Positions 1 through 64,000 of a stretch of DNA of 64,000 nt are shown here, in pieces; position 1 is the first letter of the stretch; every line of letters begins with the position of its first letter. Made by a program: the position numbers and the translations under genes. A model generated the notes under the pieces. It saw only the letters and a list, made by a program, of their open reading frames with translations. It did no database searches and was not told the origin of the DNA. Where the stretch lies: the NCBI GenBank assembly GCA_031385045.1, contig JANNBC010000028.1, positions 1 to 64,000 of the forward strand. Reading direction: 5' to 3'. Source of the DNA: a bacterium. Lineage in GTDB: Bacteria; Bdellovibrionota_C; UBA2361; CALJRW01.

Positions 1-1
1 G

Positions 2-118
2 AGCCTTATAGGATAAGACTCAATGCCTGAGCGACCCCCAAGGGTCGCTTCAAGTGCTTCGCACTTGATATACTAAGCGTCTTTATATTTTTGCTAATTT
101 TCAATGTCACTTAGTATA
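2..118. repeat. Multi-hairpin dispersed repeat (copy 1; probably extends left of the window)
   Basis: 2-52 aligns with 26674-26725, and 55-118 is colinear with 46177-46240. Hairpins: agcgaccc/gggtcgct, tcaagtgc/gcacttga, tatactaag/cttagtata. Confidence 0.7.
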
Positions 119-421
119 CTTGTGTTTGATTAGCCTAAATCTTAGATGCCACTTATTGGAAAACTTGTTCAAGGCTAGTTCCCAGATTTAATTAATGTGC
201 TAAATTTGTCCTATCTGCTAGTTCATTAATGAAACGTAATTTGTTTTTTACCAATAATCAGAAGATGGTTTGTGGCGGATTGCCGTTTTAGGCTAGATTT
301 AGTTTGATAACAATCTTTTTTGTAACACTTCTGGAGAAATATTAATCATACTATAGTGTTTGGTTTGGCTCTGTTACAGAATACGGATGTTTTTCGGGTG
401 CTAAGAGAAAGTTAAATAATT

Positions 422-1891
422 ATGTTTGCAATTGATATTCTACCTTTAATTGATTCTGAACACCATTTGGCGGAAAGATTTTTTCGTGGCCAACCGGCAG
501 TCCTAATTGGTAGTGAACCTGAATGCCAACTACAGCATCCCTTATTACAAAATTTGAATTTCCAAGTATTAATTCAAAAATTAGCTGGAAGTCAATTCGA
601 ATGTCGACAGATTTTCAATGACCCTCAGAATAAATCAGGATTTCAAGATATTTATGATTCTACTGCCAAGCTTAATCTTGGAGCTGTAAAGATTTTAATC
701 ACAAGTATTGACGCAGATTTATTAGTTAAGGAAAACGAAGCTCCTGATCAAGCAGGGTATCGTCTACTAAGACAAGCAGTAACTTCCCAGTTAACAACCT
801 TTCCAGCTTTAGAAATTAATAAGCCTTGGAAAGCGGTTGTCTCTTTTAATCAAGAACAAGTTCTAACAGTGGGCCGTGCTGACTATCATCATTTGGTTAT
901 TGAGCAGTTTGATGTCTCCTCTGATCATGCCAGATTTGGTTTTGCCAATAATAAGTACTGGGTAGAAGATTTGGGTTCTACTAATGGAACTTTTTTAAAT
1001 AATCAGCAGGTATCTGGTAAGATTTTTTTTGAGCCCGGGGAGTCTGTCTTGTTAGGGGCTAGCACAAAAATTACTGGAGTTAAAAAATCAGTTAAGATTG
1101 AGCCAGTGGTAGTTCCTGAGCCAGAGTTAATAAAACCCGAATTGCCAGTGGAAGCAATGGAGCTTAAACCTGCGATCGCTGATCTGCCAACCAATGAGTC
1201 CTTAGATTATTCTCCAACCGAAGAATTATCTCCCGCAAATGTCCAAGAATTATTAGTTGATGTTCGTTATCCAATATTGCTGGCAGTTAATAAAATTGCT
1301 CGTCCCGGAAAATTAATTTTAAAGCTTGGGCAAACCGTTCTAATAGGTCGTGATTCTAATTCCGATCTTTGGTTGGGAGCTCCCTATGTTTCACGAGAGC
1401 ATAATCGGATTACCTTGCAAGCTGATGGATCAATTAAGATTCAAGATCTCAGCTCTAACGGAACTGCCTATTCGGCTGGAATGATTCCTCCAGGGGGAGA
1501 ATTGCTGATTAGTCAGGAGTCTGAGATTTTACATTATGGTTCGGGACTAGCGGTTGCAATTTGTTTTAATCAAGATGATGAAGAAAAATTTATTGCGGCA
1601 GGAGGTCGAGCAGATGCTTTTCTTGATTCCGCGGCTATTGCACCGAGAGAGCAAGTTGCATCATTATTAGCAGCTCCAAAGTCAAACCGCGAAGGACTCC
1701 TTGCTAAAGAGGAAACTTATCGCCCGCTTCGCGCTAATAGTTCTGGTTTACAGGGTGGGGGGATTGTTAGAAAGATTCTTATTAGATTTTTAGGCTTTGA
1801 TTTAAAGCGAAAGATCTTTATTTGTTGTTTAAGCTTGTTAGTAATCGCAATTTTTGTCTTATTAATATCGATAATCTTAACGTTTTTGTAA
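422..1891 (+). CDS. Multi-FHA-domain protein with C-terminal TM anchor
   Basis: Two clear FHA motifs (VGRAD..VSSDHA..EDLGSTNGT; IGRDS..VSREH..QDLSSNGT), a possible degenerate N-terminal FHA (LIGSEPEC), a Pro/Glu linker and a terminal hydrophobic helix. Confidence 0.85.
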   Translation: MFAIDILPLIDSEHHLAERFFRGQPAVLIGSEPECQLQHPLLQNLNFQVLIQKLAGSQFECRQIFNDPQNKSGFQDIYDSTAKLNLGAVKILITSIDADLLVKENEAPDQAGYRLLRQAVTSQLTTFPALEINKPWKAVVSFNQEQVLTVGRADYHHLVIEQFDVSSDHARFGFANNKYWVEDLGSTNGTFLNNQQVSGKIFFEPGESVLLGASTKITGVKKSVKIEPVVVPEPELIKPELPVEAMELKPAIADLPTNESLDYSPTEELSPANVQELLVDVRYPILLAVNKIARPGKLILKLGQTVLIGRDSNSDLWLGAPYVSREHNRITLQADGSIKIQDLSSNGTAYSAGMIPPGGELLISQESEILHYGSGLAVAICFNQDDEEKFIAAGGRADAFLDSAAIAPREQVASLLAAPKSNREGLLAKEETYRPLRANSSGLQGGGIVRKILIRFLGFDLKRKIFICCLSLLVIAIFVLLISIILTFL

Positions 1892-1940
1892 ATTTTGCTA
1901 TTTTTACCAGAACCTTGGGCTTTGGATGCAAAAATTCAGC

Positions 1941-1967
1941 TAAAGTTTCTAGCCAAGAGGTCGATAT
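1941..1967 (+). promoter_or_regulatory. Sigma28 (FliA)-type promoter
   Basis: Intergenic TAAAGTTT-N11-GTCGATAT versus the consensus TAAAGTTT-N11-GCCGATAA. Confidence 0.65.
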
Positions 1968-2131
1968 CTTAAACAGTGAAACGGACAACTTGTTTCTCCT
2001 CATACCCTATAGTAGGCGTTAGTTAGAGGGTTAAGAATAAAATTTTTGTCACGATTTCAAGAAGGATGCCTGTGTAGTTTTAGTGCAAAACTTTTGGATG
2101 ACGTTAGTAGCTTAATTTTAAAATATTAAAT

Positions 2132-3169
2132 ATGTCAGCAGATAGTACGGAATTAACTTTTATTAGATGTTCATCTTGTCGCAGTCTTGTACCAGCAATG
2201 TCTACTCGTTGTAGGATGTGTGGTGCTGATTTACAGGCTAAGAAAGCTGCACCAGTTCCGGAGCCAGTTGCGCCAAGTGAAAAAATTGAAATCAAGAAGC
2301 CAGTAATGCTGGCAACGACTGAGCTAGATCCGCTTAATGAATTCTTAAGCGAAGATGATCAGTTTGACGATGTTGATATTGCAGATGATCAATTAGCGAC
2401 TCTTGATCAGGAAATCCCGGAAGAGCTTCATGCAGAAAGTACATCTGAATATACCGAGGATTTCGAAGATGATTTTGATGAAGAACAAGCAATTAAAGAA
2501 TTAGATAGTTTGTTGGAAGAATTAAATGCTACTTCGGCATCTTCTTATGTGGCACCAGTTGAACCAGTCATTGTGCCTGAAGTAAAACCGATAGAAGCAA
2601 AACCGATGGCAGTGCCTAAGCCTGAGATTAAGGTCGAGCCAGTCGTTGTCGCTCCTAAGGTTGTTATTCCTAAAGTTGTCACTCCGGTGAATGAACAGAA
2701 TTTAATTAACAAATCCCAACCAATAGTTCCTAGTAAGGTGGAGATTAAAGAGGAGAAAGTTATGGAGAAAGAAGTAAGAGCAGTAGAAAACAAGGTAACT
2801 TCAATTAAGTCAGCTTCCCTTAAGCAGACTGAAAAGCAGACCGCCCTTTTTGGTTGGTTTGTGAGTTACCAAGAAGCAGAAGGCGTTTCCAGAGAGATTC
2901 GCGAAGGTAAATTCTTTGTGACAGCAAAGAGTCTTAAGCCTAACGATCTGATTATTGAAGATGAGAGTGTTTCAACACCCCATGCCATGATTACTGTTAG
3001 TCATGAACTAGGTTTCCAAATTCAAGATTTAATGAGTGAGCATGGACTATATATCAAGAAACATGGCACTAAGAAGTATGAAGTGATTGATGATATTGAA
3101 GTTGTTGAAAATGGTGATTGGATTAGATTCGGTAATGTTGAGTTTATGGTTGTGATTATGCCAGTTTGA
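2132..3169 (+). CDS. Zn-ribbon / acidic and Pro-rich linker / C-terminal FHA protein
   Basis: N-terminal CSSC..CRMC, D/E-rich then P/V/K-rich linker, C-terminal FHA-like domain (GWFV..VSTPHA..QDLMSEHG..GDWIRFG). Confidence 0.8.
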   Translation: MSADSTELTFIRCSSCRSLVPAMSTRCRMCGADLQAKKAAPVPEPVAPSEKIEIKKPVMLATTELDPLNEFLSEDDQFDDVDIADDQLATLDQEIPEELHAESTSEYTEDFEDDFDEEQAIKELDSLLEELNATSASSYVAPVEPVIVPEVKPIEAKPMAVPKPEIKVEPVVVAPKVVIPKVVTPVNEQNLINKSQPIVPSKVEIKEEKVMEKEVRAVENKVTSIKSASLKQTEKQTALFGWFVSYQEAEGVSREIREGKFFVTAKSLKPNDLIIEDESVSTPHAMITVSHELGFQIQDLMSEHGLYIKKHGTKKYEVIDDIEVVENGDWIRFGNVEFMVVIMPV

Positions 3170-3319
3170 TACCAGGTCTTAAGCTGGTTAACCACGGATT
3201 TTACAGACTCTATTTTCTTAAAAAACTATAGAGTTTCAAAATCATTTTTCTTGTGTAAGAATAGGGATAGACCATAAGACCTGAGCCCTTAACAAGTTTA
3301 AGGTGGTGTTACAAATCTA

Positions 3320-4162
3320 ATGAAAATAGTTAAACTCACTTTTTTATTATTAATCTTAATCTGCACAAGTAGTTGTCGCGATGTTCAAGTCGCTGAAAAT
3401 ATCAATCAATATCAAGCCCATCAGATTATCAATAAACTAAGTTCTTCGGGGATTGACTCCAAATATTTTGCCAATAGCAATGGTAAGTCTTATTCTGTCT
3501 CAGTTGCTCAGCGAGATTATTTACCAGCTGTTAGTATTATTGCCGTCTCTGGTATTCTTCCCAAAGTTGATTCTGATTTTAAAGAATTAACCGAACCCAA
3601 GGGGTTTTTATCTAGTAATAAATCTTTTGACCTCTTAAGATTAGACCGAGCTATTGCAGTTGAGCTAGAAGATGCTTTGCTTGGTGTCCCAAGTATTACG
3701 AATGCTAAAGTTGTTGTGCGACTCAATAGTTTACCAGCTAATCAAGTCCCCTCTGTTTCGATTGTTGCTGGTACTCGTGATCAGCAAGCGGATCTTGGTT
3801 ATATTACAGATTTAGTTAAGAATTCTATTCCAGGTATTCAGGAGGAGCATATTAAATTGATTTTAGAGCGAGTCCCAGATGCTGGTTCTGATTTTTCAAT
3901 GATTGGTACAATTCAAGAAAAGGGGAAGATGTTGGCAATTCCGCTAGTCCCATTTTTAATTTGGCAAGTTCCTTCGGGGGTTGAGCTAGAATTAGCTTGG
4001 GCTTCAATCGCCATTTTGGTGATTGCTCTGCTTGTTGGATACTTTTTGGCAACAATTTTCCGGAAACCTAAATTAAGGGAGCGGAATTCACTAAGCTTAC
4101 CAGAGTCTAACTCTTTAGCTTTGGGACTTCCAAAAGATTTAAATGAGGAGGATTATCGATGA
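3320..4162 (+). CDS. sctJ: T3SS inner-membrane ring lipoprotein SctJ (YscJ/PrgK-like), divergent
   Basis: Lipoprotein signal ending TSSC, YscJ-like segments (QAHQIINKLSSSGI; RAIAVELEDALLGVPSITNAKVVV), C-terminal TM followed by basic residues. Confidence 0.8.
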   Translation: MKIVKLTFLLLILICTSSCRDVQVAENINQYQAHQIINKLSSSGIDSKYFANSNGKSYSVSVAQRDYLPAVSIIAVSGILPKVDSDFKELTEPKGFLSSNKSFDLLRLDRAIAVELEDALLGVPSITNAKVVVRLNSLPANQVPSVSIVAGTRDQQADLGYITDLVKNSIPGIQEEHIKLILERVPDAGSDFSMIGTIQEKGKMLAIPLVPFLIWQVPSGVELELAWASIAILVIALLVGYFLATIFRKPKLRERNSLSLPESNSLALGLPKDLNEEDYR

Positions 4163-4404
4163 GCCAAGAGAATCAAGGTAATATCTTCAATAAATTAGAG
4201 CCAGAGCAACAAGCACTGGTGGCAATAGCTGTTTTATTAGATGGTTTTGATAGTCCTTTTTTTCTAGGAGATGATTTTTCGCATCAAGATCAATTACGTC
4301 TAGCCGCTGAGGAGATTGTGAAGGATGCTCCCCAGCAACGCTTGCCCTACGTCGCAACCTTACTTCGTCGAGCATTAAATGAGCTGAGGAACCAAGATGA
4401 GTAA
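4159..4404 (+). CDS. Small helical protein at the SctK/FliG position
   Basis: 81 aa, RBS gaggag, ATGA overlap with sctJ, overlaps the next gene; weak likeness to the FliG N-terminus. Confidence 0.55.
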   Translation: MSQENQGNIFNKLEPEQQALVAIAVLLDGFDSPFFLGDDFSHQDQLRLAAEEIVKDAPQQRLPYVATLLRRALNELRNQDE

Positions 4405-5392
4405 TGAATGGCAATTAGCGGAAGAAGTTGAATCACTAGATCCTAAGATTATTAAATATGGTATTGGGTTTCTTAACTCTCGTCCACAAAATTGGATTCC
4501 TAATTTCTCTTCCTTTTGGACTCCGTTATTGGAATTATTAAACTTTGAAGTTGCTGTTTTAGATATACAACCAACCTTTGATTTTCCAATAAGTGGGAAT
4601 AGCTTGTGGTTGGGTGCTTTTGAAAATAATAAAATAGGGGTTAGTTGTGAGCCATTTGTCGCCAAGTATTTAGCAAGTCTTTTTATTACAGATATTGATT
4701 CTCTGACTAGTAAGGTTCTAGAAGATTATTTAGCAAGGCGCTTAATGCAGTCGTTAGTTGCTTCTTGGACAGGCCCATCGCTTAGTCACTTTCAGTATTT
4801 CGGTGCAAGTTCAATGAAAGACTTTGAACCTAGTGCCGGCATTAAAATTACTATGTCTGTTAATGGTCGCCAAGTTACACTCTGGTTATTGATCGAGGAA
4901 CTTTTACTAAAGAAATTAGATAATTTGTGGAGAAGACAGACCACAACATTTAATATTAAGAAATTAGAATCCCGAAGATATCAATTAGTACTCTATAGCC
5001 AACAAATTCAACTGGAGGAGTTAGAAACCTCATTGGTTATTGGTAATAAGATTTATCTAGCTGGGTTAGATCCAAGGTTTGTTACTATGCGTGATATTGT
5101 TAATGACTCGACTTGGAAAATAAAGCTCTATAGTAGTAGTGATCAGCTAGTCATGAAGATCCTTGAGTCTAACGTTCCTTATCAGCTAGACGTAAGAGAC
5201 CTATTAATGCGGGTCACATTTCCAGAAATTACACTTAGTACTGAGCAGTTACAGTTAAATACTAATGAATCCTTTATCTCTACAGGACTTGCTCCGGGTA
5301 CAGAATTATTGATTAAAGTCTCCGATGAGACCGTTGCCCAGGCAAAGCTCGGAAAGGATGCTAATGGTTATTTTGCTCAAATCCTAAATTAA
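4397..5392 (+). CDS. sctQ: SctQ/FliM-like C-ring/sorting-platform protein, divergent
   Basis: FliM-middle-like helix (VLEDYLARRLMQSLVASW) and two degenerate SpoA repeats (QIQLEELETSLVIGNKI; EITLSTEQL..GTELLIKVSDETVAQAKL..GYFAQI); lies directly upstream of sctR. Confidence 0.65.
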   Translation: MSNEWQLAEEVESLDPKIIKYGIGFLNSRPQNWIPNFSSFWTPLLELLNFEVAVLDIQPTFDFPISGNSLWLGAFENNKIGVSCEPFVAKYLASLFITDIDSLTSKVLEDYLARRLMQSLVASWTGPSLSHFQYFGASSMKDFEPSAGIKITMSVNGRQVTLWLLIEELLLKKLDNLWRRQTTTFNIKKLESRRYQLVLYSQQIQLEELETSLVIGNKIYLAGLDPRFVTMRDIVNDSTWKIKLYSSSDQLVMKILESNVPYQLDVRDLLMRVTFPEITLSTEQLQLNTNESFISTGLAPGTELLIKVSDETVAQAKLGKDANGYFAQILN

Positions 5393-5453
5393 TCCATTTC
5401 GCCTATAAAATTCCCCCTAGAAGCCAAGGCTTATCTCCGTTATACTTCAGCCT

Positions 5454-6026
5454 ATGGTAGAATTAGTAATTATAATGTTGGTTTCCAGTGCCTTTGTTAA
5501 ATTGGTCACAACACTCAGTATTTTTCAGTATGGATTAGGTCTTAAGAACTTCTCCTTTAGTGTTGTAGTATTCTTACTTAGCTTAGTCTTGACATTATTT
5601 GTGATGCAGCCAACTTGGGATCAGCTTGGCGGTTGGCAGGGAATTAGTCAGGCCAGTCCAGAAAAGATTGCGAGTTTTCAAACTCAAATTGACCCTTTTG
5701 TTCAAAAGCATAGTGATCCAGAAAGCCTTAGCCGTTTAAAGGATATTTATCAAAAAAGTCATCCAGAAGTTTCTTTAGATATCATTCCATGGTCAGTCAA
5801 AATTACCGCATTTATGACTACGGAGTTAAAAGAGGCCTTTTACATTGGATTACTACTAATTATTCCTTTTGTTTTTTTAGATCTGTTAGTTGTTAACATT
5901 TTGATGGCTTTAAACATTACTCAAATTTCAGCTCTAACAGTTGCTTTACCATTTAAGTTGTTAATCTTTTATCTATTTGACGGTTGGCAACTATTAACCG
6001 AAAAATTATTAAGTTTTTATTATTAA
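5454..6026 (+). CDS. sctR: T3SS export gate protein SctR/FliP, divergent and N-terminally shortened
   Basis: SAFVKL..GLG..LTLFVMQP; AF..ELKEAFYIG..PFVFLDLLV.NILMAL; LPFKLLIF..DGW. Confidence 0.9.
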   Translation: MVELVIIMLVSSAFVKLVTTLSIFQYGLGLKNFSFSVVVFLLSLVLTLFVMQPTWDQLGGWQGISQASPEKIASFQTQIDPFVQKHSDPESLSRLKDIYQKSHPEVSLDIIPWSVKITAFMTTELKEAFYIGLLLIIPFVFLDLLVVNILMALNITQISALTVALPFKLLIFYLFDGWQLLTEKLLSFYY

Positions 6027-6030
6027 TATT

Positions 6031-6279
6031 ATGTCTCCAGACTTATTAATTGAATCAATCCTTTACGCAGTTCGCTTATTTTTATTAGTTACAATTCCGT
6101 TATTGTTAGCTTTGACGCTGGCCGGGACATTTTCGGGAATGTTACAAGCGATTACGGGGATTAGGGAAAGCCTGATTAACTATTTTGTAAAGTTAATTGC
6201 CTTGTTTTCTATCTTATATTTCTTTTTACCTAGTCTGATTCAAAGTCTGCAAGAAATATTTAATAATTACTATTTATGA
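6031..6279 (+). CDS. sctS: T3SS export gate protein SctS/FliQ
   Basis: 82 aa, two hydrophobic helices, IPLL..G..GMLQAITGIRE..FVKLIA. Confidence 0.8.
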   Translation: MSPDLLIESILYAVRLFLLVTIPLLLALTLAGTFSGMLQAITGIRESLINYFVKLIALFSILYFFLPSLIQSLQEIFNNYYL

Positions 6280-6851
6280 TTTCATGTGTGCTTGCTGGTT
6301 TCCTGTTTTATCTCTGGGGACGTTCTGGAGTTTTAACCGGCATTTTATTTCTTCTTGGGCTTTTAATTTATTTCACGCAAGAACTTGGACTTAACTTAGG
6401 TTTTGTTTCCGAAATTCTTTTAGTTTGTTCAGTCTTAGCCTTGCCACTTAGCTTTTATATTGCGGGATCTTTATTAGATAATTTCATAGCAGAGAGGTTT
6501 TCTAAGCAATTACCATTAGCATTAATTTTTTTACTTTTTGGATTATACATAATTATAGAGCAGGGGATATTCTTTGATCAGTTAGAATATTCAGTTAAAT
6601 TGATTAGCAATCCAAGCTCACTAAGCCCTTTGTTTTTATTATTAGAAATACTCACTAAAACAATTATGACAACAACCGGTGTTGTGCTCACAATAATGTT
6701 TGTTGCTTTATGTTTTATCTTGCCGTTTGCCTGGTTTGCAAAAAATTCGCGATTAAATCTGAGTTGGGCAGTTCCTAGTATCACTCTTGTCTTGGTTTTA
6801 TTTTTAATCTCCAGCAGTTATCAATTAATTTTAACAAAGCTATTTGCTTAG
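6276..6851 (+). CDS. sctT: T3SS export gate protein SctT/FliR, shortened
   Basis: Polytopic membrane protein with IAGSLLDN matching the AG..ID motif; sits between sctS and sctU; ATGA overlap. Confidence 0.6.
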   Translation: MISCVLAGFLFYLWGRSGVLTGILFLLGLLIYFTQELGLNLGFVSEILLVCSVLALPLSFYIAGSLLDNFIAERFSKQLPLALIFLLFGLYIIIEQGIFFDQLEYSVKLISNPSSLSPLFLLLEILTKTIMTTTGVVLTIMFVALCFILPFAWFAKNSRLNLSWAVPSITLVLVLFLISSSYQLILTKLFA

Positions 6852-7526
6852 ATGAGTTTTAGTTTTCCAAGTCAAAAAAAATTGGCCATGCTTCGAAAAA
6901 ATGGGGTAGTGCCAGCTGCTCCTTGGATTGGACGCCTATTGGTTCTTTTTGGTTTAGGAGCTTATTTTTATTTCTCAGCTGAAAAATTACTTGCCCAGCT
7001 ATTAGCTTATTACCAAGGCCTTTTTGCTTCTGTAGTTCAACCAGAAACTTACCAAGTCTTATTTTTTACCCTGATTAAGGATTTTATTATAGTCCCAGTA
7101 TTACTTTGTTTGGTACTGATCTTTTTGGGTGTTTTAATTCAGACTAGATTTTACTTTAGTTTTGATAACCTTCGACTAGATTTTACAAGATTTGGACTTA
7201 CTGCTCAGTTGCAGACAATTCAACCTATTAAAAAGATCTTATTTTTCTTAGCACTACCCATATTGCTAGCGATTGGATTTATTTTGTCACTTCGCTGGGC
7301 GGATGTATTTATGGCTAGTGTCTCTTGGGTTGCGACTGAGCGACGAACAGCTTATTTGGAGTTGTTTAAATCAATTGCTAGTCAAATAGCTGTTGTTGCG
7401 TTATTATTAATGATCTTAGCAGTGTTACTTAATTGGTTTTATTTCCGATTGGAGCACAGTCAGAATGATCATGACTCGCTTGATGCTGATTCAGCAAGCC
7501 ATAATTCGATTGATAGTATTAGATAA
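6852..7526 (+). CDS. sctU: SctU/FlhB transmembrane domain only (no cytoplasmic NPTH domain)
   Basis: PSQKKLAMLRKNGVV resembles PTPKKLRDARKKGQV, LIQTRFYFSFDNLRLDF resembles LQ.GFLFS.EAL.PDF; four TMs; ends at 224 aa. Confidence 0.75.
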   Translation: MSFSFPSQKKLAMLRKNGVVPAAPWIGRLLVLFGLGAYFYFSAEKLLAQLLAYYQGLFASVVQPETYQVLFFTLIKDFIIVPVLLCLVLIFLGVLIQTRFYFSFDNLRLDFTRFGLTAQLQTIQPIKKILFFLALPILLAIGFILSLRWADVFMASVSWVATERRTAYLELFKSIASQIAVVALLLMILAVLLNWFYFRLEHSQNDHDSLDADSASHNSIDSIR

Positions 7527-7768
7527 TGCCATATCCTAAAAAAGATTTAATTTCTCAAGCACCCTTATTCCTTCTATTGCCGGAGCGACGTTCTTTAGAT
7601 GGTTTTGAGAAGTATCTTTCGGCCTTTTATTTAAGACTAGAGAAACTGAACCAGTTAGAGCAAGAGGGAAGCGATCTATCTACTGAAAATCAAGCCGAGT
7701 TAGCTATGTTAAGGCAAGTTGTTGATTGGTTGACGCTTCATTCCGAAATTGAAGGAAACAGGAATTAA
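7526..7768 (+). CDS. Small hypothetical protein (possible SctX-like)
   Basis: TAATG coupling with sctU; amphipathic C-terminal helix ELAMLRQVVDWL; precedes the TPR gene. Confidence 0.5.
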   Translation: MPYPKKDLISQAPLFLLLPERRSLDGFEKYLSAFYLRLEKLNQLEQEGSDLSTENQAELAMLRQVVDWLTLHSEIEGNRN

Positions 7769-7774
7769 AAACTC

Positions 7775-8203
7775 ATGAGCTTATTAGATTCAAGATTAAG
7801 TAGTTACTCGGAAGAAGAACTCGACTTATTATATTCTTTAGGGGTTTTTTATCTTGAGGCGGGACATTATCGTTCGTCCGAAATGATTTTCCAAGGACTA
7901 ACTGTTGTGGCCCCCGGCTTTTCTGATTCTTGGCTCGCTGCCGCAGCAACATTTTTTATGTTAGGTAACTTTGATCAAGCTAGGAGATATGCACATCAAG
8001 CAATGCGTTTAACTCCTCATGCCATTCAGGTTCAATTACTATATGTAACAATTTTACTTTCTCAAAATGAACTTTCCGAGGCAGGTACTTTGTTAGGGGA
8101 AATTAAAGAACAGATTGATACCAAATTAATTCAAAATCCCGATCAGATTCGTTATTTTCGTGCCCAGTTAGCCCGCTTTGAATTTGCTCAAAATCGTGGA
8201 TAG
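7775..8203 (+). CDS. TPR chaperone, SycD/LcrH- or SctY-like
   Basis: LDLLYSLGVFYLEAGHY..IFQGLTVVAP..WLA; about three TPR repeats. Confidence 0.75.
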   Translation: MSLLDSRLSSYSEEELDLLYSLGVFYLEAGHYRSSEMIFQGLTVVAPGFSDSWLAAAATFFMLGNFDQARRYAHQAMRLTPHAIQVQLLYVTILLSQNELSEAGTLLGEIKEQIDTKLIQNPDQIRYFRAQLARFEFAQNRG

Positions 8204-8206
8204 GCG

Positions 8207-8554
8207 TTACTCTTTTTTTGACTCCTTCTCCGGTAATTCTTGCTCTTCCAGTAATGCCGCGTCAATTGTCTGTTTCACTGCTAATTCAATTGCTTGTCGT
8301 TGAGCTTCGGGTATCTTTGAATTAGAGAATAATTTTTCAGCCTCTTGTTCTACCATCTGTAATAACTCAGCGCGCTCCTGATAAGACATCTCTCTAGTTG
8401 GCATGCGACTGGCTCCCGACACTCCGGTCACGGCACCAACTTTTGATGTTTTACTGACCTGAGAAATCGCCTCAGATTTACGAACGGAATTTAGAGCATC
8501 AGTCTTATTAATACCTTTAATTTTTTTATCGTTTGAATCAATTCCATCAACCAT
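8207..8554 (-). CDS. Hypothetical protein downstream of a sigma factor (candidate anti-sigma or secreted substrate)
   Basis: RBS ggagag; S/T/K/G-rich, probably disordered N-terminus and helical C-terminus. Confidence 0.6.
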   Translation of the reverse strand: MVDGIDSNDKKIKGINKTDALNSVRKSEAISQVSKTSKVGAVTGVSGASRMPTREMSYQERAELLQMVEQEAEKLFSNSKIPEAQRQAIELAVKQTIDAALLEEQELPEKESKKE

Positions 8555-8589
8555 CTTTCTCTCCGTTCAATTTGAAAATCTATAAATTT

Positions 8590-9375
8590 TTAGTATTGCC
8601 CTGAAAATTCTGAGACCTTTTTCGTAAAGATTCCAAAATCTTCTTTATGAGCCATGACAACATTGGCATCTTTTAGCCCCGGTCGAATCCTTGGTGAGTC
8701 AAGCTCCTTTCCGGTGGAAACACTTTTCTGAAGGTATTCCATGATTACTTTATGTTCTCTAATTACATTAAGTTCGTCAGTGTTCCATTCTGTGGCAACG
8801 CCTCGTAATGATAATCCTTCCCAATATACTTTCCAGACAAGAAGTTGGTGAAGTGGTTCTAGATCAGAAAGATTAATAATTAATTGTTTGAACTCTGTAG
8901 CTTCTTCTGGATTAGAATCTTGAATGCCGTGTTTAGTAGAAATTAAACAAGCACTAATTAATAATTGTTGGATACCAACACGAACACCTTGTTCAGAATC
9001 ATCTTCGCTCGGCAAAATCCCCGATCTAATTTGAGGATATAATTCAAATAACTCGGCAGAAATTGCTCGCGCCAAGCGTTCTGTCCTTTTAGAATTACGA
9101 CTATCTTTCTCCCATGATTTACTATTACGAGCAGCTTCAGTAGAGGCTTCATGAATTCTTCTGCGGGCATAACTTTTAAAGGGCACTCCTAATTTGGGAT
9201 CAAATCTGCGAGCGCAAAAAATTAAAGCTTCAAATGCAGCCCCATCTAGACCGTCATCTTGCCAGTGTAAATTCCATCCTCGGGCTACAGATTTGGCAAT
9301 TTTTTCAGCCCAAATTTGATGCTCTAAGACTAACTCATTAGCTTCATCCATGCTTAAAATCGTTGTTTCGGTCAT
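8590..9375 (-). CDS. FliA/sigma28-like RNA polymerase sigma factor, divergent
   Basis: Region 2 (LDGAAFEALIFCARRFDPKLGVPFKSYARRRI) and region 4 (LEPLHQLLVWKVYWEGLSLRGVA). Confidence 0.8.
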   Translation of the reverse strand: MTETTILSMDEANELVLEHQIWAEKIAKSVARGWNLHWQDDGLDGAAFEALIFCARRFDPKLGVPFKSYARRRIHEASTEAARNSKSWEKDSRNSKRTERLARAISAELFELYPQIRSGILPSEDDSEQGVRVGIQQLLISACLISTKHGIQDSNPEEATEFKQLIINLSDLEPLHQLLVWKVYWEGLSLRGVATEWNTDELNVIREHKVIMEYLQKSVSTGKELDSPRIRPGLKDANVVMAHKEDFGIFTKKVSEFSGQY

Positions 9376-9529
9376 TTTATGTATTTTACATTAAAAATTT
9401 ACAATTCACCATCAGTTTATAGAAGCACTTCACAAACAATCTTCGATAGTCATTTTAGGTGCACTGCACTAATCGCAGAATAAATTTTAAAGCAGTTCAA
9501 ACTTATTAAATACTAACTTTGAACTAGCC

Positions 9530-9577
9530 GTGGATTCCAAAAAGTTATGTTTTATTACATTGCTTTTTGGAATCCAC
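9530..9577. repeat. Perfect 15-bp inverted repeat between the divergent sigma genes
   Basis: gtggattccaaaaag (9530-9544) / ctttttggaatccac (9563-9577); adjacent IR agttcaaa/tttgaact at 9494-9525. Confidence 0.8.
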
Positions 9578-9586
9578 TCATAAGGG

Positions 9587-10372
9587 ATGTTTGTTATGAG
9601 TAATTGTCGTTCAGAAGCCGAAAAAACTAAAGGTAAAATCTATGATTTTGCAAAAATAGTTGAGCGCAAGGAGTCCATAGCGACCCACCTCAGTATCCAT
9701 GAAAAAAACGGTTTAATTATGAAAAATAGGATACAGGGCCGTAAATTAGCCTGTAGTATGCTTAGAAAATGGAACTGCCGTTTAGATTTAGAAGAAGTTG
9801 ATAGTATTGTTGATTTGTCGCTATGCGAAGCAGTGAAGTATTTTGACCCAGCAAAAGGGGTAAATTTCTTAACTTTTTTATTCTATCACCTGCGGGGAAA
9901 TTTAATTCGAACAATTAAAATCCAAGCTAATCAAACTGCAATTCCTTTGGAATTTACAGATGAAAACATGGAGAGTGGATATATTGGTCATGAGCGAATT
10001 AATACTGCCGATGCCTTTGAAACTTTTGGTACTGTACAAAAGTCTCCCGATCAACAGTTTCAAGAAGGTCAGTTTTTTGAATTAACGAAGCAAGCTTGTG
10101 AAAAATTGTCTGATCTAGAACGAGAAATTATTCGGAATGTTTTTATCCACGAAGAGCAAGTTACGCAATTAGCGCAAGATTTAAATTATAGTCGTTGTCA
10201 TATTTCTAGATTAAAAACTGCCACGATTAATAAGCTTCGCTCCGAGATTGAAAAAATTACTGGAGAAAAAATTTCCATCTCTGAAGGTCTGGAATCTCCG
10301 CGTCGAGCTTTAGATACTCGTCATCGGGTTCGTAGCTTGAAAGTTAAGAAGGTTAAGAAGATAGCGGCTTAG
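9587..10372 (+). CDS. Sigma-70 family (FliA/SigF-like group 3) sigma factor
   Basis: LSLCEAVKYFDPAKGVNFLTFLFYHLRG; LSDLEREII..VTQLAQDLNYSRCHISRL (helix-turn-helix). Confidence 0.85.
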   Translation: MFVMSNCRSEAEKTKGKIYDFAKIVERKESIATHLSIHEKNGLIMKNRIQGRKLACSMLRKWNCRLDLEEVDSIVDLSLCEAVKYFDPAKGVNFLTFLFYHLRGNLIRTIKIQANQTAIPLEFTDENMESGYIGHERINTADAFETFGTVQKSPDQQFQEGQFFELTKQACEKLSDLEREIIRNVFIHEEQVTQLAQDLNYSRCHISRLKTATINKLRSEIEKITGEKISISEGLESPRRALDTRHRVRSLKVKKVKKIAA

Positions 10373-10487
10373 TATTGAGTTTGCTAGACGCTTCGATTTT
10401 ATAAGATATTGCTTATTAAAAGTTATATTCATCTAATTTTTTCAATTAGCTAGGTCCTGAGCATACTTTTCGTGATATTGCCTACAA

Positions 10488-10566
10488 TCCTCCTTCGCCA
10501 TGCTACGGAGGATATAGTGTTAGTGCTTTTTGTTCGCTTTGCGAACTTGGGTTTTTGAACACTATA
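10488..10566. repeat. REP-like palindrome plus adjacent IR-bounded element
   Basis: tcctccttcgccatgctacggagga nearly matches the reverse complement of 21421-21447; tatagtgtt/aacactata IR at 10513-10566. Confidence 0.7.
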
Positions 10567-10642
10567 GATTTGCGCCTAAGCTTAATGTCTAATATATAAT
10601 ATATACCTACAAACTGTATAGTTTTAAATTTATTATAGATAG

Positions 10643-11521
10643 ATGTTTCTGGCCTTTGTTAAGTTAATATTATTGATTCTAGGTGCATCGGCACTGATTA
10701 CACCAGGCGTTTATTATTTAGTACCTAAGTTGCTAACTCTCGAGGAGATGTGGCCTTATTCTCGAATTTACGACCGAGTCGCTTTAGCAGTTTTAATCTT
10801 AGGTCTTTATTATTTTCGTAAGCAGTTTCAACTTAAAGAATTAAAAGGGGATTTTAAACTTTGGTCAGAAGACCAGAAATGGACTAAGTTTTTTGTTGGT
10901 TTCTTAATAGCTCTTATCCCAGTCTTGTTAGTTTTACCTTTAATGGTTTACCAGGGACATTTAAGTTGGGCGGCAAGGGATCTACCCTACTATTTAGAAC
11001 GAACAGCTAAGCTCATCCCAACAATCTTTGTAGTCTCTTTTTTAGAAGAATTAGTTTTCCGAATTTTTATTTTTTGGACGCTTTATAAATCATTTGGATT
11101 AATTAAAAGTCTGCTTTTAAGCAGCGTTTTTTATTCTTTTGTTCATTTCATTGCTCCTGTTAAGACATTTAAAGTCCATGGCTATGATTTCCTTGCAGGC
11201 TTTGAGTATTACTTAGTTGTGATCGAAAGAATCTTAAGTTTTGATTTACTTTCGGCTTTGGTTATCTTGTTAACGATCGGAGCTTTTTTAGCATTACTCT
11301 TAAAGCAAACTCGATCACTCTTTTTGTGTGCTGGTTTTCATGGCGGTTGGATTGCTGCAATTAAAATTACGAAATTTTATACAGACATCCAAGATACTGG
11401 TGTTAGTAAACTTCAAGAGCAATATTTTCTATTAACTTTTCCTGCTACTTGGTTGGCAATGGGAATTACTTTGATCTTTGCTTATTTTCTTTTCTTTCGT
11501 GGTAAAAAATGGAACTATTAA
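10643..11521 (+). CDS. CPBP (CAAX/Abi) intramembrane glutamic endopeptidase
   Basis: EELVFR, FVH and FHGGW motifs; polytopic. Confidence 0.85.
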   Translation: MFLAFVKLILLILGASALITPGVYYLVPKLLTLEEMWPYSRIYDRVALAVLILGLYYFRKQFQLKELKGDFKLWSEDQKWTKFFVGFLIALIPVLLVLPLMVYQGHLSWAARDLPYYLERTAKLIPTIFVVSFLEELVFRIFIFWTLYKSFGLIKSLLLSSVFYSFVHFIAPVKTFKVHGYDFLAGFEYYLVVIERILSFDLLSALVILLTIGAFLALLLKQTRSLFLCAGFHGGWIAAIKITKFYTDIQDTGVSKLQEQYFLLTFPATWLAMGITLIFAYFLFFRGKKWNY

Positions 11522-12126
11522 TTGCTAGTAACAACTTAGGGAAGGTTGCTGAGATTAAGCGTTATTTACAGACACTCGATTTACAAGTTTATAGTTTAGG
11601 CGAGTGGCAGTTAGTTAAGAATATCTCTGGAGCACTGCCTGATCCTGAGGAGAATGGTCAGACTTATCAAGAAAATGCCTTAATCAAGGCACAAGCCTGC
11701 TTTGAATGGGCTGGAATTCCCTGTCTTGCTGATGATACTGGACTAGAAGTGGAGGCTTTGGATAACGGCCCAGGGCTATACACTGCCCGATATGCCGGAG
11801 TAAATGCTACGTATGCAGACAATATTTCTAAGATGCAACAGGAGTTACAGGGGGTTGGTAATCGTCAAGCAAAATTTAAAGCCTGTTTAGCATATTTTGA
11901 CGGGTCTCGAGTGGAAATTTTTAATGGTGAGGTTTCTGGCGAAATTTTAGCGGAGCAACAAGGTAGTGGTGGCTTTGGTTATGATCCAATTTTTAAGCCG
12001 ATCGGAAGAAACCAAACATTCGCCGAGTTAAAAATTTCTGAGCCTGATTTTTTAACTCATCGAGTTAAGGCATTAACAAAGTTTAAAGAATTTTTACTTG
12101 CTTCAGTGCTTCATAAAGTACAATAG
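11509..12126 (+). CDS. rdgB: Non-canonical purine NTP pyrophosphatase RdgB/HAM1
   Basis: ASNNLGK, ENA.IKA, ADDTGLEVEAL..GPG, GFGYDPIF, THR. Confidence 0.95.
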   Translation: MELLIASNNLGKVAEIKRYLQTLDLQVYSLGEWQLVKNISGALPDPEENGQTYQENALIKAQACFEWAGIPCLADDTGLEVEALDNGPGLYTARYAGVNATYADNISKMQQELQGVGNRQAKFKACLAYFDGSRVEIFNGEVSGEILAEQQGSGGFGYDPIFKPIGRNQTFAELKISEPDFLTHRVKALTKFKEFLLASVLHKVQ

Positions 12127-12538
12127 ATACAGCATTACTAAGATTTAGGCTGCGCACTCCCTTTTCTAGCATCGGGATTTGCAAATGTTGTTCGATTGGA
12201 AATTGCGACATAAACTCACTGCCTAGTCCTTTTGTCTCACTTCCAAAAACTAAACAATCATCAACATGAAAGTCAGCCTGATAGTAAGGAATAGTTGCAA
12301 ATTTGCTCAGTAGCCAGATTTTTCGTGGGCGATGCTTTAAGTTATATTCCTCCCATTCTAAATATTGTTCCATTTGGACAAAGGGCCAGTAGTCTAGTCC
12401 AGCTCTTTTAACGGTTCGATCCGAAATCTCAAAAGCTGGTTTTCCAATAATTATTAATGGTGTTTTAGTCGCGGCACAAGTTCTAGCTATGGAGCCTGTG
12501 TTTTGAGGGATTTGTGGATTTACTAGGGCGATGTGCAT
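12083..12538 (-). CDS. trmL: tRNA (cytidine(34)-2'-O)-methyltransferase TrmL
   Basis: PQIPQNTG, KRAGLDYW, FGSETKGL, RSLNLSNA; start taken at MHIALV. Confidence 0.95.
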   Translation of the reverse strand: MHIALVNPQIPQNTGSIARTCAATKTPLIIIGKPAFEISDRTVKRAGLDYWPFVQMEQYLEWEEYNLKHRPRKIWLLSKFATIPYYQADFHVDDCLVFGSETKGLGSEFMSQFPIEQHLQIPMLEKGVRSLNLSNAVSIVLYEALKQVKIL

Positions 12539-12641
12539 TATGCAAGTTATAGCCAAAAGCTTTAAATTTTTCAATTTTATGCTATAGATACTGCAAAAAT
12601 TATTTGCTTAAGCCAAAAAGTTTTACCGAGAGTTATAAGAA

Positions 12642-13415
12642 ATGTTAAATGCAACTTTAGTCAAAAAAATTGAGATTACTGAGAATCTTTTAATTTATCG
12701 CGTTAAGCCAGACGAAGGAATTCCTGATTTTATTCCTGGTCAATATGTTGCCTTAGGTTTAATGCCAGAGAGCCCAAGACCCACTCATTTTCCAGTGGAA
12801 TTGCATCCGCAGAAGCCAGAGAAGTTAATTAAGAGAACATACTCGATTGGCTCCTCGCCGGTAGAGAAAGATTATTTTGAATTTTATTTAGCTATTGTGC
12901 CTGATGGTACTTTAAGTTCTAGATTATGCTACTTGGAAGAAGGGGAGAGGTTGTATTGTGCTCCAAAAGTCACCGGTAAATTTACGCTAGAAGCCGTTCC
13001 GTTGGATGCTAATGTTGTGATGATTGCTACTGGCACAGGACTTGCTCCATTTTTGGCAATGCTGCGAACTCCAAGTACTTGGGAGCGTCCTGGTAAAATC
13101 TCACTTGTTTATGGTGTTAGATATGAAACAGATATCGCCTACTTGGAAGAACTGCAAGCCTTAACTAAAGAGCATGAACAGTTTTCTTTTGCGGTTACCG
13201 TTAGCCGGGCAACGGAAAACTGGCCAGGGCACAAAGGATATGTTCAGGGCTTATTTGAATCTAAGGAAATTATTTTAGATCCAGCAAAAGATCATTTGAT
13301 GTTGTGTGGTAATCCCGCTATGATTGATGATATGCAAAAATATTTAGAGTCTCAGGGCTTTATTGAAAATACGCGCAAATTAAGTGGTAATATTCATTTA
13401 GAAAAATACTGGTAA
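12642..13415 (+). CDS. fpr: Ferredoxin--NADP+ reductase
   Basis: PGQY, RTYSIGS, ATGTGLAPF, LCGNPAM, C-terminal EKYW. Confidence 0.92.
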   Translation: MLNATLVKKIEITENLLIYRVKPDEGIPDFIPGQYVALGLMPESPRPTHFPVELHPQKPEKLIKRTYSIGSSPVEKDYFEFYLAIVPDGTLSSRLCYLEEGERLYCAPKVTGKFTLEAVPLDANVVMIATGTGLAPFLAMLRTPSTWERPGKISLVYGVRYETDIAYLEELQALTKEHEQFSFAVTVSRATENWPGHKGYVQGLFESKEIILDPAKDHLMLCGNPAMIDDMQKYLESQGFIENTRKLSGNIHLEKYW

Positions 13416-13420
13416 ACACT

Positions 13421-13741
13421 ATGAGTCAAGATGAACAAAGAAAACAAGAGCTTTCACTCTGGGCAAAATTCATCGAAGTCCTAAATACTACTTCATTGTT
13501 TCGTTTCATTAAATCTAAAACCAGAACTGAGTGGTCAAATACTTTTAAAGATTTAATCTCTTCAAATTATCAAAAATTAACTAACAGCACCGAAAAGTCC
13601 TTAGTCATCGGTTTCTTAGGCGGTGTCTTTGCCGTTCTTTTTCTAAAAACAATTCTATTTTTAGTTCTACTAATTGTTGCTGTGGCATTACTGATTTGGG
13701 TGATTGCTGATGAGCAACGGGTTATGCCTGGGGATGAGTAG
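13421..13741 (+). CDS. Hypothetical membrane protein
   Basis: 106 aa with two C-terminal TMs, 5 nt after fpr. Confidence 0.6.
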   Translation: MSQDEQRKQELSLWAKFIEVLNTTSLFRFIKSKTRTEWSNTFKDLISSNYQKLTNSTEKSLVIGFLGGVFAVLFLKTILFLVLLIVAVALLIWVIADEQRVMPGDE

Positions 13742-13796
13742 GCTCTAAGCTTGCTGATCATATTATTCATTTAAGAGTCCTCTTTCTAAATAATCG

Positions 13797-13911
13797 ATCC
13801 ACCGTCGCCTGAAGTTATTAGGTTTCATCTAGAACTTTAAGAGGCTTTGGTGGATAAATTTTAGGAAGCTTGCCAAGTAAGCTTCCTAAGATTTAGAATA
13901 ATTATTCTAAA
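13797..13911. repeat. Cluster of three tandem palindromes
   Basis: atccaccgtcgcct/aggctttggtggat; ttaggaagctt/aagcttcctaa; tttagaataattattctaaa. Confidence 0.7.
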
Positions 13912-14017
13912 GTCTTATCTAAAATAATCTTTTTTAATCAAAATATTTAATGACTTAGCAGTAGGGATACGAATCTATCACTTGCTGCTTAGAATATTTT
14001 GGTTAAATGATAAGGTT

Positions 14018-14404
14018 ATGAATAAAGAAGAAGACTTTACGCAAATATCGTTTGAATTAGAGGAAGCCGGCTTGATTTGGCAACCAGCTTTTGGTGATGA
14101 GATTGTTGTTAGGAAAGAGCCAGTCAGAATCTCAGTGCTAGTTGATTCTGCCGGGCTAACACCGGAAGAGCTTCGTGATGTTTATATTTGGCGCCCATCA
14201 GTGGAGCAGATGATTTTACAAGTTGAGGTGCGGCAGGCAATTTTAAAGCATAGTGGCTTAGAATTAAGTCCTACAGCAATTAAATATTTAACTATCTTAG
14301 ATACCCATTACGGAAAGATTGAGGCTAGAGCCAATAGTTTTAGAGATTCTATCGGTCTTGGATTAAAGGATTTATTGTTAATTAGTTCGAGTCCGATTCA
14401 TTAG
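14018..14404 (+). CDS. Hypothetical protein
   Basis: ORF with globular composition (GLIWQP..GDE, IWRPSVEQM); start taken at the first ATG. Confidence 0.6.
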   Translation: MNKEEDFTQISFELEEAGLIWQPAFGDEIVVRKEPVRISVLVDSAGLTPEELRDVYIWRPSVEQMILQVEVRQAILKHSGLELSPTAIKYLTILDTHYGKIEARANSFRDSIGLGLKDLLLISSSPIH

Positions 14405-15005
14405 TTTTTTGTAGTTGCTTAGCTTTCCGGCGTCGGTAGTACCAATAAAGAACGCTTGCGGTAATCACTACAGCCATAACTATTTCTGATTTTTGGATAT
14501 AGCCACGGATCGATTGATAGTTCTCTGAAGCATAATAGCCAATTGTAATCATGATTGTGGAGCTAATTAGTGCTGCCAGCATATCAGCAAACAGGTAACG
14601 TAAGAATTTCATCTTAACTGCGCCACAGCAGATAAAAGTAATTGTCCGCAAGTAGAATAGGTGTCTTCCTAGAAAAATTGCTAAGATAAAATTTTTATCT
14701 AATCTGGCGCGAACGGCCTTGATTTTAGAGGGGGGGATTCGGTTTCGAAACCAGCGCTTACTAAAAAGGTTTATTCCAAAGCGAAAGCCAATTCCATAGA
14801 GGATCATGTCTCCAACAACGATTGAAACATAGGCTATTAAGAAAGCCCATTGTAGCTCCACCAGATTTCTTTGAACTAAAATTCCAACAATTATTAGGAT
14901 TAAATCTTCGGGAAAGGGTAAGAAGAATGCTCCCCCAATTAGGGTTAAGCAAATTAACAAATATAAGAATTGCCCTTCCTGGGCCAAAAACCAATCTGTG
15001 AACAT
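14382..15005 (-). CDS. DedA family membrane protein
   Basis: LPFPEDL, GDMILYGIG, IFLGRH..LR; start taken at MFTDW. Confidence 0.9.
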   Translation of the reverse strand: MFTDWFLAQEGQFLYLLICLTLIGGAFFLPFPEDLILIIVGILVQRNLVELQWAFLIAYVSIVVGDMILYGIGFRFGINLFSKRWFRNRIPPSKIKAVRARLDKNFILAIFLGRHLFYLRTITFICCGAVKMKFLRYLFADMLAALISSTIMITIGYYASENYQSIRGYIQKSEIVMAVVITASVLYWYYRRRKAKQLQKTNESDSN

Positions 15006-15177
15006 AAGGAAGAGTAGTCTAGTACTTTTTTGGGTTGAAGGAAAGTAATCATACCTAGAGATGGATTTGCTTAAAACTAAGATTTGAATAGACTTATTAC
15101 TTACAGAAGTTACTTGATTTAAACTACTTTTTAAAAAATATCTAAAGTTTTCAATTTCAATCAATCCCAAGCATTTT

Positions 15178-17166
15178 ATGTTAGATGGTAAAATAGAAAT
15201 TAGTCCCGTCCACCAAGATTACTTAGCTGCATCGCTTGGTTTTATAGAAAAGTATTATCCAGATTTTAGTCATCAACAAAAGATTTTTTTAGTAATAGCT
15301 TGCATGGCACTGGCATTTCCTGAGCGGCGAGCAGAGCTGGCTGGCCAGCCAGATGCTTATTTAGATTTTGCCAAGGATCGTATTCAGCAGGTCCTGGTTC
15401 GTGCTCAAGCAGAAGTTGTTAAGGTAGACGAACAGCTTCTCAATAATTACTTAGCAAATTTTCAAGAAATCTTTAATGCCCGTGGACAATATTTAGATCG
15501 CAGGGAAATTATTAGAGAGTTAGTAGAAGTTGGTGTTTTAAAAGAGCAAAATGGGCAATTCTTAATTCTTGGAAAATATGCTGATGGAATAGTTCATTTT
15601 GGAGACTGTGACTTTCTTTTAGAGGCTGGAAACTTAATTACTGATATCAATAATCTTAGATCTTCAAAAATACTGAGTGTTGATTCTGATGAAAAAACTT
15701 CTAGGTTTGTGATGAAGTTTGAGCACGGAATATCGCCTGTAATTGATGGCCAGATTATTCACCAAGTAGGCCAAGTTTTTCCGGATTATTTTGTTAGTTT
15801 AGATTTTATTCATCAACACCAAATAGTTGGGATTTATCTTAATGATCAGCGATACTTTTTATTCTCTGGTGAGAAGACGCTGTTTGAGTTTGATTCTAAG
15901 CCTTATGACTTTAGTTTTTCTGAAAACTTTAGTGAGCCTACAGGATATGTACTGACTGAAAAATCAGCCTATTATTTTGTACTAGGCGAACTAAGGTTTC
16001 AAACGTCATTAGCTGACTTTAGTATTCGTACAATCAATTTCTCCTTTTGTATTTCGGAAGTGGGTAATATTGAGACTTATTTTTGGGGAACTTTAGAGAA
16101 AGAGGAAGCAACAATCCCTTTTTTACTTGCTCCAATTGAAGAGCTGACTGGCTTTGGTGCAATCAAAGATACCATCCAGTTTTTGCATTATCAGAGAGTT
16201 GGTTTTGGTAAATATCAAACAGAATCTGGGATCGTCTATTCCTTATCTGGAAAATCAATGCAAACTTTGCGTGGAGAACTAATTACAGAATTTCTACCAA
16301 ATCCAGATTTCGAACAAAGCGGTTTGGCATTGATTAGGACAACAAACTGTAGTTTTCCAATGGTCCAAGGGCAGATCTATACTAGTTTTGAGAATGCTCG
16401 CATTGAACAGTTTATTCCGCTAGAGACAAGTTTTCAGTATCGTGAGTTAACTGGTTGGCTGATAACAAATCTGGGAGTGAAATTAGTTATCGAGGGTGAG
16501 ACCTTTAATTTACCAGATGGTTTAAGCTTTTGTTACGACCCAGAAACTCCACCACAGATTTTTCTTGATCATTTCAAGCAAATCTATTTTGTAGGTCCGG
16601 TCATGAATGATCTCGGAGAGATTAATCAGTTAGTCTTAATGGCTGGGCGTGAAATTCAAATTATAGTGAGCGATCAAGGTCTCGATAGTCAGACGGTTAG
16701 TGGCTATCGTAATCTTTATGTGAATGGACATGGTGATTTTCAATGTGTCTTAGAGTTCGGTAACGCTGAAAGAATTTTTTCGGGAGAGAGAAAAGGAGAC
16801 ACTTATGAGGTTTCGCTTGGAAAATTTGATGCCGCTAAGTTGACTTTGGTTGGATTTAATATCTTTGGTGAGTATATTGCCGATGGCAAGCTCCACCCAT
16901 TTTTAGGTCAAGAAATGCTTGCGAGAATGGTAGGTGTTGAGGTTGATCAAGTAGCAATTATTGATGAGAATACGCACGTGACACTGTTTCATTCCAAGGC
17001 TCATTCCCAAGGTTTGGTTATCGGGGACAAAATTCATTTTGAAGGTGAGCAATTTCGAGAACTAGAACTTTCTAGTTCTGAAAAGGGAGATACGACTAGG
17101 GTTGATTTTGGTTTTTGCAGGAAGAATATCAAGCATCAATACGGTTTTACGTTATATTATAGTTAG
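15178..17166 (+). CDS. Hypothetical protein with degenerate beta-rich repeats
   Basis: 662-aa ORF with recurring P/L-V-I-x-G-Q/E units. Confidence 0.65.
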   Translation: MLDGKIEISPVHQDYLAASLGFIEKYYPDFSHQQKIFLVIACMALAFPERRAELAGQPDAYLDFAKDRIQQVLVRAQAEVVKVDEQLLNNYLANFQEIFNARGQYLDRREIIRELVEVGVLKEQNGQFLILGKYADGIVHFGDCDFLLEAGNLITDINNLRSSKILSVDSDEKTSRFVMKFEHGISPVIDGQIIHQVGQVFPDYFVSLDFIHQHQIVGIYLNDQRYFLFSGEKTLFEFDSKPYDFSFSENFSEPTGYVLTEKSAYYFVLGELRFQTSLADFSIRTINFSFCISEVGNIETYFWGTLEKEEATIPFLLAPIEELTGFGAIKDTIQFLHYQRVGFGKYQTESGIVYSLSGKSMQTLRGELITEFLPNPDFEQSGLALIRTTNCSFPMVQGQIYTSFENARIEQFIPLETSFQYRELTGWLITNLGVKLVIEGETFNLPDGLSFCYDPETPPQIFLDHFKQIYFVGPVMNDLGEINQLVLMAGREIQIIVSDQGLDSQTVSGYRNLYVNGHGDFQCVLEFGNAERIFSGERKGDTYEVSLGKFDAAKLTLVGFNIFGEYIADGKLHPFLGQEMLARMVGVEVDQVAIIDENTHVTLFHSKAHSQGLVIGDKIHFEGEQFRELELSSSEKGDTTRVDFGFCRKNIKHQYGFTLYYS

Positions 17167-18731
17167 TCTGGTGAAAATCCTCGACGCATCGTGTTTTCGG
17201 AAATTACTTTTGGCACAACAAATTGTTTTAGATAATCTGGTCCACCAGCCTTAGAGCCAATCCCTGAAAGCTTAAAGCCACCAAATGGTTGGCGTCCAAC
17301 AACTGCACCTGTGCACGCACGATTAATATAAAAATTACCAACGCGAATTTCTTCACTTACTTTTTGAATGCTGCTTGGACTACGAGAAAATAATCCAGCA
17401 GTTAATCCAAATTTTGTATCATTTGCCAAGGCAATAGCTTCTGCTAAGTTTTTAACATTTTTAATTGCTAAGATCGGACCAAATATTTCCTGTTGCCAGA
17501 GTTCTGAATTAGTATCTAAACATTCAAAAATAGTGATCGGAACAAAAGTTCCTTGACTTGGTACTAAGCTTTCAAATTTTAGGGAATGGATTTTTTTATC
17601 ACGTTCGATAATTTGTAGTAGTCTTGCTTGAGCCTCTTCATCAATTACTGGACCAACAAATATTTCTGATTGATAGCTAGGTCCAATTAAAAGATCTTTA
17701 GTTGCTGGAATTAGTCTTTCCATTAAAGCTTGATAGGCAGAGCCCACAACAATAACTCGCGAGCAGGCGGAACATTTTTGTCCCGAATAGGCGAAGGCTG
17801 AGTAAAGAATTCCTTTAATTGCTTCATCTAAGTCGGCATCTTCATCTACAATGATGGCATTTTTACCGCCAAGTTCAAGGATGCTTCGCTTAATAAAAGT
17901 TTGTTCTGGTTTGATTTCAGAGCATGCTGATAATATTTTTTGGCCAACTGCTAAGGATCCAGTAAAGCAAATCAAGTTCACATCTTTTGATTCTAGGAGT
18001 AGAGGACCTAATTCTTCTCCCGCGCCTGGTAAAAAGGCAATCGCCTCTTTCGGTAGGCCAGCTTGCAGCAGGATTTCTACTAATTTTTGAGCGATTAAAG
18101 ATGATTGTTCGGCCGGTTTTAAAATTGCTACATTTCCTGCAACCAAGGAGGCTACTAACATTCCGCAGGGGATTGCCAGAGGAAAATTCCAAGGACTAAT
18201 TACTACGGAGAGACCTAATGGCTCATAGTGGTAGGTATTATTTTCTCCAGGAAGTATTTGTGTTGGGAATGATTGTAATGATTCCACAGCAAGTTCCGCG
18301 TAATAGTTACAAAAATCAATTGCTTCTACTACATCTCGATCGGCCTCATACCAATTTTTTCCTGACTCACGAATGATTAAAGCCGATAGTTCCATTTGGT
18401 TTGCTTGCATTAGGCTCGCGGTGCGCCGTAGGATATTAGCCCGTTCCTCAAGCTTGGTTTTTTTCCAAGTTGGAAAATAATTTAATAAATCTTGGATTGT
18501 TGATTTGACAAGTTCTAGATCTGCAAAATGTACTTTAGAAATTATTTGATTTTTATAGTTACAGTCTAGACGGTTATAGATGTTTTGACAGGAGATTTTT
18601 TGGCCATTTACGATTGGTCTTACTGTGACTCCTGACTCAATTAGTTGATTTACTTGGGATAGGATTTCCGCAAATTTAATTAAATTGTCTGGAATTGTAA
18701 AATCAATTGGGGCGCAATTTTTAAAGTTCAT
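17163..18731 (-). CDS. Delta-1-pyrroline-5-carboxylate (glutamate semialdehyde) dehydrogenase, PutA C-terminal half
   Basis: ISPWNFPLAI, FTGS, ELGGKN, GQKCSAC, EIFGP, QPFGG, GSKAGGPDYL, ENTMRRGF. Confidence 0.95.
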   Translation of the reverse strand: MNFKNCAPIDFTIPDNLIKFAEILSQVNQLIESGVTVRPIVNGQKISCQNIYNRLDCNYKNQIISKVHFADLELVKSTIQDLLNYFPTWKKTKLEERANILRRTASLMQANQMELSALIIRESGKNWYEADRDVVEAIDFCNYYAELAVESLQSFPTQILPGENNTYHYEPLGLSVVISPWNFPLAIPCGMLVASLVAGNVAILKPAEQSSLIAQKLVEILLQAGLPKEAIAFLPGAGEELGPLLLESKDVNLICFTGSLAVGQKILSACSEIKPEQTFIKRSILELGGKNAIIVDEDADLDEAIKGILYSAFAYSGQKCSACSRVIVVGSAYQALMERLIPATKDLLIGPSYQSEIFVGPVIDEEAQARLLQIIERDKKIHSLKFESLVPSQGTFVPITIFECLDTNSELWQQEIFGPILAIKNVKNLAEAIALANDTKFGLTAGLFSRSPSSIQKVSEEIRVGNFYINRACTGAVVGRQPFGGFKLSGIGSKAGGPDYLKQFVVPKVISENTMRRGFSPD

Positions 18732-18741
18732 GAAATAAGTC

Positions 18742-20130
18742 TTAATAAATAGTTAGTTTATTTAATGTCAAAGCCGGATCTTCTAATAGATGATCAACAT
18801 TTTTTTGGTCATAGAAAGTATGTCTTAAAAAAGAATCATTAGAAGTATTTTCTAAAAGGCGACGGACTAAATATCCCATGCCAGGTAAAATTTCTCCGAG
18901 TGGGACATATAGCCGAACTAAATATCCTTTAGAGGTGAAGGCTAGGGCGATTGGTTGCGCCATCCCATAAAGCATTTGTAATTCAAAATGGTTTTTGTTG
19001 ATACCCTTTTCCGCAGCATAACAACAAACATGAGATAGTGAACGAACATTGTGGGAGCCAAACGCTGGGTAGCAGTACTCAATGTTATCGAGTAAAATGC
19101 AACTGAGTCGTTCGTAATTAAGATCACTTTCTGCCTTTCTCTGGAATAATGGGCTTTGCCAATAGTTTTGGGCAGCACCAGCATTTTCTTGATCCCAATA
19201 GGCTCCTTTAACCAGGCGAATCGCAATCGGGCGATGATTTATTTTAGCCCAGTTTAAAAGATCTAAAAGTAGCTCTTCCGAATGCTTGGCATATGCTTGC
19301 AACACTACTCCTGGATACTTTAGTTCTGCAAGCTCTGGGTCAGAGAAGACCCTTTTAAATGTTTCATAGATTACTGGGTTGTGGGCAGTGTCCTCAGCAT
19401 CAATATAAATTCCCGATCCCAGCTCAAGTGCTTTTAAGGCAATCTGTTTTAATCGCCCAGAGAGAACTTCTACAGATTTATTAAAGTTTAGAATACTTGT
19501 TTGGGAGTAGAGGGCAGTGAGCTTGACGCTAATGTTACAGTTTTGTTTTAGTCCTAAATGTCCCGGATCTGTTTTAAACTTTTTGTTCCACTTGGGTGCT
19601 TCTTTAGCAATCACAGTTAATGCTTCAAGATAGCGTTGTAGGTAAGCCTGACTTTCTTGATCACTAACGGAATATTCTCCTAGTAAGTCCACAGTGTATG
19701 TTAGTCCCTCAGCGTGCAATCTTTTTAGTGCTGGGATGGTATCGTGTGGATTTTCTCCAGCAATAAAAACTTTAGACATTTGTTTAATTGATGTTTTAAC
19801 AGCAAGCTTACTGATGACTGCTGGGATGTAGGAGTAGCTAGGAAGTTTGAAGAAATATTTCAGAAGCGGATTAATTTTACCGGCAGATTCACTCAAATAT
19901 TCACTAATATGCTTTCCGACAGAGTCAGCTGTTTTTAGTGTGGGCAAGACGTCCACTAAGCGAAAAAGGCTATTTTTAAAGTCGGGCTCAGTTAAAGTCC
20001 AGGCTAGTAATTTAGAATTAATGAAGTTTTTCTGGAAGGCAGAGGGCTGGGAGTGGCCAATCAATTGAAAGATCTCTCGGCCAAAATTAAGAATCTTATC
20101 GCTTGGTTCAGGGGTAGTTTGTTGGTTCAT
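18742..20130 (-). CDS. Proline dehydrogenase, PutA N-terminal half
   Basis: FRLVDVLP, TVDLLGE, ISVKLTAL, RLVKGAYWD, ELQMLYGM, YLVRRLLEN. Confidence 0.95.
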   Translation of the reverse strand: MNQQTTPEPSDKILNFGREIFQLIGHSQPSAFQKNFINSKLLAWTLTEPDFKNSLFRLVDVLPTLKTADSVGKHISEYLSESAGKINPLLKYFFKLPSYSYIPAVISKLAVKTSIKQMSKVFIAGENPHDTIPALKRLHAEGLTYTVDLLGEYSVSDQESQAYLQRYLEALTVIAKEAPKWNKKFKTDPGHLGLKQNCNISVKLTALYSQTSILNFNKSVEVLSGRLKQIALKALELGSGIYIDAEDTAHNPVIYETFKRVFSDPELAELKYPGVVLQAYAKHSEELLLDLLNWAKINHRPIAIRLVKGAYWDQENAGAAQNYWQSPLFQRKAESDLNYERLSCILLDNIEYCYPAFGSHNVRSLSHVCCYAAEKGINKNHFELQMLYGMAQPIALAFTSKGYLVRLYVPLGEILPGMGYLVRRLLENTSNDSFLRHTFYDQKNVDHLLEDPALTLNKLTIY

Positions 20131-20298
20131 AATAGTGTTTAAGGGAAATTAATGGCTTTTTAGAATTTATATTTGTTCGGAGCCAAGCTTTCCTTATGCT
20201 TAGACTTTAAATCATCGGAAGAATTTTCAAAATACTGCATCTTTTTAGAGAAAATCGGCATCAAATCTGGAGTATTTGGTTTTTTTTCAAGGATGATC

Positions 20299-20751
20299 AT
20301 GACCAGTAGCTCGGCAGAATTTTATCAAAGTTGGTATCGACAGTTTTACACAGTAGAGAATGAGTTTGCTCAAAATAGTGAACAACAATTACAACAAGGG
20401 TTTTCTGTGTTTAAATTTGCAAACCTACTGCACCTAAAATTTGAAGCATTTGCTAAGAATTCAACAAGTGTCGTTGATAGCACCGAAGCTGACGAGACTC
20501 GGATGAAGGCACAAACTTCTAGATTTTTAAATTTCCTAAATACTTCTTCGATTGTACTCCAAAAGCTTGTTGCTAAAATTAAGTCTGAAGATACTCTGAT
20601 TTATAATCGTATTCAGAAACTAGTAACTTTTTTATTTGAGCAAATCGATCGATTGCGGGTTCGTTGTTTAAGACTACTAAAAAGTAAGCTAGGAATTAAA
20701 TTTCAATATTTAGGTATCATTAAGCAAGTTACTAAATGTGTTTGCTTGTAA
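20299..20751 (+). CDS. Hypothetical helical protein
   Basis: Open frame with an aagga RBS-like sequence near 20290; overlaps the PPTase 3' end; start uncertain. Confidence 0.4.
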   Translation: MTSSSAEFYQSWYRQFYTVENEFAQNSEQQLQQGFSVFKFANLLHLKFEAFAKNSTSVVDSTEADETRMKAQTSRFLNFLNTSSIVLQKLVAKIKSEDTLIYNRIQKLVTFLFEQIDRLRVRCLRLLKSKLGIKFQYLGIIKQVTKCVCL

Positions 20752-21347
20752 AATCCATAATCTAAGCTCAGGATTGGAAAACTATCTTGCTGATTGATGA
20801 TAATTGCTTTGAGCGCACCAAGCTCTTCCCAAATTTCAATATTTTGATAAGAAAAATTATTAATTTTAGAACTAAATGCTTTATAGATTGATTCTTTTGC
20901 TGAAAAAATTAAAGTAGCTACCAATAGTCTTTTTTCAATATGTTTACCTAGAAGCTCTCGTTCTAATGCCGTTGTAATTCTATTGATAAACTTTTCAGTC
21001 AAAGGTCGATGTAAATATTCGATATCTATTCCTAAATTTTGATATTTAATTTTAGGAGCGACTAAAGCTACTGCTACTTGTTTAGAATGTGAAAGAGAAT
21101 GGATTAGATTTTCTGGTAAAAGGACTTTCTTGTTAACTCCTGTTAAATCATAATCAAAACTATAGCCTAACTTCTGGCAACATTCTTTGAGACATTTTCG
21201 CGAAAGGAGATATTCTTTTTGACGTTTATTGGCACTCTCTAATTTGAGCGTCTCGTCGTAAATACCTTCAATAATTAACTGACAGTCTTTAGGTAAGTAT
21301 AAGGTTTCAATATTTTTTGCTAAATCCAGCATGACGTAATCCTTCAC
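20703..21347 (-). CDS. 4'-phosphopantetheinyl transferase (EntD/Sfp-type)
   Basis: KRQKEY, SLSHS, GIDIE, FSAKESIYKA. Confidence 0.9.
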   Translation of the reverse strand: MKDYVMLDLAKNIETLYLPKDCQLIIEGIYDETLKLESANKRQKEYLLSRKCLKECCQKLGYSFDYDLTGVNKKVLLPENLIHSLSHSKQVAVALVAPKIKYQNLGIDIEYLHRPLTEKFINRITTALERELLGKHIEKRLLVATLIFSAKESIYKAFSSKINNFSYQNIEIWEELGALKAIIINQQDSFPILSLDYGFYKQTHLVTCLMIPKY

Positions 21348-21414
21348 ATATCTGTAAAAGTTTAAAAGGAATAAATCCCCTTAAAGGGGTCAATTTACAA
21401 AGTAAATTGGAGGG

Positions 21415-21599
21415 TAGCTTGTCCTCCGTAGCTTTGGCGAAGGAGGAGGGACATCATCCGTTCACACTACTCGACAAAATCATTTCCGCCGTTGCACCAT
21501 GTGCTATGGCGGACAAGCTAGATTTTGACCAAGGAATAAATTAGTTTTTTGCTCTAATAAAGCCTTTTAAAAACACTTTAATCTTCTCCGTGAACGGAT
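21415..21599. repeat. Nested REP-like inverted repeats
   Basis: tagcttgtcctccgtagc (21415-21432) pairs 16/18 with gctatggcggacaagcta (21503-21520); atccgttcac (21456) / gtgaacggat (21590). Confidence 0.7.
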
Positions 21600-21639
21600 C
21601 CAGCATGACAATCAAACATATTTGTATTACAACCATGAT

Positions 21640-22410
21640 ATGTCAAGGATAATCATTAAATCGCCAGCCGAGATTGAGTTATTAAAAACTGCCTGTCAGG
21701 TTACTAGGGATATTTTAGATCGGATGGAGGACTTTGTTCGCCCGGGAATTAGCACCGAGGATATAAATATCTTAGTTCATGAGCTCACAATTAAAGCTGG
21801 GGCAAGGCCAGCACCATTAAATTATCGTGGTTATCCTAAGTCTGTTTGTACTTCCGTAAATGAGGTCGTCTGTCACGGCATTCCTAATCCGAATGTTATT
21901 TTAAAAGCTGGTGATATCATTAATGTTGATGTCACTTCTATTAAGAATGGCTTTTATGGTGATTCCAGCAGAATGTATTTTGTTGGTGGTCGTGAGGCCT
22001 GTAGTCCTGAAGCTATTCGTTTAGTAGAGATCACCAAAGAGGCCTTAATGGTTGGAATTAACGCCATCCAGCCTGGTAAGCAAGTTGGTGATATTGGATT
22101 TGAAATTAAAAAATTTATTCATAGATTGCCTGGACAATATGGTATTGTTCGAGATTATACTGGGCATGGAATCGGGCGAAATTTCCATGAAGAACCACAA
22201 ATTATTCATACCTCTAAAGCAGGCACTGGCGCAAAATTTAAGGTGGGCATGACCTTTACCGTGGAGCCAATGATTAATCTGGGAACTGCAGAAACTGTAC
22301 TTTCTAGTCATGATAGTTGGACTGTTAGAACTGCCGACAATAAATTATCGGCTCAGTGGGAACATACAGTTGCTGTAACGGAAAATGGAGTTGAAATATT
22401 AACGGCCTAA
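21640..22410 (+). CDS. map: Methionine aminopeptidase type I
   Basis: SVNEVVCHGIP, DVT..GFYGDS, GHGIG..FHEEP, TVEPMIN, SAQWEHT. Confidence 0.97.
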   Translation: MSRIIIKSPAEIELLKTACQVTRDILDRMEDFVRPGISTEDINILVHELTIKAGARPAPLNYRGYPKSVCTSVNEVVCHGIPNPNVILKAGDIINVDVTSIKNGFYGDSSRMYFVGGREACSPEAIRLVEITKEALMVGINAIQPGKQVGDIGFEIKKFIHRLPGQYGIVRDYTGHGIGRNFHEEPQIIHTSKAGTGAKFKVGMTFTVEPMINLGTAETVLSSHDSWTVRTADNKLSAQWEHTVAVTENGVEILTA

Positions 22411-22481
22411 ATGGTTAATTAAATTGAGTGAGCTTGTTAGCTAAAGATGCTTAAGAAAATTAAGGTTAGCTCAGTTAAAAA

Positions 22482-24890
22482 TTAATTAAATAATAAGTCT
22501 AGTAGGCCTTGTCGCCGATTTGTATTGTCTGGATTTCTGGAATCTTCTGGAGCTAAAGCTACATTGTGACTAGAGCAGCTACTAGGGGGTTCTGTTCCGC
22601 TAACAAAGATTTCTCGAATTGGTTCTCCTGCACAACTGCTATCATATCGTCGTCCAGTTTCGGAATCGATGTCCATAAATTCCACTCCGTTTGGTTTGAT
22701 AAAGCCTTCATCAGGGAGAATTTTTTGTGCACAAGTCATATATCTAGCCCAAATTGGAGCCGCCACTTGGCCACCACCAACTCCAATTGGATTGTTATTA
22801 TCTAATCCTAACCAAATACCTGTAGTGAGCCGTGGTGTGTATCCAACAAACCAAGCATCGCGTGCATCATTAGTAGTTCCAGTTTTTCCAGCTGCTGGTA
22901 AAGTAAACCCAAGTTTTCTAATCCCGCTTCCTGTTCCACGTTCAATTACTCCTTGGAGAATATTAGTTAAGACATGCGTTGCTTGCTCTGTCGCCACATA
23001 ATGTTCTTCTGGGGAGTTTGTTGCAATTAATTCACCATCTTCAGTTATTAAGCTAGTAAACAAACGAGGAGAAATGAGTAGACCACCATTGGCCAGCGCT
23101 GAGTAAGCGGTAGTTAGTTTTAAAAGATTTGTCTCTAGAGCTCCTAGCGCAATTGCTGGAATAGCTGGAGCTTTTTCAACTAAATCAAAATTTTCAATTG
23201 TTTTAGCAACATTATTTAATCCGACTTTCTGACTGACATAGACAGCGGGAATATTTAGAGATTTTTCTAAAGCATATCGTAAGGTTACAGCACCACGAAA
23301 GTTACCATCGTAGTTCTTGGGAGTCCAAGGATCGCGGCGGTTAGCTTGTTTAATAGAAAGGGGTTCGTCACTTAAAATAGTAATAGGAGTAGCAACTCGA
23401 TAATCATTAAGTCCTTGATCTAGGGCTGTTAGATAAACAAAAGGTTTGATTGTGGAACCCACTTGGCGATTTGCTTGGCTGACGTGATCAAACTGATTTT
23501 GGCTATAATCACGACCACCAATCCAAGCTTTAATTTTACCGCTAAATGTTTCCATCGAGACTAAACCGACTTCAAGTTTTCTTTTGCCAAGGGTTGGATA
23601 GCTCTTGGTGATTTCTGCAAAGCTTTGATATAGGGCTTCTTCCGCGCAATTTTGTAGATATTTACTGAGCCCAGTTTGGACTCTTAGCGCTGAATTTTCT
23701 AAGGATTTAAGATTATGCAATTCATCAATATTTTTAGCCAGTGCTTGCATGAAAAAAGGCGCTTTAGTTTTGTATAGCGGAGAATCAGAGATTTTAGGTT
23801 GATAAGCTTTGGCATTTAAAAACTGGGCATTAGAAATTATATTATTATCAAGTAATTTACTAAGAACTAAATTTCTTCGCTCCATTGCTCGATCATAGTG
23901 GCGAGTAGGGTTATAATAAGAGGGTGCTTTAATTAGCCCCGCCAGGAGTGCCGCCTCGGAAAGATTAATTTGTTCTAGTGGCTTGTTAAAAAAAAACTGC
24001 GCAGCTGCTGGAAATCCATAAATGCCTGTGGCACCTGATTGTCCTAAGTATACTTCATTTAAGTAGAGCTCTAAAATTTTTTCCTTGGAAAGATTTCGCT
24101 CTAAGCTAATTGCCGCAAAGGCTTCTAGGAATTTACGTTTAAAAGTTTTTTCAGAAGAGAAAAATAAATTCTTGGCTAATTGTTGATTAAGTGTGCTCCC
24201 CCCTTGGGCGAGTCGACCTTGGAGAATGTTTGTTGTTGTGGCGCGCAAGATCCCAATTGGATCTACTCCAAAATGTTTAAAAAATCTTTCATCTTCAGTA
24301 TTGACCACTGTTTCGGGGACAAATTTAGGAAACATTTCTAGGCTAATAAATTTTTTAGATTTCACATTAGCCTGATTTAAGGGAGCAATCGGCCGTGGTT
24401 CAATTTGGATATTATGACCAGAAATCATTTGGCCATCTTCATTAAATTGATAAGTTTCAGTTTTTGGTGAAATTAACTGAGCGCTAGGGCTGATAAATTC
24501 ACGCGTACTAACTGTTAGTTGATCGTCTGTTAGATAAAATTCACCTGTAGCTAAAGACTCAGTCTTGGCTTCACGGTAATCAAATGAAGCTAGGATTTTT
24601 TTTGCAGCATCACGAGAAAGGTTTTTTTTAGGAGGAAATATTTCTGTATCACTGTAAACCATTAATACATTGGTTGTATTTCCTCGCTTTAGGAAGGTTT
24701 TGACTTTTTTGTTGATGTACGAAAATGTTACAGCACTACCTAGCCCAATAATCACGGTTAAAACTAAAAATATTTTTAAGATTACCTTATGCCCAGATTT
24801 CAAAGATCGCTTTTTTCTAGAACTTGTTTTTTTCAGAGGTTTCTTAATTGTTTTACGCTTGCTGGTCGCTTGCGTTTTGCTTTTCGCCAT
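22482..24890 (-). CDS. mrcB: Class A penicillin-binding protein (PBP1b-like)
   Basis: N-terminal TM, UB2H-like segment, EDERF, GGSTL.QQLAKN, STIK, SLN, KTG. Confidence 0.9.
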   Translation of the reverse strand: MAKSKTQATSKRKTIKKPLKKTSSRKKRSLKSGHKVILKIFLVLTVIIGLGSAVTFSYINKKVKTFLKRGNTTNVLMVYSDTEIFPPKKNLSRDAAKKILASFDYREAKTESLATGEFYLTDDQLTVSTREFISPSAQLISPKTETYQFNEDGQMISGHNIQIEPRPIAPLNQANVKSKKFISLEMFPKFVPETVVNTEDERFFKHFGVDPIGILRATTTNILQGRLAQGGSTLNQQLAKNLFFSSEKTFKRKFLEAFAAISLERNLSKEKILELYLNEVYLGQSGATGIYGFPAAAQFFFNKPLEQINLSEAALLAGLIKAPSYYNPTRHYDRAMERRNLVLSKLLDNNIISNAQFLNAKAYQPKISDSPLYKTKAPFFMQALAKNIDELHNLKSLENSALRVQTGLSKYLQNCAEEALYQSFAEITKSYPTLGKRKLEVGLVSMETFSGKIKAWIGGRDYSQNQFDHVSQANRQVGSTIKPFVYLTALDQGLNDYRVATPITILSDEPLSIKQANRRDPWTPKNYDGNFRGAVTLRYALEKSLNIPAVYVSQKVGLNNVAKTIENFDLVEKAPAIPAIALGALETNLLKLTTAYSALANGGLLISPRLFTSLITEDGELIATNSPEEHYVATEQATHVLTNILQGVIERGTGSGIRKLGFTLPAAGKTGTTNDARDAWFVGYTPRLTTGIWLGLDNNNPIGVGGGQVAAPIWARYMTCAQKILPDEGFIKPNGVEFMDIDSETGRRYDSSCAGEPIREIFVSGTEPPSSCSSHNVALAPEDSRNPDNTNRRQGLLDLLFN

Positions 24891-24945
24891 AATTTTATAC
24901 TATAGTATTGTACCCGTAATTTAGGGGTTATTTTTTATAAAGACA

Positions 24946-25665
24946 ATGGCAGGACATTCCAAATGGGCTAAAATTAAGCGTCAAAAAGCTGTGACGGATG
25001 GTCGGCGTAGCCAAGTATTTACTAGATATTTAAGAGAGATTCAGGTTGCTGCCAAAATGGGTGGAGGAGACCTAAGTGCTAACTCGCGCTTAAAGCGAAC
25101 TGTAGATACAGCGAAGTCCGTAGGTGTGTCTAATGATAATATTGAGAAAGCAATTAAGCGTGGCACAGGAGACCTAGAAGGTGTAGAGTATGAAGAGGTG
25201 ACGTATGAAGCTTATGGACCTGCAGGTATTGGCTTAATTATTAAAACTTTAACTGATAATAAGACAAGAACTGTTGGAGAGGTACGACATGCGCTTGGTC
25301 GAAGAGGTGGAACTTTAGCTTCGACGAATGCGGTTTCCTATCAATTCTCAGAGCAAGCAGTATGTACGATTGCTAAAAAATTTGGTTCGGAGGAGCAAAT
25401 TCTAGAGTTGGCACTAGATGCTGGAGCTAATGATTTGCAGGATGCGGATGATTCTTGGGAAGTCTATGCCGATTTGACGGCTTTTGATGCCGTGATGCAG
25501 GCGCTTTCTAAATTAGGGGCTGAGGTGAGTGGAGAAATCAGAATGATTCCTACTAATTTGATTATGGTAACTGAGGAAGAAGCTGAAAAGGTGATGAGTC
25601 TCCTAGATGTTCTTGATGGATTAGAAGATGTCCAGAATGTATTTACTAATTTTGATACTGAGTAA
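24946..25665 (+). CDS. yebC: YebC/PmpR family protein
   Basis: MAGHSKWAKIKRQK, YEAYGPAG, TDNKTRT. Confidence 0.97.
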   Translation: MAGHSKWAKIKRQKAVTDGRRSQVFTRYLREIQVAAKMGGGDLSANSRLKRTVDTAKSVGVSNDNIEKAIKRGTGDLEGVEYEEVTYEAYGPAGIGLIIKTLTDNKTRTVGEVRHALGRRGGTLASTNAVSYQFSEQAVCTIAKKFGSEEQILELALDAGANDLQDADDSWEVYADLTAFDAVMQALSKLGAEVSGEIRMIPTNLIMVTEEEAEKVMSLLDVLDGLEDVQNVFTNFDTE

Positions 25666-25667
25666 AA

Positions 25668-26255
25668 ATGATAGCTGGTTTAACAGGAATTATTAAAGAT
25701 ATAAGCGGTCAGGAAGTAGAGATTAATGTTCATGATGTGGTTTATCTTTTACACTGTACGTCTGAATGTATTTCCGGTTTGACAATCAATAAGCCAGCGA
25801 CGATCACTATCCATACTGATGTTCAAGAAACAAGTATTCGCTTATTTGGTTTTGGTGATCGTCTTGAGTCGCAAGTTTTTAAATTATTAATTGGTGTTAA
25901 TGGTATCGGTGCTAAGTCTGCTGTGGAGATTTTATCAAGGGTTCCAAAGTTAGAGCTATTAAAGCTACTGAGCCTTGGAGATGCTAATGGTCTCAAGGCA
26001 ATTAAGGGTGTGGGTGCTAAGACTGCTGATCGCTTAATCCTAGAATTAAAAGATAAAGTTTCTCAATTTATTGATGCTAGTCGATTACAGATTAAATCTG
26101 GTGTTAAAAATGTTCAGTTAGAGGAGGCGACTTTAGCTTTACAAGCTCTAGGGTTTAGTTTGAAAGTTGCAACTGAGGCACTGAGTAAGATTGGGATCGA
26201 AAACTTACCCAAGGATAGCGGAGAAATTGTTAGGCGCGCTCTGGCTCAAATCTAA
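25668..26255 (+). CDS. ruvA: Holliday junction DNA helicase subunit RuvA
   Basis: LFGF, VNGIGAKSA, GVGAKTADRLILELKDK, ALQALGF. Confidence 0.95.
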   Translation: MIAGLTGIIKDISGQEVEINVHDVVYLLHCTSECISGLTINKPATITIHTDVQETSIRLFGFGDRLESQVFKLLIGVNGIGAKSAVEILSRVPKLELLKLLSLGDANGLKAIKGVGAKTADRLILELKDKVSQFIDASRLQIKSGVKNVQLEEATLALQALGFSLKVATEALSKIGIENLPKDSGEIVRRALAQI

Positions 26256-26256
26256 T

Positions 26257-26526
26257 CTACTTATTTAATACTGCGATCGTAAACTTATGTTTACAAGATG
26301 AACATTGTTGTTTTTCTTCTGAGCGGAAAAGGCTAGGGAGAGCGAAGAGGATACTGATTGGTTGAATTAGTAGGAAGTTTAGTCCTAAAAACAATCCATA
26401 GTAATTAAATAGTAACCAAATAACAGTAAAGTTTAAACTTGTTCTGATGTTACATCTTAAAACAAGTAATCGATTCGACTCGGAGTAAGATTTACAGCAA
26501 GGGCAAGGTTTTGTTACAGGGGTCAT
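26257..26526 (-). CDS. Small putative Zn-binding membrane-associated protein
   Basis: CPCC...hydrophobic segment...CSSC architecture; start uncertain. Confidence 0.4.
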   Translation of the reverse strand: MTPVTKPCPCCKSYSESNRLLVLRCNIRTSLNFTVIWLLFNYYGLFLGLNFLLIQPISILFALPSLFRSEEKQQCSSCKHKFTIAVLNK

Positions 26527-26667
26527 ATTTACTCGATCTGCAGAATAAATGCTTTTGCTTCCGAATAAATTCAGATATACTAAAACCATTAGGGGTGGTG
26601 CTAAATGCTTGGTAAAAAGCTAGTCGCTTTTTACGCTTATTGGGTTTTAGTATATTTGTCCTCCCCA

Positions 26668-26741
26668 GCCTTTAGCCTTATAAGATAAGTCTAAAGGCCT
26701 AAGCGACCCCCCTAGGGTCGCTTCATGAGCCTAGGGCTTGA
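26668..26741. repeat. Multi-hairpin dispersed repeat (copy 2)
   Basis: Aligns with 2-68; hairpins gcctttag/ctaaaggc, agcgaccc/gggtcgct, agcc/ggct. Confidence 0.7.
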
Positions 26742-26799
26742 TTTGATAATCAAGTAAAAAATTATTAATATTACATGTCTTAATTTGGAGAATATATAT

Positions 26800-27195
26800 A
26801 TGTATAACTTTCTTAAAATTAGCTTTCTTTCTTGTTCCTTATCGATGATTTTAGCATGCTCTGGTAACTCATTATCAGGTCGTGATAAGGGTGTTCTTGG
26901 GGGTGCCGCACTTGGCTCTGGTTTAGGTGCCATTGTTGGTCATAAAACAGGTTCTACTGGTGCAGGGATTGCAATTGGTGGAGCTGCTGGAGCAATCACT
27001 GGTGGTCTAATTGGAAATGCGCAGGATGGTATTAGTAATCGTTCCAATGATCAAGATGAGCGCTTAAGACGCCAAGAGCTGGAACTTGAAAGGCAACGTC
27101 GTGAGTTAGAAGAACTCCGTCGCCAGGGTTCTGGTGATACGTATCGCCGAGAAGAGCCGGTGCGCCGCGATGATGGTTATTATGATCGCTACTGA
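26800..27195 (+). CDS. Glycine-zipper lipoprotein
   Basis: Lipobox ILAC, GxxxG repeats, C-terminal coiled coil. Confidence 0.85.
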   Translation: MYNFLKISFLSCSLSMILACSGNSLSGRDKGVLGGAALGSGLGAIVGHKTGSTGAGIAIGGAAGAITGGLIGNAQDGISNRSNDQDERLRRQELELERQRRELEELRRQGSGDTYRREEPVRRDDGYYDRY

Positions 27196-27208
27196 AAAGT
27201 CCTTCAGC

Positions 27209-27234
27209 CCTTCTGTGACTTAAGTCTCAGAAGG
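27209..27234 (+). terminator. Putative hairpin terminator
   Basis: ccttctg..gac / gtc..cagaagg stem after the stop codon; weak U-tract. Confidence 0.35.
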
Positions 27235-27320
27235 TTCCCTTCCTTCCTAGGCTAATCGCCTAAAATAGTCATTTCTCATTACTACTTATTCTACCTAGTT
27301 CTGCTATAAACAATATTACT

Positions 27321-29159
27321 ATGAGTACTAAATCAACTTCCTACCTAGAGTTACAAAATTGGGTAAACCAAATCGCAGAATTATGCAGTCCAAAAGATAT
27401 CCATTGGTGTGATGGTTCAGAAGAAGAATGGCGAGTATTATCAGAACTATTAGTAGCTAAAGGAACTTTTATTAAATTAAATTCAGAGAAGCGCCCTAAT
27501 AGTTTCTTGGCGCGTTCGGCAACTTCTGATGTTGCCCGAGTGGAAGATCGTACCTTTATCTGCTCTCGACGCAAGGATGATGCGGGTCCAACTAATAACT
27601 GGCAAGAACCAGTTAGTATGAAAACTAAAATGTTAGAGGTTTTTAAAGGATCAATGCAGGGTCGAACAATGTATGTCATTCCATTTTGTATGGGTCCAAT
27701 AGATTCTCCGCTGGCACAGATTGGAGTTGAGATCTCAGATAGTCCTTATGTAGTTTTAAACATGAAGATCATGTGTCATATGGGGCAGAAAGTTCTCACT
27801 AGATTGGAAGAAGAGGTTACGAACACAGTCAGTAAAAAAAGATTCGCCCATGGTAGTTTCATACCCTGTGTACATTCTGTCGGGATGCCTTTAGCTACTG
27901 GACAAAAGGATATAGCTTGGCCTTGTAGTGATGAGAAGTATATCGTCCATTTTCCAGAGAGTCGGGAAATTTGGTCTTATGGGTCAGGGTATGGTGGGAA
28001 TGCACTTCTCGGTAAAAAGTGTTTGGCACTTAGAATTGCTTCAAATATTGCGCGCGAGAATGAGTGGCTAGCTGAGCACATGTTAATTGTTGGTGTGCAT
28101 TCTCCAAAAGGTAAGACTAATTATTTAGCAGCAGCATTTCCATCTGCTTGTGGGAAGACAAATTTAGCGATGTTAATTCCACCGCAGAAATTTTTAGATG
28201 AGGGTTGGAAAACTACAATTGTTGGGGATGATATCGCTTGGCTCTGGCCTCATGCCGATGGTCGTTTGCATGCGATTAATCCGGAAACGGGATTTTTTGG
28301 GGTGGCTCCAGGGACTTCATACATTACAAATCCGATTGCCATGGATTCAATGCAAGCCAATACAATTTTTACAAATGTAGCTTTAACTGACGAAGGTGAT
28401 GTTTGGTGGGAGGGGCTGACAAAAGAAGCGCCAGCACATTTAATTGATTGGACCGGACAAGATTGGACACCAGACTGTGGTCGATTATCTGCTCATGCTA
28501 ATTCTAGGTTTACAGCTCCTGCCAAGCAATGCCCAACAATTGATCCTAATTGGCAAAACCCAGAAGGAGTGCCGATTGACGGAATTATGTATGGCGGACG
28601 GCGCGCCACTACAATGCCCTTAGTTTTTCAAGCATACAACTGGAGTCATGGAATCTATTTAGGTGCAACCATGGGATCAGAGATGACGGCTGCTGCCGCT
28701 GGACAGATTGGTAAGGTGCGCCGTGATCCAATGGCGATGTTGCCATTCTGCGGTTATAATATGGGTGATTACTTTGGTCATTGGTTAGAGATGCGTAAGC
28801 ACCTAAAACACTTGCCCCGTTTTTTTCATGTTAACTGGTTTAGAAAAGATCAAAATGGAAAATTTTTGTGGCCAGGATTTGGTGAGAACATGCGAGTTAT
28901 TAAATGGGTAGTTTCACGATGTAATGGAGAGGCTATTGGTTATGAAACTCAAATTGGTTGGATGCCTAAGTTTGAAGACTTTGACATTGAAGGCTTGGCA
29001 AACTTTGATGAAGCTAAATTTAATCAATGTATGGAATTTAATCGGGAGGAGTGGAAGCTAGAGCTTGCTAGTCAAACTGAATTTTTTATCGATCTTTATG
29101 ATCACTTACCGAAAGAGTTAGTTTTTCAAAAAGAATTACTGATTGCTAGATTAACTTAA
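27321..29159 (+). CDS. pckG: Phosphoenolpyruvate carboxykinase (GTP)
   Basis: [49 protein letters not shown]. Confidence 0.98.
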
Positions 29160-29244
29160 TGAACGAAACCGTAAATATTTTTTGTTACTGACGTTTGCCA
29201 TAATAACTTTGATTGTGGGGATGCGTGGCAATTAATATCATTTA

Positions 29245-29781
29245 TTATAGACAGCCAGTAGTTACTGGGTCGTCGATCATAAAATTTTCGCTCAATTCAG
29301 AACTATTCTTGAAAAAAATTTTGCTTGTAGAAAAAACTGTACTCAAATTTTGTGTGCCGTCATCATCATATGTATAATCTTGTTGAGTTGATTTTGAACC
29401 TTTACAATGGGTAGCGATAGCTATCATATAAATATCTTTTGAACTATTAGTTCTCCAAACTTGCAATTGAGAAAAAACGTCTTTTTGAGATTTATAGCCT
29501 GGTACTAAATTTTCAATACTAAGGCTATCAGCTCCTTGTTTTATTGATGTGCCGTCAGCAAGAAAACTTATTGAATACGAACTATTTGGATTGTCACCTA
29601 ATGCTTCTTCAATGTTAGCAGCATGGGCAGCAGTATAGATGTTTATAGTATGAGTCATCGCTGTTGCGTCGTTTGCTTTGGCCTTATATTCCTGAAATTG
29701 GGCAACTGATATTGTTGCAATTATACTTAGGACAGCTACTGTCACTAGGAGTTCAACCAAACTAAAACCTTGGTAATTCAT
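29245..29781 (-). CDS. Type IV pilin-like protein (prepilin N-terminal cleavage/methylation domain)
   Basis: QG|FSLVELLVTVAVLSIIATI; Cys pair in the C-terminal region. Confidence 0.9.
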   Translation of the reverse strand: MNYQGFSLVELLVTVAVLSIIATISVAQFQEYKAKANDATAMTHTINIYTAAHAANIEEALGDNPNSSYSISFLADGTSIKQGADSLSIENLVPGYKSQKDVFSQLQVWRTNSSKDIYMIAIATHCKGSKSTQQDYTYDDDGTQNLSTVFSTSKIFFKNSSELSENFMIDDPVTTGCL

Positions 29782-29788
29782 TCTAATC

Positions 29789-29816
29789 AATTCGGCAATA
29801 GTTGGGATAAACTTTA
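29789..29816 (-). promoter_or_regulatory. Sigma28-like promoter upstream of the pilin gene
   Basis: Minus-strand TAAAGTTT-N12-GCCGAATT, 7 nt upstream of the ATG at 29781. Confidence 0.5.
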
Positions 29817-29998
29817 ATATTTTAAAACTGCATGTTTGAGATGCCTTTAAGTATCTCTAAACACAAGTGTCCCGTTAAGAAAGGAAAATTACTCGATTTA
29901 ATAGTCAATTCGATAGGTTATCTGCTTTTAGTGAGTTTTAAACGGGACAGTAGTGATCTCTAAACGACTCATTTTTCCTGATTTTTAAAAGGATCTAG

Positions 29999-31033
29999 TT
30001 AACTTTTACTTAGAGCAAGTTCAACGCCTTCTCTTCTGCTTAAAGCATCCATAAATGCTTTGGCTGGATCTGCCAGTGGTTTGCTTGCTTCTTTTTTAGA
30101 AGTATTTGGAATCATAGAAGCTACTTCCTCTGTTTGCCCCTGAGTATATGTTGCCTGCAAAGGAGCATCTTCTTTCAGGCCATTAATTGTATTTAATGTT
30201 TCTGTTAATTTTGTAGTTTCCTGAGTAGATAGCGATATCCCATTATTTTCTTTAGTTGCAACATTCGGAATTGGGTTAGCTAAACTTTGTTCTTGGCTTT
30301 GAGTATAAGTTGCTTGTAATGGGCTTTCTTGTTTTAGGCCGTTAATTGTATTTAAACTTTCTGCTAACGTTGTCGCGTCCTTAGTAGATAATCCACTAGC
30401 TTCTTTCCAAGGCATTTTGATTCCTAATTCCTTGGCAGCCGCTAATTTTAGATCATCTTCAATTACAATTGTACTTTCTAAGAATGCTTTGTTTGGATTG
30501 ACAAGTATTCCTAATTTTTCAAGCTGAACATTAATATCACCCATTAGTTTCTTGTGAGCTTCTGGATCTAGAAGTCGATCTTCAGGAGTAGGTGTTGGTT
30601 TTACGATATCTTTTTCTGTTTTAGATTCTACCTTGGAGTTGATTTGTCTTGCTGGATCTAATTCTTCCAGATGTCTAATTACTTGGCTGGCAACAAACAG
30701 TGCTTCACGCTCTTGTTGTTCACGCCAACGCATTTGCTTTTCAAAAACTTCATCTTGAGTAGCAGGTTTTGCCTGCAAGGATTCTACGTTAGCTCCAATC
30801 TGGCTACTATTTGTGGTTACAGTTTGATTTCCACCAATGTCATTTTTTTGTAGATTTTGTGCGGTAACAGTAAGCCCTTCTAGACTATTATGGATGGCAC
30901 GCATGTCATAGGGATTAGATTTAATTTGATCGATTGTATTGTGAATTGCTTTGGATAATTCAGGATCAAATTGTTTGGTGGAAGTTTGTGAGACAGAACT
31001 TTCAACTTGTTTATCAGGGGCAAATAGAGTCAT
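29999..31033 (-). CDS. Hypothetical hydrophilic protein with an internal 53-aa duplication
   Basis: LNTINGLK..PLQATYTQ occurs twice with a 159-nt period. Confidence 0.75.
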   Translation of the reverse strand: MTLFAPDKQVESSVSQTSTKQFDPELSKAIHNTIDQIKSNPYDMRAIHNSLEGLTVTAQNLQKNDIGGNQTVTTNSSQIGANVESLQAKPATQDEVFEKQMRWREQQEREALFVASQVIRHLEELDPARQINSKVESKTEKDIVKPTPTPEDRLLDPEAHKKLMGDINVQLEKLGILVNPNKAFLESTIVIEDDLKLAAAKELGIKMPWKEASGLSTKDATTLAESLNTINGLKQESPLQATYTQSQEQSLANPIPNVATKENNGISLSTQETTKLTETLNTINGLKEDAPLQATYTQGQTEEVASMIPNTSKKEASKPLADPAKAFMDALSRREGVELALSKS

Positions 31034-31134
31034 CGGTATTTAGCTAAAGCAATAACTACTCTTATATCAATGTAAGCGGGTAATGTGCTTCTATTTTATT
31101 TAAAATATTTAAAAATATTTATAACTAGCTATAA

Positions 31135-33105
31135 TTATTGAAAAAATTCTAGCTCAGCGATTGACCAATCAAAGAATGGGTCGGTGCCATTTTGCTCTAA
31201 TCGAATCTGTTTGACCTTAATCGGATCAAAATAGAAGGAATAACGGCGTTCACTTCCCAGTAGGTAACGAATAAAATAATAATCACTTCCAGAGATTAAA
31301 GGTGAGCGAATACCATGTTCATCAATAATCCAAATTTGTAGTTCACGAGGATAATCGGTAATCCAGTCAGCGAGGTGGTAGGTGAAAGCACGAAGTTCTT
31401 GTGGTTCAGGGAAATCAATCTCCATAAACATGGTTTGGTTTTGAGGGCTAGCTGAGCCCCAACGTGTTTTTAGATCCTGATCTAATACCTGACGAGCAGT
31501 CTCAGAGTTGTAGTTGGTATTAACCTTCACTTGCTCAAACTTAGTAAGTTTTACCAAGTCAGTTTGCTTTGGTTTAATATTATAAATTACAAAATACTCG
31601 GAAAGTATTTTTTCTTCATATGTGTAACCTTGAATTTCCAACGCTCGGCGCAGCATACCAGCTTGAGATTTTACTAATACATAAGGAGCCTGGTCACGAT
31701 ATTGTTCACCTTCATCTTCATACTCTGGAATACGACTGCGGTATGGTTCATCAAAAACCATGAAGCGAATAGTTTCTTTTGTTTCAAATGCCAAGCGGTA
31801 ACCAATCCAGTAGTTTGTTTTAACCCAGCGATAATCATTTTCGTGAAGCCAAGTAATTAATTCTTGGTGATCGACGCTGGCGCGGTCTAGGGCTTTAATC
31901 AGTGGTTCTTTGACATTGTTTCTTTCTGGGTAATAGGTTGAGACTAAGTTAATTGTAATAATCAAAACTAATAGCAGATAAGCTGGAACTTTTAAATTTT
32001 GAAACATTTTTGCTAAAATACTTCCTGTTAGAACAATTAGCGGGAAATAGATTGGTAGAAGGTAGCGTGGCGCTTCTGCTAAATGCCCATAGCTACTGCC
32101 GGCGACAATCATAATCATTAAAACGATCATTAATGATAAGATTTCTTGTGGGTTCTTCCAATTAAACTTTAAGATTCCGAGGTAAATAACTTCTCGAAAT
32201 CGATAGCCCAGATAGGCGATCACTAAAAACAAATAAATTAACACAACAAAGCTGGTCGATCCTGGGTAGGAATCATTGAAGGACGAGTCGTTTCTAGCTC
32301 CAACTAAGATTGGTAGTGAAATGTCAAAGAACTTACCTAAATATTCCCAACCTTTCCCATCTTCGGAGGAGGAGAAGATTTCCATGCTAGCAAAATTATT
32401 TTGTAGATTGTAAATCCAAAAGGGCAGGGAGCCAATCAGGAAACAAAAAATTGACCAGAGAAAAAATTTGCAAGTTTGCCAAAATCTTAAATGATAAATG
32501 GAGTATCCAAGGACGCTTAGGAAAACAGGAATCATGAAGTAGAGGATCTGATTATTAACCCACCAGCCTAAGCCTAGTAGGAATGCTACCATGGCAAGAT
32601 TTTTAAAGTTAACTTGATCGTATTTAAGAGCTCGAATTAGTAAGAGCATAGCAAGACTACCAATTGCAATTACTTCAATAAATCCTCCGCGGGCTTTCGT
32701 GCTCCAAATAGCTAGTGTTACTGGTGGTATTGCAATTAATAGTCCGGCAAGTCGCGCTCCAATTTTATTGCTGAGTTCGAAAGCTGTTAGGTAGGTAATT
32801 AAAACAAAGGCTAAACTAAATGCTAGCGGAACATACTTTAAAGTATAATTTTCTAGGCCAATAAAAAGACCCAGGAAGCTAATTAAGATTGCTTCTAGGC
32901 TACCCATGTAATGTTGGCCATAATAGAAAATTGGCCAAGTCTGTCCTTCACTGATATGTTTGGCCATTAGACCAACAATGGCTTCGTCAGAGTCAATTGC
33001 AAAGTGACTGGCAATCACCAAATCAAGTCGTATCGCTAATGCAATTAATAAGATTAAGGTTAGGAAAAGCCAGTCTTGTTTGATGATTGTTTTAAGTGCC
33101 AGCAT
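31135..33105 (-). CDS. GT-C (ArnT/PMT-like) membrane glycosyltransferase with C-terminal F5/8 type C (discoidin)-like domain
   Basis: DSDEAIVGLMA, YGQHYMGSLE, many TMs, DQDLKTRWGS..MEIDF..SIAELEF. Confidence 0.8.
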   Translation of the reverse strand: MLALKTIIKQDWLFLTLILLIALAIRLDLVIASHFAIDSDEAIVGLMAKHISEGQTWPIFYYGQHYMGSLEAILISFLGLFIGLENYTLKYVPLAFSLAFVLITYLTAFELSNKIGARLAGLLIAIPPVTLAIWSTKARGGFIEVIAIGSLAMLLLIRALKYDQVNFKNLAMVAFLLGLGWWVNNQILYFMIPVFLSVLGYSIYHLRFWQTCKFFLWSIFCFLIGSLPFWIYNLQNNFASMEIFSSSEDGKGWEYLGKFFDISLPILVGARNDSSFNDSYPGSTSFVVLIYLFLVIAYLGYRFREVIYLGILKFNWKNPQEILSLMIVLMIMIVAGSSYGHLAEAPRYLLPIYFPLIVLTGSILAKMFQNLKVPAYLLLVLIITINLVSTYYPERNNVKEPLIKALDRASVDHQELITWLHENDYRWVKTNYWIGYRLAFETKETIRFMVFDEPYRSRIPEYEDEGEQYRDQAPYVLVKSQAGMLRRALEIQGYTYEEKILSEYFVIYNIKPKQTDLVKLTKFEQVKVNTNYNSETARQVLDQDLKTRWGSASPQNQTMFMEIDFPEPQELRAFTYHLADWITDYPRELQIWIIDEHGIRSPLISGSDYYFIRYLLGSERRYSFYFDPIKVKQIRLEQNGTDPFFDWSIAELEFFQ

Positions 33106-33123
33106 TATTTATATTAGATAATA

Positions 33124-34071
33124 ATGTCAGATATATTAGTCTCAATTGTTATTCCTGTCTATCATTCCGAGGGTACGCTTCTTAGTTGCCTAGAGTCAAT
33201 CAACAATCAGGAGTTCGAAGGCTTGGAGGTGATCATTATAGACTCAGAGAATTCTCAAGATACTGCCATGTTGTCCAAGATACAGAAGGCTAGATATTTC
33301 AATATCGAGTTAAACAATATTGCGGCGAAGAGAAATTTTGGAGCCACTCAATCGAAAGGGGAGATTATACTCTTTTTAGATTCTGATTGCTTGTTGCCCG
33401 AACATTTTTTTGATTCGCTAGAAGAGATTTTTCAGGATACCGAGATTGTTGCCGCCGGCTCTCATGATTTTAAACTTCCAACTGGTAGTCACTGGATTAA
33501 CTATGCTTGGCAAATTCATTTTCAAGTTTGGTCGACTCATAACACCTCGTGGATTCCAACAAGATGTTTAGCCGTAAGAAAACAGACCTTCCAAAAGATT
33601 AATGGTTTTAATGATAAGTTAATTACCTGTGAGGATGTTGACTTAGGTTATCGCTTAAATAACTACGGACGCATTCTAAATACGGATAAGTTAACTATTA
33701 CACATCTATTAAATCCTACAAACTTAGGGCAGTTTTTTATGAAAGAACTCTGGCATGGACTGAATAGTATTTCGATTAGTATTAAGAATCGCTCCAACTG
33801 GAAGGAAATTGTTTATTTATTAATCCCAACATACTTTATTGGAATGGTTTTACTACTTTGTTGGAGCCTTTTTCAGCTATGTTATCTTGGTAATTCACTC
33901 GGGTTGCTCTTGTTATTGCTAGGATTAACGCCGTCAATAGCAATGGCGTTTTATACAGTTTATTGCAATAACCAGTTGAAATACTTCCCCGGCTTAGCGG
34001 TTGCTTATCAGTTATATTTATTTGCCAGAGGCGCTGCGGCGTTGCGCTTACATCAACTTTGGAAAAGCTAG
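33124..34071 (+). CDS. Glycosyltransferase family 2
   Basis: VSIVIP, RNFGA, FLDSD, GFN..CEDVDL; C-terminal TMs. Confidence 0.92.
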   Translation: MSDILVSIVIPVYHSEGTLLSCLESINNQEFEGLEVIIIDSENSQDTAMLSKIQKARYFNIELNNIAAKRNFGATQSKGEIILFLDSDCLLPEHFFDSLEEIFQDTEIVAAGSHDFKLPTGSHWINYAWQIHFQVWSTHNTSWIPTRCLAVRKQTFQKINGFNDKLITCEDVDLGYRLNNYGRILNTDKLTITHLLNPTNLGQFFMKELWHGLNSISISIKNRSNWKEIVYLLIPTYFIGMVLLLCWSLFQLCYLGNSLGLLLLLLGLTPSIAMAFYTVYCNNQLKYFPGLAVAYQLYLFARGAAALRLHQLWKS

Positions 34072-34358
34072 AGCGTTAAAAAATTAAAATTTTTTAGGCT
34101 TGCTTTAAGTCTTAAATTTTCTCTTTGAGTTAAATTCTTTGCGAGGCTTTATCTGACATAAATATCACCTGGCAGAGGTCTTTTGTTGATTATAAATTTT
34201 ATTTTATAGCAACTGTCCATAGAATGTTAGAAGCCCTAATTCTACTTTCCTACTTGTTAACAGGGGCTTTTTATAGTCTACTCCCCTTGATTACTTTACA
34301 GTTTGCTGTATAAGCAATTTTCATCCAAGTTTATCTTTTGTGAGGAATAGAAGAGGAA

Positions 34359-35966
34359 TTGAAAAATACCGTACATCCGAGTCCCCGACCTGACTTTTTA
34401 GGTCACAATTTTCGAATCCCAGATTCAAGTCAACCTCTTTCTGGAACTATAGTAGTAAGTAACCACCCTGATTTTCCAACTACCACCTCCGCGAGCGAAT
34501 CTCAATTTCAAATACCCCCAATTAGTAGGAGTTTATCTCCGTTTTTTATGACTAGGACTGAAGATTCTGGTCAGGAATCTAATAAGGTTGATGCTGCTAG
34601 CATGCGATATAACCAGCTAGGAATTCCTTTTTATGCTGTTAGTACGTCACAGGCAGTCGAGCGCGTAATGCATACGCGTACTATGTTTAGCACTGGAGTT
34701 TTGCATGAAGAAGCTTCGCGCTTAGGTGTGCGACCTGAGTGGATCAATGCTCATCATCATGAACAAACAATGGTTGCAATTGCTGAGCAACCACTGCCAA
34801 TTACTAGTATCTTTGGTAAGCTGGGAGCAGCTGGAAGCCCAGATGCGATGCGTCGCTCTTTGCTCAGTATGAAAGAGATGGCTCAGGAATTGAGCAAAGC
34901 ATCAGGGGAAGAAGTAGCAATTGGAATGTTGGCATCTCTAGAGCACTTAGTAACGAAAAGTGGCTTAACAAGTGCTCTGTATCTATTACTTCCAAACTTA
35001 AATAAGCCAGGGGCTACAACTATTGATCGGGCACGTTTGCTTACTCATGCTGAATTAAAAAAAGCAGAAGGGCAGCCATTTAGAGATCTAAAGATTAATC
35101 CAGTTCAGATTCTGCAGATTGAGCAAATGATGCTCGAGATTTCTCGCCAAGCAACAATTGCGCAAAAGAAACTAACTGCTACTGGAAAGCCATTAGTTAA
35201 TGGTTCCAAGGTTGCCTTTGATCGTATTGGTAAAAATCGTGAATTAGCAGTAACCTTTCAGACGAACATTCTAGATCAGGCTCTTAAAGATCAAGGTTTA
35301 TATATTAATCAGCTATTACCAAGTTCTCCCGCTGTAGATTACTGTTCTTTTGTGGCAGCAATGAATTCTGGAATTATTAAATCAATAGTTCCTGATATCA
35401 ATTTTGTTACAGAAGATACTCGCTCCACAGATTTGCTAACAACTACAGGTGTTGCTGATTGGGAGAAGTTTCTTTCTGCTTTTATCAAAGCTGGCATTCT
35501 ATCTCCAGAGTCTCCAATTCTAAGGTTAAAGGTAAAGCAAGAAGATGGTAGTTATAGTTTTGTTATGCTTAGAATTGATCAATTAAATGGCCAAGAATCC
35601 ACGGCGATTGATTCTAAAGGTAATATTTATAAATTAGTTGAGTTACAAGAGAAAAGTTTGCAACACTATCATGAGACTGGGGCACCACTATTTGTACCAG
35701 CAGCAATTTTTCGCTACTGGGCTAACTTTGCAGTAGGTAATTCAATTATTCTAGAAGACGGTATGCCCTATCAGTTGTTGACAGATTTACATATGGCCAT
35801 GGGAACAACAGAATTTTGTTTAGAGCCTAGAGGTTTAAATATTTTTCCATATACGGATCTTTGGAAAAATTTTGACCCAATTGATCCGTTAAAGCCCTAC
35901 CATGGGATCGAGGAGAGCTTTACCGCCCTTGATTTTATTGATCCAGCGAAACATGTTCGGGCTTAA
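34359..35966 (+). CDS. Hypothetical protein
   Basis: 535-aa ORF, agagga RBS before a TTG start, overlaps the peptidase gene. Confidence 0.7.
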   Translation: MKNTVHPSPRPDFLGHNFRIPDSSQPLSGTIVVSNHPDFPTTTSASESQFQIPPISRSLSPFFMTRTEDSGQESNKVDAASMRYNQLGIPFYAVSTSQAVERVMHTRTMFSTGVLHEEASRLGVRPEWINAHHHEQTMVAIAEQPLPITSIFGKLGAAGSPDAMRRSLLSMKEMAQELSKASGEEVAIGMLASLEHLVTKSGLTSALYLLLPNLNKPGATTIDRARLLTHAELKKAEGQPFRDLKINPVQILQIEQMMLEISRQATIAQKKLTATGKPLVNGSKVAFDRIGKNRELAVTFQTNILDQALKDQGLYINQLLPSSPAVDYCSFVAAMNSGIIKSIVPDINFVTEDTRSTDLLTTTGVADWEKFLSAFIKAGILSPESPILRLKVKQEDGSYSFVMLRIDQLNGQESTAIDSKGNIYKLVELQEKSLQHYHETGAPLFVPAAIFRYWANFAVGNSIILEDGMPYQLLTDLHMAMGTTEFCLEPRGLNIFPYTDLWKNFDPIDPLKPYHGIEESFTALDFIDPAKHVRA

Positions 35967-37020
35967 TCAGGAAAAGCTGGGGCAGTTAGTTGATTTAATT
36001 AATCAAGAAAAGCTCGATGCGATGCTACTTTTTTCTAGTAGAGCAGATTCTAGACTTAGTCTCTGGCTGGCAAATATTCTTTGTCCTTCGGCTTTCCATT
36101 ATTTATTAATTACTAAAGAGCGCTCTTATTTTATTGAGGTTAGTTACCGAGTAGAAGCATTAAGCAGAATTACGAATTTGCCTGTTGTGCCATTTGCTGA
36201 TGAAGATTTAATTGATCAATTTTTAAAAGATCATCTAAAAAACTTTAAGCGAATTGGATTAGCTGGCGATATTCCCTATTATCATTTGAAATATTGCACT
36301 GCTGAGACAGTTGATTTGCACACAGCAGTTGTTTCCCTTTTAGTTGATAAGAACTCCGAAGCAATTGCTGGAATTAAAGCTTCGGTTGATTGTTTAAGTG
36401 CTTCACTCCAAATGCTCCGAGCTGAAATGCGACCAGGATGGAGTGCCAAAAGAATTGCTCAAAAATTGGCCAGTTATTTACTAGATCTTGATGCTACTCC
36501 TGCTTTTAATACCTCTGTTGCAATTGGAGCAGAACTTAAAACAAGTACGATTGCTATTCCCTCTGAAAAATCAATCTGGTCAGAAAATAATCCTTTGTTA
36601 ATTGATTGTGGTGCTAAGCTTGGTGGTTATTATACTGATATTACCAGAATGTTTTTTGTTGAGGAGTCTTCTGGTCTACAAGCAGCTTATCAGAACTTAT
36701 GCCTTGCCCAGAGGCAGACAGCTGAGAAGATTCGTGCTGGTACTAGCCTGCAGCAACTTTATCAGACAATGAAGTCAGAGTTGTCGTTGGTTAATTTAGA
36801 TTCAAGATCATTAGAAGCTGCCGACTTAGGACATGGAATCGGTTATGCTTTGCATGAAGATCCGATGTTTTTTCGGAAAGAGAATGCTAATTTCCTGTTG
36901 CAAGCTGGAAATATAATTACAATTGAGCCTGAAATAATTTGTGAAGATTTGCGAATTAGAGTTGAGGATATGTTTTTAATTAATCAACATGGCAGTACTT
37001 GCTTAACTTCAAAAATCTAA
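35953..37020 (+). CDS. M24 family Xaa-Pro peptidase
   Basis: IDCG..YYTDITR, GHGIG..HE, TIEP, RVED; start taken at MFGL. Confidence 0.9.
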   Translation: MFGLNQEKLGQLVDLINQEKLDAMLLFSSRADSRLSLWLANILCPSAFHYLLITKERSYFIEVSYRVEALSRITNLPVVPFADEDLIDQFLKDHLKNFKRIGLAGDIPYYHLKYCTAETVDLHTAVVSLLVDKNSEAIAGIKASVDCLSASLQMLRAEMRPGWSAKRIAQKLASYLLDLDATPAFNTSVAIGAELKTSTIAIPSEKSIWSENNPLLIDCGAKLGGYYTDITRMFFVEESSGLQAAYQNLCLAQRQTAEKIRAGTSLQQLYQTMKSELSLVNLDSRSLEAADLGHGIGYALHEDPMFFRKENANFLLQAGNIITIEPEIICEDLRIRVEDMFLINQHGSTCLTSKI

Positions 37021-37042
37021 TCAAACTTAGATATTCTTGCTA

Positions 37043-39262
37043 CTAGATTCCATAACGCTTGCCACCACTATTTTTTTCTTCTACTGGTAGCTCAATCACA
37101 AATCGTGTCCCATGCGGTTGATTTTCAAAAACTTTAATCTTACCTTGATGATCTGCTACGATTGTTGCAACGATTGCTAGCCCTAAGCCACTACCATCTA
37201 TTTTCGTCGTAAAGTATGGATCAAAAATCCGTGGACGATCTTCTGAGGTGATCCCAATTCCATTATCGCCAATTTCTAGAACAGCTAGACGGGGAGAAGC
37301 TTGTTTGGTAGTAATTTTCACTAGGCCATTAGTTGGTTTCTTGAGCTGAATAGCCGAAATCGCATTGTCAATTAAATTTGTAATACAGCGACGAAACTGT
37401 GCGGTGTCTAAAGCAACCGGCTTTAGTTTTAAGTCTGCTTCAAAAGCAATTTTAAAATTTATTTGTTTATCTTCGTAAGATTGTAGGACTTCGGCAATTA
37501 AATCATTTAGATCTGAACTTGTAAGCTCCGCAAGGGGTAGGCGTGCGAATTTAGAGAACTCGTCGATTAACACCCTAATTACTTCCGTATTTTGTACGAT
37601 AGTTTCTGCTGCTTTTTCCCTTTGTGTTAAGTTTAAGTTTTCACCCTGCTGGATAATTCTTTGCGCTGAAAGTTTAATGGGGGTTAGGGGATTCTTAATT
37701 TCATGAGCTAGCCTTCTGGCTGCTTCACGCCAAGTAGCAATCTTTTGAGCTTGAATTAAATCACTAATGTCATCAAATAGAATTACGGTTCCTAGAGTTT
37801 GATTATCCTGGTTAATAACTTTCCCAATGGTGACAATAATTTCTTTTTGTTGATTATTAATCTGACAGGTAATTTTTTTCTGTACAATGTCAGAATCCAA
37901 ATCTTGGTAGCGCTGCTTTAATAGAAAGGGCACAACGAAGTCATGAATTTTCTGAAAATTTGTCGAGCTTAAAAGTTCTTGCATGTTTAAGTTTGCTGAT
38001 TGCTCTAGGAGGTAGTCTGGGAAAAGCCGGCGGGCAGCTTGGTTGGCTGCGATTAACAAGTTGTCTTGATCTAGGCCAATTACCGCAACTGATAGATTAT
38101 CAAGGATTGTTTCCGTGTAAATTCGACGAAGGTTAAGCTCCTCTTCGCTAGTTTTTAAATCTTGCACCATTTCATTAAAGGATTCTGTTAGTTCGCTGAG
38201 TTCATCATCACCTTGGGTGGTAATTTGGATTTGATAATTTCCGGCGGCCACTTCTTTTGTACCAGCTGAAAGTTGTCTTAGAGGTTCAGAAATTTCCCGA
38301 GCTAGATAAAATCCAAACCAGATTGCTGAAAATAAAATGATACCTGTAATAATTGCTAAGCTTAGGAGGTAGCTAGCTTTAAGCGGTGTTTTAAAAAGTT
38401 GCAATTGACCATACTCTTTAAAACCACGTTGAATTGCTTCCAGGCTGCTGGTAATTTCAGGATCAATCCTTTTAGTTAAGATTAAAACGAGAGTTTTATT
38501 TTCTCTAGCAACCAGTTGGTAAAGTCGGATAAATTGATTACTGCCGATATTTTCAACTAGAATTCGCTGATTTTGTTCTTGATTAGGAAAGTTCTTATTA
38601 TTTATTTTTGGCTCGGCTAAATCTGGGATTTCGTTAATGATACTACGGTCTGCTAGTATTTCTTGCCCCTCTTGATCATAGATCGCTAAAGAGAATAACT
38701 GTTGTTTATTACGCAATTCTCCTAAAAGACTTTTCGTCGAAAGTTCGTCATCTAAGATGCTCAGACTATTTTTAATAACAGAGGCAACTTGTCCAGAATC
38801 CTCCAACAAGCTTTGCTTTTCTTGTTCGATATAGGTTTGAGAAATAAATAGGGCATTGTTCACAACGGAAGTTACCTGTGCATTAAACCAGCCGGAGGTG
38901 GCCCGCGAGATCAGCCCCGTTGCTAAAAAAAACATAATTAGAGTAGGGATTAAGGTTAGTAGTAGAAAAGCACTAACTAACTTTTGGCGTAGTTTGGATC
39001 CTAAGATCTTATTTCGTCGGTCAAAGAAAAGTTTGATTAAGTTTCGCCCAACGGCAAAGCCTAAGGCGACTAGCAATAATAAATTAAGGTTAAATAAGCC
39101 AACAATGAAAATACTTTTTGAGGAGCTTCCCGTTAGGCTTTCTGGTTGAATAAAGAGAATGGAGCAGGCTACAACAAAGGTTAAAAGGACAAAGATTGTC
39201 CACCGAGTGGTTAGGCTTTTTCTTAGCCAACGCAAAAAAGTTTGGATGGCTTGGAGAATCAT
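37043..39262 (-). CDS. ntrY: NtrY-like sensor histidine kinase (HAMP-PAS-HisKA-HATPase)
   Basis: WREAARRLAHEIKNPLTPI, EFSKFARLP, DNGIG, FDPYFTTK..GSGLGL. Confidence 0.88.
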   Translation of the reverse strand: MILQAIQTFLRWLRKSLTTRWTIFVLLTFVVACSILFIQPESLTGSSSKSIFIVGLFNLNLLLLVALGFAVGRNLIKLFFDRRNKILGSKLRQKLVSAFLLLTLIPTLIMFFLATGLISRATSGWFNAQVTSVVNNALFISQTYIEQEKQSLLEDSGQVASVIKNSLSILDDELSTKSLLGELRNKQQLFSLAIYDQEGQEILADRSIINEIPDLAEPKINNKNFPNQEQNQRILVENIGSNQFIRLYQLVARENKTLVLILTKRIDPEITSSLEAIQRGFKEYGQLQLFKTPLKASYLLSLAIITGIILFSAIWFGFYLAREISEPLRQLSAGTKEVAAGNYQIQITTQGDDELSELTESFNEMVQDLKTSEEELNLRRIYTETILDNLSVAVIGLDQDNLLIAANQAARRLFPDYLLEQSANLNMQELLSSTNFQKIHDFVVPFLLKQRYQDLDSDIVQKKITCQINNQQKEIIVTIGKVINQDNQTLGTVILFDDISDLIQAQKIATWREAARRLAHEIKNPLTPIKLSAQRIIQQGENLNLTQREKAAETIVQNTEVIRVLIDEFSKFARLPLAELTSSDLNDLIAEVLQSYEDKQINFKIAFEADLKLKPVALDTAQFRRCITNLIDNAISAIQLKKPTNGLVKITTKQASPRLAVLEIGDNGIGITSEDRPRIFDPYFTTKIDGSGLGLAIVATIVADHQGKIKVFENQPHGTRFVIELPVEEKNSGGKRYGI

Positions 39263-39810
39263 TTCAAGTTTAAAGGAAAATTTTTCCAGCCAGTACTAAA
39301 TCCACTAAGTCTTAAGAACCCCAAGGTTAGATAATAAGATAATTCAGAGAAGGTTTTGCTATATTCACCACGACATTCTGAGAAGCCCCGAGCTTGAAGA
39401 TAACTAGTAGGAGTTAAGTTAGCTTTCTTAAAAAATTCTAGATTGAAATCTTCCATTGTTCTGAGCGCAATTAATGCTTGTTCTCGATGTTCAAAAGTTT
39501 GTCCCTCAGGGAGTTTCTGATCTCGGTGTCGGTCAGTAATTATTTGATAAGAATTACTGATTGGATTCCAAGAAAGAAAATGAGTTTCTACCATTGTCTT
39601 GGAGCAATTACCCCAAAAGTATTTCGCATCACAAACTTTTATTTCAAAGCGATAGCGAATTTCTTGCCCATTATCTAAGCATTCCTTCACAATGGAGTCT
39701 TTGCCTGTCACTTCGATCGAGAGAATTTTGGGATTTAAATTATTTTTTTGAACATTAAGCTCAGGACTTGCTAGTACGATTAATAATGGAAAAAATATTT
39801 TTGCTAGCAT
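39259..39810 (-). CDS. DUF4390-like periplasmic protein
   Basis: Signal-like N-terminus, LSWNPISNSY; typical position upstream of ntrY. Confidence 0.55.
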   Translation of the reverse strand: MLAKIFFPLLIVLASPELNVQKNNLNPKILSIEVTGKDSIVKECLDNGQEIRYRFEIKVCDAKYFWGNCSKTMVETHFLSWNPISNSYQIITDRHRDQKLPEGQTFEHREQALIALRTMEDFNLEFFKKANLTPTSYLQARGFSECRGEYSKTFSELSYYLTLGFLRLSGFSTGWKNFPLNLK

Positions 39811-40868
39811 TACAGTAACTTTAAGTTGTCATTAGGTTTGATACTAAGCCCCAGATGCAAGTAAGCTTCTTCCGTCACTACTCGACCTCGGGGAGTTCGA
39901 GCTAATAGTCCTGCCTGAATTAGAAATGGTTCATAAACATCTTCGATTGTTTCTCTTTCTTCAGATAAGCCAACAGCTAGGGTTTCTAAGCCAACTGGCC
40001 CACCTTTAAAGTTCTCAATGATAATCTTTAGTAGCGATCTGTCCATTTGAGTTAGTCCGAGTTGATCAATTTCTAAGAGGCTCATGGCGCCTTGTACCGC
40101 ATCACGATCGATAACTCCGGTCCCTTTTTCTTGAGCAAAGTCACGAACCCGTTTTAGAATTTTGTTAGCAATTCTTGGTGTGCCCCTAGATCTTTGACCA
40201 ATTTCTAAGGCTGCCTGATTTTCAATGCTAATTGATAGTAAATCTGCGGATCTCAAAACAATTTGTTGTAGTTCCATAGGGGAATAAAACTCTAATCGGG
40301 CTGTGATTCCAAAACGATCTCTTAGGGGAGATGTTAGCATTCCAGATCTAGTTGTTGCTCCAATCAGAGTAAAAGGTTTTAGAGGAATTTTAACTGATTT
40401 AGCGGCTGGCCCTTGTCCAATTAGGATATCAATTTCAAAGTCTTCCATCGCTGGATAAAGCACTTCTTCAACAACTCTTGGTAGTCGATGAATCTCATCA
40501 ATAAATAAAACTGAGTTGGCTTCCAGGGAAGTGAGCATCGCAGCTAAATCCCCAGGTCTTTCAATCACTGGTCCGGAGGTGCTTTTAAAATTTGTTCCTA
40601 GTTGATTAGAGACAATTCGAGCTAGGGATGTTTTTCCAAGTCCAGGTGGCCCATACAATAAAACATGGTCTAAAGGTTCTGAGCGGTTCTTAGCAGCTTG
40701 GCAGGCAATCTGGAGATTCTCCTTTGTTTTATCTTGACCGATATAATTGTCAAAGGCGGTGGGGCGTAATTTAATAAAACTGATTTCTTCAGGGTTAAGT
40801 GGGGATTCTTCTGTTAAATCGGCACTTAACCAAGTGGTGATCTCATCTAAATTATTACTGGTACTCAT
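39810..40868 (-). CDS. ruvB: Holliday junction DNA helicase RuvB
   Basis: [35 protein letters not shown]. Confidence 0.98.
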
Positions 40869-40971
40869 TAGCGCAGTATATACTTAAAAGTGAAAGGTTT
40901 TCCAGCTCAGAAAGTTTTATCTTAAGTCAGGTCTGAATTGACTAAGACAGAAATGTTAGTAGATTATTGCA

Positions 40972-41277
40972 ATGCTCTATCATCGTCCAGAAACAGTCTA
41001 TTCGCCTAGTGATTATAATGAGTTGCTGAATTTATTTAAGGATAAAATAAGTATTGATATAATTCTTTTTAGGACCAAAGAGGCGGTAGAATTAATCAAG
41101 AAAGCAATCGATGCTGGTCATTTACAGGAGAGTAAGGTTGATTCTGGTAGTCGAAACTTACTTTTTTTGACTAAAATAGGGTCTCGAATATTGCCTGTCG
41201 ACAAAATAGCTAAATTTAATGCATTATGTACTAGGTTTTTATATTCATCTTGCTCCTTAGTATATTTAGAGTCATGA
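40972..41277 (+). CDS. Small hypothetical protein
   Basis: TTGACT-N16-TAGATT upstream (40938-40965); ATGA overlap with the next gene. Confidence 0.4.
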   Translation: MLYHRPETVYSPSDYNELLNLFKDKISIDIILFRTKEAVELIKKAIDAGHLQESKVDSGSRNLLFLTKIGSRILPVDKIAKFNALCTRFLYSSCSLVYLES

Positions 41278-41900
41278 AGCGAATTAGCTTTTTTCTTGTT
41301 TTCGTCATTTTAGTTTCCTCTAATGCTTGGGCTGGGCCAATTTACGTGTATCGTGAATCAGATGGGACGAAAAGATTTACTACTAAAAAGCCACCAAGTA
41401 GTTTTGATGCGGAAGTCTATAGCGCTAGTGGGAAGTTCTCACGCTATAAGGGGAATGGTGTGCGATATTCAATTTCTCCAGCCTCTGTTTACAGCTATTC
41501 TCGGATTCGACCACTTAATAATAAAAAGTTTGATCAGATTATTGCCAGTGCTTCTGTTAAGCATGGCCTTGCTCAAAACTTAATTAAGGCTGTCATTCAT
41601 GCTGAGTCTGGTTTTAATCCCCATGCAGTCTCACCAAAAGGTGCTTTAGGTCTAATGCAATTAATGCCTTTTAACTTAAGAACTTACGGAGTTAAAGATC
41701 CCTATTCGCCAGAGCAAAATATTAATGGTGGGACAAAAATGCTTTCCAGGCTATTAAATCAGTATTCTGGGAATATTAGTTTAGCACTTGCTGCTTACAA
41801 TGCTGGTGAAGGGGCTGTCCAAAAATATCGTGGGGTTCCACCATTTGCTGAGACTGTTAACTATGTCAGGAAGGTCTTGAGACTTAAGGCGATGTATTAA
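41274..41900 (+). CDS. Lytic transglycosylase (SLT) with N-terminal DUF4124-like domain
   Basis: Signal peptide, AES.FNP.AVS.KGA.GLMQL, AAYNAG, ETVNYV. Confidence 0.92.
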   Translation: MKRISFFLVFVILVSSNAWAGPIYVYRESDGTKRFTTKKPPSSFDAEVYSASGKFSRYKGNGVRYSISPASVYSYSRIRPLNNKKFDQIIASASVKHGLAQNLIKAVIHAESGFNPHAVSPKGALGLMQLMPFNLRTYGVKDPYSPEQNINGGTKMLSRLLNQYSGNISLALAAYNAGEGAVQKYRGVPPFAETVNYVRKVLRLKAMY

Positions 41901-42012
41901 CAAAGCTTAGGAGCTTTAGTCTATACCGTTAATTTTTCACATATACTATATTTACAAAAAACACTCTAGGCTTAAGCATTTCCAGAGCATTACAATTAGC
42001 TAAAAATTTCCC

Positions 42013-42612
42013 ATGATTCGCTATAAATCAAATTTACCGAACAACCTAACTGTCCTGCGACTAGTCCTCATCCCCGTGTTTGTAGTTTTAATTGAATTGG
42101 AAAGCTTTGTCTGGGCGGCTGCTTTGTTTGCGATTGCCGCAATCACTGACTACTTAGATGGTTACTTAGCTCGTAAGTTAAAATTAGTTAGTGATTTTGG
42201 TAAGTTAATGGATCCCTTGGCAGATAAACTCTTAGTAATGTCGGCATTAATTATGTTAGTGGGACAAAGAGATTTGTTTAATGCTGCTCCTTATGTCCCA
42301 GCTTGGATTGTAGTTATGGTTTTGGCACGAGAGACATGGGTAACTGGCTTAAGGGGTTTAGCTGCTAGCTCAGGTAAAATTGTTGCTGCAAGTAGTGCTG
42401 GGAAAATTAAAAGTTTTTTACAGATGTTAGCAATCGTTTTTTTGCTCCTTCACCGCATGCCCCTTTTTGAAATTGCCTCTTATGAAATCAACGCTAATTT
42501 CATTGGAATGAGACTATTAATTGTTTCTTTAGTTTTCTCTTATTGGGGGGCTTTGGAATATACCTTTCTAATCCTTGGTAGTGATAAAACTCAGGTTGAC
42601 TTGGAAGAATAG
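42013..42612 (+). CDS. pgsA: CDP-diacylglycerol--glycerol-3-phosphate 3-phosphatidyltransferase
   Basis: PN.LT.LR, TDYLDGYLARK..FGKLMDPLADK. Confidence 0.96.
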   Translation: MIRYKSNLPNNLTVLRLVLIPVFVVLIELESFVWAAALFAIAAITDYLDGYLARKLKLVSDFGKLMDPLADKLLVMSALIMLVGQRDLFNAAPYVPAWIVVMVLARETWVTGLRGLAASSGKIVAASSAGKIKSFLQMLAIVFLLLHRMPLFEIASYEINANFIGMRLLIVSLVFSYWGALEYTFLILGSDKTQVDLEE

Positions 42613-42677
42613 CATCCTAGCCGACATCCCTAATTACTTCTAAATAATAATTTGTTTCTGCCATTACTACAAAGTAC

Positions 42678-42706
42678 TTGAAGTAAAGAAGCATTCTCGC
42701 TATAAC
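42678..42706 (+). promoter_or_regulatory. Putative sigma70 promoter for smc
   Basis: TTGAAG-N17-TATAAC. Confidence 0.45.
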
Positions 42707-42830
42707 AAATTAGCAATCTATGGATCTCAAGGAATCAAGATTTTCCTTGTTTTTAAGCAATCTTATGGAAGAAAGTCCTTCCCCCAGAAGCTTTGATTGT
42801 CGCTGTTTTTTTTGTAATTAAGAATTTGTA

Positions 42831-45800
42831 ATGCAAGTAAGTCGTATTGAAATATTTGGGTTTAAGTCCTTTATGGACCGATTAGTTTTATCATTGGATT
42901 CTGGAGTTACTGGAATTGTTGGGCCGAATGGTTGTGGTAAATCAAATATTGTTGATGCGGTTCGCTGGGTACTTGGAGAGACTAGGGCTAAGAACCTGCG
43001 TGGTGGTGTTCTCGAGGATGTTATTTTTAATGGAACAGAAAAGCTTCGACCTCTCGGCTTAGCAGAAGTTTCACTGTGTTTAAAATCCCAAGGAGAAAAC
43101 TTTCTAGAAGATTTAATTTCCCCTGATCTGGAAGCACGGTTAATCGCTGAAATGTCAGAAGATAGCGAAGGCGCAGATAGTGAAGAGGAAGTCTCGGATC
43201 CATCAGAAATAAATGAAACGGGTTTAGAACTTACTGATGGTGGCGTAAAGGCTGATTTATCTGAAGAAGAAGCCTCGATGGATCTACGTTCAAAGATGGA
43301 AATCTCCCGTGCTAACATTGCCAGTCTGAGCGTGGGAAGTTTATTAGAGAAGTTTTCTTGGTTAAAAAATGCCAGTGAAGTTCAAGTTACAAGACGTCTA
43401 TATCGTAGTGGGGAGTCTGAGTGTTTTATTAACCGTGTGCCTTGTCGTTTAAAAGATTTAAAAGACTTTTTTCGCGCCGTTGGATTAAGTGCTAAGGGCT
43501 TTACAATTGTTGCTCAAGGAGAAATTTCTAATATTATTACTTCCAAGCCAGAGCAGCGACGTAAGCTTTTAGAAGAAGCTGCTGGAGTACAAGGTTTTCG
43601 TGATCGAATTAATTCTACTCAATCCAGGTTAAACGAAACAACTGCTAATATTGAAAGACTTGATGATATTATCAAGGAAGTCAGTCGTCAGGTGGCAACC
43701 CTGAGACGCCAAGCAACTCGGGCGGAGAATCGGGAAGAGTTAAAAGCTGAGATTATTGAATTAGATTGGCAAATCTATCGACATCAGTTAGTCACCTTAC
43801 AGCAAAGAGGAGAGCAGATTAAAGCTAAACTTGCTGAAGCATTATCAACGGAGGAGTCTGCCGATCAGAAATTTCAGGAGTCTCGTGGCAACGATCTCGC
43901 CCTTCGGAATGAGCTAGTGGAGCTTGATACTCAAAGTGATACCTTTCGGACCCAATTAGATCAGTTTCGAAACCAGCTTACTGCAATAGTTAACGAGCGA
44001 GCTAAGAGAGCAAATCGTTTAAGTCAGTTGAAAAGTAGTTTAAGCTCTGCCGAGAATGAGCAGAAGTCTTTTATCGAGCGAGTTCAAGTTTTATCGGAAC
44101 GAGAAGAACAAGCTAAGACTGGCCAGGAAGAAATTAAAAAGTTACGTGCTGAGTTACAACAAGAGATTGATCAGGTTGATCAAAAATCTAATCAAGTCGC
44201 TGAACAGTCATATCAAACTCTGAAGCAGCTTCGAGAAAAATTACAAGAAAAAGAGAAAGAGTATCGACGTCTTAGAGAATCTTCTGTCTCTTACAATACA
44301 GAATTTAATACTCTTTCTAAGCAAATTGAATCAAATCTAAAACCACATGAGCTAAAAAATTTAGCGCGGGAATTAGGCCTTGGGCAAGATTTAAAAGTTT
44401 TACTTGATGGAATTAAAGTTGAAAAGCAGTATGCGGAAGCTTTAGAAGCAGTGTTAAGTGATAGTGCCTCTTTTATTATCAATGACAATCCTCAAGCTCT
44501 AGCTAAAAGCTTTGCTAGTAAAAATTTAAAAGCAAAAATTTCACTTGGGATAATTAAGTCAGAAGTTACTTCCGAGATCAAGCTACTGGAGACTCCTTTT
44601 CCAGCTTTGTACTCACTGATCTCTTGTGAGCCAGAATTTAGTAGTGCAGTGTGGAGTGTTGTTAAGGATTATTATTTAGTTCCAAATTTAGATCAGGCTT
44701 GGGAGTATTTTCAAAAAAATCCCGAGTCTAAGATTCGCTTAGTAACCCCCGAAGGTGTTTTGGTTCAGCCTAATTTAGTTTACTTTGCTTCAAAGAGTAG
44801 TGGTTTGTTAAAGATTAAAGCTCGCATTGAAGAACTTTCGGCATTAATCACTCAAAATAATTCTGACTTAGAAGTTACTAAGATAGCGCAAGAGCAATTG
44901 GCACTGGAACTTAAAAATGCCCAAAGAACTTATGATGCTGAACAAGCTGAGATTCGTGCTACGCAAGCAAGGACTCGAGAGTTAGTGAATCGCTTAGGAG
45001 CATTAAATGGTCGTTTGCAAGCTGAGTCACGAGTGATTGATCAGATCTCTTTTGATTTATCAAAGGTCAGAGCCTCAATTGAAAGTAATAAGCAACGTAT
45101 CTCTCAGGTAACTCTGGAGCTAGTCGATTTTGAAAATCAGCCTGGCCTTGATTCTGAGCAAGAAACTAAGCTTCAGTTAGAATTAGAAAGATGCACGGCG
45201 AGTTATCAGGAGCATGAAGTTAAGCATAAAGCTATGCGACAAGAATATCAGGCTGTTAATAATCAAATTAATGAACTGAGAGATCGCTTAGATGCAGCTA
45301 GACGTCAAACTTCAGAAGTTCGTTTGTTAGAGCAAAAAAGAGATTTAGAGCAGTTATCCACTATTGAAAAAATTGTTGCTGACTATGGTGAGAATTATGC
45401 GGAGAATTTTCCAGTTACTAATTTAACTGAAGGAAGTTTGATGGATAACACGCTATTTAGCTCTGCCCGTGAGAAATTAGGTCAATTAAAGTCTCGCTTG
45501 ATCCGCGAAGGTGAGATTGATCCTGAGTCGATTATTAGATATCAAGAAGAAAGCGAGCGACTGGCTGATTTAGAATTACAGCGTAAAGATCTATCTGATG
45601 CTCTAAAAACAATTAGACAGTCTTTGGAACAGTTGACGATTACCTCAGTTAAACGTTTTCAAGAGACTTTTTCTAAAGTTTCCGAGAATTTTTCTCGCTT
45701 AATCCCAAAGCTCTTTGGTGGTGGAATGGGCAGTTTAGAGTTAACAGATCCAAATAATCCCTTAGATTCTGGTCTAGATATTGTTGCTAAGCCTCCTGGG

Positions 45801-46121
45801 AAAAAATTAAAGAGTATCGACTTAATGTCTGGTGGTGAAAAAGCAATGTGTGCCACTGCTTTAATTGTAAGTATGTTTTTAGTTCGACCAAGTCCACTTT
45901 GTATTTTGGATGAGGTTGATGCGCCCCTAGATGAGGCGAATTTAGGCCGGTTCTTATCGGTAATTAAAGAAATGAGTTCTGAAACACAATTTTTGTTAGT
46001 TACTCACAACAAGCAATCGATGTCGATGGCTGATAAGCTTGTTGGTGTGACTATGGAGCAACCTGGTTCCACTAAAGTCTTACAAGTTAGCCTGCAAGAT
46101 GCTTATTCTCATGTTGCCTAG
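42831..46121 (+). CDS. smc: Chromosome segregation protein SMC
   Basis: GFKSF, GPNGCGKSN, Q-loop AQGEI, MSGGEK, LDEVDAPLD, VTH. Confidence 0.95.
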   Translation: MQVSRIEIFGFKSFMDRLVLSLDSGVTGIVGPNGCGKSNIVDAVRWVLGETRAKNLRGGVLEDVIFNGTEKLRPLGLAEVSLCLKSQGENFLEDLISPDLEARLIAEMSEDSEGADSEEEVSDPSEINETGLELTDGGVKADLSEEEASMDLRSKMEISRANIASLSVGSLLEKFSWLKNASEVQVTRRLYRSGESECFINRVPCRLKDLKDFFRAVGLSAKGFTIVAQGEISNIITSKPEQRRKLLEEAAGVQGFRDRINSTQSRLNETTANIERLDDIIKEVSRQVATLRRQATRAENREELKAEIIELDWQIYRHQLVTLQQRGEQIKAKLAEALSTEESADQKFQESRGNDLALRNELVELDTQSDTFRTQLDQFRNQLTAIVNERAKRANRLSQLKSSLSSAENEQKSFIERVQVLSEREEQAKTGQEEIKKLRAELQQEIDQVDQKSNQVAEQSYQTLKQLREKLQEKEKEYRRLRESSVSYNTEFNTLSKQIESNLKPHELKNLARELGLGQDLKVLLDGIKVEKQYAEALEAVLSDSASFIINDNPQALAKSFASKNLKAKISLGIIKSEVTSEIKLLETPFPALYSLISCEPEFSSAVWSVVKDYYLVPNLDQAWEYFQKNPESKIRLVTPEGVLVQPNLVYFASKSSGLLKIKARIEELSALITQNNSDLEVTKIAQEQLALELKNAQRTYDAEQAEIRATQARTRELVNRLGALNGRLQAESRVIDQISFDLSKVRASIESNKQRISQVTLELVDFENQPGLDSEQETKLQLELERCTASYQEHEVKHKAMRQEYQAVNNQINELRDRLDAARRQTSEVRLLEQKRDLEQLSTIEKIVADYGENYAENFPVTNLTEGSLMDNTLFSSAREKLGQLKSRLIREGEIDPESIIRYQEESERLADLELQRKDLSDALKTIRQSLEQLTITSVKRFQETFSKVSENFSRLIPKLFGGGMGSLELTDPNNPLDSGLDIVAKPPGKKLKSIDLMSGGEKAMCATALIVSMFLVRPSPLCILDEVDAPLDEANLGRFLSVIKEMSSETQFLLVTHNKQSMSMADKLVGVTMEQPGSTKVLQVSLQDAYSHVA

Positions 46122-46172
46122 ATCATTGCCTTGAGGAAGCGCTATTGAACATCAATTTATAAGGTAATTACC

Positions 46173-46240
46173 CAACTGCTTCGCACTTGATCGGCTAATT
46201 GCCGTTTAATTTTCATTAATTTTCAATATCACTTGGTATA
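46173..46240. repeat. Partial copy of the dispersed repeat at 51-118
   Basis: tgcttcgcacttgat and taattttcaat.tcactt.gtata at the same 40-nt offset as in copy 1. Confidence 0.65.
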
Positions 46241-46318
46241 ACTCCTGTTGTCTAGGGCAGTGATTTGATTTAATCTAAAACAACGCGGTATCTCCCCATT
46301 TAATTATTTAAGCCCTCT

Positions 46319-47749
46319 ATGGAATTATTTTACGCTTTTATTACTCCTTTTTTAGAATCATTGGAAAATACCTTTGGTTTCGATACATTTTTAAGGTACG
46401 GCGGATCAACTGCACAGTTGGAGTTAACTGTCTTAATCATGAGTATGTCGCTAGCCATTGGATTTTTGGCAGTGTTCCTAATGATGGGTAGGTCTTCTCG
46501 CCAAATTAGAAAACTTCAAAATAACTCTCAAGAGTTAACCTCTGGAATTCGTGGAAAACTTGAAAGGTTAGAGCAAGAGTTTAACCAGCTAAAGAGTACG
46601 CAGATTCGCAATCAGGAGATTAATGCTGATAAGCTTGCTAAGATTGCAGAAGTTTTAGAACAAATAAAAAAAAAACGACTGAACCCAGCTGACACTGGAT
46701 TAATAGATCTGGCTGGTGATTTAGAAGATTCACAGCATTTAAATTTAGATCAGTTAGTTGCCAGTGCAACAGATTTAAATAAAACAGAAACAATTATTTT
46801 AGAAACCCCGGCAGAATCCTTGTCGGAGGAGATCCTTGCTCCGCTTGAAGAGAAATTAGCCAAAACTAGAACGGGCTTATTTGGTAAAATCAAAAGCTTA
46901 TTTTCTACCAATTCTACAATTGATTTAGCAGATTTAGATCAGATTGAAGAGTTATTAGTATCAGCGGATCTTGGCGTTAAGACATCTCTTAGTTTAATTG
47001 AAGAGACACGGCGGGTAGCAACAGGAGAGAAAGATTTAAGCTTAGATCGCCTGCTAAGCCATACGAAACAACAAGTAAAACAGATCTTAATCCATAATCA
47101 ACAAGAAGAATTTCCAATAACACCGCAGGATCAACAAGAGCTTTTTGTAGTCTTAGTAATTGGGGTTAACGGAGTTGGAAAAACAACGACTGTGGCCAAA
47201 TTAGCTAGTAAATGGGCAGCTGCTGGTAAGAAAGTTACCATGGCAGCCGCTGATACATTCCGAGCTGCTGCTGTTGAACAGTTACTTGAGTGGGGTAAGC
47301 GACTTGATGTTCCAGTGGTTCAAGGGGATGTTAACGCCAAGCCAGCAACTGTTGTTTTTGAAGCAATTGATCAAGCTTTAAAAAACAAGTCGGATATTTT
47401 AATTATTGATACAGCAGGACGACTTCATAATAAAGCTAATCTAATGCAAGAACTGGAAGGTATTGGTAACGTAATTCAGAAAAAACTAAATCGTTCTGCT
47501 AATGAAACAATCTTAGTCGTTGATGGTGCTACTGGGCAAAATGCCTTGCAGCAAGCCAAAGAATTTAATCAAATTATTCCTTTAACAGGTGTGATTGTCA
47601 CTAAGCTTGACGGGACTCCAAAGGGTGGAATTGTTGTGGCAATTAAATCTGAGCTGAATATTCCGATTCGATACATTGGAGTTGGTGAGTCTGCTAATGA
47701 TTTACGAGTTTTTAATGCTAGTGAATTTACAGAGGCAATTTTTTCATAA
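46319..47749 (+). CDS. ftsY: SRP receptor FtsY with N-terminal membrane anchor
   Basis: GVNGVGKTTT, DTFRAAA, DTAGR, TKLDGTPKGG. Confidence 0.96.
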   Translation: MELFYAFITPFLESLENTFGFDTFLRYGGSTAQLELTVLIMSMSLAIGFLAVFLMMGRSSRQIRKLQNNSQELTSGIRGKLERLEQEFNQLKSTQIRNQEINADKLAKIAEVLEQIKKKRLNPADTGLIDLAGDLEDSQHLNLDQLVASATDLNKTETIILETPAESLSEEILAPLEEKLAKTRTGLFGKIKSLFSTNSTIDLADLDQIEELLVSADLGVKTSLSLIEETRRVATGEKDLSLDRLLSHTKQQVKQILIHNQQEEFPITPQDQQELFVVLVIGVNGVGKTTTVAKLASKWAAAGKKVTMAAADTFRAAAVEQLLEWGKRLDVPVVQGDVNAKPATVVFEAIDQALKNKSDILIIDTAGRLHNKANLMQELEGIGNVIQKKLNRSANETILVVDGATGQNALQQAKEFNQIIPLTGVIVTKLDGTPKGGIVVAIKSELNIPIRYIGVGESANDLRVFNASEFTEAIFS

Positions 47750-47802
47750 GTTCTAGTTTTTACTTAATATTATAGAAATTTATAGTCGACTTCTGAAAAG
47801 TA

Positions 47803-48525
47803 ATGTTCATCAATAGTCAGCAGCAGAATGTTATTCCACCTAGCAGTCGTTCTCGCCGATTATCTTTCATCTCACTTCTCCTATTGGTTCCCGCACCAAG
47901 CATTGGAGTTGTAATGGCTATGTATATAGTACCCGGTATCGTTGGCCAAACTATTTTTACAATCAGTAAAATTTGGTTAGTATTATTTCCGATTGTCTGG
48001 ATTTATAAATTTGATCGAGAAAAAATAGTAATTCCACAGCTATCAACTAAGGGGATGAAGATTGCTTGCCTAGCAGGATTAATAATTTTTTCTGGAATCG
48101 CCATATCCTATTTTATAGTTAATTCATTTGGTTTAATTGATCCAAAAACTATTTCTTCCAAAGTTAAAGCAGTTGGCTTGGTGAGTCCTCAAATATATTT
48201 TATTGGAGCTATTTATTGGTGTACGATTAATTCTTTGATTGAAGAATATGTCTGGCGCTGGTTTGTATTTACAAGATGTGAAAAGCTAATGCCCCAAATT
48301 TGGGCAGTATTTGCTTCGGCGTTATTTTTTACGCTACATCATTTCTTTGCCTTATATACTTACTTTAGTCTTCCGATGACAATAGTAGCTTCGATTGGAG
48401 TTTTTATTGGGGGAACAACTTGGTCATGGATTTATCTTCGCTACCGAAATATATATGCTTCTTATCTTAGCCATGTCTTTGCCGATATCATTATTTTTCT
48501 GATTGCCTATCAGCTAATTTTTTAA
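47803..48525 (+). CDS. CPBP family intramembrane metalloprotease
   Basis: EEYVWR, FTLHH, SHVFAD. Confidence 0.85.
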   Translation: MFINSQQQNVIPPSSRSRRLSFISLLLLVPAPSIGVVMAMYIVPGIVGQTIFTISKIWLVLFPIVWIYKFDREKIVIPQLSTKGMKIACLAGLIIFSGIAISYFIVNSFGLIDPKTISSKVKAVGLVSPQIYFIGAIYWCTINSLIEEYVWRWFVFTRCEKLMPQIWAVFASALFFTLHHFFALYTYFSLPMTIVASIGVFIGGTTWSWIYLRYRNIYASYLSHVFADIIIFLIAYQLIF

Positions 48526-49277
48526 TTTTTGATATTTTTTATTACGCTAAGAATATCTTCTCTAAGATTTAATCTTTGTTTTACAAAACTAGGTTGTTTT
48601 GGTGTTAGTCCCAAAATATCAGGTGTTACAAAAACTTCCGCGTCGCAATATTGACCTGAGCCAATACCAATAGTTGGAATTGTTAGTTTTTTAGTAATCG
48701 CTTGAGCTAGTTCTTCGGGAATGCACTCTAGTACAATGCTAAAAGCCCCGGCTTCTTCAACTGCCAGAGCATCTTCCATGATTTTGTTTTCACTAAAGAC
48801 CGAGTTTTTACCACCTTGTTTTTTGTGCCCACCAAGCGCATGAAAAGATTGTGGTGTTAAACCCACATGACCCATGACCGGAATATCAAACTGGGTTAAG
48901 AACTTGATTCTTGATTGAATATTAACACCACCCTCCATCTTGACAGCTTCGGCTTGTCCTTCTTGGATGACCTTGCCGGCATTTCTCAGCGCTACTTCGT
49001 TAGATTCTTGGTACGTTAAGAATGGCAGATCCGTTACTAGTAAACTTTTAGTGCAAGCCTTAGCCACGCACCTTGAGTGATAGACCATTTGTTCTAAAGT
49101 TACTGATAATGTGTTTTTCTCACCTTGAATAATATTTGCTAGTGAATCACCAACTAGAATTATTGCTACTTCAGCTTCATTTAGAATTTGAGCGATAGTA
49201 AAGTCATAAGCTGTATAGGCAGAGAATGATTCTTTATTCTTGTAGCTTTTAATTGCGGGGACAGTGATTTTTGTCAT
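48522..49277 (-). CDS. panB: 3-methyl-2-oxobutanoate hydroxymethyltransferase
   Basis: TAYD, LVGDS, KMEGG, GHVGLTPQ, IGIGSG; start taken at MTKI. Confidence 0.96.
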   Translation of the reverse strand: MTKITVPAIKSYKNKESFSAYTAYDFTIAQILNEAEVAIILVGDSLANIIQGEKNTLSVTLEQMVYHSRCVAKACTKSLLVTDLPFLTYQESNEVALRNAGKVIQEGQAEAVKMEGGVNIQSRIKFLTQFDIPVMGHVGLTPQSFHALGGHKKQGGKNSVFSENKIMEDALAVEEAGAFSIVLECIPEELAQAITKKLTIPTIGIGSGQYCDAEVFVTPDILGLTPKQPSFVKQRLNLREDILSVIKNIKN

Positions 49278-49401
49278 GACTCTTCTTTGTGGGTGTATAT
49301 TGCTAAAACGAGCTAAGAAAATACTGAATTTAAGGTGCAAGTGCAAATCGCTCGGTTATCTTAAAGAACTAGTTGAATTAATTGAAGATAACAGAGCTTA
49401 T

Positions 49402-50910
49402 TTAAGGAAGTCTTCTATAGCGCTCCGCCTCTTGATGGCCAGATACTCTAAAATATTTTTGCTCCCAGTTTGGACATGTAAAAACTTTTTGATGATCAAG
49501 TAAAACTAGGGCGTAGTTTGTCCTTAATTGATCACAGTTATTAATATCTCCAGCGTTGGAATCATAAACTACTTGAGTGCTAATTGTTCTTAGGTAATAC
49601 GGAAAAGGCCAAGAAGTATTAATGGCAATTAAAATTTTCGATCCAGGGTTTTGTTTAGCTGCTGTCAGAATCTCTTGGGTTAACTCTAAGATTTGTGGAT
49701 CGGTGTGGACATAGGCTAGGGGGTTTATTTCCTGTGAGGGATATTTAAAGTTGTAATACCAAGTACTGTAAATGTTACTTCCTAGGGAAACTATAATTAC
49801 TAAGCTAATTAAGATCTTAAGTTGATAGTGTTTACTTATCTTCCAGAGATAAACAGTTTGCCAAGCGAGTAATAAATAAAGTGGATAGGTGATATTTAAA
49901 ACCAGCCAAGGTGTTTTGTACTTTACTGGGATGGAGTAAATTGTAGTAATTAACAGTGCCCAAATTAAACAAAACCCAAAGAAGTCGGTCTCTTTTCTTC
50001 TTTTAAAAAGTTGCGTAATTAAAAATGGAGTTAAGAGAAATACTAGAATTGTCGGGGCTTCTAAGGGTAGGCCAACTGCTCGCCAGTAAGGTATCTTTAT
50101 TAAATGTAAGAGATCTGTTCCCCAAAGTATTCCTAAGTAATAGCCCGCTGGCTTAAAGTGACCAGTGTCCGAATCGTTTCTTTGTAACCACTGAGGTACG
50201 GAGAGTGCAAACTCCTCTAGGCCTTTACTCCACTGCAAAAATCCTGAATAAAAAATAATAATGACAAATAGGGAGATTGCTAGTGTTTTAAAAATCTCGG
50301 AAAGCTTAGGAAACTGACGATTAATTTGCAATAAATATAAACTGGAGAGAAATAGTGCAAAACAGGTTATAATGTAGGTTTCTTTGATGCTAACTAGTGC
50401 TCCCAGAGCAATTCCGCACCAAAGCAAGTCTTTTTTCTGAGGCGACTTTAGGTAGCGATAAAGTGCAAAGGCAAATAATAAAGTAAAAAATAAGAAGCTA
50501 CTTTCGTGGATTGCATAGCGGTTATAGTAAACAATTGTTGCTGAGGTTGCTATAAAAGCTTGGGAAAGTAATGTCCATCTCCAGCCTAAAAATTTTTGAA
50601 GCATTAATGGGAGCAATACAGTTCCAGTTCCAAAGAAGACGCAACTGAACCTCAAGCAAAATTCAGAATCACCAAAAAAATAAAATATTGGCCAAGTGAA
50701 ATAAAAGTATAGTGGTCCATGATAATTTTCATGGGAGTAGGGATAGTAACCAAGTTCGGAGATTTGTTTTAAAAAATAATGATTTACTGTTTCATCATGA
50801 TGCATCGTCCGCAGATCTAGATCGTAGATGCGCAGCAGAAACGCGCATAGTGAAATCAATAGGCTAAGGAAAAGGTACTTATTATTTTTAAAATATTGGG
50901 TGGCATTCAT
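49402..50910 (-). CDS. TIGR03663-like GT-C membrane protein
   Basis: HHDE, YHGP, IKE, YKTPW; many TMs. Confidence 0.75.
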   Translation of the reverse strand: MNATQYFKNNKYLFLSLLISLCAFLLRIYDLDLRTMHHDETVNHYFLKQISELGYYPYSHENYHGPLYFYFTWPIFYFFGDSEFCLRFSCVFFGTGTVLLPLMLQKFLGWRWTLLSQAFIATSATIVYYNRYAIHESSFLFFTLLFAFALYRYLKSPQKKDLLWCGIALGALVSIKETYIITCFALFLSSLYLLQINRQFPKLSEIFKTLAISLFVIIIFYSGFLQWSKGLEEFALSVPQWLQRNDSDTGHFKPAGYYLGILWGTDLLHLIKIPYWRAVGLPLEAPTILVFLLTPFLITQLFKRRKETDFFGFCLIWALLITTIYSIPVKYKTPWLVLNITYPLYLLLAWQTVYLWKISKHYQLKILISLVIIVSLGSNIYSTWYYNFKYPSQEINPLAYVHTDPQILELTQEILTAAKQNPGSKILIAINTSWPFPYYLRTISTQVVYDSNAGDINNCDQLRTNYALVLLDHQKVFTCPNWEQKYFRVSGHQEAERYRRLP

Positions 50911-50921
50911 CTATGTCTAAT

Positions 50922-52109
50922 TTAGTTCTTTTTAAAAGAATCTAAAAGTCCAAAACCTAGTTGGTGGAGGCGGGCATCTGTCGATTCTAGGACTAGCAAG
51001 TCATGATTGGTAATAAACTTGGGGGTGTGAAGTTTGCTAGAGAATGCACTTTGGCCTTTCCTAACATCTTTGGTGTATTTTTTTCGCGAATAGTAGAGAG
51101 TTCGTTTGTAAAACAGGAAATCCACTGCCCGGTAGGCATGCAGCTCATCTAGTAAATCTAATACTCCCATACAATAACTTGTGCCTACATACATCGCCTT
51201 AAGTTTGTTTTTAGGCAGATCTTGAATCTCCAGCTTAAAATCAGGAACAGCTTCCAGGCTTGGTGTGTAATCCCAGACATTTAATAAGTTAGCTAAATCT
51301 AAATCTTCCCCAAGTGGTGCAACTTGCTTACCTGTTAGTGTACATTCAAATTTAGGAAGGTTGGCACTGGGCATTAGGCTTTGTAGGCGGTCATTAATCA
51401 GTTTAGCAGAAATACATTTAGCATAGCTATTTAAATGTGCCCCTGATTTAACAAAGTATTGAATATTAGGTTGAAAATGATCCCCAATAACTAAATAATT
51501 AATTTTATATTGATCAAGAAAAGGTCGAAGTTTTGATAAATAACTATTTTCTGGTGACCCCACCTTTTGAGAATCTTTAACCCACTGTGGATTAAATCTA
51601 GCCTTATTGGGATGAACGACTAGCAGGAAAGTTTTGCCCTTATTTTCCATTGCAGTTTGCAGGTTTTTAATTTCTTGGGCATGTAGGTCTGGATTTGGTA
51701 GCTTCGTAATATATTTACCATTAAAATCATTGATATAGATATTATCAAATAGTGCTTTATCTTTTCCTACTAAAGTTCTGGCCGTATAGCGGCTGCTACC
51801 TAAATCAAATAAACGATAATTTATAGTATTACTAGTTTTAATCATCCAACCAAAAAGTCCGTTGTTATGCATTAACCACTCCTCCATTTGCTCCTGAAAT
51901 TTGGCATGGGAGAGAGCTGGCAATGAGAAATGTGGGAAGTTCTTTCTCATGGGGGTATCTACTAAGGAAACTCTTGGTAATATTCCCAGCGAATATTGCA
52001 AGAAAGGGAAAATTAATATTCCAACAAAACAGATACTAAGAGTAAGCTTACAAACTCCTTGCTCGATTCGTAAGTTGCTAAACATTTTTTGAAAAAGTTT
52101 GATCAACAT
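50922..52109 (-). CDS. AlgX/AlgJ-like SGNH O-acetyltransferase partner
   Basis: N-terminal TM, VGKD..LF, PNK, GAH, VGTSY; follows the MBOAT gene. Confidence 0.65.
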   Translation of the reverse strand: MLIKLFQKMFSNLRIEQGVCKLTLSICFVGILIFPFLQYSLGILPRVSLVDTPMRKNFPHFSLPALSHAKFQEQMEEWLMHNNGLFGWMIKTSNTINYRLFDLGSSRYTARTLVGKDKALFDNIYINDFNGKYITKLPNPDLHAQEIKNLQTAMENKGKTFLLVVHPNKARFNPQWVKDSQKVGSPENSYLSKLRPFLDQYKINYLVIGDHFQPNIQYFVKSGAHLNSYAKCISAKLINDRLQSLMPSANLPKFECTLTGKQVAPLGEDLDLANLLNVWDYTPSLEAVPDFKLEIQDLPKNKLKAMYVGTSYCMGVLDLLDELHAYRAVDFLFYKRTLYYSRKKYTKDVRKGQSAFSSKLHTPKFITNHDLLVLESTDARLHQLGFGLLDSFKKN

Positions 52110-52115
52110 GTCCTA

Positions 52116-53537
52116 TTAGAATTGATAATATAAAAAGGGGCTATATCCTGACTCTACCAGGGTAAGTGTTGCTAGGATAAATAATCCAAGAGCCCCAATT
52201 CCCACTAATAAGTTTTTTGCTGGGCATGCTAACCAAATCTTATCCGCCAAATCGAGTAGCTTTTTTGAAGCAGGTAAAAAGGAGCAGCAAATGCCAATTG
52301 TTAAGGCTAGCCAGCCACGATTATGAATAATCTCGGAAGTGAATTTATTATCCAAATAAAAGTGGAGTTTGTTAAGGTCAAATAAACTGCTGTAGTAAGC
52401 GCCAGCCATTTCAAAGTTAACGGAGCGAAATAAAACCCAAGTCATTAAAACTATGAAGTAAGTAATACTAACATTGATAATCTTTGGTAGTTGTTTAGAG
52501 ATCTTTAGCCACCCAAGCCGATCAATAATCAAGAAGATCCCATGAAGTAATCCCCAAGAAAGAAAAGTCCAACTAGCTCCATGCCATAGACCGGAGACGC
52601 AAAAAACAAGTACTAAATTAAAATATAGCCGAGCAGCTCCGACACGATTCCCACCAAGCGGTATGTAGAGGTATTCTCTCATCCAATTAGTTAAAGAAAT
52701 ATGCCAACGTTTCCAAAAATCTGTGATTGTCTCTGCACTATATGGAGAATTAAAGTTTTCAGTAAACTTAAAGCCAAACATCCGAGCTAGGCCAATTGCC
52801 ATGTCAGAATAACCAGCAAAGTCAAAATAGATCTGTATGGAGTAAGCAATAATTCCCAACCAGGCAAATGGAGTAGTAAGCTCACCAGAGTTAAGTGCAA
52901 AAATATTATCAGCTATTTTTCCAACTTCATCAGCAATTAAAACTTTCTTACCAAGTCCTAGGCTAAATCTTGTCCAACCTGCAAAGAAGTCTCCCGAGCG
53001 CTGAATTCGAGATTCAATCTGTTCTGCAAGATCATGATATTTAAGAATGGGGCCAGCAATTAAATGTGGGAAAAGGGAAGTAAATAATAGATAATTAGGA
53101 AAGGATTTAGCAACTACAGCAGTCTTGCGGTAAACATCAATTAGATAACTAATTTTCTCAAAGGTAAAAAAAGAAATTCCTGCCGGAAGAACAATATGTA
53201 GCCAGCTAATTGGTGTAATTCCCGACGCACTAAGCGAAAAATTAATTTGTTCCAAAAAGAAATTGGTATATTTAAAGTAGCAAAGCAGAACAATATTAAA
53301 AACTACACCAATAGTTATAAAAATCTTTTTCCCAGTTTGTTCAAATCGTCCAGATAGCCAGTAGTCCAGAAAAGAAGAGGCAATTAAGATTAGTACTACT
53401 TGTGGTGAGGCCCAGAAATAAAAAAGTAAGCTAAAAAATAGTAGAACAAGGTTGCGTTTTGTATTTGGGAATATCCAGTAGCACAGCAGGCAAAGGGGTA
53501 AGAATAGATAAAGAAATGTGAATGAGCTAAAAACCAT
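52116..53537 (-). CDS. MBOAT O-acyltransferase (AlgI/PatA-like)
   Basis: LPAGISFFTF, IAGPI, DFAGYSDMAIG, ENF..PY, FW.RWHISL, GLWHGA, FLYYQF. Confidence 0.95.
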   Translation of the reverse strand: MVFSSFTFLYLFLPLCLLCYWIFPNTKRNLVLLFFSLLFYFWASPQVVLILIASSFLDYWLSGRFEQTGKKIFITIGVVFNIVLLCYFKYTNFFLEQINFSLSASGITPISWLHIVLPAGISFFTFEKISYLIDVYRKTAVVAKSFPNYLLFTSLFPHLIAGPILKYHDLAEQIESRIQRSGDFFAGWTRFSLGLGKKVLIADEVGKIADNIFALNSGELTTPFAWLGIIAYSIQIYFDFAGYSDMAIGLARMFGFKFTENFNSPYSAETITDFWKRWHISLTNWMREYLYIPLGGNRVGAARLYFNLVLVFCVSGLWHGASWTFLSWGLLHGIFLIIDRLGWLKISKQLPKIINVSITYFIVLMTWVLFRSVNFEMAGAYYSSLFDLNKLHFYLDNKFTSEIIHNRGWLALTIGICCSFLPASKKLLDLADKIWLACPAKNLLVGIGALGLFILATLTLVESGYSPFLYYQF

Positions 53538-53726
53538 CGTAAGCTAATATAGTCTAATTTACCGGGTACTTGCAAATTAGAATCTATTTAAATATCAATG
53601 GATTAAATAGCAATCAATGTTATTATAGGATAATTTTACAAATGGATCAGAAGCAGTTTGGCATTTGGTTTAGAGTAAGATCTACGAAGTATTTTTCTTT
53701 GAAGTATCATTTTAGAGAGTGATGTT

Positions 53727-54104
53727 ATGCTTGAATGCTTATTTAAACGTGGAAAACCAGAGATTCTTGGCAGCTTGCCTAAGCTTGAACCTAAGGTTGG
53801 GACCTATGAAGTTACAAGTATTGATGGTGGAGATTGTACGGTGACTTTTAACGCTGATAAAAAGGTTTTAAACTTAAGACTTTATCAAAATTCCCAAGAA
53901 ATTGATTTAAATACTTTTACAGGCAAAGCAAGTGTCGAAGCTGGCGGAAGTACTTTGACCTTAACGGTGAAGGAGCCAGGAGGCAAGGCTGTTTTAGATG
54001 TAAAGTATTATTGGTGTGGTGTCATCAGAGATGGAATGATTTATGAAACCCATAAATTCGATGGGCTAGATTGGAATATGACCAAATCTAAAGATAAAAC
54101 CTAG
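53727..54104 (+). CDS. Hypothetical protein
   Basis: 125-aa beta-rich ORF with gagag upstream. Confidence 0.55.
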   Translation: MLECLFKRGKPEILGSLPKLEPKVGTYEVTSIDGGDCTVTFNADKKVLNLRLYQNSQEIDLNTFTGKASVEAGGSTLTLTVKEPGGKAVLDVKYYWCGVIRDGMIYETHKFDGLDWNMTKSKDKT

Positions 54105-55526
54105 TTAGAAATTGCTCTTAATTTTGAAATCTCCTTCATCAACAGATAACAATTTCAACTCGTCGTTGATCGAGGTTTCTAGAACTACCTCACGCCCCCA
54201 AAGATTGGCTACACTTCTTAGTGATTTCTCAGCATCAGCTAATTTTAAGTCTCGACCATCATGATAATGTTTTAGGTAGAGAGTCTTCTTTCGACCAAAG
54301 TCGGCATCTAAAATCTTAATAACAGGCAGGGAATTAGTTCCGGTATGATGAATTAAAGTTTGCTTGACGTCATGCCAGTGTTGTTGATCTGAGACCTTAG
54401 TAATTATTCGTTCATCACCTTTTTGTTCGTGTTGAAAGATATCCATTGAACGCATAATATCTTCAGTTAAGAATCTTCTAAGAAAGGAGATATCACGATC
54501 TGTTTCCCTAACTTCAAAAATCTTTTTTCGACCAGGAGTTTGGTTCTGCTCAGCAATGGACATCCGTGCGACTTCTTCCATGCTAAGATTTGCTTCTTGC
54601 ATATTCCAGCGAGCTTCTAAGTCATTCCAAATGACAAAGCCTAAATGATAAGGGTTTAGGTTTCCTTCATGAGGTCGGATTACTTGACTGTGATTGACTA
54701 AGAATTCTAGGTGGAGACTTTGGCTTAATTGCAGGGCATTCATTAGCGTATAATGCCAGTAGCTAGCCCAGCCTTCGTTCATAATCTTTGTTTCAATTTG
54801 AGGGATAAAGTACTTACTTTCCGCATCAACAATCATTAATAAGTCCCTTTGCCATTCATCGAGGTAAGTTCCATATTCTGCGATAAATAATAGAATATCT
54901 TCATCTTCTAACGAGGAACTGGTTGTCACATTCGGGCTTTCTTGATTCTTAAGATCAAAATATTCAGCATTAGGATTAGGCTGATTAGTTGGTAGTGGGC
55001 CTTTTTGAATAATAAAATTCTTTGATCTTTGGAGAGATAGGGCATGAGCATTATCTAAGATTGCTTCCACTTGATCAACACCAATTGAAGGATCTTGTAG
55101 ATAAGTATCAACGCGCCTAGCATGACTCTTAAACATTTCTAAGGTGTACTTCGCATCTAAGGAAGTTTTAAAGTAAAAATTATTAGCAAAAAAATCATTA
55201 TGCCCATAAACGTGGGCAATCGTCAGAATCTGTAGGCATAGACTATTATCTCGCATGAGGTAAGCAAGGCATGGGTTAGAGTTAATTACCATTTCATAAG
55301 GTAAGCCACTCACTCCTAAGTCATAAAGTGTTTTTTGCTTTTCAAAAGATTTGCCATAAGACCAGTGTGAGTAATGTGAGGGCATCCCAGAATAAGCCAT
55401 GTAGGCTAACATCTCTTCATGATCGCAGATTTCAAATTCTTGAGGGTAGCAAGTAAGTCCGTACTGATCGACAAATTTTTTGATTTTCTCATCCCAGTCC
55501 TCAAGGATATTTATAGTGATAGTCAT
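54105..55526 (-). CDS. spoVR: SpoVR/YcgB family protein
   Basis: HWSYGK, YEMVINSNP, AHVYGHNDFF, TKIMNEGWASYWH, NPY. Confidence 0.95.
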   Translation of the reverse strand: MTITINILEDWDEKIKKFVDQYGLTCYPQEFEICDHEEMLAYMAYSGMPSHYSHWSYGKSFEKQKTLYDLGVSGLPYEMVINSNPCLAYLMRDNSLCLQILTIAHVYGHNDFFANNFYFKTSLDAKYTLEMFKSHARRVDTYLQDPSIGVDQVEAILDNAHALSLQRSKNFIIQKGPLPTNQPNPNAEYFDLKNQESPNVTTSSSLEDEDILLFIAEYGTYLDEWQRDLLMIVDAESKYFIPQIETKIMNEGWASYWHYTLMNALQLSQSLHLEFLVNHSQVIRPHEGNLNPYHLGFVIWNDLEARWNMQEANLSMEEVARMSIAEQNQTPGRKKIFEVRETDRDISFLRRFLTEDIMRSMDIFQHEQKGDERIITKVSDQQHWHDVKQTLIHHTGTNSLPVIKILDADFGRKKTLYLKHYHDGRDLKLADAEKSLRSVANLWGREVVLETSINDELKLLSVDEGDFKIKSNF

Positions 55527-55575
55527 AAGTTCTTACCGTTATAATGAGTGTTTTGAAAAACTATTTTTGTTTTTA

Positions 55576-55620
55576 TTGCGGCGCTAAATTGGATAAATCC
55601 AATATTCACGCTCGCCGTAA
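55576..55620. repeat. Intergenic palindrome
   Basis: ttgcggcg ... attggataaatccaat ... cgccgtaa. Confidence 0.55.
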
Positions 55621-55660
55621 ATTACTATTTTTTCCAAGAAAATTTGAAATTTACTTTAAA

Positions 55661-56827
55661 CTAATCAGCATCATCTTTGTCCTTACTTAAAAAATCTCGA
55701 AAGGCTTCCCAGAGCGTTTCTTTACTAGTGATATTTACTCGTTGAAAGTTTTTGGCCGTAACCTTCTTAAAGACATCCATCATCGTCCCGCTATAATATG
55801 TGCCACCGTCAGGTTTAATTTCTCCATAGCCAAAGAGGTTGCAAATATCACATAACTCCTCTGCTGCTTGTAGTGCTTGTTCGTTATCAGAATAGAAATT
55901 ATCTCCGTCAGAACAATGAAAGGCGTAGATATTCCAATGTTCTGGATGATAACGATTCTTGATAATTTCCAATGTCTTTAGATATCCTGAAGAGATGTAA
56001 GTTCCACCAGATTCGACTTTGTGAAAGAAGTCTTCTTCCGATACTTCTTTTGCTTCCGTGTGGTGAGCTACAAAGACTAGCTCCACATTTTGATATTTTT
56101 GCCTAACAAAGTGATAGAGTAAGAAGTAAAAGCTACGAGCTAGGTATTTCTTTACTGTCCCCATCGAGCCGGAAGTATCCATGATACAGAAGATTACGGC
56201 ACTAGATGATTCCTTCTCTGTTGGTGAAATATAAAAATAACGTAAATCGTCTTGGTGAAAGGGAAATGATTCTTCCTTTTCTTCGGTACTTTGATTAGTA
56301 AAAGATAGTTTGCGACGAATTCTATTTTTTGCAGACTCTAATTTATTTAAACGAGGACGAATTCCTTTTTTTCGCATTCCTTTTCGTTTGCGTCCTTCTT
56401 GAGTTAGTACTGATTTGTAGGCTTTGCGCGCTAGATCGGGAAGTTCTAGGTCTTCAAACATGATTTCGATTAGTTCTTCGATGGTAACTTCAGTCTCAAT
56501 CGCATCAACTCCAGCCTGATTCCCTCCTTGTCCTTCACCAGAGCCAGGTTGCTTTGATTTACCTAGGGGATCGCCTTCTTTGGCATCACCATTACCCTGT
56601 CCTGCTCCGGGAGTGTTGTCTCCAAAAATAAAACGATGCTCTTTGATTGAACGAATCGGAACTTTGATTACTTTATTACCATTAGTTCCAATGATTGATT
56701 CTTCCGCCACAAGATCAGCGATGTTTTTACGAATGGAATCTTTAACTTTATGCTTATGCCTGGAACGATCGCGTGCCGATCTATCAGATCTCTGAGAGGG
56801 GACAGTGTAAGGTCGAAATAAAGCCAT
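55661..56827 (-). CDS. yeaH: YeaH/YhbH (DUF444) vWA-like protein
   Basis: MDTSGSM, ESGGT, SDGDN. Confidence 0.93.
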   Translation of the reverse strand: MALFRPYTVPSQRSDRSARDRSRHKHKVKDSIRKNIADLVAEESIIGTNGNKVIKVPIRSIKEHRFIFGDNTPGAGQGNGDAKEGDPLGKSKQPGSGEGQGGNQAGVDAIETEVTIEELIEIMFEDLELPDLARKAYKSVLTQEGRKRKGMRKKGIRPRLNKLESAKNRIRRKLSFTNQSTEEKEESFPFHQDDLRYFYISPTEKESSSAVIFCIMDTSGSMGTVKKYLARSFYFLLYHFVRQKYQNVELVFVAHHTEAKEVSEEDFFHKVESGGTYISSGYLKTLEIIKNRYHPEHWNIYAFHCSDGDNFYSDNEQALQAAEELCDICNLFGYGEIKPDGGTYYSGTMMDVFKKVTAKNFQRVNITSKETLWEAFRDFLSKDKDDAD

Positions 56828-56929
56828 AAAGTAAATTTCAAAAATCCTTACTACAATAACTATATAACTAGTGTTTCCGCTGGCCTTGGATTTTGCTGAA
56901 GACTTTTGAGAAACACTAAGGCCGCCTTG

Positions 56930-58855
56930 TTAATCCTTCCATAAATTATTGGCAGCATACTTCAAGATTGTATCGATGCAATTCTCCGGATAGCCAATTC
57001 TCATTAGTTCTTCTACCATGCGTCCATATTTCTCCTGTTGATCGTCATCACGAGTACGAGACTTGGTGATAATTCTAGAAACATCCCGAACACTGCTCAT
57101 CAGCTTTTTCTCAATTGCTTCTTTTAGTGGCTCATAGCTTTGGTAAGAAACTTTTTCACCTTTACGACCGACTGACCAGAGGTAAGCAATGACTTCTTGT
57201 CTAAATCCATCACTGGCAGTTCCCACAATAGCAATCTGTTCCTCGATTGATTTAAGAAAAGCATCATCAGGTGCTAATTCCTCACCTGTATTGCGATCTT
57301 TTAGTTTTTTCTTATTCACATATGCTTCGGCATGATCCAAATAGTTTTGGAAGAGGCCTTCAGCTTGTTCTTGATAAGAATAGACAAATGCTTTGGTGAT
57401 TTCTTTTTCTAGAATCTGGAGATACTCTTTGTGAAGAGTGTCTTGTAAGAATTCTAAATATTTTTTTCTAATCTCATCGGACATGTCCGTTTCTTTAAGC
57501 ATTTGAATTAATGCTTCACGAACACTCAGTGGGTGGATACAGTTATCTTTAATATTATCAGAAAGAGCGTTATCCAAGGCCTTCATAATAAAGCGAGTGG
57601 AAATCCCGTCCATCCCTTCATCGCGAGCTTCTTCTTTTAACTCTTGGACATTGATCTTTTTAGTTCGACCTTTCTCAACTACTTCTTCACCATTATAAAG
57701 TTTTAGTTTAGTTAATAAATCACATTTATTAGTTGGCTCTAAGCGAGTAAGGATTGCAAACATGGAAGCGATTTCAATTGTATGGGGAGCCACCTGTGTT
57801 TTGAAATTCGACTTGCTAATGATCTTATTGTAAATTTTAACTTCTTCTGAAAGCCTTAAGTTGTAGGGAACTTTAACCGTGACAATCCGATCTAGAATTG
57901 CTTCGTTGGTGTGATCACTTTTAAACTTTTTCCACTCAGCTTCATTGGAGTGAGCAACAATACAAGTATCTACATAAATCATTCCGTGACGACCTGGGGC
58001 AGGGATATGCTTCTCTTGGGTCGCTGTAATCATAGCGTGGAGGTACTCCGTTTCGTTCTTAAAGACCTCAATAAATTCCACCATTCCACGGTTACCAACG
58101 TTTAGCGCTCCAGATAGATCTAGAACTCGTGGATCACCTTCCGAGTATTTATCAAGTTTAGAGATATCTTCACCACCAATTAGCACACTGGTATCTTGGT
58201 TATTTGGATCTACTGGAGGCACAACTCCGATCCCACGTTTACTGCGAATACTATAAGAAAAAGTTTTAACAGGCACATCTTCCCATTTATCATCATATTC
58301 AGTTCTTAAATGATATCGGCAAACAGGGCATAGATCGCCCTCAATGTTTACTCCCAACATTTTACTAAACTCCTTACGCAGATGTCGGGGAATTAAGTGC
58401 AGAGGTTCCTCAAACATTGGGCAATCAGCAATCGCATAAAAAGGTGGAAGTTGTTCGAGACTTTGTTTTAAACGCTCTACCAGTGAGCTCTTTCCTGATC
58501 CTACAGGTCCTACTAGGTAAAGTACCTGACGACTTTCTTCCCCGCGAAGAGCCGCTGAGTGGAAGTAACGGACAATCTGATTAAGCGTCTTATCCATTCC
58601 ATAAAATTCATCAAAGAATTCAAAGGTTTTAAGGGTATTGCCTTTGAAGAGGCGACGAAGGCGGGGGTGATCATCTAAAAGGATTTCATCAACGCCATTG
58701 CTAACAATCGATTGATACATCCGCTCATGGGCTAGTTTATAGATACTGGGGTCTTTTTTGATTAATTCGAGATATTCAAGGCAAGTGCCTGACCAAGAGT
58801 ATTTTTCATGGGTTTCACGGTCTTTAGCAATCAGTTTCTTGAATTCTTCCACCAT
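56930..58855 (-). CDS. prkA: PrkA/YeaG AAA+ protein / serine kinase
   Basis: GPVGSGKS, NRGMVEFIEVFK, NEAILDR, GISTRF. Confidence 0.95.
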   Translation of the reverse strand: MVEEFKKLIAKDRETHEKYSWSGTCLEYLELIKKDPSIYKLAHERMYQSIVSNGVDEILLDDHPRLRRLFKGNTLKTFEFFDEFYGMDKTLNQIVRYFHSAALRGEESRQVLYLVGPVGSGKSSLVERLKQSLEQLPPFYAIADCPMFEEPLHLIPRHLRKEFSKMLGVNIEGDLCPVCRYHLRTEYDDKWEDVPVKTFSYSIRSKRGIGVVPPVDPNNQDTSVLIGGEDISKLDKYSEGDPRVLDLSGALNVGNRGMVEFIEVFKNETEYLHAMITATQEKHIPAPGRHGMIYVDTCIVAHSNEAEWKKFKSDHTNEAILDRIVTVKVPYNLRLSEEVKIYNKIISKSNFKTQVAPHTIEIASMFAILTRLEPTNKCDLLTKLKLYNGEEVVEKGRTKKINVQELKEEARDEGMDGISTRFIMKALDNALSDNIKDNCIHPLSVREALIQMLKETDMSDEIRKKYLEFLQDTLHKEYLQILEKEITKAFVYSYQEQAEGLFQNYLDHAEAYVNKKKLKDRNTGEELAPDDAFLKSIEEQIAIVGTASDGFRQEVIAYLWSVGRKGEKVSYQSYEPLKEAIEKKLMSSVRDVSRIITKSRTRDDDQQEKYGRMVEELMRIGYPENCIDTILKYAANNLWKD

Positions 58856-59059
58856 AAAGTCTCCTTAATGTCTGAGTAGTCGTCTGGAACTGCTAAAAAC
58901 TTAATAGTAGGTACTATTTCGTAATTAATATAATTGTAACTGTTTGGATATCGGGACGCAATGATATGATTCAGCTTGTTTTGTAAAAAAGTAACTATTT
59001 TTTGCTGAAATCAGGAAAATTTACTATAAAGATTACCTATTGGTTTTTGAGATAACGGT

Positions 59060-60433
59060 ATGTTTGATAAGTTTAAAGAAGAATGTGGACTAATGGCCCT
59101 TTGGAACGTACCTGAGGCTGCTAACTTAGCATACCTTGGTCTCTATGCTCAGCAACATCGTGGGCAGGAAGGGGCAGGGGTTGTTTCTTTAGATCGTGAA
59201 AGTGGAAAGTTCTGTGTTCATCGTGGACTTGGCTTGGTTAATGAAGTTTTTGCTAACTATGATTTCTCTCAGCTCGTTGGGCGGGCTGCAATTGGACATG
59301 TTCGTTACACTACAGCAGGTGGGAATCAATTAACAAATGTTCAGCCGTTTTTCTCCGAAGTTTCTACGGGAAATGTAGCCATCGCTCATAATGGTAATTT
59401 AGTTAATGCCGAAGCACTTAAAAAGAACTTAATCGCCGAAGGTTCCATTTTTCATACAACTTCAGATACTGAAGTTATCTTGCACTTAATTGCCCAGGGT
59501 AAAAATAAAACGGCTCGACGAGAATTAATTTTTAATGCGATTAAGGAAATTAAAGGGGCATATTCTTTAGTAATTTTATTTGATGATTCATTATTCTTAA
59601 TCCGTGATCCAAATGGTTTCCGACCACTTTCAATTGCAAAATTAGGGGAGGGATATGTTGCTGCTTCAGAAACATGCGCTTTTGATTTAATTGGAGCTGA
59701 CTTTCTACGTGATGTAGAAGTTGGTGAGGTAGTCGAGATTGATCGCGATGGCAAGATGACATCACACTTTCCTTTTGGAAAGACCAAGCAGTCACCATGT
59801 ATTTTTGAGTACGTTTATTTTGCTAGACCTGATTCTCAGGTCTACGGAAAAAATGTTTATGGTCGTCGCAAGGCAATGGGACGTAAGTTAGCGCAGGAGC
59901 ATCCGGTAGAGGCTGATGTTGTGATCGCTGTGCCAGATTCTGGAGTTCCCGCTGCCATGGGTTATGCCGAAGAATCAAAAATTCCTTTTGAACTAGGACT
60001 AATTCGTAATCATTACATCGGGCGAACATTTATTGAGCCGCAACAAGCGATTCGTGATTTTGGGGTTAAGATCAAACTCAATTCGAATCGTGATTGTTTG
60101 GAAGGCAAAAAGGTTATTGTTGTTGATGATTCCATCGTCCGTGGAACAACTAGTCGCAAATTAGTTAAAATGTTGCGAGATGCTGGTGCTAAAGAAGTTC
60201 ACTTAAGAATCTCTGCTCCTCCAACAACAGATCCTTGTTACTATGGAATCGATACTCCAGAAAAATCTCAATTAATTGCCTCACATAATGACATCGAGCA
60301 GATTCGTCAGTACTTAGATGTTGATAGCCTAGGATATTTAAGCCAAGCAGGTCTCTATGAATCTGTGGAAGCAGAAGAAGGAACTTTCTGTGATGCTTGC
60401 TTCTCGGGGAATTATCCGATTAAGCCCGCTTAG
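59060..60433 (+). CDS. purF: Amidophosphoribosyltransferase
   Basis: EECG propeptide, QHRGQEGAG, HNGN, VDDSIVRGTTS, Fe-S Cys (CDAC). Confidence 0.98.
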   Translation: MFDKFKEECGLMALWNVPEAANLAYLGLYAQQHRGQEGAGVVSLDRESGKFCVHRGLGLVNEVFANYDFSQLVGRAAIGHVRYTTAGGNQLTNVQPFFSEVSTGNVAIAHNGNLVNAEALKKNLIAEGSIFHTTSDTEVILHLIAQGKNKTARRELIFNAIKEIKGAYSLVILFDDSLFLIRDPNGFRPLSIAKLGEGYVAASETCAFDLIGADFLRDVEVGEVVEIDRDGKMTSHFPFGKTKQSPCIFEYVYFARPDSQVYGKNVYGRRKAMGRKLAQEHPVEADVVIAVPDSGVPAAMGYAEESKIPFELGLIRNHYIGRTFIEPQQAIRDFGVKIKLNSNRDCLEGKKVIVVDDSIVRGTTSRKLVKMLRDAGAKEVHLRISAPPTTDPCYYGIDTPEKSQLIASHNDIEQIRQYLDVDSLGYLSQAGLYESVEAEEGTFCDACFSGNYPIKPA

Positions 60434-60495
60434 TTCGTTTTAAGATTGCAAAGTCCAAAATAATCTTAACTACAGCACTGGTTCATATTCCAAGC

Positions 60496-62025
60496 TTAAG
60501 AAAATGGAGTAGTTCTTTTCCAGTAACACTTCTCGCGCTGATAATTTTTATAGATAAATCCAAGGGTCTTCCCTTTGAAAATCCTAAAAATATCATTTCC
60601 AATCAGTAAATATTTAACTTTTTGTTTATTTAAAAGTTGAGGATAGGAATTTTGACTGTAAATATCTTGATTGGTAATCTCTTCGTAAATTCGCATGGCG
60701 GGTTGATAGTTAATAATCATAGGGGAGGCGCTTCTTACAAATCCAAAACCGGGACAAGGGTTAGTAAACTCTTCCACGGTATAATCCGCTTGATTGTCAT
60801 AATTAATTCTTTGGTAGTTATCTTCTAAATATTTAAAATATTGTTTGTTGGGGTTTTGGAAATTTATTAAATGACGCCAAGAAAAATATGAAATAACTAC
60901 TAAGCAAAGAAGTGTACTAAAAATTTGCAGGGTATTGTGAGGAAGATATGGAGTATTAATTTTTTGTAGAATGCAATCTATACAACTCCAAGCTACCCAA
61001 CTAGCTAGAGTAGATAATAAGACCATAAAAATCAGATCGTATTGGAGCCAGAGACCAAAAATTTTACCAAGTAGGAGTCCAATGATTGTGCTTAAAAGTA
61101 AGAATCTGTTTTCTCTGTTAAGCGTATCTTTCTTTTTGCAGGTTAAACCCCAAATGAACAATGATCCTAATAAAGAACCACAAATCAGCCAATCATACTT
61201 AAAAAGGATCTGGTAAGTAAATTCCCATGAGCGTTCTTTTTCAGGGCTAAAAGCAAGTAAGAAGTTAAAGATTAAATTAGATTGTAAGTATCCCTTTAGG
61301 TTGCCAATGCAATACATTATTAGCAAAACCGTTAAGAAGGTTAGGCTTAGCCCCAATAGAAAATTTTGTAATAGCTTAGCAATCTTTTTTTGATCCTTAA
61401 ACTTAAAATAAATAATTGTAATCCCAGCTAATAAACCAATTAGCCCAGAGGCAGACTTTAAATTAGTAAGTAGCATTAGAGTGAAAAAGAATCCGCTAAC
61501 TATGGCTAGTATACTTCGCTTTGACTGATAGGCATAAAAAAAGGCAAGTAGTCCCAAGTTCAAAAAAAGTCCTTGCAATTGATCGGGCCTAATTTGAATA
61601 GTAATAAAAAATAAATATGAGCAAATTAGTAGGAAGGGGGCGAGGATGGTAGCAGATGCTTTCTTAGTTAAGTAATAAATTATTTCAAAACATGAAATGA
61701 AATTAAGTGCGAGGAGTATTAAATTAAAAAAACGCAGCGCGTAAAGTGCCTCTAGTCCTGCTTTTGGTTGAAATAGGTAAAGAAAGAGCGCATTTGCTAA
61801 TGTATAGATTGGCCCGTGGTTATCAAAGATATCCTTGTAAACCAAATAGTTAAAATTAACGCTTGCCCAAGCAAGATATGTATGTTGAAACTCATCTTGA
61901 TTAAAGGCTTTAGTTAGAGCTCCATAAATATAGAACCCAGCGGAAGCTGATAAAATTAATAAATAGTACAGCAAGCGAATGGCTGGGCGGTTTAAATTAG
62001 CTCTCTTAAGAATATTACTTACCAT
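60496..62025 (-). CDS. GT-C (ArnT-like) membrane protein
   Basis: QDE, YKDIFDNHGP, IRPD; many TMs. Confidence 0.7.
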   Translation of the reverse strand: MVSNILKRANLNRPAIRLLYYLLILSASAGFYIYGALTKAFNQDEFQHTYLAWASVNFNYLVYKDIFDNHGPIYTLANALFLYLFQPKAGLEALYALRFFNLILLALNFISCFEIIYYLTKKASATILAPFLLICSYLFFITIQIRPDQLQGLFLNLGLLAFFYAYQSKRSILAIVSGFFFTLMLLTNLKSASGLIGLLAGITIIYFKFKDQKKIAKLLQNFLLGLSLTFLTVLLIMYCIGNLKGYLQSNLIFNFLLAFSPEKERSWEFTYQILFKYDWLICGSLLGSLFIWGLTCKKKDTLNRENRFLLLSTIIGLLLGKIFGLWLQYDLIFMVLLSTLASWVAWSCIDCILQKINTPYLPHNTLQIFSTLLCLVVISYFSWRHLINFQNPNKQYFKYLEDNYQRINYDNQADYTVEEFTNPCPGFGFVRSASPMIINYQPAMRIYEEITNQDIYSQNSYPQLLNKQKVKYLLIGNDIFRIFKGKTLGFIYKNYQREKCYWKRTTPFS

Positions 62026-62222
62026 CTGAATTAAATTTGTAGGATCAACTTTTCTTATAGTTTAAAAGCCAGTTCAGGTTAAGTCTAGATGGTTTCTGTT
62101 GATGTACTCGATTTTTAAAGTTTCCGTTCTAAGAGCTAGTAGGATTTAATTTTTACTACAATGTCTATAAATCAATATTCTGATAGTCTTGGTCGCCAGT
62201 CCTTTGGCAGTCAGGAAAATTT

Positions 62223-62670
62223 TGGAAATTTATTATCTCCTACCAAGCCCTGCAGATTTTAAATGATTGGGTTCCAAATGACCGCCTAAAGTTACACAGG
62301 AAGCAAGTCGCTGCAAATATGTTTGCCTGGGCTAAAGAAATAGAGAAGCTTGATGAGTTGAAAGTGGGAATTGACAGGACTCCTACACGACGCCGATTGG
62401 GAAAAAGATCCAGCAGAGCATTGTCGGGTGATTATTGAAGAATTAGAAAGTCAAAAAATTGATCCCGAGGTTATTCGCTGCATAGCTTGCCATAGTTCGA
62501 TGTATTTTGGCGTTGAGCCCGAGACTAAAATGGAAAAAATGATTTATGTTTTTGATGAGCTCTCCGGATTAATTCATGCTACGGCACTAATTCGTCCCGT
62601 AAAGTACGAGGGGATGAATCTAAAATGGAGGCAAGCCAATAAATTATTAATCCTAAAAAATAATTATTGA
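62223..62670 (+). pseudogene. Frameshifted and truncated HDIG-domain hydrolase
   Basis: One frame reads QALQILNDWVPNDRLKLHRKQVAANMFAWAK; after a shift near 62360 another reads WELTGLLHDADWE..DELSGLI; the family C-terminus is absent. Confidence 0.7.
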
Positions 62671-63075
62671 TTTTTTAAAAAGTTTTTTAACATTAAGCTA
62701 GTGGTAAAGCTTTTTTATCTTTTTCTAAATTCTCAAACCTTAAGTCAATATTTCAGTAAAATTCGATAGGGTGTGAAGAGGCTCTCTCCGTTACGATTTT
62801 CAAATTTGATTGCTATTTCGAGAAATCATCCCCTTGGAACTAGCCGCCAATATTTTAGGAATAAATAAATCGTATCTCCACTTGCTAGGCTTCTAAGTGT
62901 TTAATATGAAAGGAAGTTCTAGTCATGACCGAGATCATACCTAGTTTTTTTTAAATCTGCGATCTTACTCCTACAATTTATATAATTATTTGGAATGATT
63001 TTTTGAAGCTTAGAAAGAATACAGAAAATTATTCTTAAAAGTCTAACTAATCATTAATTAAAAAAGGAAATAAAC

Positions 63076-63657
63076 ATGAAAAATATCGCAGTCTACGGAA
63101 TTTATTCAAATGAACAAAAAGTTCAACCAGCTGTTAATACACTTACAGCTGCAGGATTTAGACACGCAGACATTTCTGTTTTGATGTCAGATCGTCAGTC
63201 TACTAAGGAGTTCGCCCATGAAAATAGTACAAAAGCTCCTGAAGGTGCAACTACTGGCGTGGTAACTGGTGGCAGTATTGGAGGAATGATTGGTTGGTTC
63301 GCTGGAATCGGTTCGTTAGCTATTCCTGGAGTTGGTCCGTTAATTGCAGCTGGCCCGATCCTAGGTATGTTAGCTGGTGCCGGAGCTGGTGGTGCTCTTG
63401 GGGGATTAGCTGGCGCGTTAATTGGTTATGGAATTCCAGAGTACGAAGCTAAGAGATATGAAGGTCATATTAATGATGGCGGAGTTTTAGTATCGGTACA
63501 TGCTGATGATTCTGAATGGGCTGCAAAAGCTGAGCAAATCTTAGAAGATACTGGAGCCGATGATATTGGAAAAAAAACAGAAGCTAATGCTGAAAAGTCT
63601 AAAACTTCAGAGAAAAGTTCTTGTCATTCCAACAGCGCTAATTCAACAACTCTATAA
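63076..63657 (+). CDS. General stress protein with glycine zipper (YflT/DUF3341-like)
   Basis: RBS aagga; GIPEYEAKRYE..GGVLVSVH; GxxxG repeats. Confidence 0.75.
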   Translation: MKNIAVYGIYSNEQKVQPAVNTLTAAGFRHADISVLMSDRQSTKEFAHENSTKAPEGATTGVVTGGSIGGMIGWFAGIGSLAIPGVGPLIAAGPILGMLAGAGAGGALGGLAGALIGYGIPEYEAKRYEGHINDGGVLVSVHADDSEWAAKAEQILEDTGADDIGKKTEANAEKSKTSEKSSCHSNSANSTTL

Positions 63658-63675
63658 TTATTAAAAGAAAATAAA

Positions 63676-64000
63676 ATGAGCAAAATTAAAACATTAAATG
63701 ATGTATTTATCGACGAATTAAAAGACCTTTACAGTGCTGAAAAGCAACTGATTAATGCTCTTCCAAAAATGAAAAAAAAGGCTTCCAGTGCTAAATTGCA
63801 AGCAGTCTTTGCTGCTCACTTGGAGGAAACTAAAGTTCATGAAGAACGTCTTTTGAAAATTGAAAGCTTACTGGATATCAATTTATCTGGAAAAACTTGC
63901 AAGGCCATGAAAGGTCTAATTGAGGAAGGAAAGGAAGTATTGGAGGAAGAATCTGATAATGAAGCATTAATTGATGCTTTGTTAATTGGTGCTGCAAGTC
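63676..64000 (+). CDS. yciF: YciE/YciF (DUF892) ferritin-like protein, truncated by the window end
   Basis: Own translation: MSKIKTLNDVFIDELKDLYSAEKQLINALPKM..HLEET..CKAMKGLIEE. Confidence 0.88.
   Translation, partial: MSKIKTLNDVFIDELKDLYSAEKQLINALPKMKKKASSAKLQAVFAAHLEETKVHEERLLKIESLLDINLSGKTCKAMKGLIEEGKEVLEEESDNEALIDALLIGAAS

Follow-up and report, generated by a model that had tools for sequence, protein, structure and literature searches.

A divergent needle-less type III secretion-like gene cluster with FHA proteins and two sigma factors in an uncultured Bdellovibrio-like bacterium

The question raised by this locus is what machine, if any, can be built from a compact set of type III secretion system (T3SS)-like genes that is accompanied by FHA proteins and two sigma factors, and near which no SctV, ATPase or secretin gene was recognized. 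The locus occupies positions 422-10372 of a 64,000-nt stretch of DNA (the window), whose host belongs to a lineage of uncultured Bdellovibrio-like bacteria, and we found no paper that describes this system. An initial annotation interpreted it as a pared-down machine of T3SS origin in a non-model lineage. Our results support this view: the cluster proteins match Sct/Fli profiles, no complete canonical T3SS or flagellar gene set was found elsewhere in the window's genome, the SctV of the system is not nested in any described family that we sampled, and dN/dS is far below 1. On balance, we regard the cluster as encoding those core parts of a very divergent needle-less type III machine that reside in the inner membrane and the cytoplasm; the machine would work as a Tad-coupled exporter like Kil with T3SS* of Myxococcus, here probably driven by the proton-motive force.

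Gene content of the cluster

All ORFs named in the initial annotation were found where it had placed them, free of frameshifts and internal stops, and the tight junctions it reported from sctJ onwards are real: the reading frames of SctJ and orf81 share positions 4159-4162, those of orf81 and orf331 4397-4404 and those of SctS and orf191 6276-6279, orf191 and SctU are directly adjacent (6851/6852), and base 7526 is common to SctU and orf80. The first base of the window is also that of its contig; in a second genome of the same genus (G041) unrelated housekeeping genes lie upstream of the first FHA gene, and hence the cluster is not cut there. A scan of 41 more ORFs between 13.9 and 64 kb brought up no other gene for a T3SS, a flagellum or a secretin. 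The window's genome (G000) and G041 are both metagenome bins, 94.9% and 97% complete, and a search of RNA runs found none that contains the locus. In searches with Pfam and NCBIfam profiles, the latter with their equivalog cut-offs, every part of the system scores under its NCBIfam equivalog cut-off. Nonetheless, the profile matches agree with the assignment of two FHA proteins, SctJ, SctR, SctS, a SctU reduced to its membrane part and a TPR chaperone; that of SctQ is borne out indirectly, and those of SctT and of two sigma28-like factors are more tentative, as described below.

The cluster opens with FHA1 (422-1891, + strand), a multi-FHA protein with matches to Pfam FHA (83.1 bits over two stretches) and Yop-YscD_cpl (48.7 bits, cut-off 33.2). 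Its single C-terminal TM anchor (residues 467-485) is followed by 4 residues, and in 10 of 11 orthologues, too, a TM lies at the terminus, with no more than 16 residues beyond it. FHA1 occupies the position of SctD, but has no periplasmic (ring) domain. In FHA2 (2132-3169, +), a long linker rich in acidic residues and proline separates an N-terminal CxxC...CxxC zinc-ribbon-like motif (CxxC at residues 13 and 27) from a C-terminal FHA domain (Pfam FHA, 28.6 bits). The inner-membrane ring protein (3320-4162, +) matches YscJ_FliF (35.6 bits, cut-off 24.4) and is of the SctJ rather than the FliF type, its best NCBIfam model being SctJ (TIGR02544, 62.4 bits against a cut-off of 161.95); its N-terminus looks like a signal or lipoprotein sequence and its TM helix is C-terminal, with hydrophobic segments at residues 1-19 and 217-235.

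The small conserved protein orf81 (4159-4404, +) has homologues at 21 loci in other genomes (22 aligned rows including the window); searches for a family, PDB or atlas match found none, nor did hhalign detect likeness to FliG_N. The overlap of its frame with those of both SctJ and SctQ suggests translational coupling. The SctQ/FliM-type sorting-platform protein, orf331 (4397-5392, +), has no direct Pfam or NCBIfam match, yet all 7 tested orthologues match FliMN_C above the cut-off, the family profile matches YscQ-C (PDB 3uep, E 1.9e-7), and the AF2 model (pLDDT 83.9) retrieves FliM (8umd_C, 4.1e-7) and the FliM middle domain (7dm9, 2.2e-4) in Foldseek. The protein is composed of a CheC/FliM-middle-like N domain and two SpoA domains, and its homologues occur in 109 of the 124 genomes of the phylum. 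In relatives, a SctO/FliJ gene lies between orf81 and SctQ (13 of 17 match FliJ, best E 8.1e-11), whereas in the window these two genes overlap, leaving no room for it.

Of the export-gate subunits, SctR (5454-6026, +) is the clearest match (Pfam FliP, 125.9 bits; in NCBIfam EscR/YscR 120.4, fliP 112.9 and yscR 110.9 bits, all under cut-off). SctS (6031-6279, +) matches Bac_export_3 (36.6 bits, cut-off 25), with fliQ (39 bits) slightly above sctS (29.7 bits) in NCBIfam. The polytopic membrane protein orf191 (6276-6851, +) is probably SctT: its place between SctS and SctU and its five hydrophobic segments fit this assignment, whereas the searches run found no sequence similarity to SctT, and its weak model (pLDDT 63.8) recovers FliR (6s3s_F, Z 6.3) and Shigella SctT (8axk_F, Z 6.0) amid helical noise. 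SctU (6852-7526, +; Bac_export_2, 51.8 bits) is confined to the membrane domain, covering profile positions 7-207 of 335, with no NP[TE]H motif and no autocleaving NPTH cytoplasmic domain. Among 11 SctU-labelled ORFs of relatives, all of which lack an NPxH motif, 9 are 238-275 aa long and stop just past the linker, the other two (176 and 107 aa) being fragments of one gene.

Downstream lies orf80 (7526-7768, +), another small conserved protein, with 14 homologues occupying the equivalent place in other genomes (15 aligned rows including the window); neither a PDB nor a family match was found for it, one orthologue giving a sub-threshold FlgM score of 14.1 bits. It precedes a TPR protein (7775-8203, +; Pfam TPR_19, 39.1 bits) that weakly resembles two types of T3SS chaperone in NCBIfam, LcrH/SycD (35.6 bits against a cut-off of 104.8) and SctY (31.7 bits against 70).

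SctV, the Tad-like operon and the missing parts

The reported lack of SctV, SctN, SctL, secretin and other components stands for the 64 kb, but the SctV of the system is encoded on another contig (C7), as the gene after tadC. It is full length (FHIPEP, 526 bits) and scores higher with hrcV (520.7 bits) than with FlhA (454.3 bits) in NCBIfam. The Tad-like operon comprises PP2C, Zn-FHA, kinase, TadZ, RcpC, TadA, TadB, TadC, SctV and a kinase-like membrane protein, its Zn-FHA gene (20265-21287) being a paralogue of FHA2; genes for a pilin, a peptidase or a secretin are missing in cis. The same genome has a second Tad locus on contig C56 and a second, different T3SS-like set on contigs C13 and C38.

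A link to a Tad-like, FHA-associated apparatus, which the initial annotation had only guessed at, is revealed by gene order in relatives. In other orders of the class, a kinase-like gene lies directly upstream of FHA1 in 14 of 21 loci, with SctV and Tad genes on its far side wherever the contig extends that far, the two loci being united there in a single cluster; of the other 7 loci, 4 end at contig edges and 3 are atypical. In the window's own order the T3SS-core half and the Tad/SctV half are linked in none of 8 loci, and therefore the coupling to Tad in this organism rests on ancestry. The cluster is kept by the whole lineage together with the Tad pilus.

Neither SctN (above cut-off) nor SctL (FliH) was found in G000 or G041, a neighboring genus serving as the positive control for SctL, while 116 of the 124 genomes of the phylum encode at least one ATPase. 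The absence of the ATPase complex thus appears to be a trait of the window's genus and not of the lineage, although, the two bins being incomplete, an ATPase may have been missed. No needle, translocon or rod family was detected among the cluster ORFs with Pfam and NCBIfam, and SctI and SctK were not recognized.

In the mechanism we favor, the window would provide a SctJ ring, a gate of SctR, SctS, probably SctT, and SctU without its switch domain, a FliM/SctQ-type platform, a tail-anchored multi-FHA protein at the SctD position, a zinc-ribbon FHA protein, a chaperone-like TPR protein, two small conserved proteins, a sigma-1/anti-sigma-like pair and a second sigma factor, with SctV, the ninth gate component, supplied from the Tad-like operon. 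Kinase/phosphatase signaling, read by the FHA proteins, would trigger assembly of a joint Tad-plus-T3SS envelope complex, in which the gate would carry unfolded proteins across the inner membrane and the physically coupled Tad part may offer a passage or contact on its far side, along the lines put forward for Myxococcus Kil with T3SS*. With SctN, SctL and SctO lost from this genus, the proton-motive force would power the gate. Finally, export or capture of the anti-sigma-like orf115 could couple the activity of sigma-1 to the state of the machine.

Sigma factors, selection and competing explanations

Both sigma factors belong to the sigma-70 family, but their sequences agree only weakly with the description as sigma28-like: sigma-1 scores 29.5 and sigma-2 34.6 bits for FliA_WhiG, whose cut-off is 189.6. 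Sigma-1 (8590-9375, - strand) is divergent, with a weak Pfam region 2 (16.6 bits) and 39.3 bits for the NCBIfam sigma-70 family (cut-off 42.9). Sigma-2 (9587-10372, +), whose transcription diverges from that of sigma-1, has Pfam sigma-70 regions 2 and 4 and exceeds the same family cut-off (59.9 bits), while remaining under that of SigBFG (49.2 bits); it adjoins sigma-1 in relatives. The region between them contains, just upstream of the sigma-2 start, two inverted repeats (9494-9577, without strand), with arms of 15 nt (9494-9508/9511-9525, 87% complementary) and 21 nt (9530-9550/9557-9577, 90% complementary), both largely kept in G041 despite the saturated synonymous sites. The anti-sigma-like candidate orf115 (8207-8554, -), proposed from conservation, position and complex prediction, is the next gene downstream of sigma-1 at 28 of 29 loci and has a conserved, helical C half. 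Modeling predicts that it binds sigma-1 like an anti-sigma factor: the predicted complex scored 0.80 (runs of 0.80, 0.84 and 0.79; contact agreement at least 43%, partner pLDDT at least 52) against 0.00 for the best of three controls. Of solved complexes, 116 of 157 attain that mark, compared with 2 of 215 mismatched pairs. This prediction, made from custom alignments, may nevertheless echo the model's memory of solved sigma/anti-sigma pairs.

It is tempting to consider the whole apparatus as a regulatory exporter, whose gate exports or titrates orf115 and so switches on the sigma-1 regulon, in the manner of FlgM export, with no effectors and no physical work with Tad. The sigma-2/sigma-1/orf115 trio is indeed the most conserved part of the cluster (orf115 has homologues in 113 of the 124 genomes, and sigma-1 is the best-conserved gene, with 96% identity within the genus, dN/dS of 0.02 and 39-56% identity to relatives outside it), it occurs with no neighboring T3SS genes in both loci of family f28, and, besides the predicted complex, the Gly/Ser/Val-rich N half of orf115 is disordered, as is that of exported FlgM. 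Yet this explanation accounts neither for SctV within the Tad operon nor for the kinase, phosphatase and FHA genes that travel with the cluster, orf115 has no FlgM match in Pfam and its export is hypothetical, and a full SctJ/SctQ/SctV apparatus would be a costly control for one sigma factor. We therefore consider it unlikely, albeit the most serious of the alternatives.

Next in probability, and doubtful too, is the possibility that the machine is on its way out, the genes that remain after the loss of SctN, SctL, SctO and the flagellum being non-functional leftovers or a scaffold with no role in secretion. It is favored by the failure to find the ATPase complex in either genome of the genus, by the unlinked Tad/SctV half in this order, and by the low within-genus identity of orf191 (53%) and SctU (50%) compared to 78-96% for the other parts; these two proteins evolve about four times faster than the rest (dN/dS of SctU about 0.2), which could reflect relaxed constraint following loss of the ATPase. 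However, none of the 14 genes is disrupted in either of two species that have diverged to saturation at synonymous sites, the overlapping, potentially translationally coupled junctions are kept, and SctV on C7 is full length. The cluster genes are under purifying selection and are not decaying: dN relative to G041 is 0.03-0.17 in 12 of the 14, similar to three housekeeping controls (0.09-0.19), and far below dS, which was too saturated to compute for SctR, orf191, orf80 and orf115 and otherwise amounts to 1.4-2.9, giving dN/dS values of 0.02-0.08 that are rough owing to this saturation. Moreover, flagellar export without FliH/FliI is reportedly possible on the proton-motive force.

Very improbable, in our opinion, is an ordinary injectisome scattered over the genome, as in Chlamydiae, with genes for the needle, secretin, ATPase and translocon located elsewhere or too divergent to be recognized. 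T3SS genes do lie on several contigs, the genome is about 95% complete, and one of its only two secretins (the other is the T2SS GspD) is a lone protein with STN and N0 domains on contig C45. On the other hand, SctV branches deeply on its own in the tree, apart from the injectisome and flagellar clades sampled, the former including one Chlamydiales and two myxobacterial sequences and having 7 of 8 checked anchors confirmed as injectisome-type by neighboring genes; the sub-cut-off scores of all parts, the NPTH domain missing from each ORF labelled SctU that was inspected, the failure to find SctN and SctL in two genomes and the missing periplasmic ring domain of FHA1 speak against it as well. 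Least probable of all is a remnant of the flagellar export apparatus left after loss of motility, since, although family f1 (3 genomes) lacks flagellar-type FlhA and FliP, no flagellin or rod gene was found in G000, the platform protein has a FliM-like fold and SctS scores slightly better as fliQ, flagellated relatives hold this set besides a normal flagellar one (three SctV/FlhA and three FliP types in two well-assembled genomes), the SctV tree places the set with the non-flagellar sequences (SH-aLRT 95 for the split), the ring protein is SctJ-type, and neither FliG nor a FliG_N domain was found.

Comparison with known systems

The Tad-coupled exporter that we favor resembles the T3SS* of Myxococcus, which lacks a secretin, a needle and a translocon, is recruited by the Tad-like Kil system and is required for prey lysis (PMC12075869, PMC10433427). 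The M. xanthus T3SS* (mxan_2434-2464) and Kil share with our system a core devoid of secretin, needle and translocon, LcrH-like chaperones and a Tad-like partner rich in FHA proteins (PMC10433427, PMC12075869, PMC8460266). The action of the present machine may be contact-dependent. The Myxococcus system is, however, reported with SctD, SctI, SctN and SctL, while here no SctI was recognized and the genus lacks the ATPase complex. Further, Myxococcus encodes its two systems at separate loci, whereas here the partnership is visible in gene order; FHA1 lacks the periplasmic domain; SctU lacks the NPTH domain, while an Archangium relative has a full-length SctU (351 aa, profile 1-335); and SctV does not group with myxobacterial sequences.

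With injectisomes (Ysc, SPI-1, LEE, chlamydial Cds) the system shares SctJ, SctQ with two SpoA domains, SctR/S/U, SctV, a TPR chaperone-like protein and, in relatives, the gene order SctO-SctQ-SctR-S-T-U, typical of the ysc and SPI-1 operons. It differs from them in that no needle, inner rod or translocon was recognized and there is no dedicated secretin or SctK, in the reduction of SctD to cytoplasmic FHA domains and an anchor, in the truncation of SctU, and in the divergence seen in the profile scores and the SctV tree. The flagellar export apparatus has the same gate families and, judging from the model, a similar platform fold, and sigma-1 with orf115 resembles FliA/FlgM in layout and predicted complex, though both are under the respective family thresholds. 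Unlike in the flagellum, FliF, FliG, rod, hook and flagellin are missing here, and relatives own a separate true flagellar set. A natural ATPase-free state would parallel that of fliH-fliI mutants.

Finally, the discussion in PMC8460266 cites control of type VI secretion in Pseudomonas aeruginosa by threonine phosphorylation, which involves a kinase, a phosphatase and an FHA protein. In the present system, too, genes for a Ser/Thr kinase, a PP2C phosphatase and FHA proteins accompany those for a secretion machine. The machine is a different one and the likeness no more than an analogy, which suggests that assembly of the present system may be triggered post-translationally.

The gene cluster and its products

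The genome that harbors the cluster comprises 2.83 Mb in 61 contigs and is rated 94.9% complete and 0.31% contaminated. Fourteen intact ORFs span positions 422-10372 of contig C8, and the overlapping or abutting gene junctions reported in the initial annotation are all confirmed in the sequence. The product of the first gene, FHA1 (422-1891), matches the Pfam families FHA (83.1 bits, in two stretches) and Yop-YscD_cpl (48.7 bits against a cut-off of 33.2) and ends 4 residues past its sole, C-terminal TM helix; the same tail anchor is seen in 10 of 11 orthologues. The periplasmic ring domains typical of the injectisome SctD are absent from FHA1, and the end of the chain at the TM helix thus means that the cytoplasmic half of SctD is present and the periplasmic ring is not. 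FHA2 (2132-3169; FHA, 28.6 bits) carries CxxC motifs at residues 13 and 27. SctJ (3320-4162) scores 35.6 bits against a cut-off of 24.4 with the YscJ_FliF family in Pfam, and its best model in NCBIfam is SctJ itself, with 62.4 bits, under the equivalog cut-off of 161.95.

Three components of the export gate, SctR (5454-6026; FliP, 125.9 bits), SctS (6031-6279; Bac_export_3, 36.6 bits) and SctU (6852-7526; Bac_export_2, 51.8 bits), exceed their Pfam cut-offs; SctV, encoded on another contig (C7), scores 526 bits. SctU is truncated: its match covers positions 7-207 of the 335 in the profile, and the NP[TE]H motif is lacking from the window copy, from a second copy on contig C13 and from 3 orthologues. 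Nor does any of 11 more ORFs labelled SctU, taken from other orders, contain an NPxH motif; 9 of them are 238-275 aa long and stop just past the linker, and the other 2 (176 and 107 aa) are pieces of one gene. SctT can be assigned from position only, as the probable product of orf191 (6276-6851), which occupies the SctT position and has five hydrophobic segments. Attempts to recognize it as SctT by other means gave negative or weak results: hhalign against the C13 SctT gave a probability of 0.3, a PDB profile search returned 0 matches, a word-indexed protein search retrieved only orf191 itself, the protein atlas offered no named cluster, and the AlphaFold2 model is weak (pLDDT 63.8), with FliR and SctT found by the VIA structure search at Z of about 6, ranked under unrelated helical bundles.

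The ORF at 4397-5392 has no direct match in Pfam or NCBIfam. Nonetheless, each of the 7 orthologues examined scores over the FliMN_C (SpoA) cut-off, with 26.2 to 56.8 bits, and a 13-row family profile, matching over two stretches (residues 196-273 and 280-341), finds the C-terminal domain of YscQ (3uep, E-value 1.9e-7) as well as FliY, FliM-FliN, SpaO and HrcQ2. The AlphaFold2 model (pLDDT 83.9) resembles the full-length Salmonella FliM (8umd_C, E-value 4.1e-7) and, further, the FliM(SpoA)::FliN fusion 4yxc_B and FliM middle domains or CheC/CheX. Taken together, the orthologue matches, the family profile and the structural model identify this ORF as a platform protein of the FliM/SctQ type. 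A FliMN_C search of the entire genome retrieves nothing, which illustrates how strongly the window copy of SctQ has diverged.

Among the remaining products, the TPR protein (7775-8203) matches TPR families in Pfam and shows a weak likeness to the LcrH/SycD (35.6 bits) and SctY (31.7 bits) models of NCBIfam, both under cut-off. The small ORFs orf81 (4159-4404) and orf80 (7526-7768) lack family matches but are conserved, as 21 homologues of orf81 and 14 of orf80 could be aligned; no similarity to known proteins was found in PDB profile searches or, for orf81, in the atlas and by hhalign. The idea that orf81 mimics the N-terminal domain of FliG was unsupported by the PDB profile search, the atlas, a FliG_N search of the genome and hhalign against the FliG of a relative. 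The cluster ends with orf115 (8207-8554, minus strand; no match), sigma-1 (8590-9375, minus strand; weak sigma-70 region 2 in Pfam) and sigma-2 (9587-10372; sigma-70 regions 2 and 4).

None of the 41 other ORFs scanned between 13.9 and 64 kb is a further T3SS, flagellar or secretin gene, all of them being housekeeping. Two loci in the window may be mentioned here: a PrkA/DUF444 (YeaH-like)/SpoVR-like triad at 54105-58855 (minus strand), in a non-sporulating lineage, and a gene for a pilin-like protein, with a methylation motif at its N-terminus, adjoining two ORFs of 344 and 656 aa without a family match (29245-33105, minus strand). In positions 1-10700, neither sigma-70 promoters (32 found, 29.3 in shuffled sequence) nor terminators (7 found, 8.5 in shuffled sequence) are in excess. 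Short blocks at 160-240 and 9494-9577 are kept in the same-genus genome despite saturated synonymous sites; a conserved block, GTTCAAGGCTAGTTC, lies upstream of FHA1, and both a palindrome (AGTTCAA...TTGAACT) and a hairpin with 21-nt arms are conserved before sigma-2. From base composition about 12 copies of the sequence GGCTAGTTC would be expected in the genome; there are 28, some of them near pilus genes (C13:32504, C10:11677, C5:77928). No RNA run is listed for the locus; the runs in which it occurs are all of DNA and come from the sediment metagenomes of 2 studies.

Linkage to a Tad-like operon and conservation in the phylum

The initial annotation saw no SctV in the 64 kb; there is indeed none in the window, but the SctV of this system is encoded on C7, next to TadC. 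The genes of C7 lie on one strand in the order PP2C phosphatase, zinc-ribbon FHA paralogue of FHA2, Ser/Thr kinase, TadZ-like protein, RcpC, TadA/CpaF, TadB, TadC, full-length SctV (FHIPEP, 526 bits) and a kinase-like protein of 798 aa with one TM helix. According to Pfam, the operon has the domains of a Tad/Kil-like system, namely T2SSE, T2SSF (twice), a ParA-like domain, RcpC and FHA. It contains no pilin, peptidase or secretin gene, and an Flp pilin sought in the TadB-TadA gap was not found; elsewhere the genome has three genes for Flp pilins, at C13:32996, C39:26894 and C10:13664, and a single prepilin peptidase gene at C17:23730. A second, more ordinary Tad-like locus with TadC, TadB, TadA, RcpC and TadZ is found at C56:77304-82736 (minus strand).

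The relationship between the two loci becomes evident from the gene order in 20-kb loci of relatives, 8 from the same order as our genome and 21 from other orders of the class. Within the same order, the Tad, SctV and kinase-like genes adjoin FHA1 in none of the 8 loci, and the genes upstream of FHA1 are a response regulator (7 of 8) and RNase G (6 of 8). In other orders, the kinase-like gene is found directly upstream of FHA1 in 14 of the 21 loci, and beyond it SctV and then TadC/B/A follow wherever the contig continues; 4 of the rest are cut by contig ends and 3 (L036, L190, L191) are atypical. Hence, the ancestral layout is a single cluster that comprises the Tad genes, SctV, the kinase-like gene, FHA1, FHA2, SctJ, orf81, SctO, SctQ, SctR/S/T/U, orf80, the TPR gene, orf115/sigma-1 and sigma-2, which was split into two loci in the order studied here. 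The link to a Tad-like, FHA-containing apparatus, put forward at the outset as a possibility, is borne out at the level of gene order, both on C7 and in the relatives.

The genome contains two SctV genes and, besides the window's, a second SctR/S/T/U set; these belong to a second, different T3SS-like set distributed, with one of the SctV genes, over two contigs (loci L007/L006). At C13:18834-22651 (minus strand) three small or unknown ORFs are accompanied by SctR (165 bits), SctS, SctT (49 bits) and an SctU of 245 aa, also devoid of NPTH, followed by a hybrid histidine kinase; C38:43355-47946 (plus strand) encodes a sigma factor, an SctJ-type protein, orf93, an SctV of 613 aa and a TPR protein. 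The relative G056 has a second set of the same architecture, plus a SpoA protein of its own. We considered a junction between the end of C38 (SctV-TPR-orf103) and the start of C8 and rejected it: FHA1 is preceded in the same-genus genome by genes for ScpA/B, a pseudouridine synthase, a SpoU methylase and a response regulator, and the C38-like set is on another contig.

Of 124 genomes in the phylum, 109 carry the SctQ-type gene, as do 68 of the 73 high-quality ones. The profile of the SctQ N-domain matched both of the two bins named "Bdellovibrionota bacterium", and neither the one Bdellovibrionaceae bin, the one Archangium genome and the one myxobacterial-type bin searched, nor any of 201 genomes drawn from the phylum to which the Bdellovibrionaceae bin belongs. 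Comparison of the window genes with their same-genus orthologues, with three housekeeping genes as controls, yields dN of 0.03-0.17 for 12 of the 14 cluster genes; dS, where computable, is saturated (1.4-2.9), and dN/dS of 0.02-0.08 is like that of the controls. For SctR, orf191, orf80 and orf115 dS is too saturated to be computed. The exceptions are orf191 (53% identity within the genus, dN 0.41) and SctU (50% identity, dN 0.42, dN/dS about 0.2). The cluster genes are not decaying, and the gate is still under selection.

The best-conserved gene of the cluster is sigma-1, with 96% identity within the genus. The description of two sigma28-like factors holds as far as two sigma factors are concerned, but both fall far under the FliA_WhiG cut-off of NCBIfam (29.5 bits for sigma-1 and 34.6 for sigma-2, against 189.6). 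The immediate downstream neighbour of sigma-1 in 28 of 29 loci is orf115, which is present in 113 of the 124 genomes and has a low-complexity N-terminal half and a conserved helical C-terminal half; neither it nor 3 orthologues gave a Pfam match that would make it FlgM by sequence. Prediction of a complex between sigma-1 and orf115 from our own alignments (29 and 27 rows) scored 0.80 (runs 0.80, 0.84, 0.79) with a model that may remember solved sigma/anti-sigma complexes; the best of 3 controls scored 0.00, and a score this high is attained for 116 of 157 solved complexes and for 2 of 215 mismatched pairs. At least 43% of contacts are shared among the runs, with a partner pLDDT of at least 52, and the predicted interface involves residues 55-103 of orf115 and several regions of sigma-1. 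This model supports, but does not show, an anti-sigma role of orf115, and from the predicted binding the two proteins may work like the sigma-28/FlgM pair.

Missing parts and the position of SctV

A search with TIGR01026 for SctN/FliI retrieved only F1 alpha/beta and Rho from our genome and nothing over the cut-off from the same-genus genome; SctN/FliI over this cut-off is found in 116 of the 124 genomes of the phylum. FliH/SctL was likewise found in neither genome of the genus, but was recovered from that of a neighbouring genus, which served as a positive control. In other orders orf81 and SctQ are separated by a gene of about 158 aa, and as 13 of its 17 copies match FliJ (best E-value 8.1e-11) and 5 match YscO-like, it corresponds to SctO. 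The 8-base overlap of orf81 and SctQ in the window leaves no room for this gene in its place, and a SctO profile search of the three genomes of the family retrieved none, so that the whole ATPase complex appears to have been lost in this genus.

Several relatives possess a lone pair of FliH-like and T3SS-type ATPase genes unlinked to any gate set (G056:C3:100226-102224, L043:9225-11224; G040:C119:2062-3958, L042; G011:C1:799057-801068, L041:9057-11068), placed in one genome after murJ; its assignment to one gate set by linkage is not possible. The ATPase scores across the phylum fall into about three classes (575-609, 515-567 and 395-465 bits, approximately), a pattern that points to distinct ATPases serving the flagellum and each of the two further sets. 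One genome in a single contig, G057 (rated 82% complete), encodes flagellar-type FlhA (864.8 bits) and FliP (239.6 bits), with neither FliI/SctN over the cut-off nor a FliG_N match.

No dedicated secretin SctC is found: the two secretins of the genome are GspD of a T2SS operon and a lone STN-secretin that adjoins mnmG and accBC. Needle, inner rod and translocon families of Pfam and NCBIfam are absent among the cluster ORFs, and flagellin (Flagellin_N), rod (Flg_bb_rod) and FliG_N among the proteins of the genome. Flagellar-type FlhA and FliP are absent from the three genomes of the family, and the two YscJ_FliF-family proteins of our genome (window SctJ and the one on C38) both best match the SctJ model.

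All parts score under the equivalog cut-offs of flagellar and injectisome models of NCBIfam alike, with SctV leaning to hrcV (520.7 bits, versus 454.3 for FlhA). In a 90-row SctV/FlhA tree (FastTree), the Tad-linked SctV proteins form a clade of their own, apart from the injectisome and flagellar ones. A 48-row tree (IQ-TREE short search, LG+G4) has a flagellar side of 20 rows (SH-aLRT 95) and a non-flagellar side of three clades, with the branching among them unresolved: injectisomes (18 rows, support 99), including Chlamydiales and myxobacterial sequences; the Tad-linked SctV (6 rows, support 100), outside the sampled injectisome clade; and the second-set SctV of C38 (4 rows, support 100). 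Archangium and myxobacterial SctV fall inside the injectisome clade, away from the Tad-linked set. The 48-row tree is one of a single gene with long branches and composition bias, in which groups were labelled from the first tree and organism identity; the neighbouring genes include injectisome markers at 7 of 8 injectisome anchors, and FlhF and FlhG at 3 of 6 flagellar anchors. The trees, together with the Tad/SctV operon and the names of the nearest relatives, led us to reject a Chlamydia-like origin, at first suspected because GC content is low and the T3SS genes are scattered. Two SctV/FlhA proteins in the "flagellar" clade, of a Myxococcaceae bin (L120) and of Janthinobacterium (L083), lack flagellar neighbours; in L120 the SctS domain is the C-terminal part of a 557-aa ORF, and in L083 a neighbouring ORF matches the ATLF domain family PF07737.

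A possible joint machine and its relation to known systems

We regard as firm the homology of the parts, their lineage-wide conservation and the gene-order link to the Tad-like operon and SctV, as well as the truncation of SctU, the tail-anchored FHA protein, the lack of a secretin and of any recognised needle gene among the cluster ORFs and, in this genus, the missing ATPase complex. On this basis we lean, with modest confidence, towards a single contact-triggered envelope machine built of the T3SS core and the Tad module, which would be controlled by kinase/phosphatase/FHA signalling, powered in this genus by proton-motive force, and report its state to sigma-1 through orf115. A bolder and in our opinion doubtful extension is a lineage-wide composite nanomachine, in which the T3SS gate would form part of the Tad pilus apparatus and pass proteins, either cargo from the cytoplasm or components of the pilus tip, into the Tad conduit or alongside it; it would represent a third T3SS lineage, branching deeply next to those of flagella and injectisomes, a natural exporter driven in this genus by proton-motive force only, without the ATPase complex, and an exported FlgM-like anti-sigma factor would report the state of the machine to transcription.

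Predation biology still asks how the needle-less T3SS of Myxococcus works together with a Tad-like pilus. The occurrence of both machines in one operon, in a different phylum-level lineage, provides independent genetic evidence that they form a unit, and offers a compact conserved parts list, in which SctV beside TadC is joined by a kinase-like membrane protein and by FHA proteins with a tail anchor. That SctN, SctL and SctO were lost while selection still acts on the gate constitutes a natural experiment on what powers type III export, and an SctU without its switch domain together with the deep position of SctV bears on the origin of the injectisome from flagella.

In our search of the literature we found no published description of a T3SS-like system in Bdellovibrionota, or of the present system. 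From the flagellar T3SS it differs by the absence of FliG, rod and flagellin in this genome, and by profile scores neither sigma-1 nor orf115 belongs to the families of the sigma-28/FlgM pair (FliA_WhiG and FlgM, respectively). With the injectisome it shares the SctJ-type inner ring; the autocleaving NPTH domain of SctU, the secretin SctC and, in this genus, the ATPase complex SctN/SctL/SctO are absent, and SctV is not nested within the sampled injectisome clade. The closest parallel is the needle-less T3SS of Myxococcus (T3SS*), which comprises SctD, J, I, Q, RSTUV, N, L and LcrH-like chaperones without secretin, needle and translocon (PMC10433427). Other sources state that the Kil Tad-like system recruits T3SS*, which is needed for prey lysis (PMC12075869), that FHA proteins are abundant in Kil clusters and Kil-like Tad systems occur in Bdellovibrionales (PMC8460266), and, in a review, that T3SS/Tad co-occurrence "appears restricted" to one myxobacterial suborder (PMC12428579). 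The two systems do not appear to share a common descent, as SctV groups apart and SctN, SctL, SctD and SctI differ. Both combine a T3SS core that lacks a secretin and any recognised needle or translocon with a link to a Tad apparatus, which in the present case is one of gene order.

Follow-up and report, generated by a model that had tools for sequence, protein, structure and literature searches.

The window, the whole 64,000-nucleotide stretch of DNA analysed here, carries a cluster of type III secretion genes that extends from a double-FHA membrane protein to a divergently transcribed pair of sigma-70-family factors (Table 1). The cluster is referred to as set A, and its gene order is identical across the phylum as far as the loci extend. 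The sigma-70-family pair ends the cluster in most relatives, and its two members show 96% and 94% identity to those of the congener (genome G008). A sigma gene also precedes the sctJ gene of a second set, set B, on contig C38 of the same genome.

Table 1. Features of the set A cluster in the window
Feature	Position	Strand	Basis and remarks
Double-FHA membrane protein, SctD-like position	422..1891	+	Pfam FHA 2e-23, Yop-YscD_cpl 1e-12; conserved as the first gene of the cluster
Zinc-ribbon and FHA protein	2132..3169	+	Pfam FHA 2e-6; syntenic
SctJ inner-ring lipoprotein	3320..4162	+	Pfam YscJ_FliF 1e-8; two SctJ in the genome in total
Conserved 81-aa protein, no known family	4159..4404	+	Orthologues in 41 loci; LDG invariant
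Divergent SctQ, C-ring protein	4397..5392	+	Family profile: YscQ-C 6e-6, FliN/FliY, also Myxococcota genes at the SctQ position
SctR-A, degenerate paralogue, 190 aa, short N-terminus	5454..6026	+	Pfam FliP 2.5e-36
Former Q2-belt loop of SctR-A, GLGLKNFSF	5532..5558	+	Family consensus Gly-rich, GLGLxGxxFG
Former M-gasket of SctR-A, I-T-Q	5916..5924	+	Family consensus (V/I)-T-Q
SctS-A without QxQxQ belt (6145-6171), with P23, Q39 and E46-K54	6031..6279	+	Pfam Bac_export_3 4e-9
SctT-A, shortened, 191 aa	6276..6851	+	Plug loop apparently cut, near 6471-6515
SctU-A, membrane domain only	6852..7526	+	Pfam Bac_export_2, positions 7-207 of 335
Conserved 80-aa protein, no known family	7526..7768	+	Orthologues in 31 loci; Atlas leads only <0.9
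TPR protein	7775..8203	+	Pfam TPR families; syntenic
Conserved 115-aa protein	8207..8554	-	Strand by translation; syntenic
Sigma-70-family factor 1	8590..9375	-	Pfam Sigma70_r2 0.007, below cut-off; 96% identity in the congener
Sigma-70-family factor 2	9587..10372	+	Pfam Sigma70_r2 and r4; syntenic

Two small conserved families without a database match, the 81-aa and 80-aa proteins, flank sctQ and sctU across the phylum. The 81-aa protein gave no match in Pfam, in a PDB profile search or in the Atlas; gene order alone would place it at the SctK position, and no support was found for a FliG-N-like character. Pfam and the PDB profile search gave no usable match for the 80-aa protein, which was rejected as a split SctU C-domain of set A because the SctU-C profile does not match it. 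SctQ has no Pfam match as a single sequence and was assigned through its family profile. The TPR protein may resemble type III chaperones. None of the cluster genes in the window matched the needle protein SctF or a translocon in Pfam, and no gene for a substrate, a rod or a needle could be recognised in the A loci. Elsewhere in the window, at 17163-20130, two adjacent separate ORFs are presumably proline dehydrogenase-like and aldehyde dehydrogenase-like.

Sealing and guiding motifs of the export gate

SctR-A does not carry the methionine gasket of the type III export gate, and neither the Q1 belt (QxQxQ in SctS) nor the Q2 belt (QQ in SctR), as defined in the available text of PMC10114087, occurs in the window. 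The initial annotation had reported LMALNITQIS in SctR at 5901-5930, GLGLKNFSF in place of the Gln-Gln belt loop and QAITGIRES in SctS, and all three are found at these places, the last with 0 of 3 belt glutamines. On solved FliP/SpaP chains, ITQ aligns gap-free onto the MMM loop and GLGLKNFSF onto the QQxP loop, while QAITGIRES aligns gap-free onto the belt loop of solved FliQ/SpaQ chains. Therefore, a proper alignment to the FliP and FliQ families does not recover the canonical motifs, and misalignment as the cause of their absence is ruled out by these structure-chain alignments and by a Foldseek match. SctR-A is a member of the SctR/FliP family by its Pfam match and by its fold, as the predicted model (pLDDT 93) reaches a Foldseek TM of 0.83 to FliP.

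The N-terminus of SctR is short; the initial annotation had described the usual first segment as lacking. An in-frame TAG lies at 5418-5420, and no ATG, GTG or TTG lies between it and the ATG at 5454. Compared with eight injectisome SctR proteins, about 13-20 residues are missing at the N-terminus (conserved Phe at 14 versus 27-34), and the median among SctR-A orthologues is 6 residues longer. In a second study, a contig covering 5240-6527 has zero letter differences from the window, so this stretch is not an assembly error, and SctR-A of the congener begins at the same position; on these two grounds, neither misassembly nor a frameshift explains the SctR start.

The gate genes are less intact than the initial annotation assumed, since SctT is shortened and SctU ends before the NPTH site. 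SctT-A has no Pfam match as a single sequence, and 5 of 42 orthologues match Pfam Bac_export_1 (FliR family). The best structural matches of its model are FliR (Z 11.1, rmsd 3.8, 147 aligned residues) and Spa29 (Z 10.1), followed by the next at 7.7, which identifies the SctT fold; because the protein is helical, the match was read together with synteny and the Pfam matches of the orthologues. The plug is an 8-residue loop in the model and a gap of 10-13 residues in two weak, low-probability profile alignments, and it is probably shortened. SctU-A lacks both the NPTH site and the cytoplasmic domain. NPTH is absent from 12 of 12 A-type SctU proteins inspected, and the SctU-C profile finds the sole SctU-C of the genome at the B locus. 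SctV-A lies on contig C7 and was assigned to set A by contiguity with the A cluster in eight relatives; it matches Pfam at 2e-157, keeps the FHIPEP motifs RFxLD and DGAMKFVQGD intact and is 92% identical to its counterpart in the congener.

Conservation of the A genes across the phylum

Of the 124 genomes in the phylum, 69 were used to read A loci; they were picked from top matches and are not exhaustive. The A counts given in this section exclude two rows (P0150 and L104) that are B-type by motif and tree. The substitutions are common to the phylum. The SctR-A loop is without Met in 63 of the 69 genomes and QQ is found in none (0/69), while the third loop position is occupied by Gln 36 times and by Asn 10 times. 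SctS-A has no belt Gln in 46/69. The salt bridge of SctS-A (D/E46-K/R54) is kept in 67/69 and Pro23 in 61/69.

The same picture was obtained from the best 150 of 1.84 billion cluster representatives, from which one B-type row was removed to leave 149 that are A-type by score and motif, without context. Their loop is without Met in 138/149, begins with a hydrophobic residue in 146/149 and has Gln or Asn at its third position in 109/149, with Gln alone in 97/149. Both exposed positions are polar in 119/149, and a conserved Gly-rich loop replaces the Q2 belt. One unpaired charge is present in 14 of these loops and a charge pair in 7. Among SctR-A orthologues of other orders, 5/17 have an LER loop, which is the charge-paired pattern of the motile MER suppressor described in the available text of PMC8239009. 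Conservation of the loop positions is moderate, at ranks 75, 77 and 119 of 192 columns, and the packing residues (P, D, K, F, G and W, in the helical core) are conserved at 94-99%.

SctR-A and SctS-A are under purifying selection. The dN/dS of SctR-A is 0.034-0.175 in 9 of 11 pairs, the other 2 being saturated, and that of SctS-A is 0.11-0.40; the pairs are not independent. Identity to the congener is 84% for SctR-A and 78% for SctS-A, compared with 67% for SctR-B and 58% for SctS-B. It is 53% for SctT-A and 50% for SctU-A, and the mean column identity of SctT is 20%. SctR, SctT and SctU of set A shorten progressively from other orders toward this genus. A change private to this genome or relaxed selection was ruled out, as the substitutions are shared across the phylum and dN/dS is below 1. 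Most of the 91 genomes of the order carry three FliP-family genes, namely flagellar, B and A. A scan of named genomes with the A alignment gave one A-type locus among the matches listed, the others being flagellar or from Myxococcota.

The canonical paralogue, the missing parts and the Tad pilus operon

The genome carries two each of SctR, SctJ, SctV and SctU, and a second, canonical sctRS copy is present. The sctRSTU genes of set B, on contig C13, have MMM, QQxP and QxQxQ in canonical form. Among 22 B copies examined, the third Met, the Q2 Gln and QxQxQ are each found in 22/22. Like A, the B paralogue (contigs C13 and C38) is needle-less, scattered over several loci and present in the same genomes; unlike A, it has the canonical Met and Gln motifs, a separately encoded SctU-C and an SctI-like gene, and the SctI-like profile in this genome matches the B locus only. 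The sctU-B gene (C13:15475-19571) ends just before the NPTH position, and its C-domain is a separate 86-aa gene that sits behind a PAS/GAF hybrid histidine kinase. A separate SctU C-domain gene is also present in the B loci of G007, G008, G013, G023 and G032.

Several type III parts have no match in this genome, which is 94.9% complete in 61 contigs. The search for SctN gave only F1 alpha/beta-level and Rho-level matches, and for SctL no FliH-family match was found, nor any FliN-family match. A flagellar FliP-level match is likewise absent from the genome, and since A does not group with FliP in the tree, a flagellar origin of A was rejected. A type III ATPase match, flagellar FliI counted, is present in 71 of 73 high-quality genomes, the exceptions being this genome and its congener G008. 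In both genomes of this genus, two type III export sets are retained; neither a type III ATPase nor a flagellar FliP gave a match. The non-flagellated relatives G007 and G009 have a single unlinked sctL-sctN pair; in relatives this pair stands alone, often near murJ-like genes. The A machine probably had its own ATPase earlier, because three type III ATPase matches each are present in 11 genomes from other orders. Of the two secretins in the genome, one belongs to a type II secretion operon and the other has STN/N0 domains; neither is near type III genes.

SctV-A is part of a Tad pilus operon on contig C7, which encodes a PP2C phosphatase, an FHA protein, a Ser/Thr kinase, CpaE, CpaB, the TadA ATPase, TadB, TadC, SctV and a pseudokinase; its Tad parts were identified by Pfam (T2SSE, T2SSF twice, RcpC and AAA_31). 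The Tad/Kil core is present in the genome with TadA/CpaF, TadB, TadC, CpaB, CpaE and Flp pilin. Adjacency of tadC and sctV-A was found in 11/11 genomes examined, and sctV-A is fixed behind tadC even where the gate genes lie elsewhere. Among the 13 relatives for which the stretch upstream of the A cluster was fetched, the Tad-sctV-pseudokinase operon continues directly into the A cluster in 8 (G095, G097, G099, G101, G108, G112, G114 and G019, the last from this order) and does not in 5. No secretin, RcpA/CpaC or other, lies near the C7 Tad operon, and no Tad-type secretin was identified in the genome. Three Flp pilins above the cut-off are scattered away from the Tad operon (C13:32987-33175, C39:26894-27025 and C10:13664-13795), and a second cpaB-like gene is present on C52. 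The initial annotation had the motifs right; it noticed neither the link to the Tad operon nor the absence of the ATPase. Those two features and the canonical paralogue form the deciding context.

Possible functions of the altered gate

The replaced motifs had been taken to suggest that the gate no longer threads unfolded proteins canonically. The motif loss is real, but alone it is not proof of stopped threading, because Met-free natural gates exist and published belt and plug mutants secrete. The gasket loop is LSQ in HrcR of Ralstonia solanacearum and LNQ in SctR of Mycetohabitans and Burkholderia, and their SctS has one belt Gln. The Ralstonia system injects effectors, and a Met-free gasket thus has a working precedent. 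Nothing relevant to the Met-free gasket of Hrp2-type SctR was found in the main-text literature covered. Flagellar FliP of this order has the loop MIT in 29/29, and the FliQ proteins have one belt Gln or none. A Ser instead of Gly precedes MIT in 29/29 of these FliP proteins, and the FliQ proteins have Asp46-Lys54 in 29/29, which fits a reported link between a polar loop and Asp46. MMM is found in 63/67 other flagellar FliP proteins sampled; L009 (G088:C118), a FliP unlike the other flagellar FliP of the order, was left out of the flagellar group. L009 has an MMM loop and is possibly from a foreign contig in that genome. Myxococcota gates have MHM, MQT or MQS loops.

Experiments in other bacteria show what such changes do. 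According to the available text of PMC8239009, the methionine gasket is proposed as a universal membrane seal during type III export. In Salmonella FliP, that text reports, gates with polar residues at positions 2-3 or with plug deletions let ions leak yet export, single charges block and nearly abolish motility, and the charge pair MER rescues; more methionines mean more export, and of random triplets only 9% are functional. The accessible part of PMC7943601 describes the Q2 belt as ancillary and the Q1 belt as tolerating Ser but not Ala or Gly triples. In EPEC, single and double Q1 mutants secrete whereas P23A and K54A do not (PMC8726614, available text). FliP-M210A favours the open state (PMC8983047, available text). 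What is particular to A is that the gasket, both belts, the switch domain and, probably, the full plug are all lost together.

The closest known arrangement is T3SS* of Myxococcus xanthus (MXAN_2434-2464) with its Kil system. Like A, T3SS* has an export apparatus, SctJ, SctQ and TPR chaperone-like genes; it is without a needle or a secretin of its own and partners an FHA-rich Tad system, as A probably does, as described in the available text of PMC12075869, PMC10433427 and PMC8460266; further sources on the pair, seen in the same form, are PMC10849154, PMC10469934 and PMC11509652. The T3SS* core of SctD, SctJ, SctQ and SctRSTUV, without needle or secretin in the cluster, is found here as well. 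A hallmark of the Myxococcus system is that prey lysis at contact sites requires it. In Myxococcus, T3SS* and Kil lie in separate clusters, whereas sctV-A is inside the Tad operon. T3SS* has SctN, SctL and SctI, which are missing from the A system, and its relatives keep QQ together with MHM or MQT/MQS loops and a full SctU, whereas the A gate lost all lining motifs. In the SctR tree, a quick search with long branches, A branches on its own, separate from both Myxococcota groups (SH-aLRT 99). In the SctV tree, equally a quick search with long branches, A is unplaced at the non-flagellar base and B is sister to a Myxococcota group; this tree is without Myxococcota 'long' or Polyangiaceae SctV, and the 'long' and 'short' labels were inferred from gene content. 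A is not a strict T3SS* member because SctN, SctL and SctI are missing and its SctR has its own branch. Judged from its genes, it would be a new variant of the Myxococcus Kil and T3SS* theme with a predicted function, and the best guess, by analogy, is that the A machine works like that pair. The available text of Abby and Rocha (PMC3459982) confines the needle-less system to Cystobacterineae, and that of a 2024 review likewise confines its co-occurrence with Tad. No description of the A gate variant or of a fused Tad-sctV operon was found in the literature covered, of which subscription journals form little part.

The Hrp2-type gate (HrcR/HrcS of Ralstonia, SctR of Burkholderia and Mycetohabitans) shares with A the Met-free hydrophobic-polar-Gln loop and a SctS loop reduced to one Gln, but keeps QQxPPN; since Hrp2 SctR falls among the injectisomes in the tree, the likeness is convergent. 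It belongs to a complete machine with needle or pilus, secretin and ATPase. Flagellar FliPQR and SPI-1 SpaPQR share with A the SctR and SctT folds, the RSTU order and the SctS salt bridge, and differ in having QQ and QxQxQ belts, a full plug and an SctU with NPTH and C-domain.

The conserved A copy and its Tad link point to a repurposed export machine, not a broken one. The options listed in the initial annotation, a scaffold, a leaky pore or different cargo, remain the right set. The reading put forward here, at somewhat under an even chance, is that the A gate is unsealed and hydrophilic and exports proteins within a needle-less machine that works together with the Tad pilus. The window encodes the core (SctJ, SctQ, SctR, SctS, SctT and the membrane part of SctU) of one of the two needle-less non-flagellar machines of the phylum, and this machine belongs with the Tad operon that ends in tadB-tadC-sctV-pseudokinase. 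Fold and assembly residues are kept, while the gasket is turned into a polar ring (hydrophobic-Thr-Gln), both Gln belts are gone, the SctT plug is probably shortened and the SctU switch domain is lost. The direct observations here are the substitutions and their conservation under purifying selection, together with the fold and the linkage of the genes. The complex would still assemble and form a low-barrier hydrophilic channel, through which a limited set of proteins may cross the inner membrane to the periplasm, with the proton motive force acting through the intact SctV ring. These proteins would be handed to the Tad pilus, or act beside it, upon contact with another cell. Leak may be limited if the gate is assembled or opened only on demand, controlled by the kinase, phosphatase and FHA proteins that the operon encodes. 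The machine of this genus would do without a type III ATPase.

An unsealed gate is suggested by a replacement that is conserved and under purifying selection and is not drift, and would fit the retained SctS salt bridge and P23, the intact SctV-A motifs, the Met-free Hrp2 gates, the leaky but exporting Salmonella FliP mutants, the LER loops in other orders, the 11 genomes with three ATPase matches and the Tad linkage. Against it are the lack of an identified substrate, rod or needle gene, the joint loss of all channel-lining elements, unlike in Hrp2, the scaling of export with methionines, and 14 loops of 149 with unpaired charges versus 7 with paired ones. SctT-A and SctU-A are also fast-evolving, SctN and SctL are missing, no Tad-type secretin was identified, and linkage is not physical contact. 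In the main alternative, a serious one that is nevertheless doubtful, the gate transports nothing and is kept only to nucleate the rings of SctV, SctJ and SctQ, which would give the Tad pilus a base, a motor coupling or a signalling platform. Substrate-contacting residues would then be free to change, which agrees with the joint loss of gasket, both belts, SctU-C and, probably, the full plug beside packing residues conserved at 94-99%, and with the modest ranks of the loop columns and the unpaired loop charges. The missing ATPase in both genomes of the genus, when only 2 of 73 high-quality genomes are without a match, the A loci without a rod-like gene and the fixed place of sctV-A behind tadC agree with a scaffold too. 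The preference for Gln at the third loop position (97/149), the conserved new Gly-rich loop, the kept charged motifs of SctV and the retained TPR chaperone-like gene do not, and injectisomes with Met-free gates exist. The evidence from charges, loop conservation and precedents is mixed, and the weight is therefore split between the unsealed channel and the scaffold.

Other explanations carry much less weight. It is improbable that A and B subunits co-assemble, or that A modulates the B gate and forms no channel alone: most genomes contain both sets (two or three FliP-family matches) and most genomes of the order have a single non-flagellar ATPase, but each set owns SctJ, SctT, SctU and SctV, SctU-C is found in B only, and the sets lie in separate operons with separate sigma factors. 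Equally slight is the chance of a regulated pore for ions or small molecules, whose polar, unplugged lumen was selected for leak in signalling or in nutrient uptake from an attached cell. Thr and Gln at positions 2-3 and a cut plug are the strongest ion-leak changes in Salmonella (PMC8239009, available text), and 119/149 loops are polar at both exposed positions. The full SctV, SctQ and chaperone-like genes are retained, however, and a constitutive leak is costly to fitness, with no precedent found in the available text of the literature. Least probable of all is a decaying duplicate under relaxed selection. SctR, SctT and SctU become shorter step by step between other orders and this genus; this, the long branches and the loss of the ATPase in the genus would fit decay, but the frames are open, a single gene order extends across the phylum and dN/dS is far below 1, which largely refutes it. 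Low dN/dS together with SctR-A and SctS-A being better conserved between congeners than the canonical copies (84/78% versus 67/58%) therefore makes decay unlikely.

A hybrid envelope machine is rather unlikely. In it, the gate without sealing and guiding elements, and in this genus without its ATPase, would be the inner-membrane base of the Tad pilus, and delivery to a contacted cell would be powered by the Tad ATPase or solely by the proton motive force. If true, it would be a single-operon form of the Kil and T3SS* pairing and a minimal type III translocase found in nature. Throughout the phylum, selection maintains a gate that has no gasket, no belts, no switch domain and probably no full plug, and the canonical paralogue alongside serves as an internal control; two questions therefore become testable with short natural sequences. 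The first is which gate residues serve export and which serve sealing. The second is how a needle-less core and a Tad pilus work together. In the genus without an ATPase match, export may naturally rely on the proton motive force only, or the type III core may have turned into a scaffold.

Follow-up and report, generated by a model that had tools for sequence, protein, structure and literature searches.

The window, by which we mean the whole 64,000-nt stretch of DNA analysed, stems from an uncultured sediment bacterium, many relatives of which share the short gate protein described below. Near its start lies a cluster of type III secretion genes, opened by two genes for FHA proteins. The first (422..1891, forward strand) encodes 489 residues that carry two FHA domains and end in a transmembrane helix (Pfam FHA, E 2e-23; Yop-YscD_cpl, E 9.6e-13). 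The product is similar to SctD as regards the cytoplasmic part, a periplasmic ring domain being absent; its orthologue occupies the equal position in genome G056, a member of another family of the order. The second (2132..3169, forward) encodes 345 residues, in which an acidic/Pro-rich linker connects a Cys-rich N-terminal stretch to the FHA domain at the C-terminus (Pfam FHA, E 2e-6).

The genes that follow, all on the forward strand, were assigned by profile searches and by position. SctJ, the inner-membrane ring lipoprotein of 280 aa (3320..4162), matched PF01514 (E 1.1e-8) and, under the curated cut-off, TIGR02544 SctJ (E 4.5e-17). Behind it lies a frame of 81 aa (4159..4404) with no Pfam or NCBIfam match, for which a 76-aa ORF stands at the equivalent position in G056. 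The next product, 331 aa (4397..5392), had no Pfam match and is considered SctQ-like by its position; its 342-aa counterparts matched FliMN_C in G056 (E 2.6e-6) and in a further relative, G062 (E 7.5e-6). The export-gate subunits SctR/FliP (190 aa, 5454..6026; PF00813, E 2.5e-36; NCBIfam EscR/YscR/HrcR, E 9.2e-35) and SctS/FliQ (82 aa, 6031..6279; PF01313, E 4.3e-9) are followed by a polytopic membrane protein of 191 aa (6276..6851), a putative SctT by place only, whose position is conserved in relatives. Searches of Pfam (E<=5), NCBIfam and the ESM Atlas gave no match linking it to SctT, no BLAST similarity was found to the Pfam-verified SctT of contig C13 of the same genome, and hhalign of 14 of its orthologues against 7 SctT sequences returned a probability of 0.5%.

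Downstream of the short sctU gene (6852..7526, forward) lie the genes of an 80-aa conserved protein (7526..7768, forward) and of a 142-aa TPR protein (7775..8203, forward). On the reverse strand, a sigma-70-family factor of 261 aa with weak FliA/WhiG likeness (8590..9375; TIGR02937, E 4.7e-10; TIGR02479 FliA_WhiG, E 5.5e-7, under the cut-off) is directly followed by a 115-aa frame without significant family match (8207..8554, reverse); the sigma gene adjoins the locus in G056 as well, there followed by an ORF of 117 aa. A second sigma-70-family factor, likewise of 261 aa, is encoded at 9587..10372 on the forward strand (Pfam Sigma70_r4 and r2; TIGR02937, E 2.2e-16). The order FHA-FHA-SctJ-small-SctQ-R-S-x-U(short)-small-TPR is retained in G056; G062 retains SctR-S-x-U(short)-small-TPR, with SctJ, a small ORF and SctQ farther away behind unrelated genes. 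By this comparison of gene content, the short sctU lies among conserved type III core genes.

The short SctU and its C-terminal end

In the 224-aa product of 6852..7526, an N-terminal motif precedes four membrane helices, of which the second and third are joined by a conserved loop; an acidic/Ser tail of 25 residues follows. Its ATG is directly abutted by the TAG of the upstream ORF (6849-6851), and its TAA (7524-7526) shares one base with the ATG of the next frame (7526-7528) to give TAATG. Pfam PF01312 (FlhB/HrpN/YscU/SpaS) was matched with E 9.7e-14 and a score of 51.8, above the gathering threshold of 24.4, with residues 6-205 aligned to profile positions 7-207 of 335. The NCBIfam SctU model TIGR01404 matched with E 1.9e-11 over positions 6-206 of 341, and the equivalog cut-offs were not reached (44 bits vs 358 for TIGR01404; 33.7 vs 349 for TIGR00328). 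A profile built from 24 short homologues aligned to residues 8-232 of 383 of a solved FlhB chain (E 3.6e-15) and to 1-218 of 342 of SpaS/SctU (E 4.9e-11).

In SctU/FlhB, autocleavage takes place at NPTH in the C-terminal domain, without which the switch from early to late substrates does not occur; to our knowledge, every flagellum and injectisome studied depends on this domain and its self-cleavage to secrete substrates in order. The chain described here runs about 25 residues beyond the fourth helix, the tail reading RLEHSQNDHDSLDADSASHNSIDSIR. A motif search of the protein found no NP[TSE]H, a six-frame search of the whole genome found no match to PF01312 positions >207 near the gene, and the cytoplasmic C-terminal domain (CN and CC) had no match in the protein or in any downstream frame. 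The early stop behind the fourth helix with an acidic, Ser-rich tail, the lack of NPTH and the TAATG overlap, all described by the sequence-only reading, were thus recovered. Judged by its sequence, ORF 6852-7526 is an intact SctU/FlhB-family gene limited to the membrane half.

Conservation within the short family is concentrated in two segments, the loop block G-L-x-Q-T-R-F-L-F-R...F-D..R-L and the N-terminal motif K-L..L-R..G-x-x-P-x-S, both of which align with the corresponding FlhB segments in the profile comparison to PDB FlhB. The near-invariant columns (alignment of 24 sequences) are L14, R15, G18 and S23 in the N-terminal motif, Q97 and F100 at the start of the loop, and F198; all 24 proteins stop 8-25 residues past an HRMTRxE-like motif behind helix 4. 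The AlphaFold model (pLDDT 84) is predicted to consist of four long helices forming two hairpins with a joining loop, and a short tail helix after them. Foldseek of this model against the PDB returned nothing at E<=0.001, FlhB of 6S3L ranking top with E 1.2 and TM 0.33/0.37; since the monomer of a complex-wrapping protein is a poor query, the identity of the protein was taken from the sequence profiles.

Low-depth contigs from three runs of a second study, distinct from the likely source, span the stop/start junction without a differing letter or a gap (X4 at 7429-7722, X3 at 7457-7607 and X2 at 7499-7714), and the orthologue of a genome of the same genus is of equal length and ends in the same residues, IDSIR. 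No RNA run was found to contain the stretch. The sequence-only reading had named a sequencing error that restores a full-length protein as one way in which it would fail; the independent assemblies agree over the stop region, and that objection falls.

Distribution and phylogeny of the short form

The homologue search yielded a 224-aa orthologue with 48% identity. Word-indexed searches proved insensitive for this divergent family (2 and 10 matches), while an exhaustive representative search at E<=1e-3 gave 11 matches, nine of them short (200-257 aa, including the window protein and the 224-aa orthologue) and two full length. A search with a two-sequence alignment returned one true relative and a weak partial match in Chitinophagaceae (33% identity over residues 9-79). 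Orthologous ORFs were compared at 20 loci: all 19 complete ones, from 19 other genomes, end 1-10 residues past the membrane-domain profile, and NP[TSE]H occurs in none of the 20. Among 124 species genomes of the phylum, a search in which a strong match was defined by E<=1e-22 found 60 SctU/FlhB matches in 47 genomes, 40 of them short, 18 of 360-391 aa and 2 unclear. The short form is thereby present in about 40 of the 124 genomes, distributed over 18 families. That relatives might carry a full SctU, the second condition under which the sequence-only reading would have been abandoned, is contradicted by these lengths (19/19 orthologues and 40/60 strong matches short).

The comparison of these sequences shows that the truncation point is conserved over at least 18 families of the phylum. 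Wherever sources name the short proteins, the label is 'hypothetical'.

In the phylogenetic tree, flagellar FlhB forms a clade with support 100/100, and all 8 flagellar FlhB proteins examined from related genomes carry NPxH near residue 271. The short proteins and 6 of 10 rows of a split SctU (described below) cluster away from flagellar FlhB (96/88), and the 19 short proteins of the order cluster at 90/86. The tree and the alignments set the short form apart from the flagellar FlhB encoded in the same genomes, which is full-length and bears NPxH. All 22 short rows lie on one side of a branch with support 77/43; given this value and the long branches, a single origin of all short forms has modest support.

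Candidate partners of the gate and the proposed function

The genome searched for further type III genes is a draft of 95% completeness, and absences rest on profile searches. Pfam detected neither the needle protein SctF (PF09392) nor Flg_bb_rod (PF00460), and no needle, rod or hook gene was detectable in this genome. This fits the earlier suggestion of a machine that builds no needle or hook, within which the 80-aa/TPR pair could still be structural or exported. Two secretins are encoded, a GspD within a T2SS operon and an orphan on contig C45, and none in the short-SctU locus. ATP-synt_ab matched F1 alpha and F1 beta of the ATP synthase operon and one 419-aa frame, with no other matches, and tblastn with two SctN/FliI proteins of G056 as queries for a type III ATPase found only these three places. 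A match to T3SS_ATPase_C on contig C11 (E 6e-4) was discarded, being F1 beta within the ATP synthase operon. A type III ATPase was likewise not found in the same-genus genome G041. As relatives such as G056 possess SctL-SctN (in G056 one non-flagellar pair), the loss of the ATPase is not general to the short-SctU system.

SctV is encoded twice elsewhere in the genome, on contigs C7 and C38. The C7 copy is full-length, cytoplasmic domain included, and its gene lies inside a Tad pilus operon of the order TadZ-CpaB-CpaF-TadB-TadC-SctV-kinase-like, which is found in this genome, in G056 and in a third genome, G057; upstream of the operon, this genome has PP2C-FHA-STK. FHA proteins thus occur in both places, two opening the gate locus and one by the Tad-linked SctV, the latter a paralogue of the 2132..3169 product (32% identity over 130 aa, E 1e-13). 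The C38 SctV adjoins a second SctJ, and the second gate of the genome, on C13, has no SctJ beside it; the SctV genes of G057, which has the short SctU, are a flagellar-type and a Tad-linked one only. By elimination from these gene neighbourhoods, the likely partner of the short-SctU gate is the Tad-linked SctV on C7.

We consider it probable that this intact and conserved four-helix-only SctU gates the SctR/SctS channel of a machine with a single cargo class and no substrate-specificity switch. The short SctU would still sit on the SctR/SctS export channel and help to gate it. According to the account of FlhB in PMC7064499, secretion requires the N-terminal motif and the helix 2-3 loop, which are placed where the FliPQR gate opens to the cytoplasm; because these are the best-conserved segments of the short proteins, the gate-binding and gating role is likely kept. 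The machine would export one class of cargo without needle- or hook-length-coupled switching and, with no structure of measured length to build, could do without the C-terminal switch domain. The C7 SctV, whose gene neighbours encode a Ser/Thr kinase, a PP2C phosphatase and an FHA protein, would partner the gate. Phosphorylation may then control a cooperation of the gate with a Tad-type pilus, similar to that of the needle-less T3SS* with the Kil pilus in Myxococcus. As the protein at the SctT position was recognised as SctT by neither Pfam, NCBIfam, BLAST nor hhalign, the subunit composition given for the gate is provisional.

A bolder version of this proposal, which we advance tentatively and hold to be doubtful as a whole, is that a minimal gate has shed the switch domain, needle, rod and secretin, and in this genus the ATPase, and may serve as a module of the Tad machine, running on the proton-motive force only and, controlled by phosphorylation, passing one cargo class into the pilus or beside it. 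Were it true, the system would be a natural experiment on the minimal needs of a type III gate.

The same inventory allows the reading, to us an unlikely one, that the locus no longer secretes protein and that an SctR/S/U-like complex has been reused, for example as a membrane platform or as a Tad signalling or assembly factor, the switch having been lost together with export. It would accommodate the missing type III ATPase, the unrecognisable protein at the SctT position, SctD-like proteins without periplasmic domain, a locus without secretin and an SctV embedded in a Tad operon. It agrees poorly with the retention of SctR, SctS, SctJ, SctQ (in relatives) and a full-length SctV with its cytoplasmic domain, and with a chaperone-like TPR protein and a small helical client conserved beside the gate. 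Type III export can, moreover, run on the proton-motive force without an ATPase. In FlhB, mutations that bypass fliHI map to the N-terminus, as described in PMC7064499.

About equally improbable is a switch domain supplied in trans, by which a separate protein would dock on the short SctU and restore substrate recognition or switching. A first candidate is encoded in the genome: the search for a stand-alone FlhB-C proposed in the sequence-only reading found a single such ORF of 86 aa (C13:15472-15732; TIGR00789, E 1.9e-6 / 2.9e-7, under the curated cut-off). It belongs to the operon of the second, separate gate, whose SctU breaks off precisely where NPTH would lie and retains the CN that pairs with CC, the CC gene being separate behind a histidine-kinase gene; for this reason the piece is no evidence of a partner for the short SctU. 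The latter has no CN, so that the known docking mode would not be available to it, and G057 has the short SctU with no split-type copy among its matches. One other region, C56:12430-12543, was rejected as FlhB-C, as its matches were not significant (PF01312, E 0.46; TIGR00789, E 0.024) and the region is part of a different kind of ORF, 327 aa long.

The second candidate is the pair of proteins encoded directly downstream. The 80-aa frame overlaps the sctU stop by one base. Of 18 loci inspected in relatives, 17 have it behind sctU, at a distance of up to 225 nt in 16 of them and of 449 nt in one; behind it, 16 of the 18 have a further ORF (15 of 139-156 aa and one of 163 aa). The 80-aa protein has 18 orthologues with a mean column identity of 49%, and is predicted to form a helical hairpin behind a disordered N-terminus (AlphaFold, pLDDT 73; helices 27-46 and 53-79, no strands). 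It matched no Pfam or NCBIfam family, nor FlhB or SctX, and the structure search with its model gave only non-specific helical hairpins, among them a weak match to PDB 7QIJ (E 4.9). The 142-aa protein matched Pfam TPR families and resembles type III secretion chaperones (NCBIfam LcrH_SycD, E 6.5e-9; SctY, E 1.7e-7, both under curated cut-offs; 31.7 bits vs a cut-off of 70 for SctY NF052415). On the basis of the complex prediction, which scored 0.79 vs 0.19 for the best control, the 80-aa protein is predicted to bind its TPR neighbour. PDB 7QIJ and NF052415 represent the SctX-SctY substrate-chaperone pair, whose complex binds SctV in Yersinia, and the weak SctY likeness of the TPR protein speaks for this candidate. 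In contrast to the alpha/beta fold of FlhB-C, the 80-aa protein is predicted to be all-helical, and the frame after it encodes a TPR protein; the earlier remark that the downstream ORFs do not resemble FlhB-C is borne out. The hairpin and its TPR partner could be a small exported or structural subunit, and the conserved pair could also be an alternative source of a function assigned to nothing so far.

Decay of the gene from a full-length sctU or flhB is very improbable: the protein is shorter than every characterised member of the family and its family scores are far under the NCBIfam equivalog cut-offs, but about 40 genomes from 18 families keep intact frames with a common end point (identity to the window protein 16-48%), the loop and the N-terminal motif are conserved and the tight operon structure is maintained. 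A false stop or frameshift from sequencing or assembly, in favour of which no evidence was found, can practically be dismissed, given the identity of the second-study contigs across 7429-7722, the same-genus orthologue of the same length with the same IDSIR end, and the absence of an FlhB-C-like frame downstream.

Comparison with known systems

The membrane domain is homologous to, and laid out as in, that of canonical SctU/FlhB proteins (FlhB, YscU, EscU, SpaS; PDB 6S3L), as far as these are described in PMC7064499, and the gene comes after sctR and sctS in the operon as it does in canonical systems. The canonical proteins have a CN linker, an NPTH site and a CC subdomain, all three of which are lacking here, and the solved or named relatives found measure 342-415 aa, whereas the short clade measures 208-237 aa. 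The split SctU of C13 is a non-flagellar paralogue within the same genomes that also has no covalent autocleaving C domain, but it keeps CN and a separate CC gene and the short SctU has neither. The stand-alone FlhB-C homologues of TIGR00789, of the FlhX/YlqH type, likewise illustrate that the halves of FlhB can be encoded apart; they consist of the C-terminal half alone, whereas the short SctU is the N-terminal membrane half alone with no C-terminal piece beside it. Full-text searches of the literature (main texts without supplements) found no published description of a natural SctU/FlhB without C domain, nor of an SctV within a Tad operon.

The downstream pair is reminiscent of SctX-SctY (YscX-YscY), in that two adjacent genes beside an export-gate gene encode proteins of which one is small and helical and the other is a TPR protein of about 140 aa; binding is predicted here, the 80-aa protein has no SctX match, and the pair adjoins sctU, not sctV.

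A conserved membrane-only SctU would separate two jobs, the building and gating of the channel and the switching between substrate classes, the first being kept without the second. The clade lends itself to asking which tasks the membrane domain and loop perform alone, whether one substrate class, and in this genus no ATPase, suffices for a type III gate, and how a needle-less type III core cooperates with a Tad pilus, a cooperation so far shown only in Myxococcus predation. For annotation, it places 'hypothetical' proteins that score far under the NCBIfam cut-offs.

A close known parallel is found in Myxococcus xanthus, whose needle-less T3SS* ('Myxo' non-flagellar T3SS) acts jointly with the Tad-like Kil pilus according to the descriptions in PMC3459982, PMC12075869 and PMC12428579. 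Compared by these published descriptions, both systems have a type III core with no needle, translocon or locus secretin detectable, and both are associated with a Tad-type pilus. The tie between T3SS and Tad consists here of gene linkage, seen in the genes alone as SctV in the Tad operon of three genomes, and in Myxococcus of co-localisation. T3SS* has an ATPase (SctN-eYFP, as reported in PMC12075869), whereas none was found in this genome, and the host phyla differ. If the tentative reading as a Tad module is true, the Kil/T3SS* apparatus of Myxococcus predation would have in the short-SctU system a hard-wired equivalent from a second phylum.

The short SctU and its proposed role

The ORF at 6852-7526 (+) encodes 224 residues, its ATG immediately preceded by the TAG of the upstream ORF and its TAA (7524-7526) overlapping the next ATG (7526-7528) by one base (TAATG), the overlap that the sequence-only reading had described. 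Residues 6-205 matched Pfam PF01312 (FlhB/HrpN/YscU/SpaS; E 9.7e-14) at profile positions 7-207 of 335, which bears out a stop shortly after TM4; the Ser-rich, acidic C-terminal tail and the absence of an NPTH-like motif were likewise confirmed. Among NCBIfam models, the one for non-flagellar SctU (TIGR01404), aligned at positions 6-206 of 341 with E 1.9e-11, ranked above the one for flagellar FlhB (E 2.2e-8), both far under the equivalog cut-offs. Family matches were confined to the membrane half in Pfam, in NCBIfam and in profile comparisons with PDB structures, where a profile of 24 short homologues aligned with chain residues 8-232 of 383 of solved FlhB (E 3.6e-15) and residues 1-218 of 342 of SpaS (E 4.9e-11). 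The AlphaFold model made from this 24-sequence alignment (pLDDT 84) comprises two helical hairpins, with a linking loop modelled at low confidence (residues 98-123), and a short helix in the tail; its top Foldseek match was FlhB of the FliPQR-FlhB complex, at a non-significant E of 1.2. The protein thus has the membrane-domain features of the SctU/FlhB family and neither of the two that define the switch, the C domain and NPTH: it is a real, conserved type III export-gate protein cut down to its membrane domain.

According to PMC7064499, the FliPQR gate is wrapped by the FlhB membrane domain, whose helix 2-3 loop holds the most conserved residues, touches each FliQ and is required for secretion; the pore entrance is where FlhB has its N-terminus, and the switch requires that the C domain be cleaved at NPTH. 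In the alignment of short homologues, the best-conserved columns are the N-terminal motif and the helix 2-3 loop, and everything needed for switching is lost. Because the former are kept and the switch parts lost, the short SctU would still assemble on the export channel and gate it; because no rod, hook or needle match was found, the machine would handle a single substrate class and build nothing of controlled length. We consider this combined reading, a gate subunit in such a one-class machine, probable.

Candidate switch domains and the neighbouring small ORFs

The switch domain could instead be provided in trans, and a stand-alone piece does exist in the source genome (2.83 Mb, 61 contigs with the window as C8, 37% G+C, rated 95% complete). 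Contig C13 carries a second gate at 15472-21126 (loci L001, L039), in which SctR, SctS and SctT, all Pfam-matched, precede a 245-aa SctU stopping exactly where NPTH would be, then a gene for a 1022-aa PAS/GAF histidine kinase, and then an 86-aa ORF resembling the C-terminal subdomain of FlhB (E 1.9e-6 and 2.9e-7 against the FlhB C-terminus, TIGR00789). The stand-alone FlhB-C that the sequence-only reading had proposed to look for was therefore found, as part of the other gate: it belongs with the C13 gate, not the window gate. A six-frame PF01312 search of the genome gave no C-terminal-domain signal downstream of the short sctU, and we regard provision in trans as unlikely.

Directly 3' of sctU lie an 80-aa ORF and a gene for a 142-aa TPR protein (7526-8203, +). 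Of 18 loci inspected in relatives, 17 have the 80-aa ORF 3' of sctU, no more than 225 nt off in 16 cases and 449 nt off in one, and the product of this ORF has a mean column identity of 49%, against 33% for SctU, with a conserved N-terminal PFSxSPLLALLP-like motif. It had no family match and no PDB sequence match. A disordered N-terminus and a helical hairpin with no strands were predicted (pLDDT 73), and by this predicted fold it is not a substitute for FlhB-C, in agreement with the earlier remark that the downstream ORFs do not resemble that domain. The TPR protein showed sub-threshold matches to the chaperones LcrH/SycD (E 6.5e-9) and SctY (E 1.7e-7). Binding of the two was predicted with a score of 0.79, versus 0.19 for the best of three controls, with at least 82% of contacts shared between runs and a partner pLDDT of at least 75; of 157 solved complexes, 116 attain the mark applied, as do 2 of 215 mismatched pairs, and the pass may mirror likeness to known pairs, since TPR chaperone complexes have been solved. 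The prediction supports binding of the 80-aa protein to the TPR protein, and the two are candidates for an SctX/SctY-like pair, or for a chaperone and the small exported subunit it serves.

The locus and the rest of the machine

The conserved locus begins with an SctD-like protein with two FHA domains (422-1891, +), whose sole membrane helix lies at the extreme C-terminus and which has no periplasmic ring-forming domain, followed by a 345-aa FHA protein (2132-3169, +), SctJ (3320-4162), an 81-aa ORF, a 331-aa protein termed SctQ-like because its orthologues match FliMN_C, SctR, SctS, a polytopic membrane protein of 191 aa where SctT would lie (6276-6851, +) and the short SctU. In relative G056, from another family, the whole order is preserved; in G062, from a third, SctR, SctS, the intervening ORF, short SctU, small ORF and TPR gene are preserved, with SctJ, a small ORF and SctQ further away, beyond unrelated genes. 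The 191-aa protein, retained in relatives at 185-230 aa, showed no similarity to SctT/FliR in Pfam, NCBIfam or the ESM Atlas, none by BLAST to the C13 SctT, and a probability of 0.5% when 14 orthologues were aligned with 7 SctT sequences in hhalign, which leaves an SctT of extreme divergence or a replacement as the two readings. The locus is bordered (8207-10372, both strands) by two genes for sigma-70-family factors that weakly resemble FliA/WhiG, one followed by a conserved 115-aa ORF; G056 shows this arrangement too, with a 117-aa ORF behind the sigma gene. Should the small ORF encode an anti-sigma factor, as it could, regulation coupled to export in the manner of FlgM would be a possibility.

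Of the two SctV genes in the genome, one (693 aa, full-length, best match SctV) sits inside a Tad pilus operon (C7:10296-21288; L037, L069) in the order TadZ, CpaB/RcpC, CpaF, TadB, TadC, SctV and a kinase-like protein of about 800 aa. Just upstream lie a PP2C phosphatase, an FHA protein paralogous to the 345-aa FHA protein of the window, and a Ser/Thr kinase. The Tad-SctV order is identical in G056 (L047) and G057 (L046), from two further families, making three families of the order in all. The second SctV (613 aa; C38:45265-47106, L038) neighbours a second SctJ as well as a sigma factor and a TPR protein, and its profile match skips FHIPEP positions ~300-461, part of the cytoplasmic domain; relatives have this short form too (611-629 aa). 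As an SctJ lies beside the C38 SctV and none beside the C13 gate, these two presumably pair, by elimination.

Pfam gave no match for rod/hook (PF00460), needle (PF09392) or FliMN_C in this 95%-complete genome, consistent with the earlier suggestion of a machine building no needle or hook; of its two secretins, one is a GspD belonging to a T2SS operon and the other an orphan located on C45. Although SctV genes and export gates are each present twice, no SctN/FliI was detectable: ATP-synt_ab matched only a 419-aa frame and the F1 alpha and F1 beta genes of an ATP synthase operon, and tblastn with FliI and SctN of G056 returned the same three places. None was seen in same-genus G041 either, whereas G056, G036 and G062 have two FliI/SctN-type genes each; the absence is therefore a trait of this genus, not of the whole clade, subject to genome completeness. 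In G056 one ATPase is flagellar, a FliI whose operon also encodes FliH, FliJ, FliF, FliE and a rod protein, and the other belongs to a stand-alone SctL-SctN pair; relatives in other families carry a stand-alone SctL-SctN-lytic transglycosylase cluster (L071). That the complex no longer serves export, for which the missing ATPase would speak, we hold to be improbable.

Conservation, origin and comparison with known systems

The orthologue set comprised 20 loci from as many genomes within the GTDB phylum of this bacterium, the 20th ORF being cut by a contig end. Complete ORFs numbered 19, at 208-237 aa plus one of 284 aa with an extended N-terminus; all 19 stop 1-10 residues past the membrane-domain profile, NP[TSE]H occurs in 0 of 20, and the full SctU in relatives that would have spoken against the sequence-only reading was not seen among these loci. 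A survey of 124 genomes of the phylum with the 24-sequence profile (E<=1e-22) gave 60 matches in 47 genomes: 40 open frames of <=270 aa, five of them ending at contig ends and one, from G057, established as short from its orthologous ORF; 18 of 360-391 aa; and two of ambiguous form (284 and 295 aa). The short form is present in 18 numbered families. An exhaustive single-protein search of 1.84 billion representatives gave 11 matches at E<=1e-3, two full length and nine short (200-257 aa, with the window protein and the 224-aa orthologue among them). Where named, short homologues are annotated at source as 'hypothetical protein'.

Twenty additional loci yielded long, split and short copies. All eight long copies (361-374 aa) are flagellar, with NPxH near residue 271, that of G056 lying ~0.5 kb away from an FlhA gene of flagellar type; nine of the 20 copies (252-281 aa) are split, ending 35-54 residues past helix 4, at the strand preceding NPTH, the type to which the C13 copy belongs; three are short. 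In a maximum-likelihood tree of 42 membrane domains, whose long branches the tool flags for possible false joins, the clade of flagellar copies has support of 100/100, the order's 19 short proteins cluster at 90/86, and a modestly supported branch (77/43; present in 76% of bootstrap trees) has all 22 short rows on the same side. Short rows and six of the ten split rows group at 96/88, separate from the flagellar clade. On these groupings, the short SctU is an old non-flagellar paralogue, not a recent truncation. We consider gene decay very improbable. A sequencing or assembly error can practically be dismissed: contigs from three runs of a study distinct from the likely source span 7429-7722, 7457-7607 and 7499-7714, across the stop codon, with 0 differences and 0 gaps, and the closest orthologue (48% identity) is also 224 aa long, with identical terminal residues.

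Full-text literature searches, covering main texts, returned no description of such an SctU; the gate protein consisting of a membrane domain only is a variant of the known SctU/FlhB kind that is new to the searched literature. The closest described system is the needle-less T3SS* of Myxococcus, which has no secretin, needle or translocon (PMC3459982; PMC12075869) and works with the Tad-like Kil pilus (PMC12075869, PMC12428579). The present system differs in belonging to another phylum, in the absence of SctN from the genome and in an SctV physically linked to Tad genes, and may also differ in its SctU without C domain. The two resemble each other in the needle-less core and in an association with a Tad pilus, which here is one of gene linkage: the system hosting the short SctU is a needle-less core with a link to a Tad operon.
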